64,000 nucleotides of DNA, from NCBI GenBank assembly GCA_035546855.1, contig DASZVY010000034.1:20195-84194 (forward strand), read 5' to 3'. Below, piece after piece: positions 1 to 64,000 of this stretch (position 1 is its first letter; every line of letters begins with the position of its first letter). The translations under genes and the position numbers were made by a program. This DNA comes from Nitrobacter sp. GTDB lineage: Bacteria; Pseudomonadota; Alphaproteobacteria; Rhizobiales; Xanthobacteraceae. The notes below the pieces were generated by a model, which made no database searches, was not told the origin of the DNA, and saw only the letters and a list, made by a program, of their open reading frames with translations.

Positions 1-212
1 ATCCCGAGCGGGATCGCAAGCCAGATCGGCGCGCCGGCATTATTGGCGTAGGCCAGCACCACATAGGCGCCGAGCATCGTCATCGACCCCTGCGCGAGGT
101 TCGGCACCGACGAGGATTTGTAGATCAGGACGATCCCCATCGCGACGAGCGCGTACATCAGGCCGACGAGAGCGCCGTTGATGGCCGATTCCAGCAGCAG
201 GAGCGGGTCCAT
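1..212 (-). CDS. Liv/HAAT-type branched-chain amino acid ABC transporter permease, N-terminal part (gene runs off the left edge)
   Basis: My translation of the reverse strand from the ATG at 212 gives MDPLLLLESAINGALVGLMYALVAMGIVLIYKSSSVPNLAQGSMTMLGAYVV, a typical LivH-type N-terminus. The start lies 1 nt after the stop of the upstream ligase gene (TGAgATG). Confidence 0.7.
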   Translation of the reverse strand, partial: MDPLLLLESAINGALVGLMYALVAMGIVLIYKSSSVPNLAQGSMTMLGAYVVLAYANNAGAPIWLAIPLG

Positions 213-213
213 C

Positions 214-2175
214 TCAGGCCTCCCGCACCGCGAGCGTGCGCTCGATGACGCCGACCTCGCCGGTCTCGTAACTGACCTGCGCCTTCATCAGCACGGTCTT
301 CTGATTGCTGTAGATGGCTTCGATGATCGGCGCATAGCGGGACTCGACCACGTTGCGGCGGATCTTGCGGGTTCGGGTGATCTCGCCGTCATCGGCGTCG
401 AATTCCTTGTGCAGGCAGACGAAGCGCTGGATTTGCAGGCCCGCAGGCAAGGTGCGGTTGACGTGCTTCACCGCATCCGTAATCAACTCGCCGACCTGCG
501 GCTTCTGCGACAGGTCGGCATAGGACATGTAGGAGATTCCGCGCAGCTCGGCCCACAAGCCGACGGCCTCCTTGTCGATGCAAACGATGGCGGCGAGGGT
601 GTCGCGGTCGCGTCCGAGCACGGCGGCATCCTTGATGTAGGGACTGAACTTCAGCCGGTTCTCGATGTAGTTCGGAATGAAGCGCTCGCCCTTGGCGGTA
701 TGCACGACATCGGACAGACGTCCCAGCACGACCAGATGGCCGTCGGGCTCGACGTAGCCGGCATCGCCCGAATGCAGCCATTCCCCGTCGAGGGTGGCGC
801 GGGTGGCTTCTTCCTGCTTGAAGTAGCCGCCGAACACGCTGCCGGAGCGGATCATGATCTCGCCGGCATCGCTGATCCGGATGTCGACGCCGGGCAGCGG
901 CCGGCCGACGGTGTGCAACCGCACCTCATCCGGGCCTTGAATGGCATTGTAGGCGCTGCTCTCGGTCTGGCCGTAGAGCTGCCGCAGCTTGATGCCGAGG
1001 GCACGGTAGAAGATGAAGGTATCTTCCCCCATCGCTTCGCCGCCCGTAAAAGCGCCGCGCAGGCGCGACAGGCCGAACTGGTCCTTGATCGGGCCGCACA
1101 CCAGCCACTCGCCGAGCGGGGCCAGCAGCTTCTGGCCGAGCGTGGGTTGCTTGTTGTCGAGCTTGCGTCGCTCCGCGGCAAGCGCCGACGACATGAAGAA
1201 TTGATAGATCGCTTTCTTGATCCGCGAGGAATCTTCCATGCGGACCTGAATCGTCGTCAGCAGGTTGTCCCAACTGCGCGGCGCAGCCAGATAGAATGTC
1301 GGCGCGATTTCCCTCAGGTCATGCAGCACCGTTTCCTGCCGCTCGGGAATGTTGATGGTGAACCGCAGCGCCATCCCGGCGCCCATGGTGACGGCGAAAT
1401 CGCCGACCCAGGCGATCGGCAGATAAGCCAGGATCGTTTCGTCGAAGCCGAAGGCGCCGCCGCGATAGGCGTTGCGGACGCCCGACAGGAAATTGCGGTG
1501 CGTGAGCACGATGCCCTTGGGTTTTCCGGTGCTGCCCGACGAATGCACGAAGACCGCCGGACCGTCCGGCTGGGCCCGGTTGATGAGTTCGTCGCGCAGT
1601 CGCGGATTTTGGGCGAGCCGCGCCGCCCCTCGGGCCTGGACGGAATCCCACGACATCAGGCCGGGATCGGGGTAGGACGCCAATCCCCGCGGGTCGTCGT
1701 AGACGATATGCGCGAGTCCCGCGCCCTGAAGACGCAACTCGAGCATCTTGTCGACCTGTTCCTGGTCCTCGGCCAGCGCGAAGCGGGCGTTCGCCTCGTG
1801 CACGAAGTGGTTGATCTCCTCGAGCGTGGCATCCGCGAAGGCGGGCATGGCATAGCCTTGCAGCGCGCCCGCCGAGAGCATGCCGGCATAAAGCCGCGGC
1901 CGGTTGTCGCCGACCACGAGCATGGTGTCGCCGGGCTTGAAGCCGAGGTCTTCAAGACCTGCGGCGAACGACAGCACGATGTCCAGCAGTCTGCGCCAAG
2001 TGATCTCTTGCCAGATGCCCTTGCTCTTTTCGCGCATCGCGGGGCGGTCGGGAAAGGCCTCGGCGTTGCGCGCCAGAAGCCGGATCAAGGTGCTGTCGAC
2101 GTTGAAGTCCCAGGTTTTGGTATCCGTGGGCCCGAAATCCGGTTGGCATGAGGAGGCGGCTTCAGCGTGTGCCAT
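214..2175 (-). CDS. AMP-dependent acyl-CoA synthetase (long-chain fatty acid-CoA ligase type)
   Basis: ORF 214..2220. Contains the AMP-binding motif SSGSTGKPKG and an adenylate-forming fold throughout. I chose the internal ATG at 2175 (MAHAEAASS) because it overlaps the stop of the upstream ATPase gene. Confidence 0.85.
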   Translation of the reverse strand: MAHAEAASSCQPDFGPTDTKTWDFNVDSTLIRLLARNAEAFPDRPAMREKSKGIWQEITWRRLLDIVLSFAAGLEDLGFKPGDTMLVVGDNRPRLYAGMLSAGALQGYAMPAFADATLEEINHFVHEANARFALAEDQEQVDKMLELRLQGAGLAHIVYDDPRGLASYPDPGLMSWDSVQARGAARLAQNPRLRDELINRAQPDGPAVFVHSSGSTGKPKGIVLTHRNFLSGVRNAYRGGAFGFDETILAYLPIAWVGDFAVTMGAGMALRFTINIPERQETVLHDLREIAPTFYLAAPRSWDNLLTTIQVRMEDSSRIKKAIYQFFMSSALAAERRKLDNKQPTLGQKLLAPLGEWLVCGPIKDQFGLSRLRGAFTGGEAMGEDTFIFYRALGIKLRQLYGQTESSAYNAIQGPDEVRLHTVGRPLPGVDIRISDAGEIMIRSGSVFGGYFKQEEATRATLDGEWLHSGDAGYVEPDGHLVVLGRLSDVVHTAKGERFIPNYIENRLKFSPYIKDAAVLGRDRDTLAAIVCIDKEAVGLWAELRGISYMSYADLSQKPQVGELITDAVKHVNRTLPAGLQIQRFVCLHKEFDADDGEITRTRKIRRNVVESRYAPIIEAIYSNQKTVLMKAQVSYETGEVGVIERTLAVREA

Positions 2176-2989
2176 GCGCGCCCCCGATATAGGCTTCGAC
2201 GACGCGCGGGTCGGCAACAACGTCGGCCGGCTTTCCGGAGCCGATCATGGCGCCGTAGTTCAGCGCCAGCATGCGGTCGCAGATGCCGGTGATGACATCC
2301 ATGTGGTGCTCGATCAGCAGCACCGTCACCTTGCGTTCGTCGCGCGCATCGAGAATGAAGCGCGCCATGTATTCCTTTTCTTCCTGATTCATCCCGGCCA
2401 TCGGCTCGTCGAGGATCAGGAAGCTTGGCTCCGCGGCCAGCGCGCGGGCGAGTTCAACGCGCTTTTTGAGGCCGATCGGGATTCCGTCGACGAGCTCGTC
2501 GCGGACGCTCTCGAGTTGCAGGAAATCAATGACATCCTCGGCCACCGCCCGGTTGGCGGTCTCGTCACTGCGGGCGAGCCACCAGTAGAGCGCCGTACGC
2601 GCCACGCCGGGCTTCATGTGGATGTGGCGGCCGAGCAGGATGTTGTCGAGCACGCTCATGCCATTGAAGAGCGCCAGGTTCTGGAAGGTGCGGGCGATCC
2701 CGAGCGTCGCGACTCTGTAGGGCGCGATGCCGGTGATGTCGTGGCCGTTGAGCAGGATGTTGCCGCGCTGGGGCGGATAGAAACCCGTGATCGCGTTGGT
2801 CAGTGTCGTTTTGCCGCAGCCGTTGGGGCCGACCAGTCCGAATATCTCGCCGCGCGCGATCCGCATATCGACGCCGTTTAATGCAACGATGCCGCCGAAT
2901 CGCCGCTCGACGGACCGGCATTCAAGAACGGGATCACTGGTGTCCTCAGCCAAGGCCACGTGCGGCTTCCATCCCCTCGGATTGTGCAA
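2162..2989 (-). CDS. ABC transporter ATP-binding protein, LivG-like
   Basis: Walker A GPNGCGKTT, Walker B FLILDEPMAGM, and H-loop LLIEHHMD typical of Liv-type ATPases. Confidence 0.85.
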   Translation of the reverse strand: MHNPRGWKPHVALAEDTSDPVLECRSVERRFGGIVALNGVDMRIARGEIFGLVGPNGCGKTTLTNAITGFYPPQRGNILLNGHDITGIAPYRVATLGIARTFQNLALFNGMSVLDNILLGRHIHMKPGVARTALYWWLARSDETANRAVAEDVIDFLQLESVRDELVDGIPIGLKKRVELARALAAEPSFLILDEPMAGMNQEEKEYMARFILDARDERKVTVLLIEHHMDVITGICDRMLALNYGAMIGSGKPADVVADPRVVEAYIGGAHGTR

Positions 2990-3222
2990 TGCGTTCGTCA
3001 GTGCACGATCATCGTCTCAGCGCCCTTTGTTGGCAGGGCTTTCCGTCAGGCTAGCGAACGCAATATTCCCATGCAAGCGAACCTTGGATCGCGGGAACGC
3101 TGCTGATGGTCGCAGGACGGCGCCGGTACACCGGCAACCGGTTGGTCAGACTGCCGGCCATCGGTCTGCACCTTGCGCCATGGAAGTCGGGGATTCCTTT
3201 CCGGGCGTCGCGACACGGCACT

Positions 3223-5211
3223 TCATTGCGGTTCGACGACAACGACCACCGCGTTGCGCTCGACGGTTTCGCCCGCTCGGCAGTTCACGGCGGTGACCAT
3301 GCCGTCGATCTCACTGCTGACGCGCAACTCCATCTTCATCGACTCGAGCACGACCGCAATATCACCGGCCTTGACCCGATCGCCGACGGCGACATTGACC
3401 TTCAGGATCATCCCCATCATCGGCGCCCGAAGCTGACCGCTGGCCTCGGCTGCCGCACTGATGTAGGTGAGATAGGGGACGGCGGCGAAGCTGTGCGTCC
3501 CATGGCGGTCGTGAACATGGATCGTCTGGTCGTGCTGGACGATGCGGACGGTCTCGCGGCGCTTGCCGATGACCGCCGTGAACCTGTCATCGGCGAGCGC
3601 GATCAGCGCGACCGCCAGTTTTTGATCGTTGACGCCGACAACCATCGCCCCATCGGGCTGCAACGGGCCAAACCGGATTTCCGCGCTGGCGCCGCCCTGG
3701 GCCAGATGAAGGATCGGAATCGGCGACAGGCCGTCGCCGCCGGCGGTCATTTGCCATCCGGTCAGGCTCCGGGACTGCCACGGGTTTGCCACAACGTGCG
3801 GGCGCTGCCGCAGCATCCAAAAATATGCGCCAAGGGCGAGGGCTTCGACCGCCGGATCGGCGGCCGGGTCGATCAGTTCACCGATGACGTCATCGATCAG
3901 CCGGGTGTGGAATGCCGCCCGACGCGTTGCGGGCAGATCGATCAAGCGCTTGAGAAAATCCTGATTGGTCGTGACCCCGAAGATCGACGTGTCGTCGAGC
4001 GCCTGCGCCAGCCGATCCAGAGCTTCGTCGCGTGATGCGGCATGCGTGATCAGCTTGGCCAGCATCGAGTCGTAATAGGGCGTGACGACGGACCCGTTTT
4101 CGATCCCGGTTTCGATGCGCACCCCGTCCGCAGGAAAACAGGCGTGCGCGATCCGTCCTGTGCTCGGCAGGAAGTTGTTGGCCGGATCTTCGGCGCACAA
4201 CCGCGCCTCGACGGCATGACCCGTGCAAATCAGATCGCTCTGCGTGAAGGGAAGGCCCTTGCCGCAAGCGATGTCCAGCATCAGTTCGACAATATCGACT
4301 CCCGTGATCATCTCGGTGACGGGGTGTTCCACCTGCAGTCGCGGATTCACTTCGAGAAAGTAATAATCCTCACCGCTGAGGATGAACTCGACGGTGCCGA
4401 CGCCACGATAGTTCAACCGCTTGCCAAGCCGAACCGCGTCCGCAGCCATGCGGTCGCGCAAGCCCGCGGGCAGGTTGGCGGCGGGCGCCTCTTCGATCAC
4501 CTTCTGATGGCGACGCTGTAACGAGCATTCGCGCTCGAACAGGTGGATGACGTCGCCTTTGCCGTCGCCCGCGATCTGGATTTCGATATGCCGCCCGTGC
4601 GCGATCAGCTTTTCGACGATGAGGCCGGCAGAGCCGAACGAGTTCCTGGCTTCGCGCATGGCCGACTCGATTTCATCAGCGATGCCATCGAAGGATGTGA
4701 CGACGCGCATGCCCTTGCCGCCGCCGCCGGCCGCGGCTTTCAACATCACCGGCAGGCCGATCTCGCGGACGATGCGTTCGACCTCAGCCTTGTCCTCGCT
4801 CGGCGCGGTGCTGCCCGGAATGATCGGAACGCCGGCGGCCTGGGCTTCCTGTTTGGCGAGCGCCTTGTCGCCGAGGCGCTCGATCACGTCTGACGTCGGA
4901 CCGATGAACACGAGCCCGGCGGCCTCGACCGCGCGGGCGAAGGCCGGGTTCTCCGCCAGAAAGCCGAACCCGGGATGGATCGCCTGCGCGCCCGTCATTC
5001 TCGCGGCTTCGATGACGGTATCGATGCGCAGATAGCTTTCGGATGCGGGCGCGCCACCGATCGCGATGGATTCCCCGATCGCCTTCACATGAAGCGCATC
5101 GGCATCGGCCGATGAGTGCACGCCGGCGACGGCAACGCCGAGACGGCGGCAGGTGCGGGCGATCCGGCAGGCGATTTCGCCGCGATTGGCGATGAGGATT
5201 TTATCGAACAC
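3223..5211 (-). CDS. Acyl-CoA carboxylase alpha subunit (biotin carboxylase plus biotin carboxyl carrier domain)
   Basis: GTG start. N-terminus MFDKILIANRGEIACRIARTCRRLG is the biotin carboxylase signature. C-terminal biotinylation motif LESMKMEL. 662 aa matches methylcrotonyl/geranyl-CoA carboxylase alpha length. Confidence 0.9.
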   Translation of the reverse strand: MFDKILIANRGEIACRIARTCRRLGVAVAGVHSSADADALHVKAIGESIAIGGAPASESYLRIDTVIEAARMTGAQAIHPGFGFLAENPAFARAVEAAGLVFIGPTSDVIERLGDKALAKQEAQAAGVPIIPGSTAPSEDKAEVERIVREIGLPVMLKAAAGGGGKGMRVVTSFDGIADEIESAMREARNSFGSAGLIVEKLIAHGRHIEIQIAGDGKGDVIHLFERECSLQRRHQKVIEEAPAANLPAGLRDRMAADAVRLGKRLNYRGVGTVEFILSGEDYYFLEVNPRLQVEHPVTEMITGVDIVELMLDIACGKGLPFTQSDLICTGHAVEARLCAEDPANNFLPSTGRIAHACFPADGVRIETGIENGSVVTPYYDSMLAKLITHAASRDEALDRLAQALDDTSIFGVTTNQDFLKRLIDLPATRRAAFHTRLIDDVIGELIDPAADPAVEALALGAYFWMLRQRPHVVANPWQSRSLTGWQMTAGGDGLSPIPILHLAQGGASAEIRFGPLQPDGAMVVGVNDQKLAVALIALADDRFTAVIGKRRETVRIVQHDQTIHVHDRHGTHSFAAVPYLTYISAAAEASGQLRAPMMGMILKVNVAVGDRVKAGDIAVVLESMKMELRVSSEIDGMVTAVNCRAGETVERNAVVVVVEPQ

Positions 5212-5229
5212 GCGAAGAGTCCTTTGCCG

Positions 5230-6837
5230 TCACATCCGCAGCACGCCGAAATGGGTCGGCTGCGCGGGGAGGCGGCCGGCGAGATCGAGCAGGAGCGCCA
5301 TCGTCTGCCGCGTCTCCAGCGGATCGATCACCATGTCGCACCAGGTGTTGCGGGCGAAGTTGTAGGCGCTCGCGAAGTCCTCGAAGTGCTGGCGCACCGG
5401 CGCGCGATAAGCCTCGCGCTCCTCTTCGGTCCAACTTGTGCCGTCACGCTTGTGCGCTTCGTCCTTCACCATGGCGAGCGTGTTGGCGGCCTGATCCGGC
5501 CCCATGATCGCCGAGCGTCCGTTCGGCCACATCATCATCGCGTTGGCCCTCATAGGCCGGCCGCACATCGACATGTAGCCGGCGCCGTAGGAATTGCCGA
5601 TGATCAGCGTGTATTTCGGCACGTCGGCGCTGGCCATTGCCGTGATCATCTTGGCGCCGTCCTTGGAGATGCCGCCTTCCTCGGCGGCGCGGCCCACCAT
5701 GAAGCCGGTGACGTCGGCCATGAACAAGAGCGGGATGTCGCGCTTGCAGCACAGGTCGATGAAGTGCGTCGCCTTCAGCGCCGACTCCGAGAACAGCACG
5801 CCGTTGTTGCAGATGATGCCGATCTCGAAGCCCATGATGCGGGCGAAGCCGGTGATCAGTGTGTCGCCATAGAGCGGCTTGAATTCGTGGAATTCACTGT
5901 CATCGACGAGACGCGCCACGATCTCGCGATTGTTGGTCGGGACGCGCGGATCGGCGCTGATCAGGCCGTAGATGTCGGCGGGATCGTAGCGCGGCGCGCG
6001 CGGCTGCGCGATGTCCCAGCGCTGGGTCGGAATGTCGCCGAGGTTGGCGACGATGTCGCGGGTGATGGCGATGGCGTGGCTGTCATTCTCCGCCAGATGA
6101 TCGGTGACGCCGCTGATGCGGCTGTGCATCTCGCCGCCACCGAGTTCCTCGACGCCGACTTCCTCTTTGGTCGCGGCATAGACCAGTTGCGGACCGCCGA
6201 GGAACATGGCGCCCTGATTGCGGACGATGACCGTCTCGTCGCACAGCGCCGGCATGTAGGCGCCGCCGGCGGTGGAAGGGCCGTGCACGACAGCGATCTG
6301 CGGTATGCCTTCGCCGGACATGCGAACCTGGTTGTAGAAGATCGAGCCGAACTGGCCTTCGTCGGGGAAGATATTGGGCTGGTCGGGCAGGTTGGCGCCG
6401 CCGGATTGCACCAGCGTGACGCAGGGCAGACGATGCTGCCAGGCGAAGCGTTGCGCGCGCACATGCTTCTTGCAGGTGATGCCGTAGTAGGTGCCGCCTT
6501 TCACCGTCGCGTCGTTGGCGATCACCATGCAGGGTCGGCCGGACACGATGCCGACGCCGGTAATGATGCTGCCGCCGGGAGGAACGCCTTCATAAAGACC
6601 TTCGCCGGCCAATTGGCAGAACTCGAGGAACGGCGAGCCGGGGTCGAGCAGCGCGGTGATCCGCTCGCGCGGCAGCAATTGCTTGCGCTCCTTGTGCAGC
6701 CTGCGTGCCCGCTCCGGGCCGCCGAGCACCGCGGCGGCGCGGCGCTTGTGCAGGTCGGCGATCCGCGCGTCGTAGACTTGACGGTTGCGGCGATATTCGT
6801 CGCTCCCGGTGGAGATGTCGGATTTCAGAATGGCCAT
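5230..6837 (-). CDS. Acyl-CoA carboxylase beta subunit (carboxyltransferase, methylcrotonyl/geranyl-CoA carboxylase type)
   Basis: ORF 5230..6996. The internal ATG at 6837 (MAILKSDISTGSDEY) gives about 535 aa. Carboxyltransferase similarity runs throughout (IANDATVKGGTYY, VVHGPSTAGGAYMPA). Confidence 0.9.
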   Translation of the reverse strand: MAILKSDISTGSDEYRRNRQVYDARIADLHKRRAAAVLGGPERARRLHKERKQLLPRERITALLDPGSPFLEFCQLAGEGLYEGVPPGGSIITGVGIVSGRPCMVIANDATVKGGTYYGITCKKHVRAQRFAWQHRLPCVTLVQSGGANLPDQPNIFPDEGQFGSIFYNQVRMSGEGIPQIAVVHGPSTAGGAYMPALCDETVIVRNQGAMFLGGPQLVYAATKEEVGVEELGGGEMHSRISGVTDHLAENDSHAIAITRDIVANLGDIPTQRWDIAQPRAPRYDPADIYGLISADPRVPTNNREIVARLVDDSEFHEFKPLYGDTLITGFARIMGFEIGIICNNGVLFSESALKATHFIDLCCKRDIPLLFMADVTGFMVGRAAEEGGISKDGAKMITAMASADVPKYTLIIGNSYGAGYMSMCGRPMRANAMMMWPNGRSAIMGPDQAANTLAMVKDEAHKRDGTSWTEEEREAYRAPVRQHFEDFASAYNFARNTWCDMVIDPLETRQTMALLLDLAGRLPAQPTHFGVLRM

Positions 6838-6848
6838 GCGGGACGGTC

Positions 6849-8012
6849 CTAGTAACTGCGCGGCAAGCCCATCACGCGCTCGCCGATGTAATTGAGCAGC
6901 ATCTCGCGATTCAGCGGCGCGGTCTTGAGCAGCCGGACCAGCGGGTAGATGTCGAAGATGCCATATTCCCTCGTGAAGCCGTTGCCGCCGTGGCACTGCA
7001 GCGCGACGTCAACGGCCTTGGTGCCGGCGTCGGCCGCCGCCAGCTTGGCCATGTTGGCGAACTCGCCGGCTTCGCGGCCCTGATCGAACACCCATGCCGC
7101 CTTCAGCGTCATCAGCGACGCCAGTTCGATGTCGGTATAGGCGCTGGCCAGCGGGTGCTGCAGGCCCTGATAGGAGCCGATCGGCGCGTTGTTGAAGACC
7201 TTGCGCTCGCTGGCATACGCGACCGCGCGATTGAGCGCGAAACGGCCGAGCCCGCAGCAGATCGAGCCGACCAGGATGCGTTCCGGGTTGAGACTCTTGA
7301 ACAGGATTTCGAAGCCGCGATCGATCTCGCCAACAATGTCCTCGGGGCCGAGATCGACATCGTCGAAGAACAGTTGCCATTGGGTTTCGGGAGCGGGGAT
7401 ACTGACCGGGATGTATTGCTTGGTGACGCCTTTCGCCTTGAGGTCGACCACGAACAGCGTGAAGCCATCGGTCTTCCGCGTCACCTCGGCATGCGGGATC
7501 GTGCGGGTGACCACCAGCGCGTAATCGGAGCCATCGGCATCGGTGATAAACGTCTTCTGGCCATTGAGAGAAAAGCGATTGCCGTTGCGTCTCGCCAGCG
7601 TGATGATGCGCATGGAATTGGTGCCGGCGTCCGGTTCGGTGATGGCGAAACAGAAGCGGGTCCTGCCGGCGCAGGCATCGGGCAGATAGCGTCGTTTCTG
7701 CTGCTCGCTGCCGTATTTGGCGATGAAGCCGAGGCTCATGGTCGCCCCGACCACGAGATTGAGCAGCGGAATGCCATTGTTGGACATCCCTTCGAGAAAC
7801 AGGTGCATCTCGGTCATGCCCTGACCGGCGCCGCCGTATTGCTCCGGCACCATCATGCCGACGAAGCCGTCGTCCGCCACGCGACGATAGAGCGCTTCGG
7901 GAAACTCGCGCTTGTCGGCGCATTCCATCCAGTATCTGCGATCGTACTGCTTGGCGACCGAATTGCCGTAATCGAGGATCTGTTGCTGCTCATGCGTCAG
8001 GTCGAAATTCAT
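6849..8012 (-). CDS. Acyl-CoA dehydrogenase
   Basis: ORF 6849..8123. ATG at 8012 (MNFDLTHEQQQILDY) gives 387 aa. ACAD N-, middle and C-terminal domain pattern (CFAITEPDAGTNS, QCHGGNGFTREY). Confidence 0.9.
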   Translation of the reverse strand: MNFDLTHEQQQILDYGNSVAKQYDRRYWMECADKREFPEALYRRVADDGFVGMMVPEQYGGAGQGMTEMHLFLEGMSNNGIPLLNLVVGATMSLGFIAKYGSEQQKRRYLPDACAGRTRFCFAITEPDAGTNSMRIITLARRNGNRFSLNGQKTFITDADGSDYALVVTRTIPHAEVTRKTDGFTLFVVDLKAKGVTKQYIPVSIPAPETQWQLFFDDVDLGPEDIVGEIDRGFEILFKSLNPERILVGSICCGLGRFALNRAVAYASERKVFNNAPIGSYQGLQHPLASAYTDIELASLMTLKAAWVFDQGREAGEFANMAKLAAADAGTKAVDVALQCHGGNGFTREYGIFDIYPLVRLLKTAPLNREMLLNYIGERVMGLPRSY

Positions 8013-8140
8013 CCAAAAAAACCCTTTTGCGCGTCCCTTGCCGTCAAACTCCCGCAAGCCGTCGCCATCCTCACATCCTGTCCCGGCGTCTGCCATCTTC
8101 GGGCAGAAGAAACCGAATTGCAATCTGACGACCTTAAAAA

Positions 8141-8156
8141 TCTAACATTTGTTAGA
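8141..8156. promoter_or_regulatory. Operator-like palindrome TCTAACAttTGTTAGA (perfect 7-bp arms)
   Basis: Read directly from the sequence. It is an AT-rich island in the intergenic region upstream of the acyl-CoA dehydrogenase/carboxylase operon. One of five copies in the window. Confidence 0.7.
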
Positions 8157-8261
8157 AAACGACCTGAAGCTTTTTCAAGCTGGAGCGCCGGCATCGCGCA
8201 CAGAACGTTGGCCCGCCCGAAGCTCGCGTGCAGCGAACGGCCTTAAAACACCAGCAAAGTG

Positions 8262-9803
8262 CTAGGCTTCTCTGATCCGGCCTTCCAGCTCGTGACGCTG
8301 GACCTTGCCGCTCGTCGAGCGGGGAAAGTCGGCGAATTCGATAAACCGGATTTCCTTGGGACACTTGTATCCGGCGAGATCACGCCGACACATCTCCAGC
8401 AGGTCTCGCTCCGAAACGCCGGAATCGCGCCGCGCCACGAAGGCGACCGGAACCTCGCCCCACTTGACGTCCGCGGCGCGGACCACGGCGGCCTCGGTGA
8501 TGCGGGGATCGCTCATGAGGACGCGCTCGATCTCGGCCGGATAGACGTTTTCGCCGCCTGTCTTGATCATGTATTTGGCGCGATCGACGAAATCCAGCGT
8601 GCCGTCCGCATTGCGCCGGAAGACATCGCCCATGTGAAACCAGCCGCCGCGAAAATCGCGGGCGTTTGTCTCGTCGGCTTGCCAGTAACCCGAAAACAAG
8701 GTCGGTCCGCGGATTGCCAGTTCACCGGGAGTCCCCGGCGCGACCTCATTGTCGTCGGGATCGACGAGCTTCACCTCGCACAAGGCGCTTTGCTGCTTGG
8801 AGAGCCGCGTCGGTGTTTCACCGACGGGAATCAGGGCACGAGATGCCGGTGGCAGGCCGGTTTCAGTGGAGCCGAAGCTGTTGAGATAGGGGGCGCCGAG
8901 CAGGGTCGTTACCTCGGACAGGACATGCGGCGGGACGAGGTCGGCCATCGCCCCGCAGCAGACGATGCCTTTGACGGTTGTTCGATGCGAGCGAAGGCCG
9001 GCGACGAAAGCGTCGATCATGCCGGGAATCAGAACCAGCCAGCCGATGGCGTACCGTTCGATGGCCGACAGCATCGGCTCGATCTGAAAACCGTCCACGA
9101 CAATGACGGTTCCGCCGCGCATCAGCGTCGCCAAGGCATGATCCGTCGAGGCCATGTGGAACAGCGGCGCCCAGGCGACAAACGCGTCGAGCGGCCGAAT
9201 GCCGAGTTCGGAAGTGAAGGCCATGCTGCGCGCCACCATGGCACGATGCGAAATGATCGCGCCTTTCGGCAGGCCGGTGGTGCCGCTGGTATAGAGGATG
9301 ACGAGGCCGTCCTCTGGTTCGGCTTTGTCGACTGGCGTCGCCGCATGGTGTTGTCGCAGCAACTGCTCGTAGGGCTCGCCAAGCAGGAGGGTGGTTCGCC
9401 CCGCGCTCGCGGGCTGGTCGAGGTTGCCGATCAGATCGGGTTCGGCAATCACCAGCTTTGGCGATACCAGATCGACGCAATAGGTGAGCTCACGTTTTGA
9501 CAGTCGCCAATTCTGGCATGCGGTGATCACGCCGAGGTTTCCGGCCGCGAGTTCGATCTCGAGATACTCCGGCCTGTTGCGCGAGAGCAGGGCAAGGCGA
9601 TCGCCGCGCTTCAGGCCAAGGCTTACGAGAGCCGACGTCAGCCGTTCGACGCGGTCCGTCAACTCGCCATAGGTGATCCGCCGATCCCGATATTCGATCG
9701 CGATGGACGATCTCTGGATCGAGGCGCGGGTGCGAAACAGCGCGCTGACCGTCGGTGTCGCACCGGCGGCTTTCGTCGGGGAATCTTCGGATTTGTCGGC
9801 CAT
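8262..9803 (-). CDS. AMP-dependent acyl-CoA ligase (medium/long-chain fatty-acid-CoA ligase family)
   Basis: ORF 8262..9842. ATG at 9803 (MADKSEDSP). Motifs YTSGTTGLPKGA and GWFHMGD, plus C-terminal PRSTSGKVQR. Confidence 0.85.
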   Translation of the reverse strand: MADKSEDSPTKAAGATPTVSALFRTRASIQRSSIAIEYRDRRITYGELTDRVERLTSALVSLGLKRGDRLALLSRNRPEYLEIELAAGNLGVITACQNWRLSKRELTYCVDLVSPKLVIAEPDLIGNLDQPASAGRTTLLLGEPYEQLLRQHHAATPVDKAEPEDGLVILYTSGTTGLPKGAIISHRAMVARSMAFTSELGIRPLDAFVAWAPLFHMASTDHALATLMRGGTVIVVDGFQIEPMLSAIERYAIGWLVLIPGMIDAFVAGLRSHRTTVKGIVCCGAMADLVPPHVLSEVTTLLGAPYLNSFGSTETGLPPASRALIPVGETPTRLSKQQSALCEVKLVDPDDNEVAPGTPGELAIRGPTLFSGYWQADETNARDFRGGWFHMGDVFRRNADGTLDFVDRAKYMIKTGGENVYPAEIERVLMSDPRITEAAVVRAADVKWGEVPVAFVARRDSGVSERDLLEMCRRDLAGYKCPKEIRFIEFADFPRSTSGKVQRHELEGRIREA

Positions 9804-9880
9804 GCTTCCACCCTGGCGATCGTTTCTTCCGGCGCCGTTCACGCGCCCGACTTGCGGCGCTTCGCCAAACAGTCTTAAAT

Positions 9881-9896
9881 TCTAACATCTGTTCGA
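9881..9896. promoter_or_regulatory. Operator-like palindrome TCTAACAtcTGTTCGA (one arm mismatch)
   Basis: Lies in the divergent promoter region between the ligase (start 9803, minus) and the enoyl-CoA hydratase (start 9919, plus). Confidence 0.65.
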
Positions 9897-9918
9897 ATAA
9901 ATGTAAGGACCAATCGAG

Positions 9919-10728
9919 ATGTCGGGACGCTACAATGCTTACACCAAGCTGAAGCTGGATTATCCCTCGAAACGTATCCTCCGGATCACTTTCGATCGAC
10001 CGGAGACCTACAACTCGGTCGATGCGGAAACCCACACCCAGCTCACCCACATCTGGCGGGACATCAACGACGATCCCGATATCAACGCGGTGATCGTCAC
10101 CGGCGCGGGCAAGGCTTTTTCCGCAGGCGGTGATTTCGAGTTGATCAAGAGTATCCTCGACAATCCGGTCGCGCGCATGTCGACCTGGAAGGAAGCAAAG
10201 GATCTCGTTTACAACGTCATCAACTGCAACAAGCCGATCATCTCGGCGATCAACGGTGTCGCGGTCGGAGCGGGTCTCGTCGTCGGCATCCTCGCGGATG
10301 TCTCGATTTGCGGCAAGTCGGCCCGGATCGTCGACGGGCATACGCGGCTCGGCGTCGCCGCGGGAGACGTCGCCTGCATCATATGGCCGCTGTTGTGCGG
10401 TCTCGCCAAGGCGAAATATTACCTGCTGACCTGCAAGCCGCTGTCGGGCGAGGAAGCAGAGCGGATCGGATTGGTGTCGCTGTGTGTCGAGGATGCCGAT
10501 TTGCAGAAGATCGCGCTCGAAACCGCGGAGGATCTGGCGGGCGGCGCGCAAAGCGCGATCCGCTGGACCAAATATGCGCTGAACAACTGGCTGCGCGTCA
10601 ACGGGCCGCTGTTCGATACCTCGACTGCGCTGGAGATGCTCGGCTTCACCGGCGTCGAAGCGCGCGAGGGGCTTGCCTCGCACCTCGAGAAGCGGAAGCC
10701 GAATTTTCCCCCGGAGTGCCCGGTCTGA
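9919..10728 (+). CDS. Enoyl-CoA hydratase/isomerase (crotonase) family protein
   Basis: 269 aa. Crotonase pattern [16 protein letters not shown] ... [12 protein letters not shown]. Confidence 0.85.
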
Positions 10729-10769
10729 GGTTTCGGAGCGGCGGTGCCCCGCTTGGGAGGGCGTCCCGC

Positions 10770-12743
10770 TCAGGAGTTTGCGATCTGCCGCCGCAGCTTT
10801 TCGACGGCATCCGGATTGGAGAGGGCGGAGAGGTCGCCCGGATCCCGGTTCTCGAACACCGCACGGAGCACCCGCCGCATGATCTTCATGTTGCGGGTGC
10901 GGGGGAGGTCATCCACGAACACGATGCGTTCGGGCCGATACGACGCTCCCATGCTCGTGACCATGGCGCCCGAAAGCTCTGTTGCGAGCTGAGACCCGAC
11001 GTCCACGCCGGGCATGGGAACGCAGGCGCAGACGATGGCGGAGCCCTTCACCGGATGCGGAAGGCCGAAGATGGCGGCTTCGGAGACCTTCCCCGTGTCG
11101 ATCAGGATGCCTTCAAGCTCCGCCGGCCCCGTGCGCTTTCCGGAAATCTTGATGGTGTCGTCGGAGCGACCGAGAATGTAGTAGAGGCCGTCCTCGCCAC
11201 GCATGGCGAAGTCGCCGTGAACCCACAGGTTCGGCAGTGTGTTCCAGTAGCTTTCAATGTAGCGCTCGTCGGCCTGCCAGAGGCTTTTGGTAAGCCCGAT
11301 CGACGAATGACGCAGCACCAATTCGCCGACTGCGCCGGGCGGCAGGGTGTTGCCGTCATTGTCGACGATGTCGGCGCCGACCCCAAGGGCCGGGCGCGCA
11401 AACGACCCCGGGTTCATCGGATGGTTCGGTGTGCCGATCAGGATGCAGCCGCCGACCTCGGTGCCACCTGAAATATTGATGATCGGGATTCGAGACTTGC
11501 AGACATGGGTGAAGAACCACAGCCATGGCGCCGCCGTCCAGGCCTCGCCGCCCGACGTCGTGATCCGAAGCGTGGAGAGATCGTGACGCTCGACCTCTTC
11601 GGCGCCGTAGCGCATCAGGCTGCGGACGATGGTCGGGGAGACCCCGAGGTAACTGACTTTGTGATCGGCAATCAGCCGCCAGAAGCGCCCTTGGTCCGGA
11701 TAATCGGGTGTGCCCTCCGCGATGAGCAGGCTCGCGCCTGCGAAACTCGGGATGCAGGCGCACATGGCGCCGACCATCCAGCCCATGTCGCTCATGAAGA
11801 AGAAACGGTCGGTTGATTTGAAATCGCCGCAGATAATGATGTCGCGCGTCACCATCGATCCGATGAAGCCGATATGGGTCCAGATGCAGCCCTTGGGCTC
11901 GCCGGTCGTGCCCGACGTATAGAGCAGGATGGCGGGATCCTCGGCCTGCATCTCGACGGTCGGCATGGAATCCTCCACGTCAACGACGACGTCTCGCCAC
12001 CAATGGTCGCGGCCATCGCGCATCGGCGTTTCGATATCGAGGTTGCCGCGCTCGGCGACGATGACGTGCCGGACCGACGGAGCCTGCTCCAGCGCCGTGT
12101 CGAGCACGGACTTCAGCGGCGCGCCGACGCCGCGCCGCCAGGTGCCGTCGGCGGTGATGACCGCCTTGGCCTCGCCGTGATTCAGGCGCGAGCGGATCGG
12201 ACTTGGACCGAACCCCGAAAACAGCGGCATCACGATCGCGCCGATCTTCAGGATGGCGAAGAAGGCGACGAACGTCTCGGGCAAATTCGGCATGTAGATC
12301 GCGACGACATCACCGCGGCCGACGCCGAGGCGGAGGAGAGCCTGCGCCAGGCGATCCGTCTCGGAATCAAGATCGCGATAGGTGAGGGAGCGCTGCTCGC
12401 GCCGGTCCTCGCCTTCCCAGACCAGGAACGTCTGATCCCAGACCGAGGTGCCGCGATGCCGGTCGATGCAGTTGAGGACAATATTGGTTGTTCCTCCGAC
12501 ACACCACCGGGCCCGCGGCTGCCCGCGCGACGTATCGAGCATCCGGTCGCAAGGTCGATAGAATCGCACGTCGCAAAACCTGAAGACCTCCTCCATGAGC
12601 CAGGCCGGATCAGCCTCGGCCTGTCGCGCCAGGCTGTCGTAGTCAGGGTGCCCCGTCGCTCGCAGGAACGCGGTAAGATTGCTGTTGGCCACCAGATCGG
12701 CAGGAGGCGTCCAGATGTATGAGGTGCCGTCTGTCATCGCCAT
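10770..12743 (-). CDS. Acetyl/acetoacetyl-CoA synthetase-family acyl-CoA synthetase
   Basis: ORF 10770..12833. About 657 aa from the ATG at 12743 (MAMTDGTSYIWTPP). Motifs YTSGTTGEPKG and WWRDV. The start is uncertain. The ATG at 12833 is possible, but it would place the palindrome at 12802 inside the coding region. Confidence 0.8.
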   Translation of the reverse strand: MAMTDGTSYIWTPPADLVANSNLTAFLRATGHPDYDSLARQAEADPAWLMEEVFRFCDVRFYRPCDRMLDTSRGQPRARWCVGGTTNIVLNCIDRHRGTSVWDQTFLVWEGEDRREQRSLTYRDLDSETDRLAQALLRLGVGRGDVVAIYMPNLPETFVAFFAILKIGAIVMPLFSGFGPSPIRSRLNHGEAKAVITADGTWRRGVGAPLKSVLDTALEQAPSVRHVIVAERGNLDIETPMRDGRDHWWRDVVVDVEDSMPTVEMQAEDPAILLYTSGTTGEPKGCIWTHIGFIGSMVTRDIIICGDFKSTDRFFFMSDMGWMVGAMCACIPSFAGASLLIAEGTPDYPDQGRFWRLIADHKVSYLGVSPTIVRSLMRYGAEEVERHDLSTLRITTSGGEAWTAAPWLWFFTHVCKSRIPIINISGGTEVGGCILIGTPNHPMNPGSFARPALGVGADIVDNDGNTLPPGAVGELVLRHSSIGLTKSLWQADERYIESYWNTLPNLWVHGDFAMRGEDGLYYILGRSDDTIKISGKRTGPAELEGILIDTGKVSEAAIFGLPHPVKGSAIVCACVPMPGVDVGSQLATELSGAMVTSMGASYRPERIVFVDDLPRTRNMKIMRRVLRAVFENRDPGDLSALSNPDAVEKLRRQIANS

Positions 12744-12801
12744 CCACGGTTGCTGAGCGTACCTCAAAGCTAGTCCCGCGCGATCGGCGGCGTCAACAGA
12801 A

Positions 12802-12817
12802 TCTAACGGTTGTTCGA
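12802..12817. promoter_or_regulatory. Operator-like palindrome TCTAACGgtTGTTCGA (degenerate copy)
   Basis: Lies between the divergent synthetase (minus) and transglutaminase-like (plus) genes. Same spacing and arms as the other copies. Confidence 0.55.
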
Positions 12818-12887
12818 AAGTAGAAGCGGGCATGCGCCTGTGTTAGTATTTTGTTCGGCTCGATTGTTCCACGACGAGTGCTCCAGC

Positions 12888-13571
12888 ATGATTCCAGACG
12901 ATTCTCTCGATAAATTCCTGTCGCCGACCTCCTATATCGATAGCGATTCATCCGAAGTGCGCGGCTTCGTCGGCAGCGTTCTCGGGAATGCTGAAGGGCT
13001 GTCCGACAAGGAGAAAGCCATTCGCCTGTTCGACGCCGTGCGGGACCGGATCAAGTACGATCCTTTTCATATTGGGGTGTCCGAGGATGACTATCGCGCC
13101 AGCCGCATTGCCACGAAGGCCGCCAACTGGTGCGTTCCCAAGGCCATCCTGCTGACGGCAGCGCTGCGCGCGGCCGGAATGCCGGCGGCGGTTGGTTTTG
13201 CCGACGTCAGGAATCACCTGAATACGCCGAAGCTCGCCGATCTCATGGGAACCGATCTTTTCATCTACCATGGCTATGCCGCGCTCTGGCTGGACGGACG
13301 CCCGTTCAAGGTCACGCCCGCATTCAATACGGAACTGTGCGAGCGGTTTGGCGTGAAGCAGTTGATCTTCGACGGCGAGAGCGATGCGCTGTTCCACGAA
13401 TTCGATACGCACAATCACCGCCACATGGAGTACGTCAACGACCGCGGCTGGTTCGCCGACCCGCCGATCGCGGCGCTTCTGAAAGACTTTCGCGTGACCT
13501 ATCCGAAACTCGTGGCGATGAATGGCAGCCGCCAAGAGGTCGATGACGCGATGTTCCGTCCGACATCCTGA
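12888..13571 (+). CDS. Transglutaminase-like cysteine-protease-fold protein
   Basis: ORF 12810..13571. ATG at 12888 (MIPDDSLDKF). Candidate catalytic Cys context ANWCVPKAILL and His context FIYHGYAALWLDG, as in transglutaminase-core proteins. Confidence 0.65.
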   Translation: MIPDDSLDKFLSPTSYIDSDSSEVRGFVGSVLGNAEGLSDKEKAIRLFDAVRDRIKYDPFHIGVSEDDYRASRIATKAANWCVPKAILLTAALRAAGMPAAVGFADVRNHLNTPKLADLMGTDLFIYHGYAALWLDGRPFKVTPAFNTELCERFGVKQLIFDGESDALFHEFDTHNHRHMEYVNDRGWFADPPIAALLKDFRVTYPKLVAMNGSRQEVDDAMFRPTS

Positions 13572-13584
13572 GCACAACCGGCGG

Positions 13585-14760
13585 TCATTGCTGCGATTGA
13601 GTCTTGGCGTATTGAACCGCGATGCGACCGACTTTCTCGCGCGCGATGACCAGCTTTTGAATTTGAGCCGTCCCGTCGCCGATCTGGAGGCCCATCACGT
13701 CGAGATAACGCTGATGGAATGGAAGGTCGGTGGTGTAGCCGTAGTGCCCGTGCGTGAGCAGGCATTGGTGAATGATCTCGCACGTCGTTTTCGGGATGTA
13801 CCACTTGCACATCGCAGCTTCCGCAGTATGGGCCAGCCCGCAGTCGCGGAGCGACAGGGTGTAGTAGCAGAGCTGTCGCATCATGGTGAGTTGGGTCTCG
13901 GCCTCGGCCAACGGGAAGCTCACGCCCTGGTATTGCGCGATCGGCCGTCCAAACGCAGTCCGTTGGCTTGTGTACGCCCAGGTTTCGTCAAGCGAGGCTT
14001 GCGCGGGGCCGATGCATTCGAGGCCGATCAGCGCGCGGCTGTAGTCGAACCCCGCCATGATCTTGGAAAAGCCCTTGTTCTCCTCCGCCATCAGGCATTC
14101 GGCCGGAACGAAGACGTCGTCGAGAAAAATCGAGCCGCGTCCGACCGGCTTGGTGCCGATATCGTCGAAATGGGTTCGCGTAACGCCGCGCTGGTTCATA
14201 TCGACAAGGAAGGCGCTGACTCCGCGCGCGCCATCCTCGACTTTTCCGGTCCGCGCGAAAATGACGGCGGCCTCGCACTGGTCCGACAGGCTGATCGATG
14301 TTTTTTCGCCGTTGAGGCGGTAGCCGTTTCCTGTTTTTTCCGCGCGAAGGATCAGATTTGCGGCATCCGAACCGCCGCGGGGTTCGGTCAGGCCGAGGCC
14401 GACGAGGGCGTCTCCGCGCGTGATCCTGGGAAGCCACTCCTGCGCGACGTCGGCAGACGCATATTGGGCGATCATGCCGCCGACGAGCGATGCAAGCAGG
14501 GGAGCGTAGCTGGCATTGAAATCAGCGTAGGCGATCTGTTCGATGATGACTCCGGCGGTGAGGCTGTTGACGCCGAGGCCGCCATATTGCTCGGGCAGGT
14601 CGGGGCCGATCAGGCCCAGGGATCCCATTTCCTTCAGGATCGAGCGATCGAGATGATGACCGGTCGCCCGCTTCAGGTAGTGCGGCGCGAGCTTCTCTTT
14701 CGCAAATCGGGCGGCGGTCTCGCGAAAGGCTTCCTGCTGCTCGCTGAGCGCATAGTCCAT
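13585..14760 (-). CDS. Acyl-CoA dehydrogenase
   Basis: 391 aa. ACAD pattern (GLGLTEPRGGSDA, THGHYGYTTD). Confidence 0.9.
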   Translation of the reverse strand: MDYALSEQQEAFRETAARFAKEKLAPHYLKRATGHHLDRSILKEMGSLGLIGPDLPEQYGGLGVNSLTAGVIIEQIAYADFNASYAPLLASLVGGMIAQYASADVAQEWLPRITRGDALVGLGLTEPRGGSDAANLILRAEKTGNGYRLNGEKTSISLSDQCEAAVIFARTGKVEDGARGVSAFLVDMNQRGVTRTHFDDIGTKPVGRGSIFLDDVFVPAECLMAEENKGFSKIMAGFDYSRALIGLECIGPAQASLDETWAYTSQRTAFGRPIAQYQGVSFPLAEAETQLTMMRQLCYYTLSLRDCGLAHTAEAAMCKWYIPKTTCEIIHQCLLTHGHYGYTTDLPFHQRYLDVMGLQIGDGTAQIQKLVIAREKVGRIAVQYAKTQSQQ

Positions 14761-14801
14761 GCCTGCTTCCCTGCGAAAGATTCCTGATTTATTCGAACTA
14801 T

Positions 14802-14817
14802 TCTAACAATTGTTAGA
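14802..14817. promoter_or_regulatory. Operator-like palindrome TCTAACAatTGTTAGA (perfect; with flanks TTCTAACAATTGTTAGAA it is an 18-bp perfect palindrome)
   Basis: Lies 42 nt upstream of the acyl-CoA dehydrogenase start at 14760. Confidence 0.7.
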
Positions 14818-14903
14818 AACGAAGCAATGTCAGTGAGAGGGCCGCGCATGACGCCCGATACGATGCGAGCTGTCGAGAAGGGCGACCGAGCCGCGCAGGC
14901 ACT

Positions 14904-15761
14904 TTAGTCATGGTTCGGCTTGCCGTCGCCGCGGGTGCGCGTCGCGAATTTGATGGCATCGATCATCTGGCGCGCGTCGTGCGCCAGATGCAGCGTCTCC
15001 CCGCCGTCGATGTACCATTCTTCGCCGGTGACGAATTTTCCAAGCGGAGAACTCAGGAAAATGATGGCGGCGGCGACGTCTTCGACGTCTCCCATTCGCC
15101 CCAGAACGTTCCTGTTCAGCTTGAGCCACTGTTCGGGGGCGATCGGATAATGGCCCATGCCTTCGGTCTTGACGGTGCCCGGAGCCACGCAGTTCAGCCG
15201 GATGCCGAACTCGGCCCATTCAAAGGCCAGCGTCTTCATCATGCCGAGAACGCCGCCGCGCGCCGCGGCCGTATGCACAAAGCCGCTCAGGCCGGAGCGA
15301 ATGCAAGCAGTCACGAAAACGATCGAGCCGCCATTGCCGAACATGAAGTGATCGGCGACGGCCTTGGTCATTTGCCACGATCCGATCAGGTTATTGCGGA
15401 TCACGGCCTCGAACCCCTTGTTGTTGAGGTCGCGTGCCGGGCTAACGAACTGGCCGCCGGCATTGTTGACGAGAATATGCAACCCGCCGAACGTTTGCCG
15501 GATGCGCTGCATCGTCGCTTCGATCCCCTCGGGATCGCGGATGTCGGCCGAAATCGCCAGCGCTTCGCCGCCGGAGTCGCGAATCTCTTTGGCGCAGGAT
15601 TCGATGGGTTCGCTGCGCCGTCCAAGGACGACCACGCGCGCACCGCATTGCGCCATTTCCAGCGCAGTCGCGCGGCCCATTCCCGTACCTCCGCCGGTCA
15701 CGAGCGCGACCTGATCCTTTAAGAGATCGGGGGCAAAGCGCATTTTCGACATTTGAGGCAT
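14904..15761 (-). CDS. Short-chain dehydrogenase/reductase (2,4-dienoyl-CoA / enoyl-CoA reductase-like SDR)
   Basis: Rossmann motif VTGGGTGMGRA and NNAG. 285 aa. Confidence 0.8.
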   Translation of the reverse strand: MPQMSKMRFAPDLLKDQVALVTGGGTGMGRATALEMAQCGARVVVLGRRSEPIESCAKEIRDSGGEALAISADIRDPEGIEATMQRIRQTFGGLHILVNNAGGQFVSPARDLNNKGFEAVIRNNLIGSWQMTKAVADHFMFGNGGSIVFVTACIRSGLSGFVHTAAARGGVLGMMKTLAFEWAEFGIRLNCVAPGTVKTEGMGHYPIAPEQWLKLNRNVLGRMGDVEDVAAAIIFLSSPLGKFVTGEEWYIDGGETLHLAHDARQMIDAIKFATRTRGDGKPNHD

Positions 15762-15793
15762 GGTCGGATTTCCAGTTGAACGGGCGCGGTCAT

Positions 15794-15809
15794 TCTAACA
15801 GATGTTAGA
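15794..15809. promoter_or_regulatory. Operator-like palindrome TCTAACAgaTGTTAGA (perfect)
   Basis: Lies in the divergent region between the SDR (start 15761, minus) and the acyl-CoA dehydrogenase (start 15907, plus). A related pair of half-sites, TCGAACA-N6-TGTTAGA, lies at 15880..15899. Confidence 0.7.
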
Positions 15810-15906
15810 TTTCCGGAAAGGCCGCCGGAGACTCGCTTCGAACTGGTTATTTCGATCGTGAATGCTAAAGTAGCGCGTATCGAACATCCGACTGTTAGAG
15901 TGGCCG

Positions 15907-17085
15907 ATGACTGCGCAAACTGACGGCACGCCGACCGGCTCGATTTATTTTGGGGAGGAGCACGAACTGCTTCGGACGCAGGTCCGGCGCTTCGTGGAAG
16001 AGGAGATCAAGCCCCATGGTTTGAAGTGGGAGCAGGACGGCATGGTGCCGCGCGACGTGTTGCGGCGCATGGGCGAACTCGGCTTTTTCGGAATCCGCTA
16101 CGCGGCCGAGTACGGCGGCTCCGGGATGGATACGCTGGCGACCGTCGTGCTTGCGGAAGAGTTGGGGCGGTCGACATTCTCGGGCGTCGCCATCACGGCG
16201 TTGGTTCACACCGATATGGCGTCGGTTCATATCTACAATTCCGATTCTCGGGATCTCAAGCAGCGTTTCATGCCGGACGTGATCGCCGGTCGCAAAATCG
16301 TTGCCGTGGGCGTGACGGAGCCCGGCGCGGGATCTGACGTCAAGAGCATTCGGACAACCGCGCGTCGCGACAGCGACAGCTATGTTCTCAACGGCAGCAA
16401 GCTGTTCATCACGAATGGCGTGCATGCCGATCTCTATTGCATCGCGGCGGTCACCAATCCTGATGCGCGACCGTCGCAGCGGCTGTCGATGATTCTCGTC
16501 GAGAAGGGAACGCCGGGCTTTCGCGTTGGCCGCGAACTCGACAAGCAGGGCTGGCGGTCTTCCGACACGGCCGAACTGGTGTTCGAGGATTGCCGCGTCC
16601 CCGCGACGAGCCTGCTGGGGGAAGAGGGACGTGGCTTCTACGCCATCATGCGTAACTTCCAGAACGAGCGGATCGTCATTGGCGCGATGGCCATGGGAGA
16701 AGCGCAGGCCGCGATCGAACTGACGCTGGATTGGGTTACGCAGCGTCAGGCTTTCGGCGAACCGCTATGGGCCAAGCAGACCATTCGGCAGCGGATGGCG
16801 ATGCTGGCCGCGAAAGTCGAGGCCGGCCGCCAACTGGTCTATCACGCGGCATGGCTCGCCTCGCGCGGGGTCGATGCCACCAAGGAAGTCTCGATGGTGA
16901 AGGCCTATTGCGGCGAGCTTGTCAACGAAGTGATGTATCACTGTCTCCAGTTCCATGGAGGTATGGGATACATGCGTGAAAGTACGATCGAGCGCATGTC
17001 GCGCGATGCGCGGGTCCAGAACATCGGTGGCGGTGCGACGGAAGTGATGCTGGAAGAGGTCGCCAAGCGCATGACCGGTGCTTGA
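15907..17085 (+). CDS. Acyl-CoA dehydrogenase
   Basis: 392 aa. ACAD pattern (GVTEPGAGSDV, QFHGGMGYMRE). Confidence 0.9.
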   Translation: MTAQTDGTPTGSIYFGEEHELLRTQVRRFVEEEIKPHGLKWEQDGMVPRDVLRRMGELGFFGIRYAAEYGGSGMDTLATVVLAEELGRSTFSGVAITALVHTDMASVHIYNSDSRDLKQRFMPDVIAGRKIVAVGVTEPGAGSDVKSIRTTARRDSDSYVLNGSKLFITNGVHADLYCIAAVTNPDARPSQRLSMILVEKGTPGFRVGRELDKQGWRSSDTAELVFEDCRVPATSLLGEEGRGFYAIMRNFQNERIVIGAMAMGEAQAAIELTLDWVTQRQAFGEPLWAKQTIRQRMAMLAAKVEAGRQLVYHAAWLASRGVDATKEVSMVKAYCGELVNEVMYHCLQFHGGMGYMRESTIERMSRDARVQNIGGGATEVMLEEVAKRMTGA

Positions 17086-17126
17086 CGGATTTGCCTGCTG
17101 TTTCTCCGGAGCAGGCGTGGCCGCAA

Positions 17127-17879
17127 CTACCTTCTCGCAACGCCGTCGAAAATCAGCAGCTCCGTGCGCCGCGCGAGTTTGCGCACGTCCTCCTTCCTGC
17201 TGAAGCTGAACCATTCGACGGTCCAGTTGAGCGATCCCAGCACGAATATACGGAGCGGAACGATTTCGATGTCGGCGCGGATCTCGCCGGCCCGCCGGGC
17301 ATCGAGAAACAGCCGATCCCAATATTTGGCGTAGGCGCGGCGCAGCGGCCGATGCCGTTTTTTGAGATGTTCGGGAAGCTGCCCATAGATACGGATGTTC
17401 GCGGAGGTGAAGTCGCTCGCTTCCAGCAAGCCTGCCAGATGCGTTTCAATGGCGAGACCGATCCGCCGGCGGTGCGAGACGTCGCCGGCCCTTTTCAAAG
17501 CCGCCTTGACGGCTTCGAAAATTCCGTGAAGGCCACGGTCGAGAACTTCGTCGAGGATCGCTTCCTTCGAATCGAAATAATAATAAATGCTGCCGGCCTT
17601 GATTTTGGCCATGCCGGCGATTTGGCGTAGCGTCGTGGCGGAATAACCCTGCTGCCGAAAGAGCTTCGCGGCCGCCTCGAGGATGGTGTCGCGGGATTTC
17701 TCGGATTTTGAGACCGGTGTGCCGTTCGTTGCTGTCGCGCCGATATCATCTTCGCTGGCGGACGACTTGCGGATTTTTCGGCGTATCGGCAAGGGCGATC
17801 GGGCTCGCGCTGCTACTTTTCGCTTTCGATACGCGGATCCTGTGGCTATTAGCGTACGCCGCGTCGGGTGGGTGCTCAA
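17127..17879 (-). CDS. TetR/AcrR-family transcriptional regulator
   Basis: HTH region TILEAAAKLFRQQGYSATTLRQIAGMAKIKAGSIYYYFDSKEAIL. It has a long basic N-terminal extension, so the true start may be further downstream. Confidence 0.8.
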   Translation of the reverse strand: MSTHPTRRTLIATGSAYRKRKVAARARSPLPIRRKIRKSSASEDDIGATATNGTPVSKSEKSRDTILEAAAKLFRQQGYSATTLRQIAGMAKIKAGSIYYYFDSKEAILDEVLDRGLHGIFEAVKAALKRAGDVSHRRRIGLAIETHLAGLLEASDFTSANIRIYGQLPEHLKKRHRPLRRAYAKYWDRLFLDARRAGEIRADIEIVPLRIFVLGSLNWTVEWFSFSRKEDVRKLARRTELLIFDGVARR

Positions 17880-18027
17880 AATACCTCGGTCTCGTCAATA
17901 AGAGCGGCAAGGATAGTTTGTCGGATCGAATCTAGGCGAAAATTCCGCTGTGCGCTACTGTCCGATCAATCCGCGACGCCGGGCGTTGATCCCGGTAGAG
18001 CCACCTGCAGAAAATAGGAACTGGTCC

Positions 18028-19212
18028 ATGGCATCGGAGTCGTCAATAGTGACCGCGCAAGCGATGCTTCCGGACGATGGAACGTCCGGCGCGCTGGTGG
18101 GGCGCGTCTGGCTGCCGGAAGTTGCGGGGCCCGCCGTCGTCGCCGTCAGGAGCGACGGGGTTTTCGATGTCACCGCGCGCGTCCCGACGGTGAGCGCACT
18201 GTGCGATGTCGACGATCCGGCGGACGCGTTGAGGCAGACTGAAGGCAGGCGGATCGGCGATCTCGCAGCGATTGTCGCGAACACGCCGCCCGATCGTCGT
18301 GACGCGACGAAGCCATGGCTGCTGGCGCCGCTCGATCTTCAGGTGCTGAAGGCCGCCGGCGTCACCTTCGCAATTTCGATGCTGGAGCGGGTGATCGAGG
18401 AGCGGGCGCGCGGGAATCCCGCATCCGCCGAGGCGATCCGCAAGGAGGTGGTGCGGCTGGTGGGCGACGACCTGTCCCGGTTGAAGCCGGGATCGGCCGA
18501 GGCGATGCGGCTCAAGCAAGTGTTGGTCGAACAGCAGGCCTGGAGCCAATATCTCGAAGTCGGTATCGGTCCCGACGCGGAGGTGTTCACCAAGGCGCCG
18601 GTGCTGTCCGCCGTCGGCACCGGAATGGATGCCGGCCTGCATCCGAAGTCGACCTGGAATAATCCGGAGCCGGAGGTGGTGCTCGCTGTTTCAGGCCGCG
18701 GCCGCATCGTCGGCGCGACGCTCGGCAACGATGTCAACCTGCGCGACTTCGAAGGCCGTTCCGCCCTGCTGCTCTCCAAGGCCAAGGACAACAACGCATC
18801 CTGCGCGATCGGCCCGCTGCTGCGCCTTTTCGACAGGAGTTTCTCGCTCGATGACGTGCGCAAGATGCACGTCGATTTAACGGTGCGAGGGGAGGACGGC
18901 TTCGAGCTCAGCGGTCGTTCGTCGATCGCGCAGATCAGCCGCGACCCCGCCGACCTCGTCGCGCAGACGATCGGGCCGGTGCATCAATATCCCGATGGCT
19001 TCGCGCTGTTCCTCGGCACCATGTTCGCGCCGGTGAAGGACAGGGATGTGCCGGGGCAAGGCTTCACCCACAAACCCGGCGACATCGTCACGATCGCAGC
19101 GCCGCAACTCGGTCGGCTCGTCAATCGCATGCGTCCGAGCGACGAATGCGAGCCGTGGACGTTCGGCATCTCGGCGCTCATGAAAAACCTGGCGGCGCGC
19201 AAGGTGCTTTGA
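18028..19212 (+). CDS. Fumarylacetoacetate hydrolase-family protein
   Basis: ORF 17950..19212. ATG at 18028 (MASESSIV) is preceded by AGGAA. The C-terminal half resembles the FAH fold (NDVNLRDFEG ... GTMFAP). Confidence 0.7.
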   Translation: MASESSIVTAQAMLPDDGTSGALVGRVWLPEVAGPAVVAVRSDGVFDVTARVPTVSALCDVDDPADALRQTEGRRIGDLAAIVANTPPDRRDATKPWLLAPLDLQVLKAAGVTFAISMLERVIEERARGNPASAEAIRKEVVRLVGDDLSRLKPGSAEAMRLKQVLVEQQAWSQYLEVGIGPDAEVFTKAPVLSAVGTGMDAGLHPKSTWNNPEPEVVLAVSGRGRIVGATLGNDVNLRDFEGRSALLLSKAKDNNASCAIGPLLRLFDRSFSLDDVRKMHVDLTVRGEDGFELSGRSSIAQISRDPADLVAQTIGPVHQYPDGFALFLGTMFAPVKDRDVPGQGFTHKPGDIVTIAAPQLGRLVNRMRPSDECEPWTFGISALMKNLAARKVL

Positions 19213-19249
19213 TCCGGAGACCGCGGATGCCAATCCCGGCGGAGAGGCT

Positions 19250-22200
19250 TCAAAACAGGCTGAGTTGCTGTGCCGGCCTGCGTTTCCGCCCGGCCGCGCC
19301 ATCGCTGATCGTCAGGTCCGCCGCGATCTCCTTGAGGAACGGCGAAGGCGGCGGCGCGCGCACCGCGCCGCGCCAGAACCGCTCGGCCGCGCGCGTCAGG
19401 AACAGCCTGTCCTTGGCGCGGGTCATGGCGACGTAGAACAGCCGCCGTTCCTCGGCCGCCGCTTGGTCGTCGTCCGGTGTCGCCGCGTCGTCCCACGAAA
19501 ACGGCACCAGCCCGGCCTCGAGCCCGACGACGAACACGACCGGAAACTCCAGCCCCTTGGCCGCGTGCATGGTCGCGAGCAGGACACGGTCGGCGCGCGC
19601 GTCGCGGAAATCGGCCTCGGTGGACAGCGCCACCGCCTCCGCGAACCGGGCCGGATCGCCAGCGACCGAATCCGATGCGGCGAGCGCAGTGAGCCAGCCG
19701 CGGGCCTCGGCCAGCGCGGCCGCGTCGGCTTTCTCCGCCCTGCGGGCGTTCTCCGCCGCTTGCCCGATGCGCGCGGGAAGGTTCATTTCCTCCGGTGTGT
19801 CCAGCCCATCAAGGATCGCCGTCACGCCGGGATGGCCGGCGATGGGAGCGGGCGAGCTTTTCATGAACGGAATGCCGGTGCGGTCGAAGGCGGCCCGCAG
19901 CGCCGCCGCCTGCGCGTCGGTGCGATAGAGCACGGCGCAATCGGCGAAGCCGAGCGGCCGGCCGCCGCCGGCATCGGCGCCGTTGCGGTTGGCCGCGAGG
20001 AGATCGTGTCCGCCGAGCAGGCTTTCGATGGTGGCTGCAACGAAGTCCGCTTCCGCCGCCTCGTCCGCCGCCGCATGGGTCACGATCGGCTGGCCCATCG
20101 GACGGCTGATGTCCGCGGATGCTGCGCCGATGAAGCCCGCCGCCGCCGTCACGATGGTGCCGGTCGAGCGGTAGTTGCGCGTGAGCCTCAAGGTGCGGGC
20201 GGAAGGGAAATCCCGCTGGAAGCGGGCAAAGCAGGCGGCATCGGCGCCGCGAAAGCCGTAGATCGCCTGATCGGGATCGCCGATCACGCAGAGCCGGCCG
20301 CCGTCGCCGGCGATCAGCCGCAACAGGCGGTATTGCTGCTCGTCCACGTCCTGAAACTCGTCGGCGACGACGTGCGGGAAGCGCGCCTGCCACGCGGCGG
20401 CGACCGTCGCGTCCGTCTCCAGAAGATCGGCCGACAGCACCACGAGGTCGTCGAAGTCGACGAAGCCCCGCGCGCGGCCGAGCCGGTCGAGCACGGCGCG
20501 CGCGTGTGCCGCCTCGTCCGAGCCGCTCGCGCCGGTGCGCTTGAGCACCGAGACGGCCCGGAGCAGGCGGGCGGCGCGCGTCTCGCTGACGCCCATCGCT
20601 TCGGCCAGCGCCGCCGTGCGCTCCGCTTCACCAGCGACGCGAACGTCCGCGCCGAGACCGCCGCGGCCGGCATGCGCCCGCAGGATCGCAAGGCCCAGCG
20701 AGTGGAAGCTGTGCACCGCCACCTCCCGCGCCTCCGCGCCGAGCAGTCCGGCGAGCCGTGTCCGCAGTTCCTCGGTCGCCTTGCGGGTGAAGGTGATGGC
20801 AAGGCACGCTCCCGCCGCCACGCCACGCTCGCGCATCAGATGGGCGATTCGGTGGGTGAGCATGCGTGTCTTGCCGGATCCGGGCCCGGCAATCACCATC
20901 AGCGGTCCGTCGACGGCTTCCGCGGCGCGTGCCTGATCAGGGTCGAGACCGGCGAGAACGCCGCTGCGTTCCGAGGGCTGCATCGCGGGGGCTTCAGGGG
21001 GCGCCGGTTCGTCTACCGGGGTCTCTTTCGCCTTGGGTTTCGCCCGGCGTGCGCGGCTGGACAGCGGCGCGTCGAACAGCATCCGGTTTCCGGCGAGGCG
21101 GTCGATCTCGCTGTCCTCGAACAGACGGATGACGCCATATTCGCCGTCATAGCCGGCCTGACGGATGACCGCGCCGGAACGCAGCCGCGTCACCGCCTCG
21201 CCGAGCAGCGGATGGACCTTCGCCACATCCTCGACGGCCAGCTCTTCCAGCAAGGCAAGCTCTGGCCCGAGCACGGCGATCGTGCGGTCATAGGTGTGGG
21301 ACACGGCTTTCGAGGCGACGCCGCTGCCGACGATCTCCGAGAGGATCTCGGGCAGGGGCACCAAGCTCGTCACCGCGCCCGCCGTCGCCGGCGGCACGGC
21401 CTCGGCCTCGCTGCGGTCCGCGAGCGCCTCGATGCGATGGGCTACGCCCACAGTGACGGGCCGCCCGCAGACCGGGCAACGGCCGCCGAGCGCGAGCGTT
21501 TCCTTGGGGTCGAGCCGCACGCCGCAGGCGCGGTGTCCGTCCAGATGGTACTTGCCCTCTTCGGGGAAGAACTCGACCGTGCCGACATAGCCGTCGCCGG
21601 TCTCGAGCGCGCGGCGGATGGAAAAATAGTCGGGCTCGCAGGAAAAGCGCGTCGCCTCGCGACCGAGCTTGCCGGGCGAATGGGCGTCCGAATTGGAGGT
21701 GAGACGGAAGCGGTCGAGCGCGGAGAGGCGCCAGTTCATGGCCGGATCGGACGACAGCCCAGTCTCCACCGCGAAGATGTGCCCGGCGAGGTCGCCGTAG
21801 CATTCCTCGATGGAGTCGAAGCCAGATTGCGAGCCGAGCGCCGCGAACCATGGCGTCCAGATGTGGGCGGGGACGAGATAGGACTCCGGCCCGGATTGCA
21901 GCGTGATCTCCAGCAGGTCGCGCGAGTCGAGCCCGAGGATCGGGCGTCCGTCGGAAGCGATGTTGCCGATGCGGCCCAGCGCCGCCGCCAGCCGGTTCGC
22001 GGCGTCGAGATCGGCCGCATAGATCAGGTGATGGATTTTTCGGGTCTTCTCGCCCTTCTTGTAGATGGTCGAGATCTCGGTGGACAGCATGAAGGAGACC
22101 GGCCGCCGGCAGGCCGGCGGCAGGGTCTCCAGGAGCGCCGTCTCGATGTCGGGCCGCAGGCGGAAGAGTCCGTTGCCTTCGGCCACCAGCTTGTCCTTGA

Positions 22201-22354
22201 TTTCGGCGAGCCAGGCCGGATGCACGCAGTCGCCGGTGCCGACCACCCGCACGCCCTTGCGCGCCGCCCACCAGAACAGGTGCTCGAGATCGAGATCCCG
22301 GCTCGTGGCGCGGGAATATTTCGAGTGGATGTGCAGGTCGGCGTGGAAGGTCAT
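19250..22354 (-). CDS. Fusion protein: endonuclease-Q-like PHP nuclease with Zn ribbon (aa 1 to about 415) plus UvrD/Rep-type SF1 DNA helicase (aa about 466 to 1034)
   Basis: N-terminal PHP metal motif ADLHIHSKYSRA, also NSDAHSP and HLDGHRACG...CPVCGRPVTVGVAHR. Helicase motifs AGPGSGKT (I), ADEFQDVD (II), GDPDQAIYGFRGA (III), TRNYRST (IV), TMHAAKGLEFPVV (V) and YVAMTRAKDRL (VI). Confidence 0.85.
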   Translation of the reverse strand: MTFHADLHIHSKYSRATSRDLDLEHLFWWAARKGVRVVGTGDCVHPAWLAEIKDKLVAEGNGLFRLRPDIETALLETLPPACRRPVSFMLSTEISTIYKKGEKTRKIHHLIYAADLDAANRLAAALGRIGNIASDGRPILGLDSRDLLEITLQSGPESYLVPAHIWTPWFAALGSQSGFDSIEECYGDLAGHIFAVETGLSSDPAMNWRLSALDRFRLTSNSDAHSPGKLGREATRFSCEPDYFSIRRALETGDGYVGTVEFFPEEGKYHLDGHRACGVRLDPKETLALGGRCPVCGRPVTVGVAHRIEALADRSEAEAVPPATAGAVTSLVPLPEILSEIVGSGVASKAVSHTYDRTIAVLGPELALLEELAVEDVAKVHPLLGEAVTRLRSGAVIRQAGYDGEYGVIRLFEDSEIDRLAGNRMLFDAPLSSRARRAKPKAKETPVDEPAPPEAPAMQPSERSGVLAGLDPDQARAAEAVDGPLMVIAGPGSGKTRMLTHRIAHLMRERGVAAGACLAITFTRKATEELRTRLAGLLGAEAREVAVHSFHSLGLAILRAHAGRGGLGADVRVAGEAERTAALAEAMGVSETRAARLLRAVSVLKRTGASGSDEAAHARAVLDRLGRARGFVDFDDLVVLSADLLETDATVAAAWQARFPHVVADEFQDVDEQQYRLLRLIAGDGGRLCVIGDPDQAIYGFRGADAACFARFQRDFPSARTLRLTRNYRSTGTIVTAAAGFIGAASADISRPMGQPIVTHAAADEAAEADFVAATIESLLGGHDLLAANRNGADAGGGRPLGFADCAVLYRTDAQAAALRAAFDRTGIPFMKSSPAPIAGHPGVTAILDGLDTPEEMNLPARIGQAAENARRAEKADAAALAEARGWLTALAASDSVAGDPARFAEAVALSTEADFRDARADRVLLATMHAAKGLEFPVVFVVGLEAGLVPFSWDDAATPDDDQAAAEERRLFYVAMTRAKDRLFLTRAAERFWRGAVRAPPPSPFLKEIAADLTISDGAAGRKRRPAQQLSLF

Positions 22355-22498
22355 GATGCGGCGCCATTCGTCTTGCGGACGGAATGCGAAGATTCTTCAA
22401 TCCCTTGATAGCATGCGGCAACAGGGACGGCTCCCAAGGAAAGCGTGCAAATCACAGCATTCAAAGTAGCGCGGCAGCGGCACCGTCAGTCGGTTGAT

Positions 22499-22551
22499 TT
22501 GGACCATATAATGGTCTAAATCTCTCAGAGAATTGGACCTCCAAATGGTCC
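22499..22551 (+). promoter_or_regulatory. Two copies of inverted repeat TTGGACC-N7-GGTC(T/C) upstream of vapB; the first embeds TATAAT
   Basis: GGACCatataatGGTCT at 22501..22517 and GGACCtccaaatGGTCC at 22535..22551. TATAAT at 22507..22512. GGAGAGGAG Shine-Dalgarno just before the ATG at 22568. Confidence 0.6.
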
Positions 22552-22567
22552 GGAGAGGAGCAGGGTC

Positions 22568-22825
22568 ATGCAGGTCCCCGTAACCGAGGCCAAGGGGCAG
22601 TTGACGGAACTGGTCCGGCGCGCCGAGGCGGGAGACGAAATCATCCTGACTCGGCACGGCCATGCCGCCGTGCGGCTGGTGCCGGTCAAGACCGCGCCTG
22701 ACCGGAAATCCCGCCGGGCGCTGCTAGAGGCGGTGCGGGCATCTGCCGCCGCGAAGGCGACGGCTGGACCGAGCGCCGCGCGCAGCCAAGATTTTCTCTA
22801 TGCCGATGACGGCCTGCCCGGATGA
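22568..22825 (+). CDS. vapB: Type II antitoxin, Phd/YefM-type (VapB role)
   Basis: 85 aa. N-terminus MQVPVTEAKGQLTELVRRAEAGDEIILTRHGHAAVRLVPV is the Phd/YefM fold signature. It overlaps the downstream PIN gene by 4 nt (ATGA). Confidence 0.85.
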   Translation: MQVPVTEAKGQLTELVRRAEAGDEIILTRHGHAAVRLVPVKTAPDRKSRRALLEAVRASAAAKATAGPSAARSQDFLYADDGLPG

Positions 22826-23205
22826 TCGCCGTCGATACGTCCGCGCTGATGGCGATTGTCCTGAACGAAACTGAGGCGGATGCCTGCGCTGGGGCGCTTG
22901 AGGCTGAGGATCGCCTGTTGATCTCCGCCGCCACCGTGGCCGAGGCATTGATCGTTGCTGCGCGACGCAACGTTGGCGAAGAGATGGCCAGGTTGGTCGA
23001 TGGGCTTGGCCTTGAGATCGTCAGCGTAACACCCGCATCGGCGCGGCGCGTCGCCGGGGTTTACGCGAAATGGGGGAAGGGCGTTCACCCCGCCTCGCTG
23101 AATTTCGGCGACTGCTTCGCCTACGAAGTGGCGAAGGAGCATGAATGCCGGTTGCTCCATGTGGGCGAAGATTTCACACGGACGGATGTCGAGGGCGTAT
23201 TTTGA
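22822..23205 (+). CDS. vapC: Type II toxin, PIN-domain ribonuclease VapC
   Basis: 127 aa. MIAVDTSALMAIV (first acidic residue) and C-terminal FGDCFAYEVA ... DF match the PIN acidic quartet arrangement. Confidence 0.85.
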   Translation: MIAVDTSALMAIVLNETEADACAGALEAEDRLLISAATVAEALIVAARRNVGEEMARLVDGLGLEIVSVTPASARRVAGVYAKWGKGVHPASLNFGDCFAYEVAKEHECRLLHVGEDFTRTDVEGVF

Positions 23206-23300
23206 AGATCCATGGGGGCGGGGATTCGCGGCACACGTCGCGAGCGGGATGACAGCCTTATCTGGTATCGATCGCGCAGCACGCGCGGAATCGCTGCTAT

Positions 23301-24257
23301 CTATTTGACGCGAACAACGCGGAAGCCGATGTTGCTTGCTGAGCTGTTGGGTGTATTCGAACTGCGAGCCGCGACTCGATAGCGGTTGCAATAAGATTCG
23401 TGGCAGAGAAACGAGCCGCCGCGCAGAGATCTGTACGGAGTGAGATCGGCAAAAAGCGGGTCCGACGACGCCGTCGCCCTGTGATACTGCGGAGAAAAAT
23501 GGTCCTCGCACCATTCCCAGACATTGCCCGCGACATTATGGAGGCCGTATCCGTTCGGCTCAAACGCGTGCACGGGCGCCGTGCCGAAGTAACCGTCGTC
23601 GATTGTGTTGTGATCGGGAAAGACGCCCTGCCAGATATTGCAACGATGGTGGCCTGCAGGTTGCAGTTCATTGCCCCAGGCATAAATCGCCTGATCTAAT
23701 CCGCCGCGCGCGGCCATTTCCCATTCCGCTTCGGTCGGCAGACGCGTCCCCGACCATTTGCAATAGGCCTGGGCATCGTTCCAGGAGACGTGCACAACGG
23801 GATGATCGAGCCGGTCGAGAACGGTGCTGGATGGTCCTTCGGGCTGCGCCCAGTAGGCATGCGGCACGGCCACCCACCACGGGGTTTCCCGCGCGCGGCC
23901 GGTGAGATCAGCGCGACTGGCTTGTGATAGCAGCCCGTCGAACACAAAACTCCAGCCGTATCGTTCGGCGTCGGTCGTATATCCAGTTGCACGAACGAAG
24001 TCGCCGAACTGAAGGTTGCTCACGGCATAGCAGGCGATGGCGAATGTCGAGACCGTAACCGCACGGATCGGGCCTTCGCCGTCGTCTGGAAAGCGCGTGT
24101 CATCCGAGCCCATCCGGAATGTGCCGCCGATTGGAGCACTCCATTTCCGCGGGATCGGAACAGGATTTGGCGAGATGGCGCGCAACGCGTCGCCGCCCGG
24201 TGCCGACGCCCTGCCGGCATGGCCTTGAGCGCAGCACTGAGGGCGGCCTTCAACCAT
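23301..24257 (-). CDS. Formylglycine-generating enzyme (SUMF1/FGE family)
   Basis: FGE-sulfatase domain motifs HPVVHVSWNDAQAYCKW, RLPTEAEWEMAARGG, NVWEWCED and RGGSFLCHESYC (Cys pair). No signal peptide visible. Confidence 0.85.
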   Translation of the reverse strand: MVEGRPQCCAQGHAGRASAPGGDALRAISPNPVPIPRKWSAPIGGTFRMGSDDTRFPDDGEGPIRAVTVSTFAIACYAVSNLQFGDFVRATGYTTDAERYGWSFVFDGLLSQASRADLTGRARETPWWVAVPHAYWAQPEGPSSTVLDRLDHPVVHVSWNDAQAYCKWSGTRLPTEAEWEMAARGGLDQAIYAWGNELQPAGHHRCNIWQGVFPDHNTIDDGYFGTAPVHAFEPNGYGLHNVAGNVWEWCEDHFSPQYHRATASSDPLFADLTPYRSLRGGSFLCHESYCNRYRVAARSSNTPNSSASNIGFRVVRVK

Positions 24258-24300
24258 CTGAGTTGTCGTACCTTCTCGCCGAGAGCGCTGATGTTGCCGG

Positions 24301-25941
24301 CTATTTTTGCTTCTCTTCTTCCCAGAATGCCGTGCCGCCTTCGGCCTTCATCAATTCCAGAATCTTCTCGCGCGGAATCACCCCGCAACGATCGGCCCAG
24401 CGCCGATAGTGCTCGGCCATGTCCCGAACGCGATCCGGATGCTGCGCGGCGAGATCGTGCATCTCGGTCCGGTCGGTTTCCATGTCGTAGAGCTCCCACG
24501 GACCGGGATACTTTCGCACCAGCTTCCATTTTCCGATCCGAACGGCGGCATTGCCTTCGTGCTCCCAAAACAGCGGCCCGCGTGCGCCGTAGGCTGACGC
24601 AAACGACGGCACGAGGCTTTCGCCTTCGCATGGCAGGATCGGATGACCGTCATATTCCCTGGGGTAGGGCGCGCCGGTGACGTCGAGAATGGTCGCCATG
24701 ACGTCCGGCAACTGGCTTGGATTGTGCCGCAGGCCGCCTCGCTCGGAGATGCCCGCCGGCCAATGCACGATGAACGGCGTGGCGATGCCGCCTTCATGGA
24801 CCCAGTGCTTGTAGAGCCGGAACGGCGTGTTCGACAGGTTCGCCCATGCCGTGCCGTAGCTCTGATAGGTGTCCTCGCCGCCCGGCATCAGCGACGGATC
24901 GTTGCCGAAGCGAACAGGTTTGCCCGCGCGCGTCTTTGCCTTGGCGATCATGAGCTGATCGACCAGTTCCCGCGCGGTGACGCCTTCCGGGATGTCTTCG
25001 GCGCAGGCCCCGTTGTCCGACAGGAAGATGATCAACGTATTGTCCATCTGACCGGTTTCCTCAAGGCTCTTGAGGATGCGCCCGATGCCCTGATCCATGC
25101 GGTCGATCTGCGCGGCATAGACTTCCATGCACCGCAGCGTCCATTCCCGGTGTTGCGCTTCGGTCCACGGCAGCTGGGTGGGATCGCGGTCGGTCAACTG
25201 CCAGTTGGGGTGGATGATCCCGTCGTCGACCAGCCGCTTGAGGCGCTGTTCGCGCAGGCGGTCCCAGCCGGCATCGAAGCGTCCCCGGTATTTTGCGATG
25301 TCCTCATCATGGGCATGCAGCGGCCAATGCGGCGCCGTATAGGCGACGTACTGGAAGAAAGGTGCGCCGGGATGGTTCTTTCTGTGCTGGCGGATATAGG
25401 CCACGGCCTGATCGCTGATCGCATCGGTATAGAAGAACGACGGATCATTCTCGGCTTCATGCTCGATGTTGTCGTTGCCGCGCGTCAGCGTATTCGGGTT
25501 GTAGAAGCTGCCCGCGCCGATGATGGTGCCGTAAAAATGATCGAACCCGCGCTGCAGCGGCCACGCGTCGGTGGGTTCGGTCAGGTTGCTCGCGATATGC
25601 CACTTGCCGCTCAGATATGTCGTGTAGTTCTTTTGCTTGAGGACCTCGGCGATCGTCACGCAGCTCTTGTTCAGATTGCCGGCGTAGCCTTCCGGGCCAT
25701 TGCTGTAGGTCAGGATGCCGATGCCGGTCTGGTGCGGGTGCAGGCCGGTCAGCAGCGAGGCGCGCGACGGGCTGCAGCGCGCGGTGTTGTAGAACTGCGA
25801 GTAGCGCAGGCCGTTGGCCGCGAGCCGATCCAGATTCGGCGTTTCGATCTCGCCGCCGTAGCAGCCGATGTCCGAAAACCCCATGTCGTCGTTCAGGATC
25901 AGCAGGATGTTCGGACTGCTGGCTTTTGCACCGTTAGGCAT
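24301..25941 (-). CDS. Cys-type arylsulfatase (formylglycine-dependent sulfatase)
   Basis: N-terminus PNILLILNDDMGFSD and sulfatase signature CSPSRASLLTG (C56 encoded at 25774..25776). 546 aa. Starts MPNGAKASSPNILL, with no signal peptide. Confidence 0.9.
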   Translation of the reverse strand: MPNGAKASSPNILLILNDDMGFSDIGCYGGEIETPNLDRLAANGLRYSQFYNTARCSPSRASLLTGLHPHQTGIGILTYSNGPEGYAGNLNKSCVTIAEVLKQKNYTTYLSGKWHIASNLTEPTDAWPLQRGFDHFYGTIIGAGSFYNPNTLTRGNDNIEHEAENDPSFFYTDAISDQAVAYIRQHRKNHPGAPFFQYVAYTAPHWPLHAHDEDIAKYRGRFDAGWDRLREQRLKRLVDDGIIHPNWQLTDRDPTQLPWTEAQHREWTLRCMEVYAAQIDRMDQGIGRILKSLEETGQMDNTLIIFLSDNGACAEDIPEGVTARELVDQLMIAKAKTRAGKPVRFGNDPSLMPGGEDTYQSYGTAWANLSNTPFRLYKHWVHEGGIATPFIVHWPAGISERGGLRHNPSQLPDVMATILDVTGAPYPREYDGHPILPCEGESLVPSFASAYGARGPLFWEHEGNAAVRIGKWKLVRKYPGPWELYDMETDRTEMHDLAAQHPDRVRDMAEHYRRWADRCGVIPREKILELMKAEGGTAFWEEEKQK

Positions 25942-25972
25942 GTTTCTGTCCTTGTTTATAACGTGCGTGGTG

Positions 25973-26746
25973 TCATGAGTGACGCGTCAGGCTGATGCTG
26001 AGGCGGAAATAGTTCGGCAGGTAGACCGCGCGCAAAAGCTCCAGCGCGCGCCCGTCTTCGCCAAAGGTGACGCGCTCGATGGAGAGCAGCGGCGCGCCGA
26101 CCTTGACGCCGAGCAGCTTTGCGCTGTCCGCATCGGCGAGCTCCGCGCCGATGGTCTGCTTCGCATCCTTGATGCTGAAGCCGAACTCGTCCTCGAAGAC
26201 GCGATACATGATGATCGAAATGAGGTCGCGCTTCTCCAGTTCGAGCCCGATGTCCGGCGGATAGAAAGCGTGCTCGATGGCGATCGGCGTTTCGTCCGCG
26301 AGGCGAACGCGCTTGAGCTGCCACACCGCTCGCTCCTGCAACTGGGCGCGAACTTGGGGGTCGTGCCGATTGGTCATTCCCCGCTGCAGGATTTTCGCGC
26401 CGGCCTTGTATCCGGCATCGCGAATGGTTTCGGAAAAGCCCATCAGGCGTCCGACCCAGTTTTCCGGCTGGTTCGACCGCAGGAAGGTGCCGCGCCCGCG
26501 GGAGCGGGCGAATATCCCTTCGTTGACGAGTGGCGCGATCGCATTGCGGATCGTGATGCGGCTGACGCCGAAGTGACGGCCGAGCTCGGCTTCCGTCATC
26601 AATCGTCCCGTCTCGTCGATGAGTTCGCCTTCGCGGACTTGCCGGCGGATCGCCTCGCGAATCTGGATATGCAGGGGCGATGATGTTTCCGTACCCGCAT
26701 TGCCGTTGGCGAGCGCCGGTCTTTTTTTGCGCGCATTCACGGGCAT
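25973..26746 (-). CDS. GntR-family regulator with UTRA effector domain (HutC subfamily)
   Basis: wHTH LMTEAELGRHFGVSRITIRNAIAPLVNEGIFARSRGRGTFL, followed by a UTRA-like C-terminal half. Confidence 0.85.
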   Translation of the reverse strand: MPVNARKKRPALANGNAGTETSSPLHIQIREAIRRQVREGELIDETGRLMTEAELGRHFGVSRITIRNAIAPLVNEGIFARSRGRGTFLRSNQPENWVGRLMGFSETIRDAGYKAGAKILQRGMTNRHDPQVRAQLQERAVWQLKRVRLADETPIAIEHAFYPPDIGLELEKRDLISIIMYRVFEDEFGFSIKDAKQTIGAELADADSAKLLGVKVGAPLLSIERVTFGEDGRALELLRAVYLPNYFRLSISLTRHS

Positions 26747-26750
26747 GACG

Positions 26751-27803
26751 TCAGAGGCGCTTTCTTGTTGTCGGGTCGAACAGGTGAATATCTTGTGGGC
26801 GAGCCGTGACGCAGATCGTGTCGCCTTCGCGCGGCACGTCGTTATCGCCGACGCGCATCCGCATGGTGGTTCCGCCGCAGTTGAGATCGAGCACGGCCAT
26901 ATCCCCGAGGTCTTCGACCAGATCGACCCGCGCCTTCAGCCCATCGGGCGCCATCCGCAGTGCGCCAGGTCGTATGCCCGCGATCACTTCGCGTCCGTCG
27001 GGAAATTGGGTTGCCGTCTTGAGACGATGGCCGGCGACAAGGATGTCGCCGTTCGTGTAGTGGGCCGGAACGAGATTCATCGGCGGATTGCCGATGAATC
27101 CCGCAATATCGATGGAATTCGGCTGGGCAAAGACTTCCGCGGGTGTGCCGACCTGCTGGATTTCGCCGGCCATGAAGACGGCCATGCGATCGGCAAGCGT
27201 CATCGCTTCCTCCTGGTCGTGCGTGACGTAGACCGCCGTCACGCCCAGCGATCGTTGCAGCTTTTTCAGTTCGGCCCGGGTTTCGAGCCGGAGCTTGGCG
27301 TCGAGATTGGAGAGCGGCTCGTCGAGCAGAAACAGGCGCGCCCTGCGGACGATCGCGCGCGCAAGCGCGCAGCGCTGCTGCTGGCCTCCCGAAAGCTGGC
27401 CGGGCTTGCGGTTGAGCAGATGCTCGATTTTCACTTTTCGCGCGGCGTCCTGGACGGCCGGACCGATCGACGTCTTGGGCAGCCGGGCCATCTCGAGCGG
27501 AAACGCGATGTTCTCGGCAACGGTCATATGCGGATAGAGCGCGTAGCTCTGAAACACCATGGCAATGTCGCGATCACGGGCGTCTGTGGACGTCACGTCC
27601 TTATCGTCGATGAACACATGGCCCGCGGTCGGCGCATCGAGACCGGCAAGGATTCGCAGCGTCGTGCTCTTGCCGGAACCCGAGGGGCCGAGCAGCGCGA
27701 AGAATTCGCCGGGCTCGATATCGAAATTCACGCCCTTCAGCGCCGCGAATTCGCCGTGCATCTTGACGATATCGCGGAATTTGACCTGGCCACGGCCGAT
27801 CAT
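26751..27803 (-). CDS. ABC transporter ATP-binding protein (CUT1 MalK/UgpC type)
   Basis: ORF 26751..28022. The ATG at 27803 (MIGRGQVKFRDI) overlaps the permease stop (ATGA). Walker A GPSGSGKST, signature LSGGQQQR, Walker B LFLLDEP, and a C-terminal regulatory/TOBE-like domain. Confidence 0.9.
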   Translation of the reverse strand: MIGRGQVKFRDIVKMHGEFAALKGVNFDIEPGEFFALLGPSGSGKSTTLRILAGLDAPTAGHVFIDDKDVTSTDARDRDIAMVFQSYALYPHMTVAENIAFPLEMARLPKTSIGPAVQDAARKVKIEHLLNRKPGQLSGGQQQRCALARAIVRRARLFLLDEPLSNLDAKLRLETRAELKKLQRSLGVTAVYVTHDQEEAMTLADRMAVFMAGEIQQVGTPAEVFAQPNSIDIAGFIGNPPMNLVPAHYTNGDILVAGHRLKTATQFPDGREVIAGIRPGALRMAPDGLKARVDLVEDLGDMAVLDLNCGGTTMRMRVGDNDVPREGDTICVTARPQDIHLFDPTTRKRL

Positions 27804-28639
27804 CGGCGTCCTCCACCCTTGACGGCACCGACCGTCAGTCCTTTGACGATTTGTTTTTGAGCCACAACGCCGAGCACGACCACTGGCAACATGGCAAGGA
27901 CCGATACGGCCGCGAGCTTCGCCCACAGGGTTTGCTCGACGGACACGAAGTTGAACATCGCAACCGTCACCGGGCGCACCGTATTGCCGCTGAGCACGAC
28001 GGCGAACAGAAATTCGTTCCACGCATTAAGAAACACGAACACGATAGTGACGGCAATGCCGCCGCGCACCTGCGGAATGATGATCCGCCACAGCGTGCGC
28101 AGCCGGCTTGCGCCGTCGAGATATGCGGCTTCCTCCATTTCGAACGGAACGTCTTCGAAATAGGACACCAGCAGCCAAATCGCGAAGGGCAGGGAGAATG
28201 ACAGATAGATCAAGATAATGCCCTGATAGGTGTCGATCCAGCCGATGTTTCGCAGCACGAGAAAATAGGGAATGATGATGCCGACAGGCGGAAGCATCTG
28301 CGTCGTCAGCACGTAGAAGCCCGCAAATTTTTTGCCGTGGAAGCGCAGCCGCGCCAGTGCATATGCGGCCGGAATCGCCATCAGCATGGTCACGATGGTC
28401 GTGCCCACCGATATGATCATGCTCGAAACAAGGTTCGGAAGAATCGATCCGGAGCCGAACAGCACGTCCCGATAGGCGCCGAGCGTAGGCGAAAAGATGA
28501 GCTTCGGCGGATAGGCCAGCACATCGGAATCGGTCTTGAACGAGTTCAGGACGCTCCAGATAATCGGAAAGGCCCACGCCAGCAGAAGCACAGATGAAAT
28601 GGCGAGCACGACGGCGGTATGGAGGCGTCTCCCGGTCAT
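27800..28639 (-). CDS. ABC transporter permease (CUT1, UgpE/MalG-like)
   Basis: 279 aa, multi-TM. EAA-type loop EAAYLDGASRLRTLWRIIIP. Confidence 0.85.
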   Translation of the reverse strand: MTGRRLHTAVVLAISSVLLLAWAFPIIWSVLNSFKTDSDVLAYPPKLIFSPTLGAYRDVLFGSGSILPNLVSSMIISVGTTIVTMLMAIPAAYALARLRFHGKKFAGFYVLTTQMLPPVGIIIPYFLVLRNIGWIDTYQGIILIYLSFSLPFAIWLLVSYFEDVPFEMEEAAYLDGASRLRTLWRIIIPQVRGGIAVTIVFVFLNAWNEFLFAVVLSGNTVRPVTVAMFNFVSVEQTLWAKLAAVSVLAMLPVVVLGVVAQKQIVKGLTVGAVKGGGRR

Positions 28640-29571
28640 TTCGCCCTCCGCAGCGCAAACAGCACGCCCGAAATGATGATCGTGACGATGAGGAGGGCAA
28701 CGGCGAGAGCGGCGCCGTAGCCGATGGAGAGCTCGGTAAAGGATTTTCGGTAGGCATAGAGATTGAGAATTTCAGTCGCGGTACCCGGACCACCCGCTGT
28801 GACGGTGAAGATCGCGGCGAATGCCGTGAGAGCCACCATCGTTCGCATGATCACGACCATGACGATGGCCGGGCGAAGCAGCGGCAGAGTGATGCGCCGG
28901 AAGCGCTGCCATGCGGTTGCGCGGTCGAGGCGGGCCGCCTCATAGATGTCCTCGGGCAGCGAGGCCAGTGAAGCAAGCAGCACCATGAAGGCGAAGGGCG
29001 TCCACTGCCAGGTGTGGATAGCGATTACCGAGACCATCGCGAGCGTGGGATCGCCGAGCCAGTTCTGGCTGCCGAGGCCGGCGTTGACGGCAAGGAAGTC
29101 GACGATGCCGAAATCGGGAGCGAGCATGAATGTCCGCCAGATCATGCCGACGACGGCCGGCGAAAGCACCACCGGTAGGATCGCGATCAGCCTGAACCAG
29201 CCCTGGCCGCGTTTCATGTCCATGACCAGAAGAGCCAGCGCCAATCCGATCGCGACCTGGAGCGCAACAGTCGCGCCGGTATAGACCAGACTGATCAGAA
29301 GCGACGACCAGAACCGTTCGTCGGTCAGCAGCACACGATAATTCTCGAATCCGACGAAGCCGTTCATGAACGGCATCGCGAGATTCATCCGGTACGTGCT
29401 GGTCCAGACCAGGAAGATCAACGGAAACGTCGTCGTGGCGAGCAGCGCGAGAAACGCCGGCGCAAGCAGGGCTGCCGCAAACCGGCGTTCACGTTGTGCC
29501 AGCGCGTGGCCGAAATCGGCGAAACCACCATGGCTTCCCGTTTCGGCCGGCGCGATTGCTGACGCAGCCAT
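28636..29571 (-). CDS. ABC transporter permease (CUT1, UgpA/MalF-like)
   Basis: 311 aa, multi-TM. EAA loop EAARLDRATAWQRFRRITLP. 4-nt overlap with the downstream permease. Confidence 0.85.
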   Translation of the reverse strand: MAASAIAPAETGSHGGFADFGHALAQRERRFAAALLAPAFLALLATTTFPLIFLVWTSTYRMNLAMPFMNGFVGFENYRVLLTDERFWSSLLISLVYTGATVALQVAIGLALALLVMDMKRGQGWFRLIAILPVVLSPAVVGMIWRTFMLAPDFGIVDFLAVNAGLGSQNWLGDPTLAMVSVIAIHTWQWTPFAFMVLLASLASLPEDIYEAARLDRATAWQRFRRITLPLLRPAIVMVVIMRTMVALTAFAAIFTVTAGGPGTATEILNLYAYRKSFTELSIGYGAALAVALLIVTIIISGVLFALRRAK

Positions 29572-29574
29572 CGA

Positions 29575-30969
29575 TCAGCCGCGCATCATCGGTTCGATGC
29601 GGCGCTGCGCTTCATCGAGGGCGGCCTTGACGGTCGCCTGACCTGATAGTGCGGACTGGATGGCGGTCGCCATGGTGTCGCCGATTGCCGGCCACTGCGG
29701 CACGCGCGGACGCCAATCGACGTCGGTGTCGTGTTGCAGCGCGTCCATGGTGGCTTCGACGAAATTGGGACCGAAGCCGTTCATCAGCTTGATGTAGTCG
29801 GGATCCTTCCAGATCGACGTGCGGTTGACGCCGGAGCGCTTGGTGGGGCCGGCGAAACGATGGGCTGTGCGGGCCTGGGTTTCAGCGCTCGCAGCCCACT
29901 GGATGAACAGCCAGGTCGCCTTCTTCTTCTTTTCGCTCAATGCCGCGTTGATCGGGAAGCCCCAGTTCCAGATCGAGGTGGTGCGTTTGCCGGACGGTCC
30001 CTTCGGCCAGCGGGCATAGGCTACCTTGCCGATGACTTTCGATTTTTGCGGATTGTTGATCACCGACGCCGACGAATGCGCGTCGATGTAGCTCGCGACC
30101 GTGCCCTGCGAGAATGCATCGGCGATGTCGGGCCAGTTCCAGTTTGCAGCGGCAGTCGGCGCGTACTTTTTCATGAGGTCGACATACCAGGCGAGTGCAG
30201 CTTCGGCTTCCGGACCATTGACCGTCAGCTTGCCGCCCTTCATCCAGTCGCCACCGAATTCGCGGAAGATCGACGGATAGATGTACATGTTCTGGCCGGC
30301 GCCGGCGAGGCCGCGCAGCGCCGCGCCCCAGATACGGTCGTTCGGCGCGTTCAGGGCCGCCGCGTTTGAAACGTACGCTTCGAGCGTGTCCGCAGGCTTC
30401 AGGCCTTTGGCGTCGTAGAGATCCTTGCGATAGACCTGAATGGTGACCTCGCCATCATAGGGCATGCCATAAAGCTTGCCGTTGATGCCGTTGGCGCTCC
30501 GCCACGCCGGAATGATGTCATCGAAATTGAACCACGCGGTATCCGTCAACGATTTGTCGTTCAGATACGCGTCGAGAGGTTCAACCCATTTGTTGGCGGC
30601 ATAGAGCGCGTAATACATCGGATCGGCCGCATGGGTCGCGTAGGTGCCGGTCTTCGAGGTCAGATCGATGACGCTCTTCTGCCGAATCTGGGCGGGCGGA
30701 ATTTTTTCAAACCGGACGTCGATTCCAGTCAGTTCCTTGAACTGGGGCGCCAGCGAAATAAGGTTCTCGAAATAGCTGGCCGGAATGACTGCGACCGTGA
30801 TGGTCTCGCCTTTTGTCTGCTGCCAGTCGACCTTCGCGGACTTGTATGGCGTGAGATCGGCGTCATCGGCCCGGGCTCGGCGAAGAACCGCCGGGGCAAA
30901 CGTTGCCAGGGCGGCTGCTGCCGTTCCTGTCTTGAGAAGCGTTCGTCGTGTCGGCGCAAATGACGTCAT
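29575..30969 (-). CDS. ABC transporter periplasmic solute-binding protein (family 1, carbohydrate type) with Tat-like signal
   Basis: ORF 29575..30984. ATG at 30969 (MTSFAPTRRTLLKTGTAAAALATFAPAVLRRARA). About 464 aa. Confidence 0.85.
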   Translation of the reverse strand: MTSFAPTRRTLLKTGTAAAALATFAPAVLRRARADDADLTPYKSAKVDWQQTKGETITVAVIPASYFENLISLAPQFKELTGIDVRFEKIPPAQIRQKSVIDLTSKTGTYATHAADPMYYALYAANKWVEPLDAYLNDKSLTDTAWFNFDDIIPAWRSANGINGKLYGMPYDGEVTIQVYRKDLYDAKGLKPADTLEAYVSNAAALNAPNDRIWGAALRGLAGAGQNMYIYPSIFREFGGDWMKGGKLTVNGPEAEAALAWYVDLMKKYAPTAAANWNWPDIADAFSQGTVASYIDAHSSASVINNPQKSKVIGKVAYARWPKGPSGKRTTSIWNWGFPINAALSEKKKKATWLFIQWAASAETQARTAHRFAGPTKRSGVNRTSIWKDPDYIKLMNGFGPNFVEATMDALQHDTDVDWRPRVPQWPAIGDTMATAIQSALSGQATVKAALDEAQRRIEPMMRG

Positions 30970-31010
30970 GCTCTGTCCTCCCAAATCCGGCTTGCTGCCG
31001 ATTAGTTAGG

Positions 31011-31033
31011 ACATTTACGCAAATGTTATAACA
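31011..31033. promoter_or_regulatory. Two overlapping palindromes: ACATTT-ACGC-AAATGT and TGTTATAACA
   Basis: Read directly. They lie in the divergent region between the binding-protein gene (minus) and the amidohydrolase gene (plus). The GT...AC core is typical of GntR-family operators. Confidence 0.45.
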
Positions 31034-31260
31034 AGTCAATCTTGGACCGGGAATTCGAGCCGGCCGGGCGCAGGTGCGGTTCACCCGGCCGCTCTCGTCC
31101 AGGTGGGCGGCCCGTCGTCGTTTCGTTTTTCCTATCGGCGGCTTCGATCAATCGGAGTTAGCGGCTTTTTCCCGCTTCAACTAACGTTTGAGTGCCGCGG
31201 CTCGATCGGCAGTCACCTTTCTGATCGCGGCCGTGGATCGGCCTGCTTGTTACCAAAGAG

Positions 31261-32619
31261 ATGACAATGACTGACAAAGTCTTCCAAGGAACGGTTGTTC
31301 TGCCCGATCGTATCCTCGAAAACGGTTATGTTCTGGTGGGTGACGGAATGGTGCAATCGGTCGGGTCGGGAGGGGGGCCCGCCGGCGAAAAGCACGGCGG
31401 CCCGGGATTTTTCGTGTTTCCCGGCGCGATCGACGCACAAACTCATAGCCGCAGCCAGCTTGGACAAGAGGATTTCATCTGGTCGACGCGCAGCGCCGCA
31501 GCGGGTGGTGTCACGACGATAGTGGACATGCCCTATGACGACAACTGCCTGATTGCGACGGCTGAGCGATTTCGCACCAAGGCGAAGGAAGCGGGGGCGC
31601 AGGCGCGCGTTGACTTCGCCCTTTATGCGACGATTGATCCTGAAGAGGGTGCGGCGCGGATCGATGAACTGGTCGATGCGGGCGCGGCGGCCTTCAAGTT
31701 CTCGACCTTCGGCACGCACCCGAAACGCTTTCCGCGGATTTCGCCGCACATGCTGTATGAAAGCTTCCGCGCCGTCGGAAGGCGTGGGCTGATCGCCGGT
31801 ATTCACAACGAAAATGACGAGATGGTCCGCGCCTTTATGGCGGATGTCGAAGCCAAGGGCATCACCGATTACACGGCGCATGGACTTTCGCGGCCGCCGA
31901 TTTCCGAGGCGCTGGCGACGGCCGAGGTGTACGAACTCGGTGCTGGCGCAGGTTGCCCAGTGCATATCGTTCACAGCTCGATCGGGCGCGGCTACGAACT
32001 CGCCGCGGCCTATCGCGCGCAGGGACATGGCGCGACGATCGAAGCCTGCGTTCATTATCTCACGCTCGATGAGGAAAACGACGTCCGCCGTCTTGGCGGC
32101 AAGGCCAAGATCAATCCGCCCCTGCGGTCGCGCCGCGAGGTTGAAGCGCTGTGGCATCATCTGGCCGCCGGCAATGTCACGATCGTCTCGACCGATCATG
32201 TGAGCTGGTCGGAAGACCGCAAGACTGACCCCAACATGCTGAAGAATTCGTCGGGCATTCCGGGCCTCGAAGCGTTGTATGCGCTGCTTGTGAAGGGACT
32301 GGACGAGCGCAAGCTGTCCCTCAGTCATGCCGCGCGCCTGCTTGCCCACAATCCCGCTGCACTGTTCCGGATCACACACGCCAAAGGCGCGCTGGAAGTT
32401 GGGCGCGATGCTGATATGGTGCTCATGCGGCGGGATCCCTATCGCTACAAGGCGGCGGCCAGCGGCAACAATTTCGTATCCTGGAGTCCGTATGACGGAA
32501 TCGAACTGCCGTTCCGCGTCGTCGAAACCTATCTGCGCGGCGAATGCGTCGCAGCCGACGGGCGCGTGCTCGGCGAACCCGGGCAGGGCCGGTTTGTCAG
32601 CCCGCGCCGTGTTCAGTAG
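31261..32619 (+). CDS. Cyclic amidohydrolase (allantoinase/hydantoinase/dihydroorotase superfamily), variant metal site
   Basis: 452 aa. Motifs AAFKFS (lysine position), GIHNEND, VHIVHSS and STDHVSW. The first HxH motif reads PGAIDAQTH, that is Q-x-H. Confidence 0.8.
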   Translation: MTMTDKVFQGTVVLPDRILENGYVLVGDGMVQSVGSGGGPAGEKHGGPGFFVFPGAIDAQTHSRSQLGQEDFIWSTRSAAAGGVTTIVDMPYDDNCLIATAERFRTKAKEAGAQARVDFALYATIDPEEGAARIDELVDAGAAAFKFSTFGTHPKRFPRISPHMLYESFRAVGRRGLIAGIHNENDEMVRAFMADVEAKGITDYTAHGLSRPPISEALATAEVYELGAGAGCPVHIVHSSIGRGYELAAAYRAQGHGATIEACVHYLTLDEENDVRRLGGKAKINPPLRSRREVEALWHHLAAGNVTIVSTDHVSWSEDRKTDPNMLKNSSGIPGLEALYALLVKGLDERKLSLSHAARLLAHNPAALFRITHAKGALEVGRDADMVLMRRDPYRYKAAASGNNFVSWSPYDGIELPFRVVETYLRGECVAADGRVLGEPGQGRFVSPRRVQ

Positions 32620-32640
32620 TCGCGCTTGGCGATCCGGCCG

Positions 32641-33909
32641 ATGAAAACCAATCTTCCGCTCGATGGGAACCGCCTCTGGGCGGATGTGGTGGCACTCGCC
32701 GAGATCACCGATCCGGAGCGACCCTATACCCGGCGCTCGTTTACGCCATTGTTCCTCGAAGGCCGCGCGTGGCTTGCCCGGCGCTTTGCCGACGCGGGAT
32801 TGACGACCCGGATCGATGCGGCCGGAAATCTGATCGGACGGCTCGAGGGCACCAATCCGGCGCTCGGCGTCATCGCAGTAGGATCGCACAGCGACACGGT
32901 CCCCTCAGGTGGCCGCTTCGATGGCATCGCCGGAGTTGCGACCGGGCTCGAGATCGTCCGTGCACTGCGTCAGTCAGGAACACGCCTCAATCACACTCTC
33001 GAGATCATCGATTTTCTTGCTGAGGAACCCAGCGAGTACGGTCTGTCCTGCGTCGGTAGCCGAGGCATGACCGGCTCGCTCGACAGCAAGATGCTCGATC
33101 TCACGGAGCCGGCAGGCGAAACCTTGCGCGAAGCGTTGCGACGCGTCGGCGGCGATCCCGGCCGGCTGGCCGAAGCCCGACGCACGGATATCCGGGCGTT
33201 CCTCGAGTTGCACATCGAGCAAGGCATCGTGCTGGAGTCGCGGTCGCTTGATGTCGGCATCGTTACGTCGATCGTGGGCATCCGCCGGATCGAGGTCGTC
33301 TTCCAGGGCGAGGCCGATCATGCCGGTACGACGCCGATTGATCTTCGTCATGATGCGCTTGTGGCGGCTGCCAACACGGTCGGGGCCGTCCGCCGTCTCG
33401 CCGAGCAACTCGCTGGTGAAACGGAGGATTACTTCGTCGCGACCGTCGGCATCCTGGCCGTTGAACCCTCGGCGTCCAACATTGTACCGGGCCGGTGCCG
33501 CCTGATCATCGACGCACGAACAACGAATCCAGTTCTGACGAAGCGCTTCGTGGAGTCCATCGATCGCGAAAGTACGGCACACGCAGCTACGGCGCGTGTG
33601 AATAGAACTTCGTTCGAGACCCTGTCGGATGGACCGCCGGTCGCCTGCGATCCGGATTTGCGCGCGGCGCTACGGCAGGGCGCGCGCGATCTGGGTCTTG
33701 CCGAAATGGACTTGCCAAGCGGCGCCGGCCACGATGCCGCGTTCATGAGCCGCATCTGCAAATCTGCCATGGTGTTCGTGCCCTGCCGCAAAGGCAAGAG
33801 TCACGCTCCCGAAGAATGGGCGGGCAGGGAAGCGATCGCCGCCGGTGCTGCAGTCATCTATCAGGCGGTCAGGGCGTTCGATCGATCGCCATCGCAAGAA
33901 GCGCGCTAG
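32641..33909 (+). CDS. M20-family amidase: N-carbamoyl-L-amino-acid hydrolase / allantoate amidohydrolase type
   Basis: ORF 32626..33909 (TTG). I prefer the ATG at 32641. Motifs GSHSDTVPSGGRFDG and HIEQG. C-terminal PSGAGHDA. Confidence 0.85.
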   Translation: MKTNLPLDGNRLWADVVALAEITDPERPYTRRSFTPLFLEGRAWLARRFADAGLTTRIDAAGNLIGRLEGTNPALGVIAVGSHSDTVPSGGRFDGIAGVATGLEIVRALRQSGTRLNHTLEIIDFLAEEPSEYGLSCVGSRGMTGSLDSKMLDLTEPAGETLREALRRVGGDPGRLAEARRTDIRAFLELHIEQGIVLESRSLDVGIVTSIVGIRRIEVVFQGEADHAGTTPIDLRHDALVAAANTVGAVRRLAEQLAGETEDYFVATVGILAVEPSASNIVPGRCRLIIDARTTNPVLTKRFVESIDRESTAHAATARVNRTSFETLSDGPPVACDPDLRAALRQGARDLGLAEMDLPSGAGHDAAFMSRICKSAMVFVPCRKGKSHAPEEWAGREAIAAGAAVIYQAVRAFDRSPSQEAR

Positions 33910-33943
33910 ATAATCCTTCCCAGGGCGACAGTTGTCCGAAACG

Positions 33944-34207
33944 TCAGTTTGCGTGGCGAGGCTCGGCCAATTTCCTTCGCAGTGAATTGACAAGCCCTCG
34001 CTCGGCTTCGCTCAACATGCGTTCGCCCGAATAGATCACGAACAGCCGCCGGGAGATCGTCGGTTCGGTGATCGGATGTGCGATCAGGTCGCCGGCTGCG
34101 ATTTCGCGTTCCACCGCCGATGGCGGGAGAACCGCGCAGACCGGCAAGCGTGCAAGCAGGGTGACCGCCATCGGCAACGCATCGAATGCTGCAAAATGGC
34201 CCGACAT
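33944..34207 (-). pseudogene. Remnant of a LysR-type regulator (C-terminal ~85 aa of the effector domain only)
   Basis: LPPSAVEREIAAGDLIAHPITEPTISRRLFVIYSGERMLSEAERGLVNSLRRKL matches a LysR C-terminus. No HTH or N-terminal effector domain exists upstream. That frame runs into the hydantoinase 3' end and gives non-LysR sequence. Confidence 0.55.
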
Positions 34208-34218
34208 CTGACTTCCGC

Positions 34219-35637
34219 CTAATCGACGTAGAAATCGGATTCTGCCGACGGCTTCGCCCGGGGGAGATAAGTACCGTGGCCTTTGGTGCCCACGAGGACG
34301 CCATCATCGACTATGACTTTTCCGCGAACCATGGTCATGACCGGCCAGCCGGTGACTTCGAGCCCCTCGTAAGGGGTATAGTCCGAACCGTCATGGACCA
34401 GTTCGTGGCGAATGGTCACTTTGCGTCTGGGGTCCCATAGCGCGATATCCGCATCCGATCCGACCGCTATGGTTCCTTTACGCGGATAGAGACCATAAAT
34501 CTTGGCATGGTTCGTTGCGCTGAATGCAACGAAGCTGTTGAGATCAATACGGCCCTTCATCACGCCTTCGGAAAACAGGATAGGGAGCCGAGTCGCTACC
34601 CCAGGAATTCCGTTGGGTACCCAACGAAAGCTTGTCCGGCCTTTCGGAACCAGCTTGCCTTCCGGATCATCGTAGCGGAATGGGCAATGGTCCGACGAAA
34701 ATACCGAAAACACTTTCTGTTGCAGGCCTTCCCAGCATGCCTTTTGGCTCGCGACATCTCGTGGTGGCGGCGAGCAGACGTATTTTGCGCCCTCCATGTT
34801 CAACTGATCGAGGTCTTTTTCCGTCAACATGAGATATTGCGGGCAGGTCTCGCCCATGACTTTCAATCCGCGCTGCTGCGCCCGCCGGATTTCATCCATC
34901 GTTTCTCGGTTCGAGACGTGCACGATCATAATTGGCACGTCGACGAGTTCGGACAATGAGATGGCGCGATGCGTTGCCTCGCGCTCAACCGGGATTGGCC
35001 GTGATGCGCCGTGAAAGCGGGGGGCGATGTTGCCTGCCCGTTCAAGGCGATCAGTCAGGAATCGGATCGCATCATAGTTTTCCGCATGCACCATGAGCAT
35101 CGCACCGGTCTCCCGCGCGACCGCCATGGTTTCGAGCAGTTCTCGATCCGATAGCGCAAGTCCCTCATAAGTCATGAAAACTTTGAGCGAGGTGTAGCCA
35201 TCCTCCACCAGCGCGGGCAGTTCCTGACCGAGAACCTGCTCGGTTGGATCCGTGACGATCAGGTGGAAGGCGACGTCGACGTGGCACTCTCCATCTGCAA
35301 GTGCGTGATAGCTGCGTAACGCTTCGCACAGCGTCTGGCCTTTCTCCTGCAGGCAAAATGGCATCACCGTCGTATTGCCACCGAACGCTGCGGAGCGTGT
35401 GCCTGTGGCAAAACCGTCGGCCATGACGATTCCTTCGCCGGAGGGTTGAGCAAAATGAACGTGGCTGTCGATGCCGCCCGGCAGCACCAAACGATCGGTC
35501 GCATCGATGATCGCGTCGGCCATGCCGAGATCATCTCCAAGAGCTACGATTTTGCCATCGCGAATGCCAATGTCCGCGGCGAAGGTGTCGGCGGCAGTGA
35601 CGACCGTGCCACCGCGGATGATCGTATCGAATGACAT
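34219..35637 (-). CDS. D-hydantoinase / dihydropyrimidinase
   Basis: ORF 34219..35724. ATG at 35637 (MSFDTIIRGGTVV). Canonical PGGIDSHVH, SLKVFM (lysine), MVHAEN, IVHVS and SSDHCPF. Confidence 0.9.
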   Translation of the reverse strand: MSFDTIIRGGTVVTAADTFAADIGIRDGKIVALGDDLGMADAIIDATDRLVLPGGIDSHVHFAQPSGEGIVMADGFATGTRSAAFGGNTTVMPFCLQEKGQTLCEALRSYHALADGECHVDVAFHLIVTDPTEQVLGQELPALVEDGYTSLKVFMTYEGLALSDRELLETMAVARETGAMLMVHAENYDAIRFLTDRLERAGNIAPRFHGASRPIPVEREATHRAISLSELVDVPIMIVHVSNRETMDEIRRAQQRGLKVMGETCPQYLMLTEKDLDQLNMEGAKYVCSPPPRDVASQKACWEGLQQKVFSVFSSDHCPFRYDDPEGKLVPKGRTSFRWVPNGIPGVATRLPILFSEGVMKGRIDLNSFVAFSATNHAKIYGLYPRKGTIAVGSDADIALWDPRRKVTIRHELVHDGSDYTPYEGLEVTGWPVMTMVRGKVIVDDGVLVGTKGHGTYLPRAKPSAESDFYVD

Positions 35638-35739
35638 GTTGTTGCCCTTCATTCCGGGTCGTCCGTTTGTGCGTGATGACCTCCGCCAATGCATCGGTCG
35701 GTCTGTTGGTCCTTTAAGGTGCAAACGTCGCGCGTGCCG

Positions 35740-36624
35740 CTACGTTGAATATCTCGAAAAGATGGCCTCCAGATCGATTTCACGGGAGACCGAGTCGCTC
35801 AGATTCAAAGATTTCTCGACGTTTGTGAGATGCTCGAGCATTCGTTTCGCTGCCAGTTTCCCGTCACTGTTCTCCAGGGCATCGAGAATGAATCCGTGCT
35901 CGTGAGAAGGGCAGGAGGGAACGTTCGGCGAATCGTAGAGTGCGATCACAAGACAGTTTACGGAGACAAGCTCTCGTACAACGCGATGGAATATCGTGTT
36001 TCCGGACAACCTCGCCAATCGGATGTGAAAATCTCCCGACAATCGCACGATTGAGCGCCGATCGGCCGCCTTGTGGGCCGCCATCTCCTGCGACACGTGA
36101 TTGCGCAACTCCGCAAGCTCCCGGTGACTTGCCACGTTTGCCACGCGCCGCACCAGTTCTGGCTCGATCACGCGCCGGACATCGAGAACGTCACGGGCAT
36201 CGTTGATCGTCGGGCTGGCTACGAAAGCTCCCCGGTTAGGCTGCAAGGAGACCACGCCCTCATAGGAAAGGCGCGCGAGAGATTCGCGTATTTTTGTGCG
36301 GCTGACCTGGAAAATGGATGCGAGCTTTTCCTCCGTGAGTTTTGTTCCCGGTGGAAGGCGATGGTCCATGATCGCATCGAGAATCTTTTCCGAGATCTCC
36401 GAGAGCTCCTGGTCGCCGTATCGTTCCTCGCGTGAGGTAGGCAGAGATCGTCTTGGCAAAGTCGTCGACCCTTCGTTATCACCATTTTGCCGTCCGGCAG
36501 GCGGGCGGTTGGCTTGCCGCCGGTTGGGTATAGTTCGTTTTCGATGCCGACGGAATCCCGCCGATCGGCAACGCACTTGAGATGAACGCCATTTTCGCCT
36601 TCCTGGCTGCGGCCTTGCGCCCAT
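35740..36624 (-). CDS. GntR-family regulator with FCD domain (FadR subfamily)
   Basis: wHTH KLTEEKLASIFQVSRTKIRESLARLSYEGVVSLQPNRGAFV, plus an FCD-like helical C-terminus. The first ~55 residues are Arg-rich and atypical. A TTG at 36459 would give a standard ~240-aa protein. Confidence 0.8.
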   Translation of the reverse strand: MGARPQPGRRKWRSSQVRCRSAGFRRHRKRTIPNRRQANRPPAGRQNGDNEGSTTLPRRSLPTSREERYGDQELSEISEKILDAIMDHRLPPGTKLTEEKLASIFQVSRTKIRESLARLSYEGVVSLQPNRGAFVASPTINDARDVLDVRRVIEPELVRRVANVASHRELAELRNHVSQEMAAHKAADRRSIVRLSGDFHIRLARLSGNTIFHRVVRELVSVNCLVIALYDSPNVPSCPSHEHGFILDALENSDGKLAAKRMLEHLTNVEKSLNLSDSVSREIDLEAIFSRYST

Positions 36625-36696
36625 ATCGGGAAGGGCTCGCGAGTTGCCCCGTTACCCAGGATGCACGATCAGGCCGCCACGGGGCTATTGGATTCC

Positions 36697-37419
36697 CTAT
36701 TTCGTTTGAAAAAGCCGACCCCAGTTCGTCACCCGCGCCGGGTCGATTCCGGCAAGCAAAAGACTCTTCCATAGCGTAACGGCAACCGAATCATAGATCG
36801 TGCACGACAATTCGGCTTCCAGTGCGGTGGCGATAGGCGCGCCCCGCATGTTGGTGCAAAGGATGGCGATGCTGTCGCACCCGGCCGAGACGAGCTCCCG
36901 CGCAATCGACGAGATCCGGTCTTTGTCGATTTCCGCAAAGGAAAAATTGTCCTGAAGATCGAGGTGGCGCTCGGCAACGCAGGGAAAGCCGGCGGCGGCC
37001 CAATTCTGGAGGATCCTCTGCTGCACATCCGCCCGATAGGGGGTCAACAGGCCGACTGTATGGGGTTTTGAGAGTAAAAGCTCGCGATAGGCCAGCGCCG
37101 TTGTGGTGGACACAATCCCGGTCTCCCGCGTGATCAACTCGCAAAGGTGCTCGTCGCGGTCAAAGCCGAGCCAGTTGGCAGAAGTGCCGTTCCACGCGAT
37201 GGTGTCGACCTTTGCATGCGCGAGCAATTCCGCTGCGCGAAGCATATCGTCATAATTGAACTGGCGAACGCCATGCTCGCTCAGGGAAATCTCCGTCACG
37301 GCGAAGCGGGAGAAGTGGGTGCTGAGGTCCGGAATGCCGGCCGTCATCGCCGCGGTGAGCGGCTCCAGCACCGTATTCGACGAGGGGGTGATCATTCCCA
37401 GGCGAGCACCGCGACGCAT
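36697..37419 (-). CDS. Asp/Glu/hydantoin racemase-superfamily protein, arylmalonate decarboxylase / maleate isomerase-like, single catalytic Cys
   Basis: ORF 36697..37500. ATG at 37419 (MRRGARLGMITPSS). Motifs IAWNGTSANW (G78-T-S) and AILCTNMRG (C188). C-terminal WGRLF. Confidence 0.75.
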   Translation of the reverse strand: MRRGARLGMITPSSNTVLEPLTAAMTAGIPDLSTHFSRFAVTEISLSEHGVRQFNYDDMLRAAELLAHAKVDTIAWNGTSANWLGFDRDEHLCELITRETGIVSTTTALAYRELLLSKPHTVGLLTPYRADVQQRILQNWAAAGFPCVAERHLDLQDNFSFAEIDKDRISSIARELVSAGCDSIAILCTNMRGAPIATALEAELSCTIYDSVAVTLWKSLLLAGIDPARVTNWGRLFQTK

Positions 37420-37442
37420 GTCATGTCCCAAATTATAGGCAT

Positions 37443-37460
37443 CAGATTGTATACAATCTG
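37443..37460. promoter_or_regulatory. Perfect 18-bp palindrome CAGATTGTATACAATCTG
   Basis: Read directly. It lies in the divergent promoter region between the racemase-like gene (minus) and the MFS gene (plus). The TTGTATACAA core resembles FadR-subfamily GntR operators. Confidence 0.6.
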
Positions 37461-37552
37461 TGCTATTTTTACATACGAAATATCTTGCAATTGTGAACAC
37501 GCACTGTCAACCTTCCAAAGCCGGATGATCTCAAGCATGGACGGTGTGCAAC

Positions 37553-38935
37553 ATGAGTGCTGTCACGACGACCACCGAGGCTGAGTCTCGTCAGGGACTT
37601 CGGCGTGCCGCAAGCGCTGGATTGGTTGGAACAACCCTGGAATTCTATGACCATTTTGTCTTTGGTTCAGCCGCTGCTCTTGTGTTTCCGAAACTCTTCT
37701 TTCCTCAGGACGACCGGTCGCTGGCGACGCTCCTGTCCATGGTCATCTATGCGGTTGCATTTATCGCTCGCCCGATCGGTGGCGCTGCTTTCGGTCATTT
37801 CGGCGACAAATTGGGGCGGAAGGCGGTTTTGCTATCGACCCTCGTGATGATGGGAACTGCCACGGTTTTAATCGGGTTGCTGCCGACGTATGCAACGCTC
37901 GGGCTTTGGGCTCCAATATTACTGGTGCTGTTGAGATCTATTCAGGGCTTCGCGCTGGGTGGCGAGTGGGGAGGTGCCGCATTGCTGGTTGCCGAGTTTG
38001 ATCCGGCGGGCCGGCGGCGTGGATTCTTCGGCAGTCTCGTGCAGGTTGCAAGTCCTATCGGCGTTCTGCTCGCCAACGCGGTCTTTGCAATAGTCACCTG
38101 GTCCGTATCGGAGCAGGCGTTTTTCTCGTGGGGATGGCGCATTCCATTTCTGATCAGCACCGTGCTGATTGTTTATGGAATCTATGTCCGCTCACAAATC
38201 GGAGAGTCTCCAATTTTTGAGGATATGGCACGGCAAGAGGCCGCTGCCCGTTCTCCGATCGTCGAGACATTGCGCGATCACTGGGGCCGATTGCTGCTGG
38301 CGATCGGCAGCCGGGCCGGTGAGGGCGTCATTTTCTATGTGTTCTCGCTATTTCTGCTGATCTATGGGCCGCAGCATCTAGGTATCACGCGTTCGACGGG
38401 GTTGGTTGCGGTAATCATGGGTGCCGGTGTGGGGGTTGTTGCCATTCCATTTTTTGGCTGGTTGTCCGACCGAGTTGGACGCGTGCCCGTGGTGATCGGT
38501 GGCGCAGTAGGCGCAGCGATTTGGAGCGTGTTGTATTTCTTGCTTCTTCACACCAGGAACCCCACGATCATCGTGATTGCAGGCATGATCGGGATGTTCT
38601 TCCAGGCTGCGCTGTGGGCACCGGCCGCGGCATTCGTGCCGGAGATGTTTCCCGCGCAGGTCCGCTGCACAGCGGCCTCCATCGCTTTCCAAACGGCGCT
38701 TGTATTCGGCGGCGCGTTTTCGCCTGTCGCAGCCGTTTGGCTTGTCAGCAAATTTGATACGTGGATTCCAGTGGCGGCTTACAGCATCATTTCTCTCATC
38801 GTGGTGATCATCTGTGCCGCGTCCGTGGGAGAGACCCTGGGAGTAGACCTTACTGCTAAGCCTCAGAGGGATCAGCCCCTGGATGGGAGGGCCACACGGC
38901 ACGGTCGTGCTGTAAAGGCTCTACGGACGAGCTAG
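37553..38935 (+). CDS. MFS transporter, metabolite:H+ symporter (MHS) family
   Basis: ORF 37544..38935 (GTG). ATG at 37553. LEFYDHFVFGSAAALVFPKLFFP and FGHFGDKLGRK are MHS hallmarks. About 12 TM segments. Confidence 0.85.
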   Translation: MSAVTTTTEAESRQGLRRAASAGLVGTTLEFYDHFVFGSAAALVFPKLFFPQDDRSLATLLSMVIYAVAFIARPIGGAAFGHFGDKLGRKAVLLSTLVMMGTATVLIGLLPTYATLGLWAPILLVLLRSIQGFALGGEWGGAALLVAEFDPAGRRRGFFGSLVQVASPIGVLLANAVFAIVTWSVSEQAFFSWGWRIPFLISTVLIVYGIYVRSQIGESPIFEDMARQEAAARSPIVETLRDHWGRLLLAIGSRAGEGVIFYVFSLFLLIYGPQHLGITRSTGLVAVIMGAGVGVVAIPFFGWLSDRVGRVPVVIGGAVGAAIWSVLYFLLLHTRNPTIIVIAGMIGMFFQAALWAPAAAFVPEMFPAQVRCTAASIAFQTALVFGGAFSPVAAVWLVSKFDTWIPVAAYSIISLIVVIICAASVGETLGVDLTAKPQRDQPLDGRATRHGRAVKALRTS

Positions 38936-38997
38936 GGCGAGAGCTCGATACGCTGTGCCTGCGCTCAGACTAACAACGCCTAACTCGAGGTTTTCCG

Positions 38998-39768
38998 ATG
39001 TTCTCTTCAAATTGCCGGCTGGTCGATCTCTCGGTGCCGATCATGAACGAATCGTTCGACACCCAGGAACAACATATCGAGTACATGTCACATGAAGAGG
39101 TGGCGCGGGGCCGAGCCAAGGCGTATGGGATCCAGCCAGGTGATCTTCCCCTGCCAGGCGTTCATTCGGCGATGGAACGGGTGACGCTGTCGACCCATGC
39201 CGGCACCCACATGGATGCGCCGATTCACTATGGCCCGATGTCCGAGGGAAAGCCGGCAAAGACGATCGATCAGATTCCGCTGGAATGGTGTTTCGGCGAA
39301 GGCGTTGTTCTCGACATGTCGGCGAAGGCGGCGGGCGAAATCATCACGGTCGACGACTTGAAAGCAGCCCTCGCGAAGATCGACCATAAGCTCGTGCCGG
39401 GCGAGATTGTTCTTATTCGAACTGATCGGTGGAAAGACTTCGGGCGATCGGATTATGCCATGCGGCATCCGGGCATGGGACGGGAGTCGACGCTTTGGTT
39501 GATCGAACAGGGCATCCGCATGATGGGAACGGATGGTTGGGGATGGGATGCGCCCATTCCGTGGATGGTCGCAAAGTTCAAGGAAGGCGATAAAGGTGCC
39601 TTCTTCCCCGGTCATTATGCAGGCCGAGACAAAGAGTACTGTCATATCGAGAAGCTCGCCCGCCTCAATGAACTGCCGCCGACAGGATTCAAGATCGCGG
39701 TGTTTCCCGTTTTGATCGACAAGGCATCGGGTGGTTGGTGCCGGCCCGTGGCGTTCGTTCCCGAGTAA
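38998..39768 (+). CDS. Cyclase-family protein (kynurenine formamidase-like metal hydrolase)
   Basis: 256 aa. STHAGTHMDAPIHY motif. Confidence 0.75.
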   Translation: MFSSNCRLVDLSVPIMNESFDTQEQHIEYMSHEEVARGRAKAYGIQPGDLPLPGVHSAMERVTLSTHAGTHMDAPIHYGPMSEGKPAKTIDQIPLEWCFGEGVVLDMSAKAAGEIITVDDLKAALAKIDHKLVPGEIVLIRTDRWKDFGRSDYAMRHPGMGRESTLWLIEQGIRMMGTDGWGWDAPIPWMVAKFKEGDKGAFFPGHYAGRDKEYCHIEKLARLNELPPTGFKIAVFPVLIDKASGGWCRPVAFVPE

Positions 39769-39817
39769 TATGTCTCTTTGATCCAGAACCAAGCTATCCA
39801 TCGAGCAGGAGCGTGCC

Positions 39818-41230
39818 GTGAACCGTAGACTTTCGCGGCTGGGCGCGCGTGAATTGGCGCGTCTGATCTCTCGTCGCGAAATCAGCGCGACCGAATTGGC
39901 AACGTGTTGTCTTGATGAGATCGAACTTGGCAACCCCGGTCTTCGGGCTTTCATTACAGTTGACCCGAAGCAGGTTCGGAAAGCAGCCGAAGATGCGGAT
40001 GCTGAAATAGCAAAGGGCCTTTATCGGGGTGCTTTGCACGGAATTCCTGTCGCCGTTAAAGACAACTGTTTGACGGCCGGAATCAGAACGACCTTTGGCT
40101 CGCGTCTGTATGCGGATCACGTGCCAGATCGAGACGATATTTCGGTTGCCAGGGTCAAGGCCGCCGGCGGCATCGTCATTGGCAAGACGAACTTGCCGGA
40201 GTTTGGCTGCGGTGCATTGTGTGTAAACGATTTATACGGCCCAACGGCGAACCCGTACGATCGCCGATATAGCAGTGGCGGCTCAAGCGGAGGCTCGGCT
40301 GCGGCCGTTGCCGCCGGCCTGGCGCCGATCGCGCTGGGCACCGATTTTGGAGGTTCGCTGCGAACGCCTGCAAGTTTCTGCGGCGTGGTTGGCTTTCGGC
40401 CTACGCCGGGCCGAATTCCGATCGGCTCGGGATCTCTGCCCTGGAGCAGCATGAACGTTCACGGCACCGTCGCGCGCAGTGTCGAAGACACGGTCATGAT
40501 GCTTGAGTCCTTGTCAGGACCTGACGCCTCGGATCCGATGTCGATGGGGGTGAGGACATGGCGGCCCGACGATGTCGCGGACCTTCCAGTGTCGAAGTTG
40601 CGTGTGGGGTATTCGGTCGACCTGAACGTTTCTCCGATCGACGGAGAAGTTCGTCGGATATTCACGCAAGCAATCCGGCGAATGGATGCGATCGGCGTGG
40701 GCGCGATCACCGAGGAAGCACCCGATTGCGCGGGCGCGGTTGACTCTTTCGAGACGTTGCGCGCCGGTATCCTGTATCATAATTACGGCAGATTATGCTC
40801 CGAGCACGGCGGTGCTCTATCGCCTTCCGTTGTCTGGAATGTGCTGCGGGGCAAGGACCTGTCCGCAGCGGAGATGTTGCGGGCGGAATCAGTCCGAGCG
40901 CGTGTGCGTGAACAGTTCAACAAATATTTTGAGAATTACGATATTCTGGTGACTGTCAGCGCGAGCGTTCCGCCATTTCCAAATACGCAGGAAGACGTAC
41001 TTGAAATCGATGGGATGTCCCTGCCCAATATCATCGATTATCTCAGGGTAACCTACGTGATGTCATTGGTCGGCTTTCCTGCATTGTCGCTTCCTTTCGG
41101 ATTCACGAAAGGCGGGCTCCCCGTCGGTATCCAACTGGTCGCAAGGCCTTTCGAGGAGACAACCTTGCTGATGCTGGCGCAGACGCTTGAGGAACATGGG
41201 TTCCACCATGTATGGCCGCCGGATCTGTAG
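39818..41230 (+). CDS. Amidase (amidase-signature family)
   Basis: GTG start. AS motif GGSSGGSAAAVAAGLAPIALGTDFGGSLRTPASFCG with the Ser-cisSer-Lys context. 470 aa. Confidence 0.85.
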   Translation: MNRRLSRLGARELARLISRREISATELATCCLDEIELGNPGLRAFITVDPKQVRKAAEDADAEIAKGLYRGALHGIPVAVKDNCLTAGIRTTFGSRLYADHVPDRDDISVARVKAAGGIVIGKTNLPEFGCGALCVNDLYGPTANPYDRRYSSGGSSGGSAAAVAAGLAPIALGTDFGGSLRTPASFCGVVGFRPTPGRIPIGSGSLPWSSMNVHGTVARSVEDTVMMLESLSGPDASDPMSMGVRTWRPDDVADLPVSKLRVGYSVDLNVSPIDGEVRRIFTQAIRRMDAIGVGAITEEAPDCAGAVDSFETLRAGILYHNYGRLCSEHGGALSPSVVWNVLRGKDLSAAEMLRAESVRARVREQFNKYFENYDILVTVSASVPPFPNTQEDVLEIDGMSLPNIIDYLRVTYVMSLVGFPALSLPFGFTKGGLPVGIQLVARPFEETTLLMLAQTLEEHGFHHVWPPDL

Positions 41231-41382
41231 CCGCCCTTAATTTTCAAAGGTCGCTTTGCATTGTAGAGCAAACCAGTTATTCGCGCTCGTGCTGGCGTAG
41301 CGATACGGATATCGCGATCGGGTGGCGCTATCGTGTACCGTTCAGGCCAGCTGAACTTTTCATTTTCGGCTGGCGACGCGCA

Positions 41383-41751
41383 CTAGCCGTCATCTCGGGG
41401 TCCCCGAAGTCCGTGCGTGATGAACTTCATGTATGTCTTGACCACCCAATCCGGGATCGGCTGCGGTCCGGACGGCGTCTTTGAGAAGCGTAGATACATG
41501 TAGAATCGCGCAGCCATCAGAATGTAAGCAAGAACTTCCAGCTCACGCGGTTCGAACCCTGTGAGTTCGCCGCGCGCGGCTGCGTTCGAGCGCCGCGACG
41601 TAGTGGGCGGCGAGATTGGCCACGTGATTTTCGCAATGGAAGTTGCTTCGTGGCCGCGCTCACCAACAATTTCGGCTGCCGCGCGAATAAGCGCGCGGCG
41701 ATTTTCCTTCACCCGCTCGCTCCGACTTTTCTTGGCCGGCCGCGGGCTCAC
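41383..41751 (-). pseudogene. Probable remnant of a TetR-family regulator (internal deletion/frameshift)
   Basis: The N-terminus ENRRALIRAAAEIVGERGHEATSIAKI is the first part of a TetR HTH, but the recognition helix is missing. An alternative frame right after it reads ANLAAHYVAALERSRAR, like a TetR C-terminal domain. Only 122 aa in total. Confidence 0.45.
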
Positions 41752-42167
41752 AGCGTCCTGATCCGTTGCCGGATCCTTCGCGCGCAGTCACGCGGTCGAT
41801 CCTCGGCTCAGCCTTGGGGAGGTCGGTGAAATATTCGCGCAAAGCGTTCGCCGTAGGTTTCAGCAAGTTTTCATATCGGCCGCCGTATTCCGCCGCGAGC
41901 GAACGGGCACAGCAGAAACCGGAGTGGTCCGGCCGGTCGAGGGCTCAAAAGCGAGGAATTCTTGCTATAGGCGTGTCGCGGCCCCGTTTGCACGTCTATG
42001 CGAGGGATGCCCCGACCACCAAAGCCGAGATCTGCATAGCCGGCGGCAGCTTTTGGCACTAAGCAGACGTGTTTTACTCTTGTGAAAACACTGTTTCGTA
42101 CCGCGATAACTAAATTGGCCGAGGGCGCGTCACAGCGAAAAGCACTACAAGCAGCTAGGGTTACTAA

Positions 42168-43163
42168 GTGATTGATATAACTAGAAAATTCAGCATTGCA
42201 CCGATGATGGACTGGACCGACCGGCATTGCCGGGTCTTCCATCGCATGCTCACGCGCCGTGCGCGGCTCTACACGGAGATGGTGACGACTGGGGCGGTGA
42301 TTCACGGCGATCGTCAGCGCCTGCTTGGCTTCGATAACGGCGAGCATCCGGTGGCGCTGCAACTCGGCGGCTCCGATCCGCGCGATCTCGCGGCGTCGGC
42401 GCGCATCGGGCAGGATTTTGGCTACGACGAGATCAATCTCAATGTGGGTTGTCCTTCCGACCGCGTGAAGGAAGGTCGCTTCGGTGCGTGCCTGATGGCG
42501 GAGCCCGAACTTGTTGCCGACGGCGTCGCCGCGATGAAGCGGGCGGTGACGATCCCTGTCACGGTGAAGTGCCGGATCGGGATCGACGACCAGGATCCGG
42601 AGACGGCGCTGGACGCGCTAGCCGGCGCGGTCGTTGCGGCCGGCGCCGACGCCCTCATCGTTCATGCCCGCAAGGCGTGGCTGAACGGCCTGTCGCCCAA
42701 GGAGAACCGCGACATCCCGCCGCTCGACTATGACAGGGTATATCGATTGAAGGCGACGTTGCCGGATACGCCCGTCATCATCAATGGCGGGATCGCAAGC
42801 ATCGAGGAGGCGAAGCGGCATCTCGCGCATGTCGATGGGGTGATGCTGGGGCGTGCGGCCTATCACGATCCCTGGCGGCTGCTTGCGGCCGATCCGGAAT
42901 TATTTGGCGAGGCTGCGCCGCATGCCGATATGAAATCGGCGCTCGAGGCAATGGTGCCTTATATCGAGGATCACCTCGGGCGGGGCACCCGCCTGCATGC
43001 CATCACCCGCCATTTCGTCGGTGCCTTTCATGGTGTTCACGGCGCGCGCGCGTTTCGCCGTCACCTGGCGGAAAATGGCACCAAGCCGGGGGCAAGTGTC
43101 GCGGTTCTGCGCGACGCGATTGCGCTTGTCGACGAGCATTTGCCCGCAAGGCACGCGGCCTGA
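42168..43163 (+). CDS. dusA: tRNA-dihydrouridine synthase A
   Basis: GTG start. RKFSIAPMMDWTDRHCRVFHRMLTRRARLYTEMVT ... NLNVGCPS ... KCRIG is the DusA signature. 331 aa. Confidence 0.9.
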   Translation: MIDITRKFSIAPMMDWTDRHCRVFHRMLTRRARLYTEMVTTGAVIHGDRQRLLGFDNGEHPVALQLGGSDPRDLAASARIGQDFGYDEINLNVGCPSDRVKEGRFGACLMAEPELVADGVAAMKRAVTIPVTVKCRIGIDDQDPETALDALAGAVVAAGADALIVHARKAWLNGLSPKENRDIPPLDYDRVYRLKATLPDTPVIINGGIASIEEAKRHLAHVDGVMLGRAAYHDPWRLLAADPELFGEAAPHADMKSALEAMVPYIEDHLGRGTRLHAITRHFVGAFHGVHGARAFRRHLAENGTKPGASVAVLRDAIALVDEHLPARHAA

Positions 43164-43192
43164 CCATCAACGCGGCCGGCCCTATCCAAGGT

Positions 43193-43702
43193 TCAGGGAT
43201 AGCCGCGCAACATCAGCCGGTCCGCGCGAACCTCCCAGCTTTCCAGTCGATCCAGAAAGCTCATTCCGAGCAGGTTGGTCTTCATCTGGCCGCGCGGAAC
43301 GACGAGGGCGGGGACCGACCGTTCGACGAGTTTGCCGATCGCCAGCCGGTCGAGGGTCAGACGCGCGGCGCGGGTGTGGCCGCCGGCGGTCTCGACATCG
43401 ACGTTGTAGTCGAGCAATTCCAGCGGCAGGCCGGCGGCCTTCGCGGTTTCATAGGTGAGGACGACCGATGTGGCGCCGGTATCGATCAGCATCGGAGCGC
43501 CGACGCCGTTAATCTTCGCATGCAGCAAGAATTCGCCGGATCGCCCGCGCGCGATTTTGACAGTTCGCGCGGCCTTCGCTCGCGCTTGCAGGATGTGGGA
43601 GACCGCGCCGCTGGCACCCGATATCCGTTTCGGATTGCCATAGGCGACCACGGCGCCCAGCGTCGCCACCAGAACAACCAGCACCAGCAGGAGGCGACTC
43701 AT
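43193..43702 (-). CDS. Membrane-anchored retropepsin-like aspartic protease (clan AA)
   Basis: ORF 43193..43759. ATG at 43702 (MSRLLLVLVVLVATLGAVV, a TM anchor). Active-site motif LIDTGATSVV. Confidence 0.75.
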   Translation of the reverse strand: MSRLLLVLVVLVATLGAVVAYGNPKRISGASGAVSHILQARAKAARTVKIARGRSGEFLLHAKINGVGAPMLIDTGATSVVLTYETAKAAGLPLELLDYNVDVETAGGHTRAARLTLDRLAIGKLVERSVPALVVPRGQMKTNLLGMSFLDRLESWEVRADRLMLRGYP

Positions 43703-43730
43703 GAGCCACCTGCCTGAAGGGCGCTCAGGA

Positions 43731-43937
43731 CTACGGTTTCGTCCCGGGCGCCGCACCAATGCGCGGCAATCCGGCGTCGGCCATGCGATCCGAAAGCGTC
43801 GCCATCACGGCGAGCCGCTCGTCGCGCGTCATGCGGTGCCATCGCGCGATTTCCGGAAGCGTTCGGCCGCAGCCAAAACACAGGCTGGTTTTCGGATCGA
43901 CCATGCAAACGCCGATACATGGTGTGTCTTTGGTCAT
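43731..43937 (-). CDS. DUF1289-family small Cys-rich protein
   Basis: 68 aa. PCIGVCMVDPKTSLCFGCGRTLPEIARW matches the CxxxC...CxxC pattern of DUF1289. Confidence 0.75.
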   Translation of the reverse strand: MTKDTPCIGVCMVDPKTSLCFGCGRTLPEIARWHRMTRDERLAVMATLSDRMADAGLPRIGAAPGTKP

Positions 43938-43982
43938 TCGCGGATATTGACGGCCAATTGTCCATTTTCACAAGCTGCCAGG

Positions 43983-45584
43983 TTAGAGTCCGGTCCCGGC
44001 GCTCATGATGGGCCTGTGGGCGGCGCGAGGCTTCGCATCGGCGCGAGTCCCGGCCCGCTCCGGCTGAAGCGGTGGAGCTTCCTCGGCCATCGGCGCCAGC
44101 GCCGACATCACCCGCTCCGGCGGGAAGGTGATAATGACCTCGGTGCCGATCCTGAGCTTCGATTTGAGCGTGAACGTGCCGCCGTGCATGTCGACCAGAC
44201 TTTTTGCGATCGGCAGCCCGAGCCCGGCGCCTTGCTCGGCCGACTTGATGGAATTGGAGCCCTGGCCGAACGACGCCAGCACGATCGGTATTTCGTCTTC
44301 CGCGATGCCCGAGCCGTTGTCCCGGACGCTCAGATACTGTCCCCCGGAAGCGGTCCAGCCGACCTTCAACCAGATTTCGCCACCCTGTGGCGTGAACTTG
44401 ATCGCGTTCGACAGCAGGTTGAGGACGATCTGGCGGATGGCACGCTCGTCGCCCCAAATCCGGGGCATGCCCTGCTCGAACACCTCGTGGATGCGGATAT
44501 TGCGGCTGGAGGCCCGCAGTTTCAGCAGGTGATAGCAGTCGGCGACCACGTGCACGAGCGAGACGGCTTCTTCCTTCAGTTCGTATCGGCCGGCTTCGAT
44601 GCGCGACAGGTCGAGGATTTCGTTGATGAGATTGAGAAGATGCACGCCCGAATTGTGGATGTCGGCCGAGTAGTCCTTGTAAACGCCAACCGCGTGCGCG
44701 CCAAAAATCTCGCTTTTCATCACCTCGGAAAAGCCGAGGATGGCGTTGAGCGGCGTTCTCAATTCGTGGCTCATCTGCGCGAGAAACCGCGACTTGGCGA
44801 CGTTGGCCGATTCCGCGCGATGGCGGGCCTCGTCGGAAATCGCCTTGGCCTGTTCGAGTTCGCCGATCAGCGCGTCCTTTTCCGCGCGCGCCTCGAGGGC
44901 GGCGAGGGTTGTCGAATGCAGCCGGTGGGCCAGCAGGGCGAAATAGCCTTCGGCCGCGATGGCAAGGAATGCCAATACATAATTGTCGAAGGTGCCGGTC
45001 AGCACGAATTTCAGGGCGATGGCCGACGTCACCGGCGCCGTCGCGGCAAATGCCGCGGTGGGCAGACCCGCCGCCAGCATGCTCGAGACCGCGACGACGA
45101 TCAGCATCAGGAACATCATCAGGCTGTTCGAGACCGCGTCGAGGCCGAACGGATAGGCAAGGACGGTGGTCCAGCACAGGCCATACAGCAGATCGAGCAG
45201 TACGAACCGTATCCGCCATCTGCGCGAAAAGCCGGGAACGGGTTGCTCTCTCAGGAATGTCCGGCAGGCACGAACGATGACGGCATGGACGCCGAGCAGT
45301 CCGCAGGTCCAGATCGCGGCCGGGATCGGGCGGACCCAAAGACCGAACAGCACGCCGGTGGTGACAATGAGCAGCATGACCACGAACGAGGCCGACAATC
45401 GCGCCTGCGCATATTGCCGGAGCAGTTCGTGGTCGAAGGCGGGGCGGGTACCGCTGGTGGATGTCAGCCGATCGCGAGCTTCGCGCACCCGTTGAGCGGC
45501 CACCCGTCGATTGCGCGGCGACGGCTCAACTGGCGAAGCCACCGGAAGTTCGACGACTTCAGGTTTATCGGCGGAGATACTCAT
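43983..45584 (-). CDS. Membrane sensor histidine kinase (HisKA + HATPase_c)
   Basis: ORF 43983..45596 (TTG). ATG at 45584 (MSISADKPE). H-box FLAQMSHELRTPLNAILGF, N box LLSNAIKFT and G boxes DNGSGI / GAGLGLPI. Several N-terminal TM helices. Confidence 0.85.
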   Translation of the reverse strand: MSISADKPEVVELPVASPVEPSPRNRRVAAQRVREARDRLTSTSGTRPAFDHELLRQYAQARLSASFVVMLLIVTTGVLFGLWVRPIPAAIWTCGLLGVHAVIVRACRTFLREQPVPGFSRRWRIRFVLLDLLYGLCWTTVLAYPFGLDAVSNSLMMFLMLIVVAVSSMLAAGLPTAAFAATAPVTSAIALKFVLTGTFDNYVLAFLAIAAEGYFALLAHRLHSTTLAALEARAEKDALIGELEQAKAISDEARHRAESANVAKSRFLAQMSHELRTPLNAILGFSEVMKSEIFGAHAVGVYKDYSADIHNSGVHLLNLINEILDLSRIEAGRYELKEEAVSLVHVVADCYHLLKLRASSRNIRIHEVFEQGMPRIWGDERAIRQIVLNLLSNAIKFTPQGGEIWLKVGWTASGGQYLSVRDNGSGIAEDEIPIVLASFGQGSNSIKSAEQGAGLGLPIAKSLVDMHGGTFTLKSKLRIGTEVIITFPPERVMSALAPMAEEAPPLQPERAGTRADAKPRAAHRPIMSAGTGL

Positions 45585-45752
45585 CAACAAACACAAATTC
45601 CGAACGCGACCGCGCGAGCTTTCGCGCGTCTTATCTCTGGCGCTAAATTCTTAAGAGCGGCCTTAAGGAGATAGATAAACGCGTTAACAGAATCTAAATT
45701 TCGCGGCGGATCGGATGAACAGCGGCATTTCTGGCGCCCGCCGTTCTCATTC

Positions 45753-45828
45753 TAGTGTGGTGGGTCAGAAGTTCGCTTCAATTTATCGACACGCTCTTCA
45801 AGCGAACTTCTGAACCTGAACCACACTA
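45753..45828. repeat. 76-nt imperfect palindromic element, copy 1
   Basis: Outer stem TAGTGTGGT/ACCACACTA (9 bp). Inner stem TCAGAAGTTCGCTT/AAGCGAACTTCTGA (14 bp). Asymmetric internal loop. Confidence 0.8.
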
Positions 45829-45843
45829 AAAATCATAAACTTG

Positions 45844-45919
45844 CTAGTGTCCCTTTGAGTCCGAAGTTCGCATCGAAGGTTCCCGCAAGCGCTTGCGAAC
45901 TTCGGAATCGGGACACTAG
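45844..45919. repeat. 76-nt imperfect palindromic element, copy 2
   Basis: Outer stem CTAGTGTCCC/GGGACACTAG (10 bp). Inner stem TCCGAAGTTCGCA/TGCGAACTTCGGA (13 bp). Shares TAGTGT...GAAGTTCGC...GCGAACTTC...ACACTA with copy 1. Ends 10 nt from the stop of the 45930 gene. Confidence 0.8.
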
Positions 45920-45929
45920 CGTCACGAAA

Positions 45930-46799
45930 CTAACGTTCGAGGCGCGCGAGCAGGCTCGATGTATCCCATCGGCGGCCGCCCATCGTCTCGACTTCCGAAT
46001 AGAAGGCATCGACAAGGGCCGTGACGGGGAGGCTGGCCCCGTTGCGGCGGGATTCGGCGAGGCAGATCGAGAGATCCTTTCGCATCCATTCGACGGCAAA
46101 ACCGAAATCGAATTTGCCTTCGTTCATGGTTTTGTAGCGGTTCTCCATCTGCCAGGACTGGGCCGCGCCCTTGGAGATCACCTCGATCACCGAATTGACG
46201 TCGAGTCCCGATTTCTTTGCGAAGTGAATGCCTTCGGAGAGACCCTCGACCAGTCCGGCGATACAAATCTGGTTGACCATCTTGGTGAGTTGGCCGGAAC
46301 CTGCCGGTCCCAGAAGCTTGCACATCCGGGCATAGGCGGCGATGACCGGCTCGGCGCCGGCGTAAGCATCCTCCGCGCCGCCGCACATCACGGTCAAAAC
46401 GCCATTTTCGGCGCCGGCTTGCCCGCCCGATACCGGAGCATCGATGAACTTGAAGCCGCGCTTCCTGGCTTCGCTGTCCAGTTCGCGCGCGACCTGGGCG
46501 GAGGCGGTGGTGTGATCGACAAAAGTCGCGCCCGCTTTCATACCGGCAAAGGCGCCGTCGGACCCGATCGTCACGGCGCGAAGATCGTCGTCATTGCCGA
46601 CGCAGGCCATGACGAAATCCTGGCCTTCCGCGGCGGCCTTGGGGGTGGGGGTGGTCTTTCCGCCAAACTTGTCGGCCCATGCTTTCGCCTTGGCTGGCGT
46701 CCGGTTGTAAACCGTCACCTGATGACCGCCCTTGGTCACGAGATGTCCCGCCATGGGGAAACCCATGACGCCGAGGCCGAGAAAAGCAACTTTAGCCAT
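45930..46799 (-). CDS. NAD(P)-dependent 3-hydroxyisobutyrate dehydrogenase-family oxidoreductase
   Basis: ORF 45930..46895. ATG at 46799 (MAKVAFLGLGVMGFPMAGHL, Rossmann motif). DAPVSGG motif. Confidence 0.85.
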   Translation of the reverse strand: MAKVAFLGLGVMGFPMAGHLVTKGGHQVTVYNRTPAKAKAWADKFGGKTTPTPKAAAEGQDFVMACVGNDDDLRAVTIGSDGAFAGMKAGATFVDHTTASAQVARELDSEARKRGFKFIDAPVSGGQAGAENGVLTVMCGGAEDAYAGAEPVIAAYARMCKLLGPAGSGQLTKMVNQICIAGLVEGLSEGIHFAKKSGLDVNSVIEVISKGAAQSWQMENRYKTMNEGKFDFGFAVEWMRKDLSICLAESRRNGASLPVTALVDAFYSEVETMGGRRWDTSSLLARLER

Positions 46800-47077
46800 G
46801 TCTGAAACCTTCATTTTGGCAGGCGACGGAAATCGATCCTGCCGAGCACAGTTCTGAGGATGTCGGTCGAAGCTGGATGACCTGAGAGGAACCACCGGTC
46901 AACAGCCGGCGGGAAGCATAGACCTTCACGCATTGGCGGCAAAGCCCGCGTTGATTGGTGCGCTGCAAGATAATGGTTGTCCGGGACAAGCAGGACGCAT
47001 GCGCGATGCGCAATTCAACAAGCGATGGAAACAAGTTAGAGTTCGATTCTCGCTTCCCGCATCAGGAGTAAAGTCAC

Positions 47078-47467
47078 ATGGGCGTGGGTGTGCTCGACCA
47101 CTTCAATGTCCGGACGCGGCAGCTCGCTGAAACCGTTCGTTTCTACGAGGAGGTTCTCGGCCTGACGAACGGTGACCGGCCCAACTTCAGTTTTCCCGGC
47201 GCTTGGCTTTACAGCGAGGGCAAGCCGGTCGTGCATCTCGTCGACATTTCGCCGACATCAGAAGTGCAAAAGCCGGACTCCGGTGTCGTCCATCACATCG
47301 CCTTCGTCAGCCGCGGTTTCAGGCAGATGAAACAGCGGCTTCAGGCGAAGGGTTTTCCATTCGACACACGCGAGGTGCCGGGCGGTGAGCTCTGGCAGAT
47401 TTTCGTCCGCGACCCGAATGGCGTGATGATCGAGCTCAATTATGAGGCTGCGGCAGAGAAAGACTAG
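47078..47467 (+). CDS. Glyoxalase/bleomycin-resistance/dioxygenase (VOC) family protein
   Basis: 129 aa. LDHFNVRTRQLAETVRFYEEVLGL and HHIAF are VOC-fold patterns. Confidence 0.75.
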   Translation: MGVGVLDHFNVRTRQLAETVRFYEEVLGLTNGDRPNFSFPGAWLYSEGKPVVHLVDISPTSEVQKPDSGVVHHIAFVSRGFRQMKQRLQAKGFPFDTREVPGGELWQIFVRDPNGVMIELNYEAAAEKD

Positions 47468-47472
47468 CCCCC

Positions 47473-47525
47473 CTATTTGACGGGCCTATACCTTTGCTGC
47501 GAATTCCTTCAGGCTCGTCAAATAG
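47473..47525. other. Long hairpin (14-bp stem with 1 mismatch, 25-nt loop) just after the VOC gene stop
   Basis: CTATTTGACGGGCC ... GGCTCGTCAAATAG, read directly. Confidence 0.6.
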
Positions 47526-47565
47526 AAAAGCGGTACGAGAATCACATGCTTGCTGGTGCCCTTTG

Positions 47566-47618
47566 GTTTTCGACGTTCGTGTCAAAGGGTGCTGCGCCGT
47601 ATCACGAACGTCGAAAAC
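47566..47618. other. Long hairpin (perfect 16-bp stem, 21-nt loop) just upstream of the secreted-protein gene
   Basis: GTTTTCGACGTTCGTG ... CACGAACGTCGAAAAC, read directly. Confidence 0.7.
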
Positions 47619-47631
47619 AGGACACTTGCGC

Positions 47632-48540
47632 TTGATTTCGGATTTCCCGTTTCTCCATTGGAGCTTGAGCAAGCTTTCTGCTGCGATCCCTGCAGCCGGG
47701 TTGACGCTGTTTGCCGCGACCGTTCCTGTCGGACCGGCGCAGGCATCGGAGATTCTCGGATCAAAACCTGCCTTCGTAACTCGTCCGCTGTCCGACGTCC
47801 CCAACGCCGATGCAATTAGCCGGCGCATGTGGGTGCCCGACATCGACAACGGCTTTGTGCCGCAGGGGCTGGCCTATGCGGGCGGCCAACTTGCGCTGTC
47901 AGGCTATCGCAGCACGGATTCCAAGCAGGGGCGCGGCCCGTGCCGGCTTCTGTTCATATCGCCCGCGACCGGTTCGGTGAGCCGGCGGCTCAACCTGCCG
48001 GGAAGTTGCGGCCATGCGGGCGGAATGGCGGCACTGCCGGACGGGCGTCTGGTCGTCGCGGATACGTACAGCCTTTATGTCGTGTCGCGAGGAAAGGTAT
48101 CCGCCACGATCCGCCTCAAGGGAAAATTGAGGGGCTCGTTTGCGGACGGCGACGGAAAGACGCTCTGGATCGGATCCTACGATCGCTCGGGCGGCACCTT
48201 GTGGCGCATTCCTCCGGCGGCGCTCTCGCGCGCGGAGATCGATGAAGGGGCGGCGGACGCGTCGTTCGCCATCCCGTCACGGGTCCAGGGGCTTGCGTTC
48301 GACCGGAAGGGCGGCGCCTGGCTGACGGTTTCAGGTTCACGGGACGGCGCGTTGCTCCGGATGGATATGAAGGATGGCCACGTCCTCGCAACCTATCCGA
48401 TGCCCGCGGGCATCGAGGACATCGCCGTCGATCATGCCGGACGCATCTGGGCGGTCTCGGAGGCGGGCTCGATCCGGTGGTCGAAGTGGTCGACGAACTA
48501 TCCGCTCATATTTGCCATCGACCCTCAGCGCCTGCATTGA
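47632..48540 (+). CDS. Hypothetical secreted protein (possible beta-propeller)
   Basis: ORF 47494..48540. It contains no in-frame ATG before the signal peptide LSKLSAAIPAAGLTLFAATVPVGPAQA. Candidate TTG starts are 47626, 47632 (AGGA 9 nt upstream) and 47665. The mature part has repeated hydrophobic/Gly-Asp strands (DIAVDHAGRIWAVSEAG). Confidence 0.55.
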   Translation: MISDFPFLHWSLSKLSAAIPAAGLTLFAATVPVGPAQASEILGSKPAFVTRPLSDVPNADAISRRMWVPDIDNGFVPQGLAYAGGQLALSGYRSTDSKQGRGPCRLLFISPATGSVSRRLNLPGSCGHAGGMAALPDGRLVVADTYSLYVVSRGKVSATIRLKGKLRGSFADGDGKTLWIGSYDRSGGTLWRIPPAALSRAEIDEGAADASFAIPSRVQGLAFDRKGGAWLTVSGSRDGALLRMDMKDGHVLATYPMPAGIEDIAVDHAGRIWAVSEAGSIRWSKWSTNYPLIFAIDPQRLH

Positions 48541-48640
48541 ACCGCCTGAGATACGTCGTCATTTGGCGTTGAAGGCGAGTTGACCGCGTTGCTTCGCGCG
48601 CCCATGTTGATCTCGTGAGCAGACATCACGGAGGAAGATC

Positions 48641-49759
48641 GTGACACGGCAGCAGGTTCTCGACGCTCTCGCCAAGGTCACAACCCCCCGGGGCGTTCCG
48701 TTAACCGATGCCCATGCTCTCTCCGAGATCGCCATCAACGATGGCCGGGTATTTTTTTCGATCAATGTCGAGGCTCAAGAGGTCCGTGCCTGGGAGGCCG
48801 CCCGCGCTCAGGCGGAGGCGGCCGTCAAGGCCATCCCGGGCGTGTCGGTCGTAATGGTGGCCCTGACCGCGGAACGGAAACCGGGGACGCCGAACCGCCA
48901 GGCGGCCAGAGGAGTCCAGCCTGTGTCGGCCCACCGTCCGCATCAGCCGCCGGGCGCGAATTCGCCGATGTCGCGCCGGGCGGAGATTCCGGGGATCGCT
49001 GCGGTGATCGCGGTAGCTTCAGGCAAGGGTGGGGTCGGCAAGTCCACCACCGCGATCAACCTTGCGCTGGGGCTGCGCGACCAGGGCCTGCGCGTCGGTC
49101 TGCTCGATGCCGATATCTACGGTCCGTCGGTGCCGCGACTGGCGGGCATCCACGAGAAGCCAAAACTGACCGGCGACAAGAAGATGATTCCGATCGAGCG
49201 CTTCGGACTCTCCATCATGTCCATCGGCTTCCTCGTCGAGGAGGACACTGCGATGATCTGGCGCGGTCCGATGGTGATGTCGGCCATCACCCAGATGCTG
49301 CGCGACGTCGCATGGGGCAGTCTCGACGTTCTCGTGGTGGACATGCCGCCGGGCACCGGTGACGCTCAATTGACGCTGGCGCAGAGCGTGCCGCTGAAGG
49401 GCGCCGTCATCGTTTCGACCCCGCAGGACCTCTCGCTCATCGACGCGCGGCGGGGGCTCGCCATGTTCAGGAAGGTCGATGTTCCCGTTCTCGGCATCGT
49501 CGAGAACATGAGCTACTTCCAGTGTCCGCATTGCGGGACCCGGTCCGATATTTTCGGCCATGGCGGGGCGCGGCATGAGGCGGAGCGGCTTGGAGTGCCC
49601 TTCCTGGGCGAAATCCCGCTCGATATGACCATCCGGACCACATCGGACTCCGGGGCGCCGGTTGTGGACAGCGAGCCGAACGGACCGCATGCGGCGATCT
49701 ACCGGGCCATTGGCGCCAAGGTGCGGGATCAGCTTCAAGGCACGATTGCGGCGGCGTGA
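48641..49759 (+). CDS. apbC: Fe-S cluster carrier ATPase Mrp/ApbC
   Basis: GTG start after GGAGGAAG. N-terminal DUF59-like region, deviant Walker A ASGKGGVGKSTT and the CPHCG Fe-S ligand motif. Confidence 0.9.
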   Translation: MTRQQVLDALAKVTTPRGVPLTDAHALSEIAINDGRVFFSINVEAQEVRAWEAARAQAEAAVKAIPGVSVVMVALTAERKPGTPNRQAARGVQPVSAHRPHQPPGANSPMSRRAEIPGIAAVIAVASGKGGVGKSTTAINLALGLRDQGLRVGLLDADIYGPSVPRLAGIHEKPKLTGDKKMIPIERFGLSIMSIGFLVEEDTAMIWRGPMVMSAITQMLRDVAWGSLDVLVVDMPPGTGDAQLTLAQSVPLKGAVIVSTPQDLSLIDARRGLAMFRKVDVPVLGIVENMSYFQCPHCGTRSDIFGHGGARHEAERLGVPFLGEIPLDMTIRTTSDSGAPVVDSEPNGPHAAIYRAIGAKVRDQLQGTIAAA

Positions 49760-49960
49760 GCCGCATATCGTTGGATTGTACCGGACCCATTCGACTTTGG
49801 TTTAGGTCAAATGCGATCGGCGCGAGCCGAGGTCCGTTTCCGCCGCCCGACTTCCATGTTAGAGAGCCTTCCGCCAAAGCGCTTGAATCGAGACCGAACC
49901 GGGCTTGCCGGTCGCTTACGGAAAAAATTCGAAGAAACGTCCTGTTATGGAGATATCTGA

Positions 49961-51049
<1,089 letters not shown>

Positions 51050-51077
51050 TCATCTTCTAAAGTATAAGATGTGTCTG

Positions 51078-51108
51078 GCCCGGCCTTCGCAAGGAGGCCG
51101 GGCTTTTT
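51078..51108 (+). terminator. Rho-independent terminator
   Basis: GCCCGGCCT-tcgcaagg-AGGCCGGGC followed by TTTTT. Confidence 0.8.
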
Positions 51109-51222
51109 GCGTTGCGACAACCCAGTTCGCGATGGAAATCATCATCGACTTGTTCCATGCTCGCGATCAGGCCTCGGCAAGAAGGCTTTCACACAAGCAC
51201 AATCAGGCAGGGAGAAAGATCA

Positions 51223-52311
51223 ATGAAGCGAAGAGACTTCATCAAGGTAACCGGGCTTGGTGCCATTGGCGCCGCTACCGTGGCGGCGCCTGCGATTGCG
51301 CAGTCGATGCCCGAACTCAAGTGGCGCATGACGGCGAGCTGGCCGAAATCGCTGGATACACTCTACGGCGGCGCCGAGATGATGGCGAAAGCCGTCGCCG
51401 AGGCGACCGACAACAAATTCCAGATTCAGTCGTTTGCGGCGGGTGAAATCGTGCCGGGACTGCAGGTGCTCGACGCCGTTCAGAACGGGACCGTCGAGCT
51501 TGGACACACCGCGTCATATTACTACTTCGGCAAGGACCCCACATTCGCGATGGGCTCCGCCATCCCGTTCGGCCCCAACATGCGGATCAACCAGGCCTGG
51601 TACATGCTGGGCGGCGGCAAGGAAGTGCTCAACGGCTTCTACAAGAACTACAACGTCTATTCGATCCTCGCCGGCAATACCGGCTGCCAGATGGGCGGCT
51701 GGTTCCGCAAGGAGATCAAAACGGTCGACGACCTGAAGGGCCTGAAGATGCGCATCGGCGGATTCGCCGGGCGCACCATGCAGAGGCTCGGCGTCGTGCC
51801 GCAGCAGCTCGCCGGCGGCGATATCTATCCGGCGCTGGAGAAGGGAACGATCGATGCGGCCGAGTGGGTCGGACCGTATGACGACGAGAAGCTCGGTTTC
51901 TACAAGGTCGCGCCGCATTACTACTATCCTGGCTGGTGGGAAGGCGGCCCAATGCTGTTGGCCTACGTCAATCTCGACAAGTGGAATGCCCTGCCGAAAT
52001 ATTATCAGCACGTTCTCGAGCTTGCGGGCCAGTATGCCAACAACTGGATGATGGCGAAATACGATCAGGTCAATCCGACGTCCCTGAAGAAGCTTCTGGC
52101 CGGCGGCACCAAGCTGCACGCGTTCTCGCCGGCCATCATGGAAGCGAGCTACAAGGCGGCCAAGGAAGTGAACAAGGAAGTTGCGGCGACCAACGCGAAT
52201 TTCAAAAAGGTCTATGATTCGCTGACGTCGTTCTCCAACGACGGCTATGAATGGTTCCAGGTCGCTGAAATCGGCTACGACACCTTCATGGCACGTCACC
52301 TGCACGGGTAA
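51223..52311 (+). CDS. TRAP transporter solute-binding protein (DctP family) with Tat signal, paralog 2
   Basis: ORF 51112..52311. ATG at 51223 (MKRRDFIKVTGLGAIGAATVAAPAIAQ). Collinear with paralog 1, with long identical runs ([47 protein letters not shown]). Confidence 0.85.
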   Translation: MKRRDFIKVTGLGAIGAATVAAPAIAQSMPELKWRMTASWPKSLDTLYGGAEMMAKAVAEATDNKFQIQSFAAGEIVPGLQVLDAVQNGTVELGHTASYYYFGKDPTFAMGSAIPFGPNMRINQAWYMLGGGKEVLNGFYKNYNVYSILAGNTGCQMGGWFRKEIKTVDDLKGLKMRIGGFAGRTMQRLGVVPQQLAGGDIYPALEKGTIDAAEWVGPYDDEKLGFYKVAPHYYYPGWWEGGPMLLAYVNLDKWNALPKYYQHVLELAGQYANNWMMAKYDQVNPTSLKKLLAGGTKLHAFSPAIMEASYKAAKEVNKEVAATNANFKKVYDSLTSFSNDGYEWFQVAEIGYDTFMARHLHG

Positions 52312-52341
52312 GGCTCGTCTTCCAGGGTCGAACAACCAAAA

Positions 52342-52375
52342 ACACCCCGGAGCCGGACTCCGGGGTGTTTCGTTT
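52342..52375. terminator. Bidirectional rho-independent terminator between convergent TRAP genes
   Basis: ACACCCCGGAG-ccgga-CTCCGGGGTGT, flanked by an A-run upstream and TTTCGTTT downstream. Confidence 0.8.
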
Positions 52376-52405
52376 ATGCTGTGAGTGGATGAGGGGCGGA
52401 GGCCG

Positions 52406-54013
52406 CTATTGCGTTTTCGCGGGCGGCCCGAAATCCAGCGGAGGAGCGTCGATCTGAGGCACGTCGATCTGGATCTTGTTCAGGTCGATTTTCTCCGGTT
52501 TCTCGAGCAGGCCAGTTACCGTCCACGGGAAGGCGATGACGATGAGCACCATGATCACCTGCAGGACGATCCAAGGCATCGCACCCCAGTAGATATCGGA
52601 GCTCTTTACTTCCTTCGGCGCCACGCCGCGCAGATAGAACAGTGCGAAGCCGAACGGCGGATGCAGGAACGACGTCTGCATGTTGACGCACAGCATGACG
52701 CCGAACCAGATCAGCGCCGGACCATCGCCCACGACCGGCCCGAGGATCTTTTGCGCGATCGGCGCAATCATCGGCAGGATGATGAATGCGATCTCGAAGA
52801 AATCGAGGAAGAACGCCAGAAAGAAAATAAAGGCGTTGATGAAGATGAGGAAGCCCCAGGCGCCGCCGGGCAGTGACGTCAGCAGATGCTCCAGCCATTC
52901 GCCGCCGGAGACGCCGAGAAACACCACCGAGAAACAGGTCGAGCCGATCAGGATGAACGTCACCATGGTGGTGAGGCGCATGGTCGACTCATAGCCTTGC
53001 TTGATGAGGTCACGCAGCTCGGGGATGCGGACAGCCTCGAGGCAGATCCAGACGACCGCGAGATAGGTGATGGCGAAAGCGAGCTTGAAGACGAGCCCTT
53101 CCGTCATGTAGATGCCAATCAGCGTGCCGATGCCACCGGCAATGATGCCGACGATCAGAACCTTGCGGCCCGTGCTGCTGAAGTCCTTGTGATGAATGGC
53201 GGCCAGCACGATCGCGCCGACGGCTCCCATGGCGCCGGCCTCGGTCGGCGTCGCAAGTCCCATCATCATGGTGCCGAGCACGACGAAGATCAGCACGGCG
53301 GACGGAATGATGCCCATCAGGCATTTCTTCCACAGCGCCCAGCCGGTCAGCGTGCGGGCTTCCTTCGGCACCGGCGGAACGTGGTCCGGTTTGACGAGGC
53401 CGAGCAGGAAAGTATAGCCGGCGAACAGGAAGATCTGGAAAACCGACGGGCCCCACGCGCCGAGATACATATCGCCGACCGACTTGCCGAGCTGGTCGGC
53501 GAGCACGATCAACACCAGCGAAGGCGGAACGAGTTGCGTGATCGTGCCCGATGCCGCCAGCACGCCGGTGATATAACGGATGTTGTAGCCGTAACGCATC
53601 ATCACCGGCATCGAGATCAGGGCCATGGCGATGACTTGCGCCGCGACCGTACCGGTGATCGCACCGAGAATGAATCCGACCAGAATAACGGAATAGCCAA
53701 GGCCGCCGCGGATAGGACCGAACAGTTGTCCCATCGAGTCCAGCATGTCCTCCGCGAGACCGCAGCGCTCGAGCACAGCGCCCATGAAAGTGAAGAAAGG
53801 AATCGCGAGCAGCAGGTCGTTGGACAGAACGCTGCCGAAGATACGGCCGGGGATGGCCTGAAGGAAATTCAGGTCGAAGAAGCCGAGGTGAATGGCGAGA
53901 AAACCGAACGACAGGCCGACGGCTGCGAGCGTGAACGCAACCGGAAAGCCGATCAGCATGGCCAGAACCAGGCCGCCGAACATCAGCGGCGGCATCATTC
54001 CGAGCGTAATCAT
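52406..54013 (-). CDS. TRAP transporter large permease subunit (DctM-type, 535 aa)
   Basis: Polytopic membrane protein. The ATG overlaps the stop of the small-subunit gene (ATGA). Confidence 0.85.
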   Translation of the reverse strand: MITLGMMPPLMFGGLVLAMLIGFPVAFTLAAVGLSFGFLAIHLGFFDLNFLQAIPGRIFGSVLSNDLLLAIPFFTFMGAVLERCGLAEDMLDSMGQLFGPIRGGLGYSVILVGFILGAITGTVAAQVIAMALISMPVMMRYGYNIRYITGVLAASGTITQLVPPSLVLIVLADQLGKSVGDMYLGAWGPSVFQIFLFAGYTFLLGLVKPDHVPPVPKEARTLTGWALWKKCLMGIIPSAVLIFVVLGTMMMGLATPTEAGAMGAVGAIVLAAIHHKDFSSTGRKVLIVGIIAGGIGTLIGIYMTEGLVFKLAFAITYLAVVWICLEAVRIPELRDLIKQGYESTMRLTTMVTFILIGSTCFSVVFLGVSGGEWLEHLLTSLPGGAWGFLIFINAFIFFLAFFLDFFEIAFIILPMIAPIAQKILGPVVGDGPALIWFGVMLCVNMQTSFLHPPFGFALFYLRGVAPKEVKSSDIYWGAMPWIVLQVIMVLIVIAFPWTVTGLLEKPEKIDLNKIQIDVPQIDAPPLDFGPPAKTQ

Positions 54014-54549
54014 TGCGTCGGCCTCTCGTACTTCGCGTCGATCGTCGTGTAACCGCGAAGCGCGGCGATGCGTTTAATGACTTCCGAGACGCCTTGAAGC
54101 GCGAGCATGACGAAACCGGACGGGATGACGAATTTGATCGGCCAGCGGACCAGGCCGCCGGCGTTTCCGGACATCTCGCCGACAGCGTACGATTGCATGA
54201 AGAACGGCCACGAGAGGTAAGCCAGCAGCAGGCAGGCCGGGATCAGGAAAAACAGGGTGCCGATGAGGTCGAGCCAGAGCTGGCCGCGTTCGGACAGAAA
54301 CAGATAAAAGATTTCGACGCGGACGTGCTCGTTGCGCTTGAACGTGTAGGACGCTCCGAACATGACGAGGATCGCGAACATGTACCATTGCATTTCGAGC
54401 CAGCTATTCGAGCTGTAGTCGAATGCGTAGCGGATCATCGCGTTGCCGGCGCTGACCAGCACGGCAAGCAGCACAAGGATATTGCAGATATATCCGATCT
54501 TCTCGTTGAGCTGGTCGATGGCCGTGCTCAAGGCCAATAACGGACGCAT
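54010..54549 (-). CDS. TRAP transporter small permease subunit (DctQ-type)
   Basis: ORF 54010..54747. ATG at 54549 (MRPLLALSTAIDQLNEKIGY) gives 179 aa with 4 TM segments. Confidence 0.8.
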   Translation of the reverse strand: MRPLLALSTAIDQLNEKIGYICNILVLLAVLVSAGNAMIRYAFDYSSNSWLEMQWYMFAILVMFGASYTFKRNEHVRVEIFYLFLSERGQLWLDLIGTLFFLIPACLLLAYLSWPFFMQSYAVGEMSGNAGGLVRWPIKFVIPSGFVMLALQGVSEVIKRIAALRGYTTIDAKYERPTQ

Positions 54550-54805
54550 CACACTCCCCCCGAGGCACTGCCGGCGGCATGTGCCCGTGTCTTGCGATGA
54601 GGTACGCGGAGCGTCAGCCCCCACCGCGAAGGTATCCCCAATGGTGCTCGTGCTGCCTTGATTGCAAGCTCTTGCGGGCGCAGCGGCTTTTCCAGCCGGA
54701 CAGGCACGAAACCCGCGCACCATTTCAGCGCCGGGAGACGTCGTCAATGAGAAGTTTGTTGATATTGAACGGGAATATCGGGCGGGAGCTGATCGGCCGC
54801 TCCTG

Positions 54806-55795
54806 CTATCCGCCGGTCACGCTCATGTGGCGGCTGACGCTCGGCCGGTCGTGGCGGCGGTCGATGATGAAATCATGTCCCTTGGGTTTGAGACCGATGG
54901 CGCGGTCGATGGTCTGGGACAGCAGATCGTCGCTGTCGGATGCGCGAAGCGGTCGGCGAAGGTCGGTCGCATCTTCATGGCCAAGGCAGGTGTGCAACGT
55001 TCCAGTGCAGGTAATGCGAACCCGATTGCAGGCTTCGCAAAAATTGTGCGTCATCGGGGTGATGAAACCGAGCTTGCCGCCGGTCTCGCTAACCTTGACG
55101 TAGCGGGCAGGACCCCCGGTGGTCTCGTCGATATCCGTTAATGTGTAGGTCTTCGCCAGCCGGGCGCGCACCAGCGACAGCGGCACATATTGATCGATCC
55201 GGCCGGCGCCGATATCGCCCATCGGCATCACCTCGATCAGCGTCAGCGCCATGCCGTTGCCGTGAGCCCATTCCATCAAAGCGGGGATTTCATCCTCGTT
55301 GAGGTTTTTCAGGGCCACGGCATTGATTTTCACCGCAAGGCCCGCGGCCTTCGCGGCCTCGATGCCGGCCATGACCTTGGTGATGTCTCCCCAGCGCGTG
55401 ATTTCGCGGAACTTGTCGGGGTCGAGCGTGTCGAGCGATACGTTGATGCGCTTCACGCCACACGCGCGCAGCTCTTCCGCGAAACGCGCGAGTTGCGAGC
55501 CATTGGTTGTCAGAGTCAACTCGCTCAGCGCGCCGGTCTTGAGATGGCGCGAGAGCGAGCGGATCAACGACATCACGTTGCGGCGAACCAGTGGCTCGCC
55601 GCCGGTGAGCCGCAGCTTGCGGACGCCTTTCGTGATGAAGGCTGAACACAGCCGATCAAGTTCCTCCAGGGTCAGCAGATCGGCTTTCGGGAGAAACGTC
55701 ATGTCTTCGGACATGCAATAGAAGCAGCGCAGGTCGCAGCGATCGGTCACCGAAACCCGCAGATAGCTGATCGACCGGCCGAACGGGTCGATCAT
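54806..55795 (-). CDS. moaA: GTP 3',8-cyclase (molybdenum cofactor biosynthesis radical SAM enzyme)
   Basis: ORF 54806..55840. ATG at 55795 ([28 protein letters not shown], containing CxxxCxxC). C-terminal cluster [13 protein letters not shown]. Confidence 0.9.
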
Positions 55796-55941
55796 TGGCT
55801 GTGATCGTGCGGAACTCAGGGGCGCGCTGACCATCCACAAAGCCTTTTGGCGGGCGGCAAAATGGCCGCCCGTGTACCCATAATGTAGGTATCTTGCCGT
55901 GCCGACACAATCGGAGTCGCCTCATCCGGTCCGGCAGCGGG

Positions 55942-56445
55942 TCACCGCGCGGGTGTTGCCGGCGCCGCAGCCGGGAAGGGAGATTGCGCAGCCGGTGCCG
56001 CCGCTGCCGGGGCGGCCGTTGCCGCCGGCTGGGCAGCCGCAGGCGCAGCCGTTGCTTTCGGCCGCCTCGCGTGGCGGCGGACCGGCTTCCTGACCCGCTT
56101 GGGTGGCGCCTCCGGCTGCAACTGGCCGACGACCGGATTGGGATCAATCGTGGTCTTGCCCTGCGTGAACAAGCTCCCGGCTTGATGGGTAACCTGGACC
56201 GGCACCGTCAACGGCTGATACTTCGCCAAGGTGTATGACACGGTGAAATTATCGGTCGCCGCCACCGTCACCGAGCACGGTGTTTTGCAGGACTGTCCCT
56301 GCGATGTGGTAGCGTCGGCGCCTGGCGGGGTCGATTCCAATTGAACCGTCACGGGTGGCGGTTCCGACCTGAAGGCATCCGTTGAAAAAGAAGAACAGCC
56401 AGCCAGACTCACGCCAGCCAGCGCAATCGCGATCATACGACGCAT
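55942..56445 (-). CDS. Lipoprotein with PEGA-like domain and basic Ala/Pro-rich tail
   Basis: ORF 55942..56472. ATG at 56445 (MRRMIAIALAGVSLAGCSS, with lipobox LAGC). TPPGADA motif. The tail is PKRVRKPVRRHARRPKATAAPAAAQPAATAAP. Confidence 0.7.
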   Translation of the reverse strand: MRRMIAIALAGVSLAGCSSFSTDAFRSEPPPVTVQLESTPPGADATTSQGQSCKTPCSVTVAATDNFTVSYTLAKYQPLTVPVQVTHQAGSLFTQGKTTIDPNPVVGQLQPEAPPKRVRKPVRRHARRPKATAAPAAAQPAATAAPAAAAPAAQSPFPAAAPATPAR

Positions 56446-56585
56446 GGTCCCACCCGTATATCGTTGCGGCAATCAGCCACATCCCCGAGGCGACCATAGA
56501 GGGACGGGCAGACCCGCGCAATGGGAGCGGAGGCATCGTCAACGGTAGGGCCGATGGCTGAAAATCAGATTTTTATATAATAATA

Positions 56586-57275
56586 TCAAATATTTATTTT
56601 GAGTTTCTTGAGTATTTCCGTCGCGGCGTCGGGAAGGTCTTTCATGTGGTCGATCACGCGGTCCGGCTTGAGTTCGACGATCGGGACCTCCGTATATCCG
56701 AAGGTCACACCGATCACCGGAGTACCGGCACGACGGGCGACCCCGACATCGGTCCCGGCATCGCCGACCATGACGGCCGCCGAAAGATCGCCCCCGGCGC
56801 GGGCGACGGTCTGCTGGAGGATGGCCGGGTCCGGCTTTGAGACGCCGAACGTGTCGGCGCCGCAGATCGCGGCAAAGCGGCTGCTGAGCCCGAGTTGATC
56901 GAGCAGGCGCTGCGACAGCCACTCCAGCTTGTTCGTGCAGACCGCCAGGCGGCAGCCCCGCGCGGACAGGTCGTCGAGCGCATCGGTCAGTCCTTCGAAG
57001 GGCTGCGAGCCGTCGGCGATGTGGTCGGCATAGTATTGGATGAAATCGTCGGTCATTCGCGCGATATCGTCGGGCGTTGCCGGGCGGTCCTCCGCTTCCA
57101 GGCCCCGCTCGATCATGCGGCGGGCACCCGCTCCGATCATGTTTCGCGCCGATTGCGGCGGGATCGGAGGGAGCCCCTCGCGTTCCAGGACATAATTCAG
57201 GGCGGCGATGAGGTCCGGGGCGGTATCGATCAGGGTGCCGTCGAGATCGAAAACAATTGTCGGGGAGGCTGCCAT
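56586..57275 (-). CDS. gph: Phosphoglycolate phosphatase (HAD superfamily)
   Basis: ORF 56586..57326. ATG at 57275 ([22 protein letters not shown], containing DxDGT). Also VCTNK and GDAGTD motifs. Confidence 0.8.
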
Positions 57276-57427
57276 GGGGGATCGGTACTGTTCCGCGTTT
57301 CCCAAGACAAGGGGAAATCCGCGCACGGCCGGATCCCGGAGGGGCTCGGATGGCTCGTCATAACGCTGTTCCTCAAAGGCAAAGAACGCTAGAGAAGCCC
57401 CGCCCGTATTCGCGGAAGGGTCGGAAT

Positions 57428-58126
57428 GTGACGCTCGATGGATTGAAAAGGCAGGCCGCGGCTCGTGCTCTTGACCATGTCCGTGACGGCATGAAACTCG
57501 GTCTTGGGACGGGGTCGACGGCCAGGCATTTCGTCGAACTGCTCGGCGAGCGCGTTCGCGCCGGATTGAAGGTCATCGGCGTGCCGACGTCGGAAACCAC
57601 CCGCGCCGACGCCGAGCGATGGGGTATCCCGCTCACCACTCTGGACGAGATCGACCGGCTGGACCTTACGGTCGATGGCGCCGACGAAGTCGACCGCGAA
57701 CTCAATCTGATCAAGGGTGGCGGGGGCGCGCTTCTCCGTGAAAAAATTGTCGCCGCAGCGTCGGATCGCATGATCGTGATCGCGGATGACACCAAATGGG
57801 TCGGCAGGCTTGGCCGCTTTCCATTGCCGATCGAGGTCATTCCGTTCGGTCTGGCCGCGACCCGCCGAGCGATCGAGGGGACATTTGCGAAGTGCTCTGT
57901 TTCCGGGCAAATGGACGTCCGCAAGAGACCGGACGGCCATGCTTTTGTCACCGATGGTGGCCACTGGATTGTCGACGCCCGGCTCGGAGAGATCCCTGAT
58001 GCACCTCGTCTGGCCGCGTTGTTGAATCCGATCCCGGGCGTCGTGGAGCATGGGCTATTTATCGGACTCGCGAATACGGTGGTGTTGGCGGGCTCCCAGG
58101 GAATTCGTGTTGTCGAACGGCCATAG
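57428..58126 (+). CDS. rpiA: Ribose-5-phosphate isomerase A
   Basis: ORF 57257..58126. An in-frame GTG at 57428 ([17 protein letters not shown]) gives 232 aa. Motifs [15 protein letters not shown] and [12 protein letters not shown]. Confidence 0.85.
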
Positions 58127-58148
58127 CGCCGGATTGAGGAGAATCGGA

Positions 58149-58664
58149 ATGAAGGGTCTTTTGCGGATTTCGCTGGCGGTGTGCTTGATGCTTGGGGGTG
58201 CTCTCGTCGGCACGTCGGTTCAGGCTCAGACCACCAATCCGAACCCGTCGCCGGCCGCGATCGCGGCCGCGAAAGAATTGCTGACGCTGAAAAACGCGTC
58301 AGCGATGTATGCGAACGCCGTTCCGGGAATGGTGGAGCGGACCAAGACCACGCTGCTGCAGAGCAATCTCAACTATCAGAAGGACCTGAACGAGGTCGCG
58401 ATCATCGTGGCGAAGGAATTCGCGGGTCGCGAGAAAGAGATCGGCGAGGGCATGGCGAAGATTTACGCCAGTCATTTTACCGAGCAGGAGCTGAAAGACC
58501 TAGTGACCTTCTACAAATCTCCGCTTGGGCAGAAGCTGCTCAAGGAGGAGCCGGTGGCAATCCGGGAGAGCGTCGGCTTCATGGATCAATGGGCCCATCA
58601 GTTCGCGGAAACCGTCAACGGCGCATTCCGGGCCGAGATGCGCAAGCGCGGCAAGGAAATCTAG
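58149..58664 (+). CDS. DUF2059-family periplasmic protein
   Basis: ORF 58050..58664. ATG at 58149 with signal peptide MKGLLRISLAVCLMLGGALVGTSVQA. FTEQELKDLVTFYKSPLGQKLL is the DUF2059 hallmark. Confidence 0.75.
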   Translation: MKGLLRISLAVCLMLGGALVGTSVQAQTTNPNPSPAAIAAAKELLTLKNASAMYANAVPGMVERTKTTLLQSNLNYQKDLNEVAIIVAKEFAGREKEIGEGMAKIYASHFTEQELKDLVTFYKSPLGQKLLKEEPVAIRESVGFMDQWAHQFAETVNGAFRAEMRKRGKEI

Positions 58665-58693
58665 AAGAAATCTGATTTCGATCGGAACGGGCC

Positions 58694-60079
58694 ATGGCTG
58701 ATTTCGACGTCGATCTTTTCGTAATTGGTGGCGGTTCGGGCGGCGTTCGCGCCGCCCGAATTGCTGCGGGATACGGCGCGAGCGTGATGGTCGCCGAGGA
58801 ATACCGGATGGGCGGCACCTGCGTGATCCGCGGTTGCGTCCCCAAGAAGCTCCTCGTCTATGCATCGCATATCCGGCACGAGGTTGAAGACGCCGCGGGG
58901 TTCGGCTGGACGATTCCGTCAGCCATCTTCGGCTGGCCCACTCTGATCGCGAACAAGGACAAGGAAATCGCCCGACTCGAGGCGGCCTATACCGCCAACG
59001 TCGAAAAGGCGGGAGCGCGCATCGTCAAGACGCGGGCCGTGTTTGAAGACCCGCACACGATTCGCCTCGCCACGGGCGAAGCCGTCCGGGCGAAATACGT
59101 GCTGATCGCGACGGGCGGCGCGCCCAATCACGGGCGGCCGATTCCGGGCATCGAGCACGTCATTTCCTCCAACGAGGTATTCCATCTGCGTGAACTGCCG
59201 AAACGCATCCTGATCCAGGGTGGCGGGTATATCGCGCTGGAGTTCGCATGCATCTTTGCCGGTCTCGGCAGCGACGTGACACTGGTGTACCGCGGCGAAA
59301 ACATCCTGCGGGGATTCGATGACGATGTTCGCTCTCACGTTCGGGTCGAGATGGAAAAGGACGGCGTCACCATTCTGACGGGATGCACGGTCGACAAGAT
59401 CGAGAAGCACGGCGGCGAATATACGTCGCGCCTGTCCAACGGTTCGAGCGTTGCGTCGGATCAGGTGCTGTTCGCGATCGGCCGGCACCCGAACGTCGCC
59501 AATCTCGGCCTCGAAAAAGCGGGTGTCGCCATCAACCCGAAGAATGGCGGCATCGCCGTCGATGGTTTCTCGCGGACCAACGTGCCGAACATCTATGCGA
59601 TCGGCGACGTCACGCATCGTTTCAACCTGACGCCGGTTGCGATCCGGGAAGGCCATGCTTTTGCCGACACGGTTTTCGGCGGCAAGTCCGTGCGGGTGGA
59701 CCATGCCGACATTCCGACGGCCGTGTTTTCGCAGCCTGAGGTCGGGACGGTCGGTCTGACCGAGGCCCAGGCGCGGGCGCAGTTTGCCGCCGTCGATATC
59801 TACAAGGCGACGTTCCGGCCGATGAAGGCGACGCTGTCGGGTCGTGACACCCGTATCCTCATGAAGCTTGTGGTCGATGCCACGACGGATCGCGTGGTGG
59901 GATGTCATATCGTCGGCGACGGGGCAGCCGAGATGACTCAGGTCCTCGGGATCGCGGTCAAGATGAAGGCGACGAAGGCAGACTTCGACGCGACGATCGC
60001 GCTACATCCGACCGCCGCCGAAGAACTCGTCACCATGCGGACGCCGACGGCGCGCTATGTGCGCGAGGCCGCGGAATAG
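58694..60079 (+). CDS. gor: Glutathione-disulfide reductase
   Basis: DLFVIGGGSGGVRAAR (FAD motif), redox-active GGTCVIRGCVPKK and C-terminal HPTAAEE. 461 aa. Confidence 0.9.
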   Translation: MADFDVDLFVIGGGSGGVRAARIAAGYGASVMVAEEYRMGGTCVIRGCVPKKLLVYASHIRHEVEDAAGFGWTIPSAIFGWPTLIANKDKEIARLEAAYTANVEKAGARIVKTRAVFEDPHTIRLATGEAVRAKYVLIATGGAPNHGRPIPGIEHVISSNEVFHLRELPKRILIQGGGYIALEFACIFAGLGSDVTLVYRGENILRGFDDDVRSHVRVEMEKDGVTILTGCTVDKIEKHGGEYTSRLSNGSSVASDQVLFAIGRHPNVANLGLEKAGVAINPKNGGIAVDGFSRTNVPNIYAIGDVTHRFNLTPVAIREGHAFADTVFGGKSVRVDHADIPTAVFSQPEVGTVGLTEAQARAQFAAVDIYKATFRPMKATLSGRDTRILMKLVVDATTDRVVGCHIVGDGAAEMTQVLGIAVKMKATKADFDATIALHPTAAEELVTMRTPTARYVREAAE

Positions 60080-60082
60080 CCG

Positions 60083-61063
60083 CTACAGGCCGCCTTCCAG
60101 CCATTCGGCTGCGCCTCTCCACAGGGTGTCGCGAAACGCCGGAAGGAAGAATCCGAAATGGCCGATCTTTGCCGCTCCCACGTCTGACGGGGCGACAACG
60201 ACGATGTCGGGCCTGATCGACGTAAACCCTGCGCACAGAAGTTCGACCGCCGCCGGGGTCGCCCAGGGATCGTCGGACATGCAGAGGGCACGGAGCGCCC
60301 CCTGATATTTCGGAAAATTTTTCAGCGACGCGAGTGTCTTGTCGTCGAACATGTAGCGGTCGCTCATGATCCACCGCGCCCATTGCAGGAAAACGTCCTT
60401 CGGTAGATCGAGGCCGGCGCCCAGCCGCCCCGGTGCATAACCCATCAGGAGAGTTAGCGGCACGCCGGCGAACCTGAGGAGGGCGTAGATGCGATAACGC
60501 TCGGGCGAGGTCATGAGCTTCCATGTCCCGGCCTGCGCGGCCACGAACAGGGCGCGCGAGACCTCCTGGTTGTTGGGCAATAACCCCAGCGCCTGGCCTC
60601 CGAACGAATGTCCGACATAGCCGAGCGGCATGTCGTGGTAACGCTCGCGCATCCAGTTGACGGCGGCCGTGACGTCGAGCGCCGCCCAGTCCGACATCGA
60701 CGCCTTGAATCCAACCAGCGATTTCGGCTGATTGCGGTCGATCGGGGATGTCTGCCGGGAGGCGCCGATGCCCCGGTAGTCGTAAGTCATGACAGCGTTG
60801 CCGCGCTTCGCGAGGTAGCTGGCGAATCTCTTGTAGATTTTCCTTGGGACGGCGGTGGCCGAATTGATCAGGACCGCGCCCCGTTTGGGCCCGCGGGGCA
60901 GGAAGAGCGTTCCTCCGAGGGGATATCCGTCGACGGCCTCGAAGGTGATGTCGTCGGAGAAAACGTCGTCTGGTATCACCTCTGTCACGCCGCCGCCCCG
61001 GACTGTGTGCCGACCCAGCAAAGGCGAATTCGGCTTTCGCCGCAAGACTTTGCAAGGGCGCAA
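60083..61063 (-). CDS. Alpha/beta-fold hydrolase
   Basis: Nucleophile elbow GHSFGG, preceded by [10 protein letters not shown]. The start is uncertain because the N-terminal ~25 residues are atypical. Confidence 0.7.
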
Positions 61064-61152
61064 TCATTTCCAACTGGCGAACGGTACCGGGCCTGTGTAT
61101 AAACCGGCCCTTCGCTGCTGCGGAAAGCGGCGGTTTTCTCAGGAGTGAGGTC

Positions 61153-62541
61153 ATGTCCGAGCGGTGGACACCCGATAGCTGGCGCAACAAGCCTGTTCAG
61201 CAGATTCCGGTTTATCCGGATGCGAAGATTTTGGGCGACGTGGAAGCCCAACTCACCACGTTTCCGCCGCTGGTTTTTGCGGGTGAGGCGCGCAATCTGA
61301 AAAAGTCCCTGGCCCGAGTCGCAAAGGGCGAGGCGTTCCTGCTGCAGGGAGGCGATTGCGCCGAGAGTTTCGCCGAGCACGGCGCGAACAACATCCGCGA
61401 CTTCTTCCGTGTCCTGCTGCAGATGGCGGTGGTGCTGACCTATGCCGGCGCGCTGCCGGTCGTGAAGGTCGGTCGCATCGCGGGCCAGTTCGCCAAGCCG
61501 CGCTCGTCGCCGGTCGAGAAGGCGAACGGCGTCGAACTGCCGAGCTACCGCGGCGACATCGTCAATGACATCGCGTTCACCGCGGAGTCCCGCACGCCGG
61601 ACCCGCAGCGTCAACTCATGGCCTACCGTCAGTCGGCCGCGACGCTGAATCTGCTGCGCGCGTTCGCGACCGGCGGCTTCGCCAATCTGGGCAGCGTGCA
61701 TCAATGGATGCTGGGGTTCCTGAAAGATTCTCCGCAGTCGCGGCGCTACAAGGAACTGGCCGACCGCATCTCGGATGCGCTCAATTTCATGCGGGCGTGC
61801 GGTCTCGATCTGGAGAGCCACCCCGAGCTGCGGGCGACCGAGTTCTACACCAGCCACGAAGCGCTGCTGCTCGGCTATGAACAGGCCCTCACGCGCGTCG
61901 ATTCCACGACGGGCGACTGGTATGCGACGTCGGGCCATTTCATCTGGATCGGCGATCGCACCCGTCAACTTGATCATGGCCACGTGGAATATTTCCGCGG
62001 CATCAAGAATCCGATCGGGCTGAAGTGCGGGCCTTCGCTGAAGCCCGACGAGTTGCTGAAGCTGATCGATGTTCTCAATCCCGATAACGAGCCTGGCCGG
62101 CTGACGCTGATCAATCGGTTCGGAGCGGACAAGGTGGCGGAGCATCTGCCGCAGTTGATCCGCGCGGTCCAGCGCGAAGGACGGATGGTGGTGTGGTCGT
62201 GCGATCCGATGCACGGCAATACCATCGCTTCATCCAGCGGCTACAAGACCAGGCCGTTCGACAGGATTCTGTCGGAGGTGAAGTCCTTCTTCGCCATCCA
62301 CGCGGCGGAGGGCACTCATGCCGGCGGCGTCCATCTGGAAATGACCGGACAGAACGTCACCGAGTGCATCGGCGGCGCGCGTGCGATCCGCGATGAAGAT
62401 CTCAACGACCGCTATCACACGGTCTGCGATCCGCGCCTGAACGCCGAACAGTCGATCGACATGGCGTTCCTGATCGCCGAACTCCTGAAGCAGGATCGGT
62501 CAGGAAAGGTCGAGCCGGTCCCCGCTGTCGCCGGCTTCTGA
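61153..62541 (+). CDS. 3-deoxy-7-phosphoheptulonate (DAHP) synthase, class II
   Basis: 462 aa. [14 protein letters not shown] ... [11 protein letters not shown] ... [12 protein letters not shown] is the class II DAHPS signature. Confidence 0.9.
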
Positions 62542-62543
62542 GG

Positions 62544-62897
62544 GTGTGGCGTTTCTGGCGCGCCACGCTCAATAGCTGGAACGGGCTGAAGGCGGCGATC
62601 CGTTCCGAACAGGCCATCCGGGAAGAGGCGGTGGCGTTTGCGTTGTCCCTGCCGGCATCATGGCTGGTCGGGACAACGGCGGCGCGGCGCGTCGAACTGG
62701 TCGCCGTCATCCTCCTGCTGATTGCCGTTGAGCTGCTGAACACCGCCGTCGAGAAACTCGCGGACCGGGTCACCACCGATCACGATCGTCAGATCGGGTA
62801 CGTGAAAGACGTGGGGTCGGCCGCGGTGGGCGTGACGTTGCTGATCGCCGTCCTGGTCTGGGGTTTTGCGCTCGCCGAACGCATCGGGCTTCTCTAG
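62544..62897 (+). CDS. dgkA: Diacylglycerol kinase (prokaryotic membrane type)
   Basis: GTG start. 117 aa, 3 TM segments. EQAIREE and ELLNTAVEKLADRV motifs. Confidence 0.85.
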   Translation: MWRFWRATLNSWNGLKAAIRSEQAIREEAVAFALSLPASWLVGTTAARRVELVAVILLLIAVELLNTAVEKLADRVTTDHDRQIGYVKDVGSAAVGVTLLIAVLVWGFALAERIGLL

Positions 62898-62938
62898 CGG
62901 CAATTGCGAAAGACAGAGCTTGCAGGCAACATAGGTCC

Positions 62939-64000
62939 ATGAGCGAGACCACGATTTTCAAAATCACGCTGGCCCAACTGGACCCGACGGTCGGTGACGT
63001 GGCCGGCAACGCGGCGAAGGCGCGGGCCGCCCGCGCGCGCGCCAGGGCCGACGGCGCGGCGCTCGTCGTCCTGCCGGAGCTGTTCATCGCCGGCTATCCG
63101 CCCGAGGATCTGGTCCTGAAGCCGGCCTTTCAGGCGGCGTGCCGCTCGGCGATCGAAGATCTCGCCCGCGAGACGGCGGATGGCGGCCCGGCGATGCTGA
63201 TCGGCACCCCCTGGGTCGACAGGGGCCGGCTTTACAACGCCTGCGCGCTGCTCGACGGCGGGCGCATCGCGGCGATCCGGTTCAAGGTCAATCTGCCGAA
63301 CTACGGCGTGTTCGACGAGAAACGGGTGTTCGAGCGCGGGCCGGTGTCCGGGCCGATGACGATCCGTGGTGTGCGGATCGGCGTTCCGATCTGCGAGGAC
63401 ACCTGGCTTGAGGAGTCCGAGGACTACGAGAACGTCGTCGAATGTCTCGCTGAGACCGGCGCCGAAATTCTCGTCGTGCCGAACGGCTCGCCCTATGCGC
63501 GGGACAAGAACGACATCCGGCTGTCGGTCTCCGTGGCCCGCGTCACCGAAAGCGGCCTGCCGCTGGTTTATCTCAATCAGGTCGGCGGGCAGGACGAACT
63601 GGTTTTTGACGGCGCCTCGTTCGCGCTCAATGCCGACCGCACGCTGGCTGCGCAACTTCCGGCTTTCGAAGAAAGCATCGTCACGCTGACGTGGACCAGG
63701 GATCCGGCCGGCTGGCGATGCGCCGGGCCGATCGCGTCGCTTCCTGAGGGCGACAGGGGCGATTATGCCGCCTGCGTGCTGGGGCTGCGCGACTATGTCC
63801 GCAAGAATGGATTTCCGGGCGTGCTGCTGGGGATTTCCGGCGGCATCGACTCCGCGTTGTGTGCGGCCATCGCCGTCGATGCGCTCGGCGCCGAGCGTGT
63901 GCGTGGCGTCATGCTGCCGTTCCGCTACACCGCGCAGGTTTCGCTGGATGATGCGGGCGATCTCGCGAAGCGTCTCGGTGTCCGCTACGAAGTGCTGCCG
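62939..64000 (+). CDS. nadE: Glutamine-dependent NAD+ synthetase, N-terminal nitrilase domain and start of the PP-loop domain (runs off the right edge)
   Basis: Not in the ORF track because there is no stop in the window. My translation from the ATG at 62939 gives MSETTIFKITLAQLDPTVGDVAGN ... LPELFIAGYP ... VPICEDTW ... GISGGIDSAL, open to position 64000. Confidence 0.85.
   Translation, partial: MSETTIFKITLAQLDPTVGDVAGNAAKARAARARARADGAALVVLPELFIAGYPPEDLVLKPAFQAACRSAIEDLARETADGGPAMLIGTPWVDRGRLYNACALLDGGRIAAIRFKVNLPNYGVFDEKRVFERGPVSGPMTIRGVRIGVPICEDTWLEESEDYENVVECLAETGAEILVVPNGSPYARDKNDIRLSVSVARVTESGLPLVYLNQVGGQDELVFDGASFALNADRTLAAQLPAFEESIVTLTWTRDPAGWRCAGPIASLPEGDRGDYAACVLGLRDYVRKNGFPGVLLGISGGIDSALCAAIAVDALGAERVRGVMLPFRYTAQVSLDDAGDLAKRLGVRYEVLP

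Follow-up and report, generated by a model that had tools for sequence, protein, structure and literature searches.

Five copies of a palindrome lie between the genes of an acyl-CoA gene cluster, and sequence comparison indicates that they are most probably operators of a TetR-family repressor encoded at positions 17127-17879. A TetR/operator regulon is an ordinary, known kind of bacterial switch; we found no description in the literature of such a switch for this gene set.

Identification of the palindrome

The window, that is the whole 64-kb stretch of DNA analysed here, was searched for TCTAACANNTGTTAGA with at most two mismatches, and 100 shuffles served as control. Exactly five matches were obtained, at positions 8141 (no mismatches), 9881 (one), 12802 (two), 14802 (none) and 15794 (none), which confirms the five copies of TCTAACA-N2-TGTTAGA listed in an earlier note on this DNA. 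The expectation from the shuffles was 0.01, and five matches were reached in 0 of 100, in agreement with the view of that note that three perfect copies in 64 kb are far beyond chance. Searching the 64-kb window with three mismatches gave no additional match (0.23 expected). A 20-bp weight matrix, trained on sites from other genomes only with the window excluded, scored the five sites (O1 to O5, in order) at 35.6, 33.6, 28.5, 37.2 and 35.8 bits; besides these, nothing in the whole 64 kb reached 8 bits, so that the proposed absence of copies outside 8-16 kb also holds.

The palindrome is real, but it measures 20 bp rather than the 16 bp originally described. Across genomes, the sites define the extended motif wTTCTAACAnnTGTTAGAAw, with an unspecified 2-bp centre, symmetric information content, about 1 bit at each of the two flanking positions on either side, and invariant positions C4, A6, A7 and C8 together with their mirror positions. 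Its length fits the ~15-20 bp expected of an operator for one TetR dimer. All five sites are intergenic and adjoin gene starts, as had been noted, and the median distance from site centre to the start codon downstream is 38-146 bp; as is typical of TetR operators, this places them in the putative promoters of adjacent predicted targets. An RNA structure was rejected as an explanation: the hairpins have low stability (−2 to −7.8 kcal/mol), an Rfam search gave no match, and half-site changes such as TCGAACA...TGTTAGA are uncompensated.

Proposed operators and predicted target genes

O1 (AATCTAACATTTGTTAGAAA, 8139..8158; like the other sites, assigned to neither strand) lies in the gap between a CoA ligase gene, which ends at 8262, and an acyl-CoA dehydrogenase gene, which starts at 8012, upstream of a minus-strand operon. 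The first gene of this operon is ACAD_A, the acyl-CoA dehydrogenase gene (6849..8012). The operon further includes CTb (5230..6996, true start probably near 6837) for a methylcrotonyl-CoA-carboxylase-type carboxyltransferase subunit, which scores 627 bits with M. tuberculosis AccD1, 588 with human MCC beta and 424 with geranyl-CoA carboxylase beta, and BCa (3223..5211) for a biotin carboxylase/biotin carrier subunit (domains CPSase_L_D2, Biotin_carb_N/C, Biotin_lipoyl and BT_MCC_alpha). The minus-strand genes at 214..2989, encoding a LivG-like ABC ATPase (2162-2989) and a long AMP-binding protein (214-2220), may belong to the O1 operon as its last genes; the matrix scan found no site in the gap 2989-3223, and elsewhere these genes adjoin the TetR gene and the motif (loci L074, L077, L079, L175 and L188). 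At the O1-equivalent position, other genomes often have two sites, 17-19 bp apart.

O2 (ATTCTAACATCTGTTCGAAT, 9879..9898) separates the divergent starts (9803 and 9919) of LIG_B, an acyl-CoA ligase gene on the minus strand (8262..9803), and ECH_C, an enoyl-CoA hydratase/isomerase gene on the plus strand (9919..10728), both of which are proposed to be transcribed from it. ECH_C (PRK07327, 416 bits) is 90-95% identical among orthologous loci and matches mycobacterial EchA15 at 300 bits. O3 (AATCTAACGGTTGTTCGAAA, 12800..12819) likewise separates two divergent starts, 12737 for ACS_D (10770..12737, minus strand), which is acetate/acetoacetate-CoA-ligase-like (acetyl/acetoacetyl-CoA-synthetase-like), and 12888 for the transglutaminase-like TGL_E (12888..13571, plus strand). 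Both genes are proposed to be transcribed from this site, which 30 distinct orthologous sequences retain at this gene pair.

O4 (ATTCTAACAATTGTTAGAAA, 14800..14819) is found 42 bp upstream of the start (14760) of ACAD_F (13585..14760, minus strand), the gene for an AliB-like, cyclohexanecarboxyl-CoA-dehydrogenase-like acyl-CoA dehydrogenase (544 bits with TIGR03207, cut-off 575), which it is proposed to serve. O5 (ATTCTAACAGATGTTAGATT, 15792..15811) lies between the starts 15761 and 15907 and is the best-conserved block in the alignment of orthologous intergenic regions. From it the short-chain dehydrogenase/reductase gene SDR_G (14904..15761, minus strand) is proposed to be transcribed; the genes most often beside the motif in a motif-anchored scan were SDR_G (19 loci) and then TGL_E (14). 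The acyl-CoA dehydrogenase gene ACAD_H (15907..17085, plus strand), with the O5 centre 105 bp upstream, is a possible O5 target and the least secure member of the regulon; in several genomes an extra gene separates it from the site. The looser pair of half-sites reported earlier, TCGAACA-N6-TGTTAGA, is indeed present at 15880-15899 (no strand, no matrix score), but it is probably not a functional operator because its spacing is wrong and it is missing from the orthologous intergenic DNA in 11 other genomes.

Proposed overlap with the promoter core

The gene-proximal half-site and its flank read TGTTAGAAT, an extended −10 element. Over O4 it combines with a −35 sequence (TTGCTT / 16 nt / TG-n-TAGAAT), as it does on the minus strand over O2 (CTTACA / 17 nt / TG-n-TAGAAT), while −35 elements are weak at most sites. 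Of 81 sites flanked by a gene on just one side, which are related by descent and not independent, 64 have TAnnnT toward the gene and 35 have it on the opposite side, and position 20 is a T in 89%, versus 44% at the mirror position. The half-site TCGAAT faces ECH_C and TCGAAA faces TGL_E; both make poor −10 elements, and these two genes may be served by other promoters. Since the gene-side half-site doubles as an extended −10 element, a repressor bound here probably blocks the promoter core.

The same observations could mean that the motif serves chiefly as an extended −10 promoter core, symmetric and bidirectional, without a dedicated repressor, as half-site and flank together give TGnTAGAAT and the resemblance to a −10 element is closer on the gene side than on the far side. 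We regard this as very unlikely. C4, A6, A7 and C8 and their mirrors are invariant though irrelevant to a −10 element, the full dyad is retained even where only one side carries a gene, and the motif is restricted to one gene set, with nothing else at 8 bits or more in the 64 kb. To our knowledge, housekeeping −10 elements are never this strictly conserved.

The TetR gene and its link to the palindrome

The proposed repressor of O1 to O5 is encoded on the minus strand (17127..17879), probably from a TTG start at 17879, with which the N-terminus aligns with those of orthologues; one database record places the start at 17792. The protein is 100% identical to one from a Nitrobacter sp. assembly. 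It has the N-terminal helix-turn-helix and helical C-terminal ligand domain of the TetR family (TetR_N, 63.4 bits, cut-off 24; TetR_C_24, 43.7 bits, cut-off 26.4; a weak YsiA-like match) and 142 solved TetR relatives, including Bacillus FadR, KstR2, Mce3R and Fad35R. One source labels its orthologues 'cholesterol catabolism regulator'. No other regulator gene is present within 3-22 kb, which bears out its earlier designation as the sole regulator in the block.

Nearly all of about 70 loci from Bradyrhizobium, Rhodopseudomonas and Xanthobacteraceae carry one to five sites, which always precede orthologues of the same genes despite rearranged gene order. The earlier note had suggested a matrix scan of related genomes, and in 71 orthologous loci this gave 219 matches on the acyl-CoA-gene side of the TetR gene versus 3 on the other side (~0.6 Mb each); these loci were collected via the TetR protein, so that the linkage is partly built into the set, a bias that a scan anchored on the motif lessens but does not remove. 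In the latter scan, of metagenomes, 34 of 43 high-GC matches were within 3 kb of a cluster-gene homologue and 18 of the 43 were accompanied by a TetR homologue.

Dispersed repeats (REP-/MITE-like or satellite) without a regulatory role might also produce several copies of one sequence. Indeed, copies of this core are also found in unrelated DNA of low GC content, for example in a 41-bp satellite with 24 copies (L128), and two contigs with small ORFs (L097 and L145) hold 4-8 copies. Nevertheless, the window and its relatives conserve the 20 bp alone while the flanks vary, copies are found only in front of orthologous genes, and 74 of the 77 low-GC metagenome matches have no cluster homologue nearby (L131 adds only a TetR homologue). 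These low-GC matches are best read as chance or unrelated, and we consider a repeat origin of the five sites highly improbable.

Consistent with the earlier note, the matrix scan showed no motif in front of the TetR gene: within 400 bp upstream, neither the window nor 70 orthologous loci had a match of at least 6 bits. The intergenic region between the TetR gene and the divergent fumarylacetoacetase-like gene (FAH, 18028-19212) contains a conserved promoter without a conserved palindrome. Most TetR repressors control their own gene, and autoregulation is common but not universal; its signature is lacking in the clade of the window and present in distant homologues. Judged by these loci, the missing operator is a conserved trait of this clade and not a gap in the evidence. 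An operator right before the regulator's own gene is the usual signature of autoregulation, and the palindrome is found directly upstream of TetR homologues in eight distant loci (L071, L074, L076, L080, L113, L131, L140 and L170), with 41-56% identity and including some fused double TetRs. Because the palindrome directly precedes these distant homologues, we link this TetR subfamily to it.

The missing operator, together with four loci that carry the motif without a TetR homologue in the DNA fetched (L094, L117, L149 and L185; for L117, none within 10-15 kb), would also suit a genuine operator bound by a regulator encoded elsewhere, with the adjacent TetR controlling another target such as the fumarylacetoacetase-like gene. 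This is unlikely in our view: the TetR homologue is the only regulator that recurs beside the motif and follows it immediately in the eight distant loci, its DNA-reading recognition helix, KAGSIYY(Y/H)F, is unchanged across the homologues, and the region between TetR and FAH has a conserved promoter but lacks a conserved palindrome. The linkage, the operators of distant homologues and the invariant helix thus favour the adjacent TetR as the binder, a point the earlier note had left open. At L117, genes typical of side-chain degradation (ChsH2-like, thiolase-like and MaoC) follow the motif.

Proposed regulatory model

From the sites, their conservation and specificity, the TetR linkage and the −10-like asymmetry, all of which are seen in the sequence, we infer binding, repression, promoter positions and effector as follows. 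Each 20-bp site would be bound by one TetR dimer. The gene-side half-site with its flank, TG-n-TAGAAT (or TAGATT), would act as extended −10 element and the other half-site would fill the spacer toward −35, such that the bound repressor would bar RNA polymerase at the promoter core. The comparison supports the suggestion that one dimeric repressor controls at least five transcription units, and the five sites would govern up to eight transcription starts. The predicted regulon products are three acyl-CoA dehydrogenases, two CoA ligases, a crotonase, a short-chain dehydrogenase, a transglutaminase-like protein and a methylcrotonyl-CoA-carboxylase-type enzyme. Because a conserved promoter of its own, free of operators, precedes its gene, the repressor is probably made constitutively. 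The pathway resembles beta-oxidation with a branched or alicyclic carboxylic acid as substrate, and a CoA thioester or acid of this pathway would most likely release the repressor; Bacillus FadR, KstR2, Mce3R and Fad35R respond to acyl-CoA or CoA thioesters.

Tentatively, and with some doubt that all its parts hold together, we further suggest that the palindrome is a self-contained module, at once a two-way extended −10 core and a TetR operator, placed before nearly all genes of a catabolic regulon not described so far. This regulon would degrade branched or alicyclic acids via the methylcrotonyl-CoA-carboxylase-type enzyme, would be conserved across lineages ranging from Bradyrhizobiaceae to Rhodobacter-like and betaproteobacterial ones, with single or tandem-fused TetRs as its regulators, and would have given up autoregulation in Bradyrhizobiaceae.

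Comparison with known regulators

BkaR/Fad35R of mycobacteria (Rv2506, MSMEG_4718) is a TetR repressor encoded beside an accD1-accA1, acyl-CoA dehydrogenase and CoA ligase cluster, and its dimer binds a palindrome with a 16-bp core at several promoters (PMC3920632). The present sites do not belong to this regulon, as its operator is GTTAnT-N4-AnTAAC (PMC3920632) versus CTAACAnnTGTTAG here, with the half-sites in opposite order. As with BkaR, the repressor here adjoins a methylcrotonyl-CoA-carboxylase-type, acyl-CoA dehydrogenase and ligase cluster, the carboxyltransferase being most similar to M. tuberculosis AccD1 and the crotonase to EchA15; unlike the TetR of the window, BkaR regulates itself. 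Chain 4g12, which we take to be Fad35R, matches the TetR protein at 39.6 bits, a distant relation.

PsrA, the TetR repressor of fatty-acid degradation in Pseudomonas and Shewanella, similarly acts on many beta-oxidation promoters. The layout AAC-A-NN-T-GTT in the core of its motif, (G/C)AAAC-N2-4-GTTT(G/C), matches the core found here, and some relatives' sites read TCAAACA; the present palindrome differs by its conserved T in CTAAC and by its TTC/GAA flanks. Orthology with PsrA was rejected (NCBIfam NF053516, 46 bits versus a cut-off of 300), and PsrA is known from Gamma- and Betaproteobacteria (PMC5343134).

AtuR, which represses acyclic terpene or naphthenic acid genes in Pseudomonas, is a TetR protein associated with a cluster of biotin carboxylase, acyl-CoA dehydrogenase, crotonase and ligase genes; its inverted repeat overlaps −10 and −35 of divergent promoters, and fatty and naphthenic acids release it (bioRxiv 10.1101/2025.09.24.678253). 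Its operator, TACAAACCAAGCGCTTGCTTGGTA, is unrelated to the palindrome here (bioRxiv 10.1101/2025.09.24.678253), and one or two AtuR sites are known, versus five in the window. Moreover, no atuA- or atuB-type genes and no AtuA-type protein were found at the locus, and the carboxyltransferase resembles the methylcrotonyl-CoA type more closely than the geranyl-CoA type.

With Bacillus FadR (YsiA) and KstR2, both among its solved relatives, the TetR protein shares TetR_N and TetR_C_24 and the weak YsiA-like match. The FadR and KstR2 motifs appear to differ from the palindrome here, and the protein is neither a Bacillus-type FadR (NF053878, 59.8 bits, cut-off 200) nor a KstR or KstR2 (KstR model, 29.6 bits, cut-off 280; KstR2 chains, 41.8 bits). 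The Irr iron control element (ICE) of Bradyrhizobium, TTTAGAA-N3-TTCTAAA, was likewise dismissed: it gave one match with three mismatches, which is chance level, and its half-sites are in opposite order to those here, where AAC/GTT is invariant. Finally, many TetR homologues with 46-58% identity resemble Mce3R in having ~430 aa and two TetR units, unlike the window protein with its single unit, and the double TetRs of L076, L113, L131 and L140 are flanked by the same palindrome.

Identification of a conserved 20-bp probable operator in the acyl-CoA gene cluster

A pattern search of the 64-kb window for TCTAACANNTGTTAGA with up to two mismatches returned five matches, which start at positions 8141, 9881, 12802, 14802 and 15794 (sites 1 to 5), whereas dinucleotide-preserving shuffles gave a chance expectation of 0.01. 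This confirms the five palindrome copies described in the earlier note, and raising the tolerance to three mismatches added no further TCTAACANNTGTTAGA match in the window. As had also been claimed, all five sites are intergenic and lie beside gene starts, as judged from the flanking sequence and the gene map. When a 20-bp weight matrix was built from other loci only, the window sites scored 28.5 to 37.2 bits and no other position in the 64 kb reached 8 bits, in keeping with the view that full copies are confined to 8-16 kb. The proposed motif length of 16 bp proved too short. In the aligned sites, two positions on each side of the 16-mer carry approximately 1 bit each, and the operator is therefore taken to be the 20-bp palindrome wTTCTAACAnnTGTTAGAAw.

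Site 1 faces an acyl-CoA dehydrogenase gene (6849-8012), a carboxyltransferase gene (5230-6996) and a biotin carboxylase/carrier gene (3223-5211), all on the minus strand, which may be followed by genes for a LivG-like ATPase and a long AMP-binding protein. Site 2 is located between a CoA ligase gene (8262-9803, minus strand) and a crotonase gene (9919-10728, plus strand), and site 3 between an acetyl/acetoacetyl-CoA-synthetase-like gene (10770-12737, minus strand) and a transglutaminase-like gene (12888-13571, plus strand). Site 4 lies upstream of an acyl-CoA dehydrogenase gene (13585-14760, minus strand), the product of which narrowly misses the cut-off of the cyclohexanecarboxyl-CoA dehydrogenase model (544 versus 575 bits). 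Site 5 separates a short-chain dehydrogenase gene (14904-15761, minus strand) from another acyl-CoA dehydrogenase gene (15907-17085, plus strand). The carboxyltransferase is closest to AccD1 of Mycobacterium tuberculosis and to methylcrotonyl-CoA carboxylase beta chains, geranyl-CoA carboxylase being less close, and the crotonase most resembles EchA15 of mycobacteria.

Downstream of site 3 and before the transglutaminase-like gene, we observed two direct-orientation hexamers that resemble half-sites, TGTTAG-N4-TGTTCG (12842-12857), a pair without a weight-matrix score. Several relatives have two sites 17-19 bp apart before the dehydrogenase/carboxylase operon (comparison loci L006, 17726/17744; L016, 18848/18866; L018, 19532/19550; L020, 19398/19417; L064, 19443/19460; L102, 9530/9547), and the window has a single site there (8141), beside a sequence resembling a decayed second copy.

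Conservation of the probable operator at TetR-anchored loci

To follow the sites in other genomes, we used 80 loci with 10-kb flanks, one genome per species, which were picked via aligned orthologues of the product of the adjoining TetR gene (17127-17879, minus strand). Almost all loci with a TetR protein 65-88% identical to that of the window contained one to five copies of the motif (at most two mismatches). Mapping of the window proteins onto these loci showed that the sites track genes rather than positions: the orthologues behind them are the short-chain dehydrogenase, an AliB-like dehydrogenase, the ACS-like/transglutaminase-like pair, the crotonase/ligase pair and the dehydrogenase/carboxylase operon, and the pairing of site and gene survives where units have been reordered, lost or shifted beside the TetR gene. 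In 71 loci, 219 matrix matches were located on the side of the TetR gene that holds the acyl-CoA genes and 3 on the other side, with about 0.6 Mb on each. The palindrome is also the best-conserved block in the aligned orthologous intergenic regions of site 5. The looser half-site pair TCGAACA-N6-TGTTAGA at 15880-15899, which the earlier note had added to the list, has no counterpart in this alignment and was ruled out as a conserved site. Comparative genomics thus supports the proposal that one dimeric repressor controls at least five transcription units, and we extend the reckoning, in that the five sites may serve up to eight transcription starts.

A second conserved block, with the consensus CCGGTTGTATTCGA, was seen in the stretch that separates site 5 from the short-chain dehydrogenase start (window 15762-15791 and aligned loci). 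From its position, it presumably belongs to the 5' leader of this gene.

Motif-anchored scan of metagenomes

To counter the bias of choosing loci via the TetR protein, a metagenome collection was scanned for TTCTAACANNTGTTAGAA. Among the 43 matches with a G+C content of at least 54%, 34 lay no more than 3 kb from a homologue of a window cluster gene (at least 55% identity), and 18 came with a TetR homologue. By comparison, a cluster-gene or TetR homologue accompanied only 4 of the 77 matches of lower G+C content, 3 of these 4 being double-TetR loci flanked by the motif. The remaining low-G+C matches were not accepted as regulon members, and we read them as chance occurrences or unrelated repeats. 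One such contig, L128, carries a 41-bp tandem repeat at 5578-6566 in 24 copies, each with GTTCTAACAAACGTTAGAAC, at 46% G+C, where ORFs are few and a poly-A run is present; this is an unrelated satellite sharing the core by accident. Six freshwater contigs of about 45% G+C (L097, L145, L166, L186, L084 and L161) contain four to eight copies of CTAACAAATGTTAG among many small ORFs in a phage-like layout. They had no match in the phage collection, and these copies could be operators or promoters of an unrelated family.

Other lineages also have the motif in front of genes for ChsH2-like OB-fold, thiolase-like and MaoC hydratase proteins and paired acyl-CoA dehydrogenases (contig L117), as well as CoA transferase genes (L111, L176). 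These gene types suggest that the wider regulon serves beta-oxidation of a bulky or branched acyl chain. In L117 the motif heads two operons (6812-9304 and 9636-13937), the first with ChsH2-like OB-fold, thiolase-like and MaoC hydratase genes and the second with a transglutaminase-like gene, two acyl-CoA dehydrogenase genes and a crotonase gene. An ETF alpha/beta pair adjoins them, and no TetR gene was found in the 15 kb examined.

Overlap of the probable operator with predicted promoter elements

Read towards the gene, a half-site with its flank gives TGTTAGAAT or TGTTAGATT and so has the form of an extended -10 element, TG-n-TAGAAT. A consensus scan of site 2 in the ligase direction found CTTACA, 17 nt and TAGAAT with TG in front, and site 4 has TTGCTT, 16 nt and TAGAAT; in L074, an alphaproteobacterial assembly, TTGCTT likewise adjoins the site. 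For 81 distinct sites flanked by a gene on just one side, TAnnnT was present on the gene side in 64 and on the far side in 35, and position 20 was T in 89% as compared to 44% at the mirror position, an asymmetry that is supportive rather than a formal test because these sites are related by descent. A weak CTT signal was detected at the expected -35 position. When bound to the site, a TetR dimer would mask the -10 element and the spacer and so exclude RNA polymerase, which is a classic mode of repression. With a half-site doubling as an extended -10 element, one small palindrome could control divergent gene pairs.

The symmetry might alternatively reflect RNA structure or a terminator. However, as RNA the sites fold weakly, mismatched copies lack compensation and no Rfam family matches the sites, which argues that the symmetry is read at the DNA level. 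Behind the ligase gene, a hairpin resembling a terminator (8265-8251) was also dismissed, since such hairpins occur at chance level (8 found, 9.2 expected).

The adjacent TetR protein as candidate repressor

The gene map confirms that the TetR gene is the sole regulator gene in the block. Its product matches a protein from a metagenome assembly of Nitrobacter sp. at 100% identity, which places the source of the window in the Bradyrhizobium/Nitrobacter family. The window has lost the ATG at which the orthologues begin (MNPTRR...), and the frame is open from TTG 17879, which is therefore the probable start; a database record begins the same protein at TTG 17792. The earlier note had found no motif before this gene, and indeed no matrix match of at least 6 bits lies within 400 bp upstream of it or of any clade orthologue. 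Instead, the upstream region holds a conserved sigma-70-like promoter, the block in relatives reading TTGACGAAG...CAATAAT without a palindrome (window 17793-17960). The TetR protein of this clade appears to be free of self-regulation.

More distant homologues do carry the palindrome at the TetR gene. In L074 (TetR 56% identical), the TetR start follows a perfect copy, TTTCTAACGTACGTTAGAAA, at a distance of about 45 bp. In a Hoeflea locus (L076), the gene preceded by TTTCAAACGGTTGTTAGAAA encodes a fused double TetR, and another site separates the ligase gene from the transglutaminase-like/crotonase genes. The Xenophilus locus (L080) has a site between its carboxylase operon and a crotonase-TetR operon, and weaker variants are found at the TetR genes of a Rhodocyclaceae (L071) and a Variovorax (L077) locus. 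These homologues and the window protein have the same DNA-reading helix, KAGSIYY(Y/H)F. On these grounds we consider the regulator question, which the earlier note had left open, largely settled for the adjacent TetR, to which the operator very probably belongs. Many homologues of 46-58% identity are proteins of about 430 residues with two tandem TetR units, the architecture of Mce3R, and double TetRs in marine or Rhodobacter-like contigs have the same palindrome on both sides (L076, 9266-10579; L113, 1234-2517; L131; L140).

The C-terminal domain of the window protein was assigned to TetR_C_24 with a weak YsiA-like match, and its solved relatives include Bacillus FadR, KstR2, Mce3R and Fad35R, which respond to CoA thioesters. 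Judging from the family alone, the effector would be of the CoA thioester class. The structure predicted from an alignment of 12 sequences was of poor quality (mean pLDDT 55).

Relation to known systems

The most similar core is that of PsrA, (G/C)AAAC-N2-4-GTTT(G/C). Comparison with curated models identified the window protein as no orthologue of PsrA, FadR, KstR or AcuR. The Irr iron control element was rejected, as it shares the hexamers TTCTAA/TTAGAA but not their arrangement. In function, the closest analogue is BkaR/Fad35R of mycobacteria, a TetR protein that represses an accD1-accA1/dehydrogenase/ligase cluster. It binds as a dimer to several palindromes with the core GTTAnT-N4-AnTAAC and is autoregulated (PMC3920632). 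AtuR of Pseudomonas follows a similar logic, although its site is unrelated. Our literature search found no published description of the motif or regulon, the motif strings retrieving unrelated matches only; an earlier in-silico prediction may exist, for example in RegPrecise. Kazakov et al. reportedly compared the PsrA, FadP and LiuQ motifs in 2009, and a later overview (PMC5343134) lists no motif sequences.

The system is a new member of a well-known kind, unsurprising in principle, and leaves the understanding of this regulator class unchanged. The predicted operator and regulon are nonetheless solid and useful for uncharacterised catabolic genes: a precise predicted operator and a candidate repressor can now be assigned to a conserved acyl-CoA gene set that is widespread in soil Alphaproteobacteria. 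The operator sequence allows any genome to be searched for the regulon, and the repressor could help to find the inducing metabolite or, like AtuR before it, be made into a biosensor part.

Beside the cluster, the segment 18001-22400 has a G+C content of 0.68-0.71, as compared to about 62% for the window. It carries a fumarylacetoacetase-like gene (18028-19212) and a gene for a 1034-aa UvrD-type helicase with an N-terminus (HADLHIHS...) that resembles a PHP domain, and may be foreign DNA.

Follow-up and report, generated by a model that had tools for sequence, protein, structure and literature searches.

A gene of Nitrobacter sp. joins endonuclease Q to a UvrD-like helicase and ends in a predicted beta-clamp-binding motif

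Endonuclease Q (EndoQ) is an enzyme which nicks DNA beside deaminated or missing bases. In a window of 64,000 nucleotides from Nitrobacter sp. (GCA_035546855.1 DASZVY010000034.1:20195-84194), one gene encodes a protein whose residues 1-415 are a complete three-domain EndoQ, followed by a linker, a UvrD-like helicase and the C-terminal pentapeptide QLSLF. Two points are new: bacteria from many phyla carry EndoQ, mostly joined to a UvrD-like helicase, and the QLSLF clamp-motif ending is conserved across the fusion family. With slightly better than even confidence, we read the protein as a single-chain enzyme that is tethered to the clamp and repairs deaminated or abasic bases by nicking and then unwinding the DNA.

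The open reading frame shows an ATG start, encodes 1034 amino acid residues and ends with a stop codon at 19250-19252; the GC3 of its coding frame is 0.86. Full-length homologues are 68-86% identical to the protein over 100% of its length. Because homologues keep the N-terminal sequence MTFHADLHIHS, the start codon is sound. The sequence-only reading had described a single polypeptide with a list of motifs, and both the reading frame and every motif proved to be real and in place (Table 1). Its statement that no member of this fusion has been characterised also agrees with our search, in which neither the searchable literature nor the source names showed one, and no paper on an EndoQ-helicase fusion was found in the searchable literature.

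Table 1. Features of the fusion gene, its product and its divergent neighbours, in positions of the window
Feature	Residues (aa)	Position (nt)	Strand	Basis
Whole CDS, EndoQ-linker-UvrD-like helicase-predicted clamp motif fusion	1-1034	19250..22354	-	ORF list and translation
EndoQ PHP catalytic domain	1-263	21566..22354	-	profile alignment to PfuEndoQ
EndoQ Zn-binding domain	264-332	21359..21565	-	aligns with Pfu Cys4 region
EndoQ C-terminal helical domain	333-415	21110..21358	-	aligns to Pfu residues 304-383
NRMLF, degenerate clamp-motif-like peptide at linker start	423-427	21074..21088	-	
Disordered Ala/Pro/Lys-rich linker	423-465	20960..21088	-	pLDDT <50 for residues 423-457 (full-length model)
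SF1A UvrD/PcrA-like helicase core	466-1019	19298..20959	-	Pfam and structure-sequence matches
QLSLF, consensus beta-clamp-binding pentapeptide (predicted)	1030-1034	19253..19267	-	matches consensus exactly
ADLHIHSKYSRA, PHP metal motif of the sequence-only reading	5-16			fusion protein translation
NSDAHSP	221-227			fusion protein translation
HLDGHRACG...GGRCPVCGRPVTVGVAHR, Cys/His cluster	270-307			fusion protein translation
Ala/Pro/Lys-rich linker as first described	about 437-465			fusion protein translation
AGPGSGKT	489-496			fusion protein translation
ADEFQDVD	664-671			fusion protein translation
GDPDQAIYGFRGA	692-704			fusion protein translation
TRNYRST	725-731			fusion protein translation
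TMHAAKGLEFPVV	928-940			fusion protein translation
YVAMTRAKDRL	974-984			fusion protein translation
Intergenic region shared with divergent phd/yefM-PIN operon		22355..22567	.	expected site of fusion-gene promoter
Phd/YefM-type antitoxin		22568..22825	+	
PIN toxin		22822..23205	+	

The N-terminal 416 residues matched PfuEndoQ (5ZB8) with an E-value of 3.9e-49 in phmmer, and a family profile of the domain, used for the profile search that the sequence-only reading had proposed, matched the same enzyme at 2e-71 and covered Pfu residues 5-383. An AlphaFold model of residues 1-416 (pLDDT 91.3, pTM 0.90) served for the comparison with EndoQ crystal structures, also proposed there. According to Foldseek, its best match is 5ZB8_A (TM 0.84/0.88, rmsd 2.6 A over 421 columns, all three domains) and the second is the dU-DNA complex 7K30_A (TM 0.82); the hit after these, a generic PHP protein, has a TM of only 0.33, and such proteins do not exceed 0.35. 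By alignment, the metal ligands are H8, H10, E93, H108, H164, D223 and H225, which pair in the profile alignment with Pfu H8, H10, E76, H84, H139, D193 and H195, respectively. The lesion-pocket residues are H164, T167, W169, E197, G199, L200, S201 and N221; the last seven pair with Pfu T142, W144 (the wedge), E167, G169, L170, S171 and N191, and H164 and D223 correspond to Pfu H139 and D193 (roles of the Pfu residues: PMC5961232, PMC8307549). Across 19 and 35 diverse family members, metal and pocket residues are invariant with the exception of W169, present in at least 90% of both sets, and N221, present in at least 90% of the 35-member set. The GLS pocket (G199, L200 and S201), whose counterpart excludes T and A in PfuEndoQ, is among the invariant residues, and Pfu pocket residue L168 is replaced by a threonine (T198), which like the others is invariant or present in at least 90% of members. 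The proposed EndoQ-like PHP nuclease with a Zn ribbon is thus upheld, with the three EndoQ domains, all metal ligands and the pocket residues kept and a Zn ribbon predicted. A generic PHP esterase was also considered as the identity of the N-terminal region, and was ruled out by its EndoQ-specific domains, metal ligands, lesion pocket and predicted Zn ribbon.

The Zn ribbon itself differs from that of EndoQ in its ligands. Residues H274, C277, C293 and C296 align with the Pfu Zn ligands C249, C252, C268 and C271 (PMC5961232) and are invariant across the family, and the predicted set is His-Cys3 rather than Cys4. The pLDDT of the Zn domain in the EndoQ model is mostly above 85, and these four residues plausibly still form a Zn site. 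With the archaeal enzyme (5ZB8/7K30) the fusion shares its fold of three domains (TM 0.84-0.88), all of the metal ligands, the H/T/E/G-L-S/N/D lesion pocket and a predicted Zn ribbon with CPxCG. Both also end in a short peptide for the clamp, predicted in the fusion and a PCNA-binding PIP motif in the archaeal enzyme (PMC8307549). It differs by an identity of only about 29-30% to this characterised enzyme, two insertions of about 17 and 7 residues, a His as first Zn ligand, a bacterial QLSLF-type peptide in place of a PIP box, and the attached helicase of ~570 residues. Because of the low identity, the His in place of one Zn cysteine and the Thr in place of L168, the substrate range may differ from that of PfuEndoQ. 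The match to TIGR00375, the curated model of the EndoQ family, is confined to residues 99-409 and did not reach the trusted cut-off (150 bits, E 1.2e-43, versus 326.6), and precomputed annotation shows matches of Pfam PF27218 (MJ0043_C) to homologues of the fusion protein. The Bacillus-type enzymes (B. pumilus and B. subtilis) are likewise bacterial EndoQ homologues, and have the same activity as PfuEndoQ (PMC5961232). A homologue of this type from Brevibacillus, annotated as 'endonuclease Q family protein' and itself uncharacterised, is 27.6% identical to the domain; unlike the fusion, it is a stand-alone protein of ~393 residues, its Zn site is of the Cys4 type and its C-terminus lacks QxxLF.

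The second half of the protein is predicted to be a UvrD/PcrA-like SF1A motor that is intact but has a shortened 2B domain. The profile search of this region, proposed together with that of the N-terminal half, showed Pfam UvrD-helicase in residues 470-717 (E 3e-60) and UvrD_C in residues 903-988 (E 2e-33). The closest solved structures are PcrA 1PJR (E 1e-75), UvrD1 9DCI (1e-71) and UvrD 2IS1 (1e-63); the 1A/1B/2A layout is shared with these helicases, and the alignment covers PcrA residues 8-378 and 552-657. SF1 motifs Q, I, Ia, II, III, IV, V and VI are all present, and Walker A and motifs II, III, IV, V and VI are invariant among family sequences 40-85% identical. The 2B domain (about residues 833-922) has ~87 residues versus PcrA 378-552, about half the length, and four helices are modelled at residues 842-910 of this region in the full-length AlphaFold model. 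Of the complete UvrD-type helicase claimed by the sequence-only reading, the full set of SF1 motifs stands, whereas the short 2B and the family scores set it apart from UvrD, PcrA and Rep. Orthology to these three was rejected on NCBIfam scores of 341 bits versus 911 for pcrA, 276 versus 1144 for uvrD and 280 versus 951 for rep (equivalog cut-offs). The fusion also differs from UvrD in having no UvrD-type C-terminal extension and in carrying its own nickase, in place of MutH/MutL or UvrC in trans.

The full-length AlphaFold model (pTM 0.50) shows no confident packing between the EndoQ and helicase halves, so that their physical coupling would be only by the tether. The tail bearing QLSLF is disordered in the same model (pLDDT below 50), and a basic patch, RKRR (residues 1023-1026), precedes the pentapeptide. 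QLSLF, which was absent from the first description of the fusion, is a predicted beta-sliding-clamp-binding motif that fits the consensus QL[S/D]LF / QxxLF (PMC12309361). A C-terminal ending Q[LMYFH]xL[FL], the stricter pattern with a background of 3.7e-4 per position, was found in 113 of 120 close homologues, and Qxx[LMIF][FLIW] lies within the last 10 residues of 101 of the 123 diverse relatives with at least 950 residues; the motif is conserved across phyla. A Qxx[LIMF]F peptide at most 45 residues past the GYDGEYG anchor was found in 63 of 124 diverse relatives, with a spacing of exactly 15 residues in 58. A comparable tether is described in NucS/EndoMS of Actinobacteria, also a repair endonuclease first characterised in Archaea and then found in bacteria, with a C-terminal clamp-binding tether (PIP-type in archaea, beta-clamp type in bacteria) and, as the fusion, common in Actinomycetota. 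However, NucS/EndoMS is unrelated in fold, cuts both DNA strands at mismatches and contains no helicase.

In the phylogenetic survey suggested by the sequence-only reading, the fusion proved to be common and not rare, a point missing from that reading. At least 598 species representatives were found, and among the close bacterial relatives of the EndoQ domain that were sampled, the fusion predominates. It spans more than 12 phyla, in groups that include Actinomycetota, Myxococcota, Planctomycetota, Alphaproteobacteria and Melainabacteria. Among the best 80 species-representative loci, 72 show a helicase in cis: 63 are complete fusions, and nine more are cut by a contig end, truncated or split by a frameshift. 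Stand-alone EndoQ genes, up to 80% identical, were found at seven of these 80 loci, so a nuclease this closely related can function with no helicase attached. Among the best 150 cluster representatives (50% identity), most have 950-1250 residues, and 123 have at least 950. Selection acts on the fusion itself, and the catalytic centres of both nuclease and helicase are under strong purifying selection. The literature presents EndoQ as an archaeal enzyme also found in "a limited number of bacteria"; bacterial EndoQ is rare in those accounts, whereas the fused family is far more widespread.

In the mechanism that we propose, the EndoQ module would flip a uracil, hypoxanthine, xanthine or abasic site into its own pocket and cut the phosphodiester bond directly on its 5' side; one end of the nick would then be a 3'-OH and the other a 5'-phosphate bearing the lesion. 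The UvrD/PcrA-like SF1A motor, tethered by the flexible linker of ~40 residues, would load at this nick and translocate 3'-to-5' along the intact complementary strand, and in moving would displace the 5' end that bears the lesion, either as a flap or as an oligonucleotide, for degradation by a 5' nuclease while a polymerase extends the 3'-OH. Docking of the C-terminal QLSLF on the beta clamp (DnaN) would bring the enzyme to replication forks, or to the clamps that remain in their wake, and hand the nick to clamp-bound polymerase and ligase. In this scheme, we infer which substrates are recognised, that the two activities are coupled, in which direction unwinding proceeds with respect to the lesion and that the clamp is bound; coupled nicking and unwinding by the fusion is plausible, and removal of the nicked strand by a helicase was already proposed by the discoverers of EndoQ (PMC4357722; PMC8438529).

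A different role, which we judge unlikely, would be that of an anti-phage or anti-plasmid nuclease-helicase, in which the nuclease attacks foreign DNA (uracil-bearing, atypical-base or general) and the helicase feeds it substrate, as in Gabija, Nhi or 'Wukong'. A toxin-antitoxin pair does adjoin the gene, although the vapBC module of the sequence-only reading proved to have an antitoxin of the Phd/YefM type; no sigma-70 consensus and no alphaproteobacterial LexA-type box (GTTC-N7-GTTC) were found in the intergenic region that separates it from the fusion gene. The GC content of the fusion gene (70-72%) is above that of its flanks in the window (60-63%), and its genomic position differs among relatives 85-86% identical. 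Both observations suit defence, and are compatible with some horizontal mobility; however, synteny around the gene is stable in Micromonosporaceae, and in another actinobacterial group it lies beside core genes of the lsr2/clpC/lysS type. The helicase part gave good scores with GajB and other UvrD models of defence systems in PADLOC, but these matches are generic to the UvrD fold, and the EndoQ domain itself matched nothing in PADLOC-DB v2, even at E up to 1, or in PHROG. A review suggests that Bacillus EndoQ might counter uracil-DNA phages (PMC8307549); against this role, no homologue of the EndoQ domain was found among 50,697 phage records and only one among 72,556 plasmid records, on a chromid-like replicon. 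In the neighbourhood survey that had also been proposed, the neighbours are housekeeping genes without defence-island context: they are not enriched for defence or cas genes, none of which was seen repeatedly in the 92 neighbours of 46 non-redundant loci, and no conserved gene partner was seen among the neighbours examined. Given these neighbours, the metabolic genes that flank the fusion gene in the window, and the lack of homologues in phages and nearly so in plasmids, the accessory-looking block and the foreign-DNA role suggested by the sequence-only reading are not borne out. The consensus clamp motif kept across phyla and the invariance of a lesion pocket from which normal T and A are excluded also argue against defence. 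Gabija (GajA/GajB), Nhi and Wukong share with the fusion a nuclease joined with a UvrD-like motor or ATPase, and Wukong (preprint 10.1101/2024.12.27.630466), compared by description only, is a single chain of ~1026 residues with an N-terminal PHP domain. By that description it differs in being an unspecified PHP exonuclease and an ATPase, not a helicase, within type I-C CRISPR operons, where the fusion gene is not found. The nuclease of Gabija is of the OLD/TOPRIM type. The genes for these proteins lie in defence islands or CRISPR operons, and the proteins are not known to have clamp motifs.

Comparably unlikely, in our estimate, is a helicase that only serves the nuclease, either as an ATP-driven lesion-scanning translocase or by freeing EndoQ from a tightly held nicked product and clearing other proteins, with no excision of the lesion strand. 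The architecture and conservation described above fit such a helper and strand displacement equally. The flexible linker with no fixed predicted interface, the shortened 2B domain, which suggests a regulation altered with respect to UvrD and PcrA, and the stand-alone EndoQ relatives, in which nicking alone is a viable function, point to the helper, whereas the invariance of all helicase motifs, beyond those for ATPase alone, and the classical role of UvrD-family enzymes, which unwind DNA from a nick during mismatch repair and excision repair, favour displacement. Still less probable is a general end- or fork-processing nuclease-helicase like AddAB, RecBCD or AdnAB, whose PHP domain would be an exonuclease or a structure-specific nuclease and not a lesion-specific nickase. 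In PolX and DnaE the PHP domain acts as a 3'-5' exonuclease, fork processing would be another fitting use of a clamp motif, and UvrD-clade nuclease-helicase fusions (AddA, RecB) match the protein, though more weakly. However, the whole EndoQ fold is kept, including the Zn and helical domains, which clamp bent duplex DNA, and the base-flipping pocket, generic PHP nucleases reach a TM of only about 0.33, and no gene for a RecB-type nuclease or a partner subunit is conserved nearby.

We therefore retain the clamp-tethered nick-and-unwind enzyme as our reading and tentatively, with confidence a little short of even, extend it to the family: the fusion may be the main bacterial form of EndoQ and define a widespread, previously unrecognised, clamp-coupled and glycosylase-free nick-and-unwind pathway for deaminated or abasic bases in more than 12 phyla. 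Deaminase (APOBEC) assays already employ EndoQ as a tool specific for dU. If our reading is true, the fusion would excise uracil, hypoxanthine and AP sites in a self-contained way, independently of glycosylases and linked to the clamp of the replisome, and so correspond in bacteria to the EndoQ repair that PCNA stimulates. As a natural 'Rosetta stone', it would also point to a helicase as the enzyme that follows EndoQ, and would fill in the helicase step that has been postulated for EndoQ repair in archaea but is missing there. Furthermore, the fusion could matter for the control of mutation rate in bacteria of high GC content, for example Micromonospora and the relatives of Streptomyces.

The open reading frame at 19250..22354 on the minus strand is single and unbroken; according to the ORF list and the translation it begins with ATG and has 1034 codons, and in the translation all the peptides quoted by the sequence-only reading were found at their residues. 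The GC content by codon position is 0.73 (GC1), 0.52 (GC2), and 0.86 (GC3), the last being the signature of a real gene for this frame, and the long antisense ORF 19265..22408 on the plus strand is the usual high-GC shadow of it. The start codon is supported by the N-terminal sequence MxFxADLHIHS, which is conserved across homologues from many phyla. The gene (window 19000..22000) shows 69-72% GC versus 60-63% in the neighbouring genes; this excess lies mostly at codon positions 1 and 2, with GC3 barely raised (0.86 vs about 0.80), and is largely an amino-acid-composition effect in an Ala/Arg/Gly-rich protein. Given this distribution over codon positions, GC content is not decisive as an argument for horizontal transfer.

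A phmmer search of residues 1-416 against all PDB sequences retrieved only PfuEndoQ entries (5ZB8, E 3.9e-49; 7K30 and 7K31), and a profile of the EndoQ domain built from 19 diverse family members aligns over PfuEndoQ residues 5 to 383 (E 2e-71). In the profile alignment, H8, H10, E93, H108, H164, D223, and H225 correspond to Pfu H8, H10, E76, H84, H139, D193, and H195, the last of which is a conserved histidine of the PHP motif. The other six Pfu residues are the two-zinc ligands, and their mutants cleave less or not at all (PMC5961232). The lesion pocket is also kept in this alignment, where Pfu H139, T142, E167, L168, G169, L170, S171, N191, and D193 correspond to H164, T167, E197, T198, G199, L200, S201, N221, and D223, and the wedge residue W144 to W169. 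In PfuEndoQ, H139, G169, and S171 keep out thymine and adenine sterically (PMC8307549). Every metal-ligand and lesion-pocket position is either invariant or conserved to at least 90%, both in the alignment of the 19 members and in a 35-sequence full-length alignment covering 40-85% identity. A predicted Zn ribbon is present, of the type His-Cys3 (H274, C277, C293, and C296) instead of Cys4, and its histidine is invariant in the fusion family.

The AlphaFold2 model of residues 1-416 has a pLDDT of 91.3 and a pTM of 0.90. Foldseek against PDB ranked 5ZB8_A first (TM 0.84/0.88, rmsd 2.6 Å) and gave 0.82 for the dU-DNA complex 7K30_A, while generic PHP esterases reached a TM of at most 0.35. The NCBIfam model TIGR00375 matches significantly (E 1e-43), yet with 150 bits it is below the trusted cut-off of 326.6, and homologues carry the precomputed Pfam label PF27218 "MJ0043_C". 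The assignment of this region to EndoQ by the sequence-only reading is favoured over a generic PHP phosphoesterase because of the PfuEndoQ profile match, the kept EndoQ-specific residues and the Foldseek ranking; therefore, by sequence and modelled fold, the N-terminal 415 residues are a bona fide endonuclease Q.

The rest of the protein shows the Pfam domains UvrD-helicase (residues 470-717) and UvrD_C, and among solved proteins it is closest to PcrA (E 1e-75), mycobacterial UvrD1, and the UvrD of D. radiodurans and E. coli. Walker A (G490-T496), motif II (D665, E666, Q668, and D669), motif III (G692...G703), R729, motif V (H930, K933, G934, and E936), and motif VI (T978 and R979) are invariant in the 35-sequence alignment. 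The helicase part scores far under the equivalog cut-offs of the PcrA, UvrD, and Rep models and represents a distinct subfamily, an intact SF1A helicase that is not orthologous to these three. Its 2B domain is about half of the PcrA length. The full-length AlphaFold model (pLDDT 83.6, pTM 0.50) contains two well-folded modules, with a disordered linker (residues 423-457) and tail (residues 1020-1034). With this pTM and the disordered linker, no fixed nuclease-helicase interface can be claimed. The fusion architecture described from the sequence is confirmed as an observation, and profiles and models support its structural interpretation.

The C-terminus of the protein (...RKRRPAQQLSLF) ends in QLSLF, overlooked by the sequence-only reading. 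The bacterial beta-clamp-binding consensus is QL[S/D]LF, more generally QxxLF, and the C-terminal motif of PolC is QLSLF (PMC12309361). Among close homologues, 113 of 120 end in Q[LMYFH]xL[FL], a pattern found elsewhere in fusion-family proteins at 3.7e-4 per position; the looser Qxx[LMIF][FLIW] is present in the last ten residues of 101 of the 123 diverse cluster representatives that measure 950 amino acids or more, and conservation of Q1030 and L1033 is 90% or higher in the full-length alignment. This conservation marks the peptide as a putative sliding-clamp-binding motif. Archaeal EndoQ binds PCNA via a PIP motif and is stimulated by it (PMC8307549), and therefore, by analogy, the bacterial fusion appears to be tethered to the bacterial clamp in an equivalent way. 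A second peptide, Qxx[LIMF]F, is found at most 45 residues past the anchor GYDGEYG in 63 of 124 diverse relatives, exactly 15 residues past it in 58 of these 63. It is degenerate in the window's clade (NRMLF) and a clear QxxLF in more distant relatives. In some stand-alone EndoQ homologues, such a post-EndoQ peptide is located at or near the C-terminus, and it may represent the ancestral clamp motif of the unfused enzyme.

Features of the fusion gene and its surroundings, in window coordinates
Feature	Position	Strand	Remark
Fumarylacetoacetate-hydrolase-family gene	17950..19212	+	Tail-to-tail with fusion gene, stop-codon ends 37 bp apart
Exact-consensus QLSLF	19253..19267 (aa 1030-1034)	-	C-terminus
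Degenerate clamp-like NRMLF	21074..21088 (aa 423-427)	-	Just after EndoQ domain
Phd/YefM-PIN toxin-antitoxin pair	22568..23205	+	Divergent from fusion gene
FGE-type sulfatase-maturating enzyme gene and sulfatase gene in tandem	23301..25941	-	Beyond toxin-antitoxin pair

Searched with the EndoQ domain, 1.84 billion cluster representatives yielded 3559 matches at E ≤1e-3 and 1073 at E ≤1e-30, and 123 of the 150 best representatives are at least 950 amino acids long. In GTDB, with one genome per species, the domain was found in at least 598 species, so the description of EndoQ as present in "a limited number of bacteria" (PMC5961232, PMC4357722) is outdated. The best 80 GTDB loci include Alphaproteobacteria, Binatia, Acidobacteriota, Gemmatimonadota, many Actinomycetota (Micromonospora, Salinispora, Streptomyces, Streptosporangium, Kutzneria, and others), Myxococcota (Sorangium), Planctomycetota, Verrucomicrobiota, Melainabacteria, Chloroflexota, Endomicrobia, Fibrobacterota, Bacteroidota, and Latescibacterota. 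According to ORF reading, 63 of these 80 loci are complete fusions, nine still have a helicase encoded in cis but are interrupted by the contig edge, shortened or split by a frameshift, seven are true stand-alone EndoQ genes and one was left unclassified. The stand-alone genes (loci L005, L007, L031, L043, L044, L051, and L074) share 57-80% identity with the fused domain, and no helicase was found near any of the seven; loci L027, L047, and L080 show a frameshift or stop between the nuclease and helicase parts. Therefore, unless these loci are assembly errors, the fusion has been repeatedly lost or broken. Among the species representatives, the best match for the window's EndoQ domain (85% identity) comes from CAZUKU010000001.1, labelled as a Gemmatimonas sp. 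MAG, while the other close relatives all belong to Hyphomicrobiales or Alphaproteobacteria, which suggests mis-binning or recent transfer.

The fusion gene is monocistronic in the window. The sulfatase gene is followed by genes for a GntR/UTRA regulator and an ABC transporter, and this group resembles a sulfated-substrate utilisation cluster adjoining the toxin-antitoxin pair. Elsewhere the window carries chromosomal housekeeping genes, for acyl-CoA carboxylase subunits, ApbC, glutathione reductase, and DAHP synthase. About 8 kb at 34000..42000 are of lower GC (56-59%, window mean 62%) and may be the accessory-looking block at whose edge the sequence-only reading had placed the gene. Apart from the toxin-antitoxin pair and the raised GC of the gene, the latter largely compositional, that placement found no support. 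The 213-bp upstream region contains neither a sigma-70 consensus nor a GTTC-N7-GTTC box, window-wide counts of which are those of chance, and without this box SOS regulation was discarded. Inverted repeats of the type GGACCAnnnnnnGGTCC (GGACCATTTGGAGGTCC and GACCATTATATGGTC) at 22480..22570, just upstream of phd/yefM, look like a candidate antitoxin operator, and an 11-bp palindrome, GAAGAATCTTC, is located nearer the fusion gene, at about 22385..22395.

Relatives 85-86% identical occupy three other unrelated metabolic contexts. All-against-all BLAST of the flanking ORFs of the 80 loci found no neighbour family common to different phyla. Synteny is confined to Micromonosporaceae (15 species) and one other actinobacterial group, and involves fructosamine kinase, Lsr2, ClpC-like, and LysS-like genes; lsr2 is near the fusion gene in the second group, and clpC-like and lysS-like neighbours also occur at some actinobacterial loci. 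These neighbours yield no functional partner, and a conserved operon partner was rejected.

An anti-phage nuclease-helicase, the foreign-DNA role also raised from the sequence, is disfavoured. PADLOC matched the helicase part with generic GajB/UvrD models only, and the EndoQ domain has no match among PADLOC and PHROG models, so membership in a defence system was rejected as main reading. Only a handful of the 92 flanking proteins from 46 non-redundant loci matched PADLOC, and none of these is a cas gene product. EndoQ-domain homologues are absent from 50,697 phage records and present in one of 72,556 plasmid records, a Bacillus-type EndoQ of Brevibacillus laterosporus (NZ_CP011075.1, 494548..495729; locus L087) encoded by a 733-kb replicon resembling a chromid or chromosome fragment, which argues against mobile-element carriage. 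That gene is directly downstream of a NUDIX hydrolase gene and beside spoIIM, fur, and xerD. Its product, an "endonuclease Q family protein", is 27.6% identical to the window's EndoQ domain and shows how the Bacillus type, to which characterised enzymes belong, differs from the fusion, being a stand-alone protein of 393 residues with a Cys4 site and no QxxLF ending. A defence protein of similar build is Wukong, which the preprint, as far as its description goes, presents as a protein of about 1026 residues with an N-terminal PHP exonuclease and a C-terminal ATPase, active against T1, T2, T4, and T6 (bioRxiv 10.1101/2024.12.27.630466). Compared by that description, size and gross layout are similar; however, the ATPase label, the non-specific DNase activity and the CRISPR-operon context argue against Wukong being the fusion protein. 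This genomic context is in keeping with a genome-maintenance gene that stands alone and is stably inherited, and not with a mobile defence module.

SF1A motors move 3'-to-5'. EndoQ cuts 5' of the lesion, leaving 3'-OH and 5'-phosphate products (PMC4357722). The helicase could load at this nick on the intact strand and, travelling past the lesion, would displace the lesion-bearing 5'-phosphate strand. The geometry is that of UvrD in methyl-directed mismatch repair, starting from a nick 5' of the mismatch. A 5' flap nuclease or exonuclease would then remove the displaced strand and a polymerase would extend the 3'-OH, while the enzyme would be localised by its clamp motif, allowing hand-over to clamp-bound polymerase and ligase. 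The pathway model of the discoverers of EndoQ includes a helicase of unspecified identity (PMC4357722, Figure 10 legend; also PMC8438529), and the fusion provides independent genomic support for this step. Functional coupling of EndoQ nicking and helicase unwinding is plausible, if putative. Alternatively, the helicase may serve EndoQ as a lesion scanner or product-release factor, or the protein may be a general end-processing nuclease-helicase.

Homologues are named "UvrD-helicase domain-containing protein", "DNA helicase UvrD" or "TIGR00375 family" in their sources, and none of these names assigns a function to the fusion. The claim that no member of the fusion has been characterised agrees with our searches, since no paper describing it was found in the searchable literature. 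As cited by Miyazono et al. (PMC5961232), Shiraishi et al. 2017 sorted EndoQ by "the domain organization" into three families, of which families 2 and 3 are bacterial, and a longer bacterial form may thus already have been noted, though uncharacterised. The EndoQ-helicase fusion extends known families and founds no new one; what is new here is the predicted combination of two well-known enzymes, which is uncharacterised, widespread, and putatively clamp-tethered. DNA-repair specialists would find both the wide spread of the fusion and its clamp motif notable and immediately testable.

Follow-up and report, generated by a model that had tools for sequence, protein, structure and literature searches.

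Why a carbohydrate-type ABC importer should be encoded beside a sulfatase that appears to stay in the cytoplasm is the question raised by positions 23301-30969 of the window, the 64,000-nucleotide stretch of Nitrobacter sp. DNA analysed here. An earlier note on this DNA had described a minus-strand array in this region comprising the importer, a GntR/UTRA regulator, a sulfatase with a CSPSR motif (C56 at 25774..25776) and a formylglycine-generating enzyme (FGE) with a CHESYC Cys pair, and had proposed that a sulfated compound is imported intact and desulfated in the cytoplasm. ORF translation recovers all seven co-directional minus-strand frames at the positions given in Table 1, their Pfam identities agree with that description, and both motifs were located, CSPSR at residues 56-60 (25776-25762) of the sulfatase and CHESYC at residues 285-290 of the FGE. 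Our analysis suggests that the array is probably a self-contained, substrate-inducible operon that takes up a small organic sulfate ester and desulfates it in the cytoplasm; the likeliest substrate is a sugar or polyol sulfate about as large as a monosaccharide.

Table 1. Predicted features of the operon and its upstream region (window coordinates)
Feature	Position	Strand	Basis
Periplasmic solute-binding protein, CUT1-type ABC importer, 464 aa	29575..30969	-	Pfam SBP_bac_1, 1.2e-30
ABC permease 1, MalF/UgpA-like, 311 aa	28636..29571	-	Pfam BPD_transp_1
ABC permease 2, MalG/GlcU-like, 279 aa	27800..28639	-	Pfam BPD_transp_1
ABC ATPase, MalK/UgpC type, 350 aa from ATG 27803	26751..27803	-	Pfam ABC_tran, OB_MalK, TOBE_2
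GntR/HutC-subfamily repressor with UTRA effector domain, 257 aa	25973..26746	-	Pfam GntR 1.5e-10, UTRA 5e-28
Leaderless Cys-type (formylglycine) sulfatase, 546 aa	24301..25941	-	Pfam Sulfatase, 1e-61
Predicted formylglycine precursor Cys56	25776-25774	-	CSPSR signature
Leaderless aerobic FGE, 318 aa	23301..24257	-	Pfam FGE-sulfatase PF03781, 265 bits, 8.5e-79
Predicted catalytic Cys285 and Cys290 (CHESYC)	23405-23388	-	C-x4-C pair
Candidate promoter/operator region	31011..31039	-	-35-like TTGACT and two overlapping palindromes
-35-like TTGACT	31039-31034	-	Sequence
10-bp palindrome TGTTATAACA	31033-31024	-	Sequence
Overlapping palindrome ACATTT-N4-AAATGT	31026-31011	-	Sequence

The seven-gene operon of this soil alphaproteobacterium is real, conserved and uncharacterised. 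From the binding-protein gene to the FGE gene, the successive junctions measure 3, -4, -4, 4, 31 and 43 nt (range -4 to 43 nt). The first permease gene begins 3 nt past the binding-protein stop and the second overlaps the first as ATGA. The ATPase probably starts at ATG 27803, which overlaps the stop of permease 2 again as ATGA, rather than at GTG 28022 where its longest frame opens, because homology begins near residue 79 of that frame in the alignment with the NCBIfam UgpC subfamily (6e-117, below the model's own cut-off). The binding-protein gene is preceded, at 7 nt, by a GGAGG ribosome-binding site, and terminator-like sites were not found on the minus strand within the array. The seven genes are presumably co-transcribed, and internal promoters could be hidden in the 31-nt and 43-nt gaps that precede the sulfatase and FGE genes.

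The sulfatase matches PF00884 over residues 10-424 with 209 bits against a cut-off of 25, and its CSPSR fits the C/S-x-P/A-x-R signature, with the Cys present in 79 of 79 orthologues and the Arg in 78. Residues D18, D19, C56, R60, K113, H115, H205, D309, N310 and K378 are invariant or nearly so in the same 79 sequences; D18, D19, K113, H115, H205, D309, N310 and K378 are equivalent to the metal ligands and catalytic Lys/His of the Pseudomonas aeruginosa arylsulfatase. In domain, signature and catalytic residues, the predicted protein fits the S1 formylglycine-dependent sulfatases (SulfAtlas S1). Its closest solved structure is the galactose-3-sulfate sulfatase BT4683 (7ALL, 6.5e-113), followed by the P. 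aeruginosa arylsulfatase AtsA (1HDH, 3e-90); both belong to subfamily S1_4 (PMC5066984), so that the sulfatase may belong there too. R55 and E315, which match R72 and E335 of BT4683, are likewise invariant or nearly so across the 79 orthologues. The FGE matches that of Thermomonospora curvata (6S07, 2.9e-118), with CHESYC identical to the aligned segment, and those of human and Streptomyces at about 1e-100. It is the sole full-scoring FGE in the genome.

The absence of an export signal from both proteins, claimed in the earlier note, withstands start-codon revision. The sulfatase and FGE ORFs are already the longest possible frames, with no further upstream start available, and their N-termini have no hydrophobic stretch. 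All 79 sulfatase orthologues, drawn from many phyla, begin a few residues ahead of the catalytic domain, and stop codons lie just upstream of their starts in low-GC genomes. Neither the sulfatase nor the FGE can therefore carry a signal peptide. The binding protein has a twin-arginine motif, TRRTLLK, recognised by eye at 30951-30931 and followed by a hydrophobic stretch and ARA; its RR is conserved in orthologues, and no Tat-signal HMM scored on the protein in the Pfam and NCBIfam searches.

Twenty-seven genome loci of alpha- and betaproteobacteria carry the importer-sulfatase-FGE array. A reverse test that started from the binding protein found the sulfatase in 27 of the 30 metagenome loci with room downstream, while the remaining three carry a different PF00884 hydrolase directly upstream. 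One binding-protein subclade is paired with a PF00884 hydrolase that has Thr in place of the formylglycine Cys. The binding protein forms a discrete orthogroup among 401 genomes of the class, with orthologues at 67% identity or more, the next relatives at 32% or less and nothing between. Recurrence and reverse test together place the linkage far beyond chance. It is possible in principle that the adjacency is meaningless, with an importer for some ordinary neutral sugar or polyol next to a sulfatase and an FGE that act on an unrelated or endogenous substrate. The nearest solved relatives of the binding protein do bind neutral polyols (4RYA and 5IAI, E about 1e-43 to 1e-41), and co-transcription is a presumption. 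However, synteny is kept across classes despite a swap of regulator, the binding-protein orthogroup was seen only beside sulfatase-family hydrolases (30 of 30 loci with enough context), and in loci that lack the ABC system the sulfatase is teamed with other importers, which makes such a coincidence extremely improbable.

These other importers are informative. In Paenibacillus, the orthologous GntR-sulfatase pair adjoins an MHS-type MFS carrier whose closest resemblance is to the shikimate transporter; in Ornithinibacillus, it adjoins a TRAP DctPQM system whose binding protein resembles isethionate and DHPS binders. Three unrelated importer types beside one leaderless sulfatase argue for import of a small anion. 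Together with the preservation of the array in two proteobacterial classes and the exclusive company of the binding-protein orthogroup, they lend comparative support to intact import followed by cytoplasmic desulfation. Genes for CLC or TauE anion channels or exporters flank some of the orthologous clusters, a hint of surplus sulfate.

The regulator combines an N-terminal GntR winged helix with a C-terminal UTRA domain (Pfam), as in the HutC subfamily, and its nearest solved structure (1e-31) is Bacillus subtilis NagR (YvoA), a GntR/HutC repressor sensing GlcNAc-6-P and GlcN-6-P (PMC4333415). NagR contacts the phosphate and sugar through F89, T90, R133, R135, E145, Y167, R211, E222 and Y228 (PMC4333415). 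These correspond in the operon's regulator to F104, S105, R146, R148, Y181 and conserved E, R, E and Y, which are invariant, or S/T, across 14 orthologues. The conserved residues may nevertheless be general to the HutC subfamily and not specific for sugar esters.

The palindromes at 31011-31033 are the probable binding site of this repressor. Seven Bradyrhizobium-type loci share a motif of the form TTGAC(T/A)TGTTATAACATTT-N4-5-AAA(T/C/A)GT ahead of the binding-protein gene, variant GT(T/C)AT(A/G)AC cores occur at three more distant alphaproteobacterial loci, and GTTATAAC appears twice upstream of the orthologous GntR gene in Paenibacillus L033. The motif is absent from the betaproteobacterial loci, where a LacI regulator with a LacI-type palindrome replaces GntR/UTRA. 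The putative operator is thus preserved among related loci and changes together with the type of regulator. The core TGTTATAACA also lies inside a palindrome upstream of znuCBA, probably a Zur box; therefore, another protein may be the regulator at this core.

The phosphosugar-sensor type of the regulator pocket would also favour another reading. In it, the hydrolase is a member of the alkaline-phosphatase superfamily that cleaves phosphoric or phosphonic esters, and the imported compound is phosphorylated, for example a glycerophospho-type ester. UgpC is the best-scoring subfamily for the ATPase, but this match is under the model's own cut-off and ATPases of that family are generic. Promiscuous phosphonate monoester hydrolases do occur among formylglycine enzymes, and among the solved structures matched, and the Thr of the hydrolase paired with one binding-protein subclade is a nucleophile typical of phosphoryl transfer. 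Against this, the two closest characterised relatives of the hydrolase are true sulfatases, the operon keeps a dedicated FGE, and the NCBIfam PehA and phosphodiesterase models score far under cut-off. We consider a phosphorylated substrate improbable.

For the sulfate ester that we favour, the transporter gives a first indication of class. A family-1 binding protein, MalF- and MalG-like permeases (NCBIfam top matches UgpA, MalF and GlcT for permease 1, GlcU and MalG for permease 2) and a MalK-type ATPase with a C-terminal OB/TOBE region (Pfam, NCBIfam) identify a CUT1 system. The binding protein itself gives just a faint pointer to a sugar or polyol, because its identity to proteins with a known ligand reaches only about 30%. 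The sugar-type regulators, either GntR/UTRA with a NagR-like phosphosugar pocket or LacI, would also favour a sugar-like substrate, as would the Arg and Glu that the sulfatase shares with BT4683, where they bind galactose O2. TRAP and MHS carriers usually take carboxylates, and sulfated phenolic or hydroxy acids would fit too. The best reading is a small anionic sulfate ester that resembles a sugar or polyol. Of the proposal that a sulfated sugar or oligosaccharide is imported, the sugar-like ester is thus retained, but an oligosaccharide is less likely than a monomer-size compound, because the alternative TRAP and MHS-type MFS carriers take small organic anions and no polysaccharide lyase or glycoside hydrolase occurs in the operon, its flanks or the orthologous loci examined.

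In the proposed mechanism, the Tat-exported binding protein would capture the compound in the periplasm, and the two permeases and the MalK-type ATPase would bring it in unchanged. The cytoplasmic FGE would use oxygen to turn Cys56 of the sulfatase into formylglycine, and the matured enzyme would split the ester into sulfate and an alcohol. The alcohol would pass into general metabolism, because no dedicated catabolic enzyme was found linked to the operon; for the same reason, the compound may or may not serve as a carbon source. The GntR/UTRA protein would repress the promoter at the palindromes and be released once its anion-plus-sugar pocket binds the inducer, presumably the ester that has been taken up or something closely derived from it. 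Direction of transport and chemical class of the substrate are both deduced from these comparisons. A more speculative extension, for which we would claim a limited chance, is that the module targets one specific, small organosulfate, widespread in soil and rhizosphere yet unrecognised, e.g. a monosulfated hexose or polyol. This compound would serve as a carbon source, and surplus sulfate would leave through the CLC or TauE proteins that flank some versions. Such a target is suggested by the 60-75% identity of the sulfatase across phyla, the discrete binding-protein orthogroup and the conserved operator. If true, it would be a new dedicated route mineralising soil ester-sulfate.

The earlier note had presented cytoplasmic desulfation as a departure from the usual periplasmic or secreted route. 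The cytoplasmic route is supported, but the scheme has already been published for other bacteria; the design is known and the present operon adds an uncharacterised example. The same route applies to P. aeruginosa AtsA and to the choline sulfatase BetC. AtsA acts on esters imported by atsRBC, an ABC importer of the sulfonate/taurine family, and sulfate starvation is the signal to which the ats genes respond. Like the present enzyme, AtsA is a leaderless formylglycine sulfatase, and it is possible, if rather unlikely, that the operon is a comparable sulfur-scavenging system, in which aromatic sulfate esters (phenolic sulfates, sulfated phenolic acids) are imported and cleaved in the cytoplasm for sulfur only. 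S1_4 was first known for arylsulfatases (PMC5066984), AtsA is the second-closest solved relative, the shikimate-like Paenibacillus carrier and the preference of TRAP systems for organic acids would suit such substrates, and carbon-catabolic genes are not linked. However, the sulfatase is nearer in sequence to the carbohydrate sulfatase BT4683 than to AtsA and keeps the sugar-binding Arg and Glu, and the CLC and TauE neighbours of some orthologous clusters hint at surplus sulfate. The transporter is CUT1 and not of the AtsRBC type, and regulation is linked to GntR/UTRA or LacI proteins, which are of substrate type, instead of a LysR sulfur-starvation regulator.

In the ats2 system of Bifidobacterium breve, the carrier is of MFS type and the maturase is an anaerobic radical-SAM enzyme (anSME), whereas the operon described here has an ABC CUT1 importer and an oxygen-dependent FGE; the Paenibacillus relatives of its sulfatase have an MFS carrier, as in B. 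breve. According to PMC7326374, use of GlcNAc-6-sulfate via cytoplasmic desulfation is a published model, and the ats2 glycosulfatase cluster of strain UCC2003 (Egan et al. 2016, cited there) resembles our operon in being a small cluster of regulator, transporter, intracellular sulfatase and maturase that supports growth on this imported sulfated monosaccharide. In Streptobacillus moniliformis, glycosaminoglycan import followed by cytoplasmic desulfation is likewise a published model: a sugar-type, binding-protein-dependent ABC importer (Smon0120-0123) takes up intact sulfated saccharides, which are desulfated by a sulfatase predicted to be cytoplasmic (Smon0126; PMC5430744). That cluster, whose substrates are unsaturated chondroitin disaccharides, has its own polysaccharide lyases and unsaturated glucuronyl hydrolase and also encodes uronate catabolism (PMC5430744). 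In contrast, the present operon has a dedicated FGE and an internal GntR/UTRA regulator with no linked glycan-cleaving or catabolic enzyme, unlike a glycosaminoglycan or sulfated-polysaccharide utilisation locus, and the two binding proteins are unrelated at phmmer level.

At the level of single proteins, Bacteroides thetaiotaomicron BT4683 shares with the sulfatase its catalytic residues as well as the Arg preceding the nucleophile and the Glu, both of which bind galactose O2 (bioRxiv 10.1101/2020.11.20.392076). BT4683 acts on mucin O-glycans from an open cleft, and its native nucleophile, Ser73, was mutated to Cys for expression in E. coli (bioRxiv 10.1101/2020.11.20.392076). The enzyme described here is instead predicted to be Cys-type, cytoplasmic and FGE-dependent, and none of its residues aligns clearly with the stacking Trp505 of BT4683. 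The regulator retains the two arginines and the stacking Tyr of NagR, together with the residues that contact the sugar there, although its operator core is TGTTATAACA and not a dre site. In the NagR structure 2WV0 a sulfate ion sits in the phosphate site, and the effector of the operon's regulator may be a sulfate ester in place of a phosphate ester.

All seven open reading frames of the array are found on the minus strand where the earlier note had placed them, and comparison with Pfam and NCBIfam bears out their identities. The genes are tightly packed, with short or overlapping junctions (3, -4, -4, 4, 31 and 43 nt), and no terminator-like sites were found on the coding strand inside the array. 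Because homology starts near residue 79 of the longest frame, the ATPase probably starts at the ATG at 27803, which forms an ATGA overlap with the permease stop, and not at the upstream GTG of that frame. The CSPSR motif of the sulfatase, with its Cys56, and the CHESYC motif of the formylglycine-generating enzyme (FGE, residues 285-290) were both located. On the downstream side a gene for a PIN-domain (VapC) toxin runs convergently towards the FGE gene, and a divergent amidohydrolase/hydantoinase-type cluster forms the upstream flank, which places the start of the unit at a predicted promoter near 31039 and its end at 23301. The position of the vapC gene is occupied in Bradyrhizobium relatives by a CLC channel gene and further genes.

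Locations of the operon features and of related features elsewhere (positions refer to the window unless a handle is given: L, locus of a related genome or metagenome; G000, the window's own genome, with C for its contigs)
Feature	Location	Strand	Assignment
Family-1 solute-binding protein	29575..30969	minus	Pfam, NCBIfam
MalF/UgpA-like permease		minus	Pfam, NCBIfam
MalG/GlcU-like permease		minus	Pfam, NCBIfam
MalK/UgpC-type ATPase, OB and TOBE domains	26751..27803	minus	Pfam, NCBIfam
GntR regulator with UTRA domain	25973..26746	minus	Pfam, NCBIfam
Sulfatase	24301..25941	minus	Pfam, NCBIfam
Cys56 of sulfatase	25776-25774
FGE	23301..24257	minus	Pfam, NCBIfam
VapC toxin gene, downstream border	22822-23205	plus
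TTGACT and candidate operator	31039-31011
Second TGTTATAACA copy	G000:C5:14416-14425 (L173:4909-4932)
PMH-like sulfatase-family enzyme	G000:C50:32670-33815 (L003)
LacI-family gene, betaproteobacterial locus	L017:4286-5353
CLC-type channel, Bradyrhizobium-type locus	L010:12625-14415
TauE/SafE-type exporter, Ornithinibacillus	L037:8157-8948
Example from variant subclade, soil metagenome	L166:7407-8939
PhyH-family dioxygenases and lactonase, Latescibacterota/Poribacteria	L050:1718-2467, L053:5102-5842, L053:12154-13272

The sulfatase and the FGE had been described as lacking an export signal, and this holds: both reading frames are already maximal in length, the sulfatase domain starts at residue 10, and no hydrophobic segment was found in the N-terminus of either protein. 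In contrast, the binding protein begins with TRRTLLK followed by a hydrophobic stretch. In all 79 sulfatase orthologues, which come from Proteobacteria, Bacillota, Actinomycetota, Chloroflexota, Poribacteria, Latescibacterota and an Asgard archaeon, the motif PNI(L/V)LILNDDMG is preceded by just 3-15 residues, and in low-GC genomes stop codons are present immediately upstream of the start. These uniformly short N-termini argue that the whole orthologous family is cytoplasmic, as judged from sequence. The window genome contains a single full-scoring FGE, and the exported-sulfatase route is apparently absent from the host organism. The sole other CxPxR protein of the genome is a leaderless PMH-like sulfatase-family enzyme (CGPSR) encoded on a separate contig, which is a possible second client of this FGE.

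Searching species-representative genomes with the sulfatase yielded 80 loci, against which all seven proteins were then compared by tblastn. The full array (binding protein, two permeases, ATPase, sulfatase and usually FGE) is present in 27 of these, belonging to Alphaproteobacteria (Bradyrhizobium, Beijerinckiaceae, Xanthobacter and Tianweitania) and Betaproteobacteria (Ramlibacter, Achromobacter, Bordetella, Variovorax, Pollutimonas and Ideonella). In the reverse test, the binding protein served as the query against metagenomes and matched 80 loci. Thirty of these have 6.2 kb or more of downstream sequence and were evaluated, and 27 of the 30 contain the sulfatase. The three exceptions and three more loci of the same subclade carry a different PF00884 hydrolase gene directly upstream of the binding-protein gene, and no binding-protein orthologue with adequate context was found without a sulfatase-family neighbour. 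The binding protein forms a discrete orthogroup, present in 2 of 401 genomes of the class, with next relatives at most 32% identical; relatives between 67% and 32% identity, sought in these 401 genomes as a clue to ligand class, were not found.

The variant subclade comes from soil metagenomes (L162, L163, L165, L166, L169 and L171). Its binding protein is ~70% identical to that of the window, and the S1_4 sulfatase and FGE are absent. Its PF00884 hydrolase is leaderless and reads A-L-P-T-L-C-A-R-R against the C/S-x-P-x-R of sulfatases, with Thr at the formylglycine position. Assignment of this hydrolase as a manganese arylsulfatase was rejected, as the Enterococcus enzyme uses Cys-derived formylglycine.

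The importer itself varies between lineages. In Paenibacillus, the gene after those for an orthologous GntR protein (~50% identity) and sulfatase (70-74%) encodes an MFS carrier of the metabolite:H+ symporter (MHS) family, while in Ornithinibacillus the same orthologous pair is followed by FGE and a TRAP DctPQM system, whose binding protein is closest to 4P47, the isethionate-binding protein 8T9T and a DHPS binder. With one cytoplasmic sulfatase paired variously with ABC, MFS and TRAP importers, the pattern is difficult to account for without import of the substrate. The leaderless family, the conserved linkage and the interchangeable importers thus support the proposal of the earlier note that a sulfated compound is imported and then desulfated in the cytoplasm, and we consider it likely that this compound is a small sulfated sugar- or polyol-like ester. 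The TRAP and MHS carriers suggest a small anion as the substrate rather than an oligosaccharide. Across the loci examined, consistent linkage to a glycosidase, lyase, kinase or dehydrogenase was not found; therefore, either the desulfated product is a common metabolite or sulfur alone is wanted. A CLC-type anion channel with CBS domains is encoded right after FGE in five Bradyrhizobium-type loci, and a TauE/SafE-type exporter upstream in the Ornithinibacillus version. Sulfate freed in the cytoplasm could leave through either protein; the window itself carries neither.

Among solved structures, the window sulfatase is closest to BT4683 (7ALL; E 6.5e-113), with the P. aeruginosa arylsulfatase next (3e-90). 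BT4683 of Bacteroides thetaiotaomicron is an S1_4 enzyme removing galactose 3-sulfate, in which R72 and E335 bind galactose O2; these residues are kept in 19% and 62% of S1_4 sequences, respectively (bioRxiv 10.1101/2020.11.20.392076). The window sulfatase has R55 and E315 at the equivalent positions; 78 of the 79 orthologues share the former and all 79 the latter, and all catalytic residues are likewise conserved. The closest solved relative of the regulator is Bacillus subtilis NagR, which contacts the phosphate of GlcNAc-6-P through T90, R133, R135 and the S165-Y167 helix end, and the sugar through F89, E145, R211, E222, Y228 and stacking on Y167; in one crystal form the phosphate site holds a sulfate ion (PMC4333415). 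Equivalents of this pocket (F, S/T, R, R, E, Y, R, E, Y) are kept in 14 of 14 regulator orthologues, Bacillota included. A pyranose-like sulfate ester would fit as both substrate and inducer, although this is suggestive only, and the NagR-like residues might be common to the whole subfamily. The binding protein is ~30% similar to polyol binders, which says little on its ligand.

Gene neighbourhoods gave no consistent hint of the substrate. Around distant sulfatase orthologues (Poribacteria, Latescibacterota and Actinomycetota) the neighbours vary and include lactonase, PhyH dioxygenases, fucosidase and TPR proteins. In Latescibacterota/Poribacteria the leaderless sulfatase adjoins PhyH-family Fe/2-oxoglutarate dioxygenases and a seven-bladed lactonase, and a GH29 fucosidase stands beside it in Latescibacterota; an importer of the window's type is absent from these loci. 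The Paenibacillus flanks encode Gfo/Idh/MocA or SDR oxidoreductases, which are not conserved between loci.

Ahead of the binding-protein gene, TTGACT is located directly before TGTTATAACA, which overlaps ACATTT-N4-AAATGT, and this composite is conserved in seven Bradyrhizobium-type loci. In more distant alphaproteobacterial loci, where the GntR protein is also more divergent, the operator core is GTCATAAC or GTTATGAC, and GTTATAAC is present twice upstream of the GntR gene of Paenibacillus (L033), with variants in L034 and L037. Betaproteobacterial loci are without the internal GntR gene and have a divergent LacI-family gene instead; these LacI-type loci lack the composite and carry, ahead of the binding-protein gene, a palindrome of LacI type (TGTAATCGATTACA or a variant). 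The form TGTAA(T/A)CG(A/T)TTACA is seen ~100-200 nt upstream of that gene among betaproteobacterial loci in the range L016-L043 (e.g. L017, L019, L024 and L030). Because the operator varies with the regulator across loci, the evidence speaks for the GntR protein encoded within the operon as the operator-binding factor, a repressor that would sit over the promoter spacer and regulate its own synthesis. A caveat is that the 10-bp core appears to resemble a Zur-type site. TGTTATAACA occurs only twice in the 4.3-Mb genome, and its second copy forms the middle of a perfect 16-bp palindrome, TTATGTTATAACATAA, located upstream of the znuC-znuB-znuA operon, which is probably a Zur box. A wider regulon traced through TGTTATAACA was rejected, as this second site gave no lead to catabolic genes. 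A second GntR operator before the sulfatase gene was also rejected, since the sequence there is GTTATAAAC, not GTTATAAC, and is unconserved in relatives.

The operon is present in Bradyrhizobium-type, Xanthobacter, Variovorax, Bordetella, Achromobacter and Paenibacillus genomes. Within the same genus the sulfatase occurs in 5 of 23 genomes, and it is absent from 38 sampled genomes of other genera of the order. In a maximum-likelihood tree the window sulfatase is nested among Bradyrhizobium sequences, and the GntR-linked Bacillota sulfatases are sister, with short branches, to the importer-linked alpha- and betaproteobacterial clade, a topology which suggests that the regulator-sulfatase pair may have moved between phyla. 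These Bacillota enzymes (L028, L033, L034 and L037) are 70-74% identical to that of the window. The module is a patchily distributed accessory trait, probably exchanged horizontally.

Ester sulfate is commonly called a large share of soil sulfur, yet bacterial routes dedicated to particular small sulfate esters have, to our knowledge, been defined in few cases. As a candidate for such a route the operon is compact and well delimited, with one binding protein, one regulator and one enzyme, each screenable against ligand libraries. Its interest rests mainly on its apparently specific substrate. Identifying this compound would put a name to a nutrient exchanged in soil or rhizosphere and give a function to a very conserved S1_4-like sulfatase branch reaching into sponge symbionts. 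The value lies in this substrate and its ecology and not in the mechanism, because taking up a sulfate ester and desulfating it in the cytoplasm is already a known concept. The design, which the earlier note set apart from the usual periplasmic or secreted desulfation, is known from other bacteria. P. aeruginosa AtsA and the choline sulfatase BetC are likewise cytoplasmic and importer-fed. The closest published design is the glycosaminoglycan cluster of Streptobacillus moniliformis, where sulfated unsaturated chondroitin disaccharides enter through an ABC importer and are the substrates of a sulfatase predicted to be cytoplasmic (PMC5430744). Bifidobacterium breve grows on GlcNAc-6-sulfate via an intracellular sulfatase (PMC7326374). 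A literature search for this specific operon found no publication; our analysis confirms that the observation is real and supports its interpretation, and the operon, itself uncharacterised, follows a known design. Compared with the published systems, its binding protein is without a characterised close relative and its sulfatase branch without a characterised member, and the operon is minimal and carries its own FGE.
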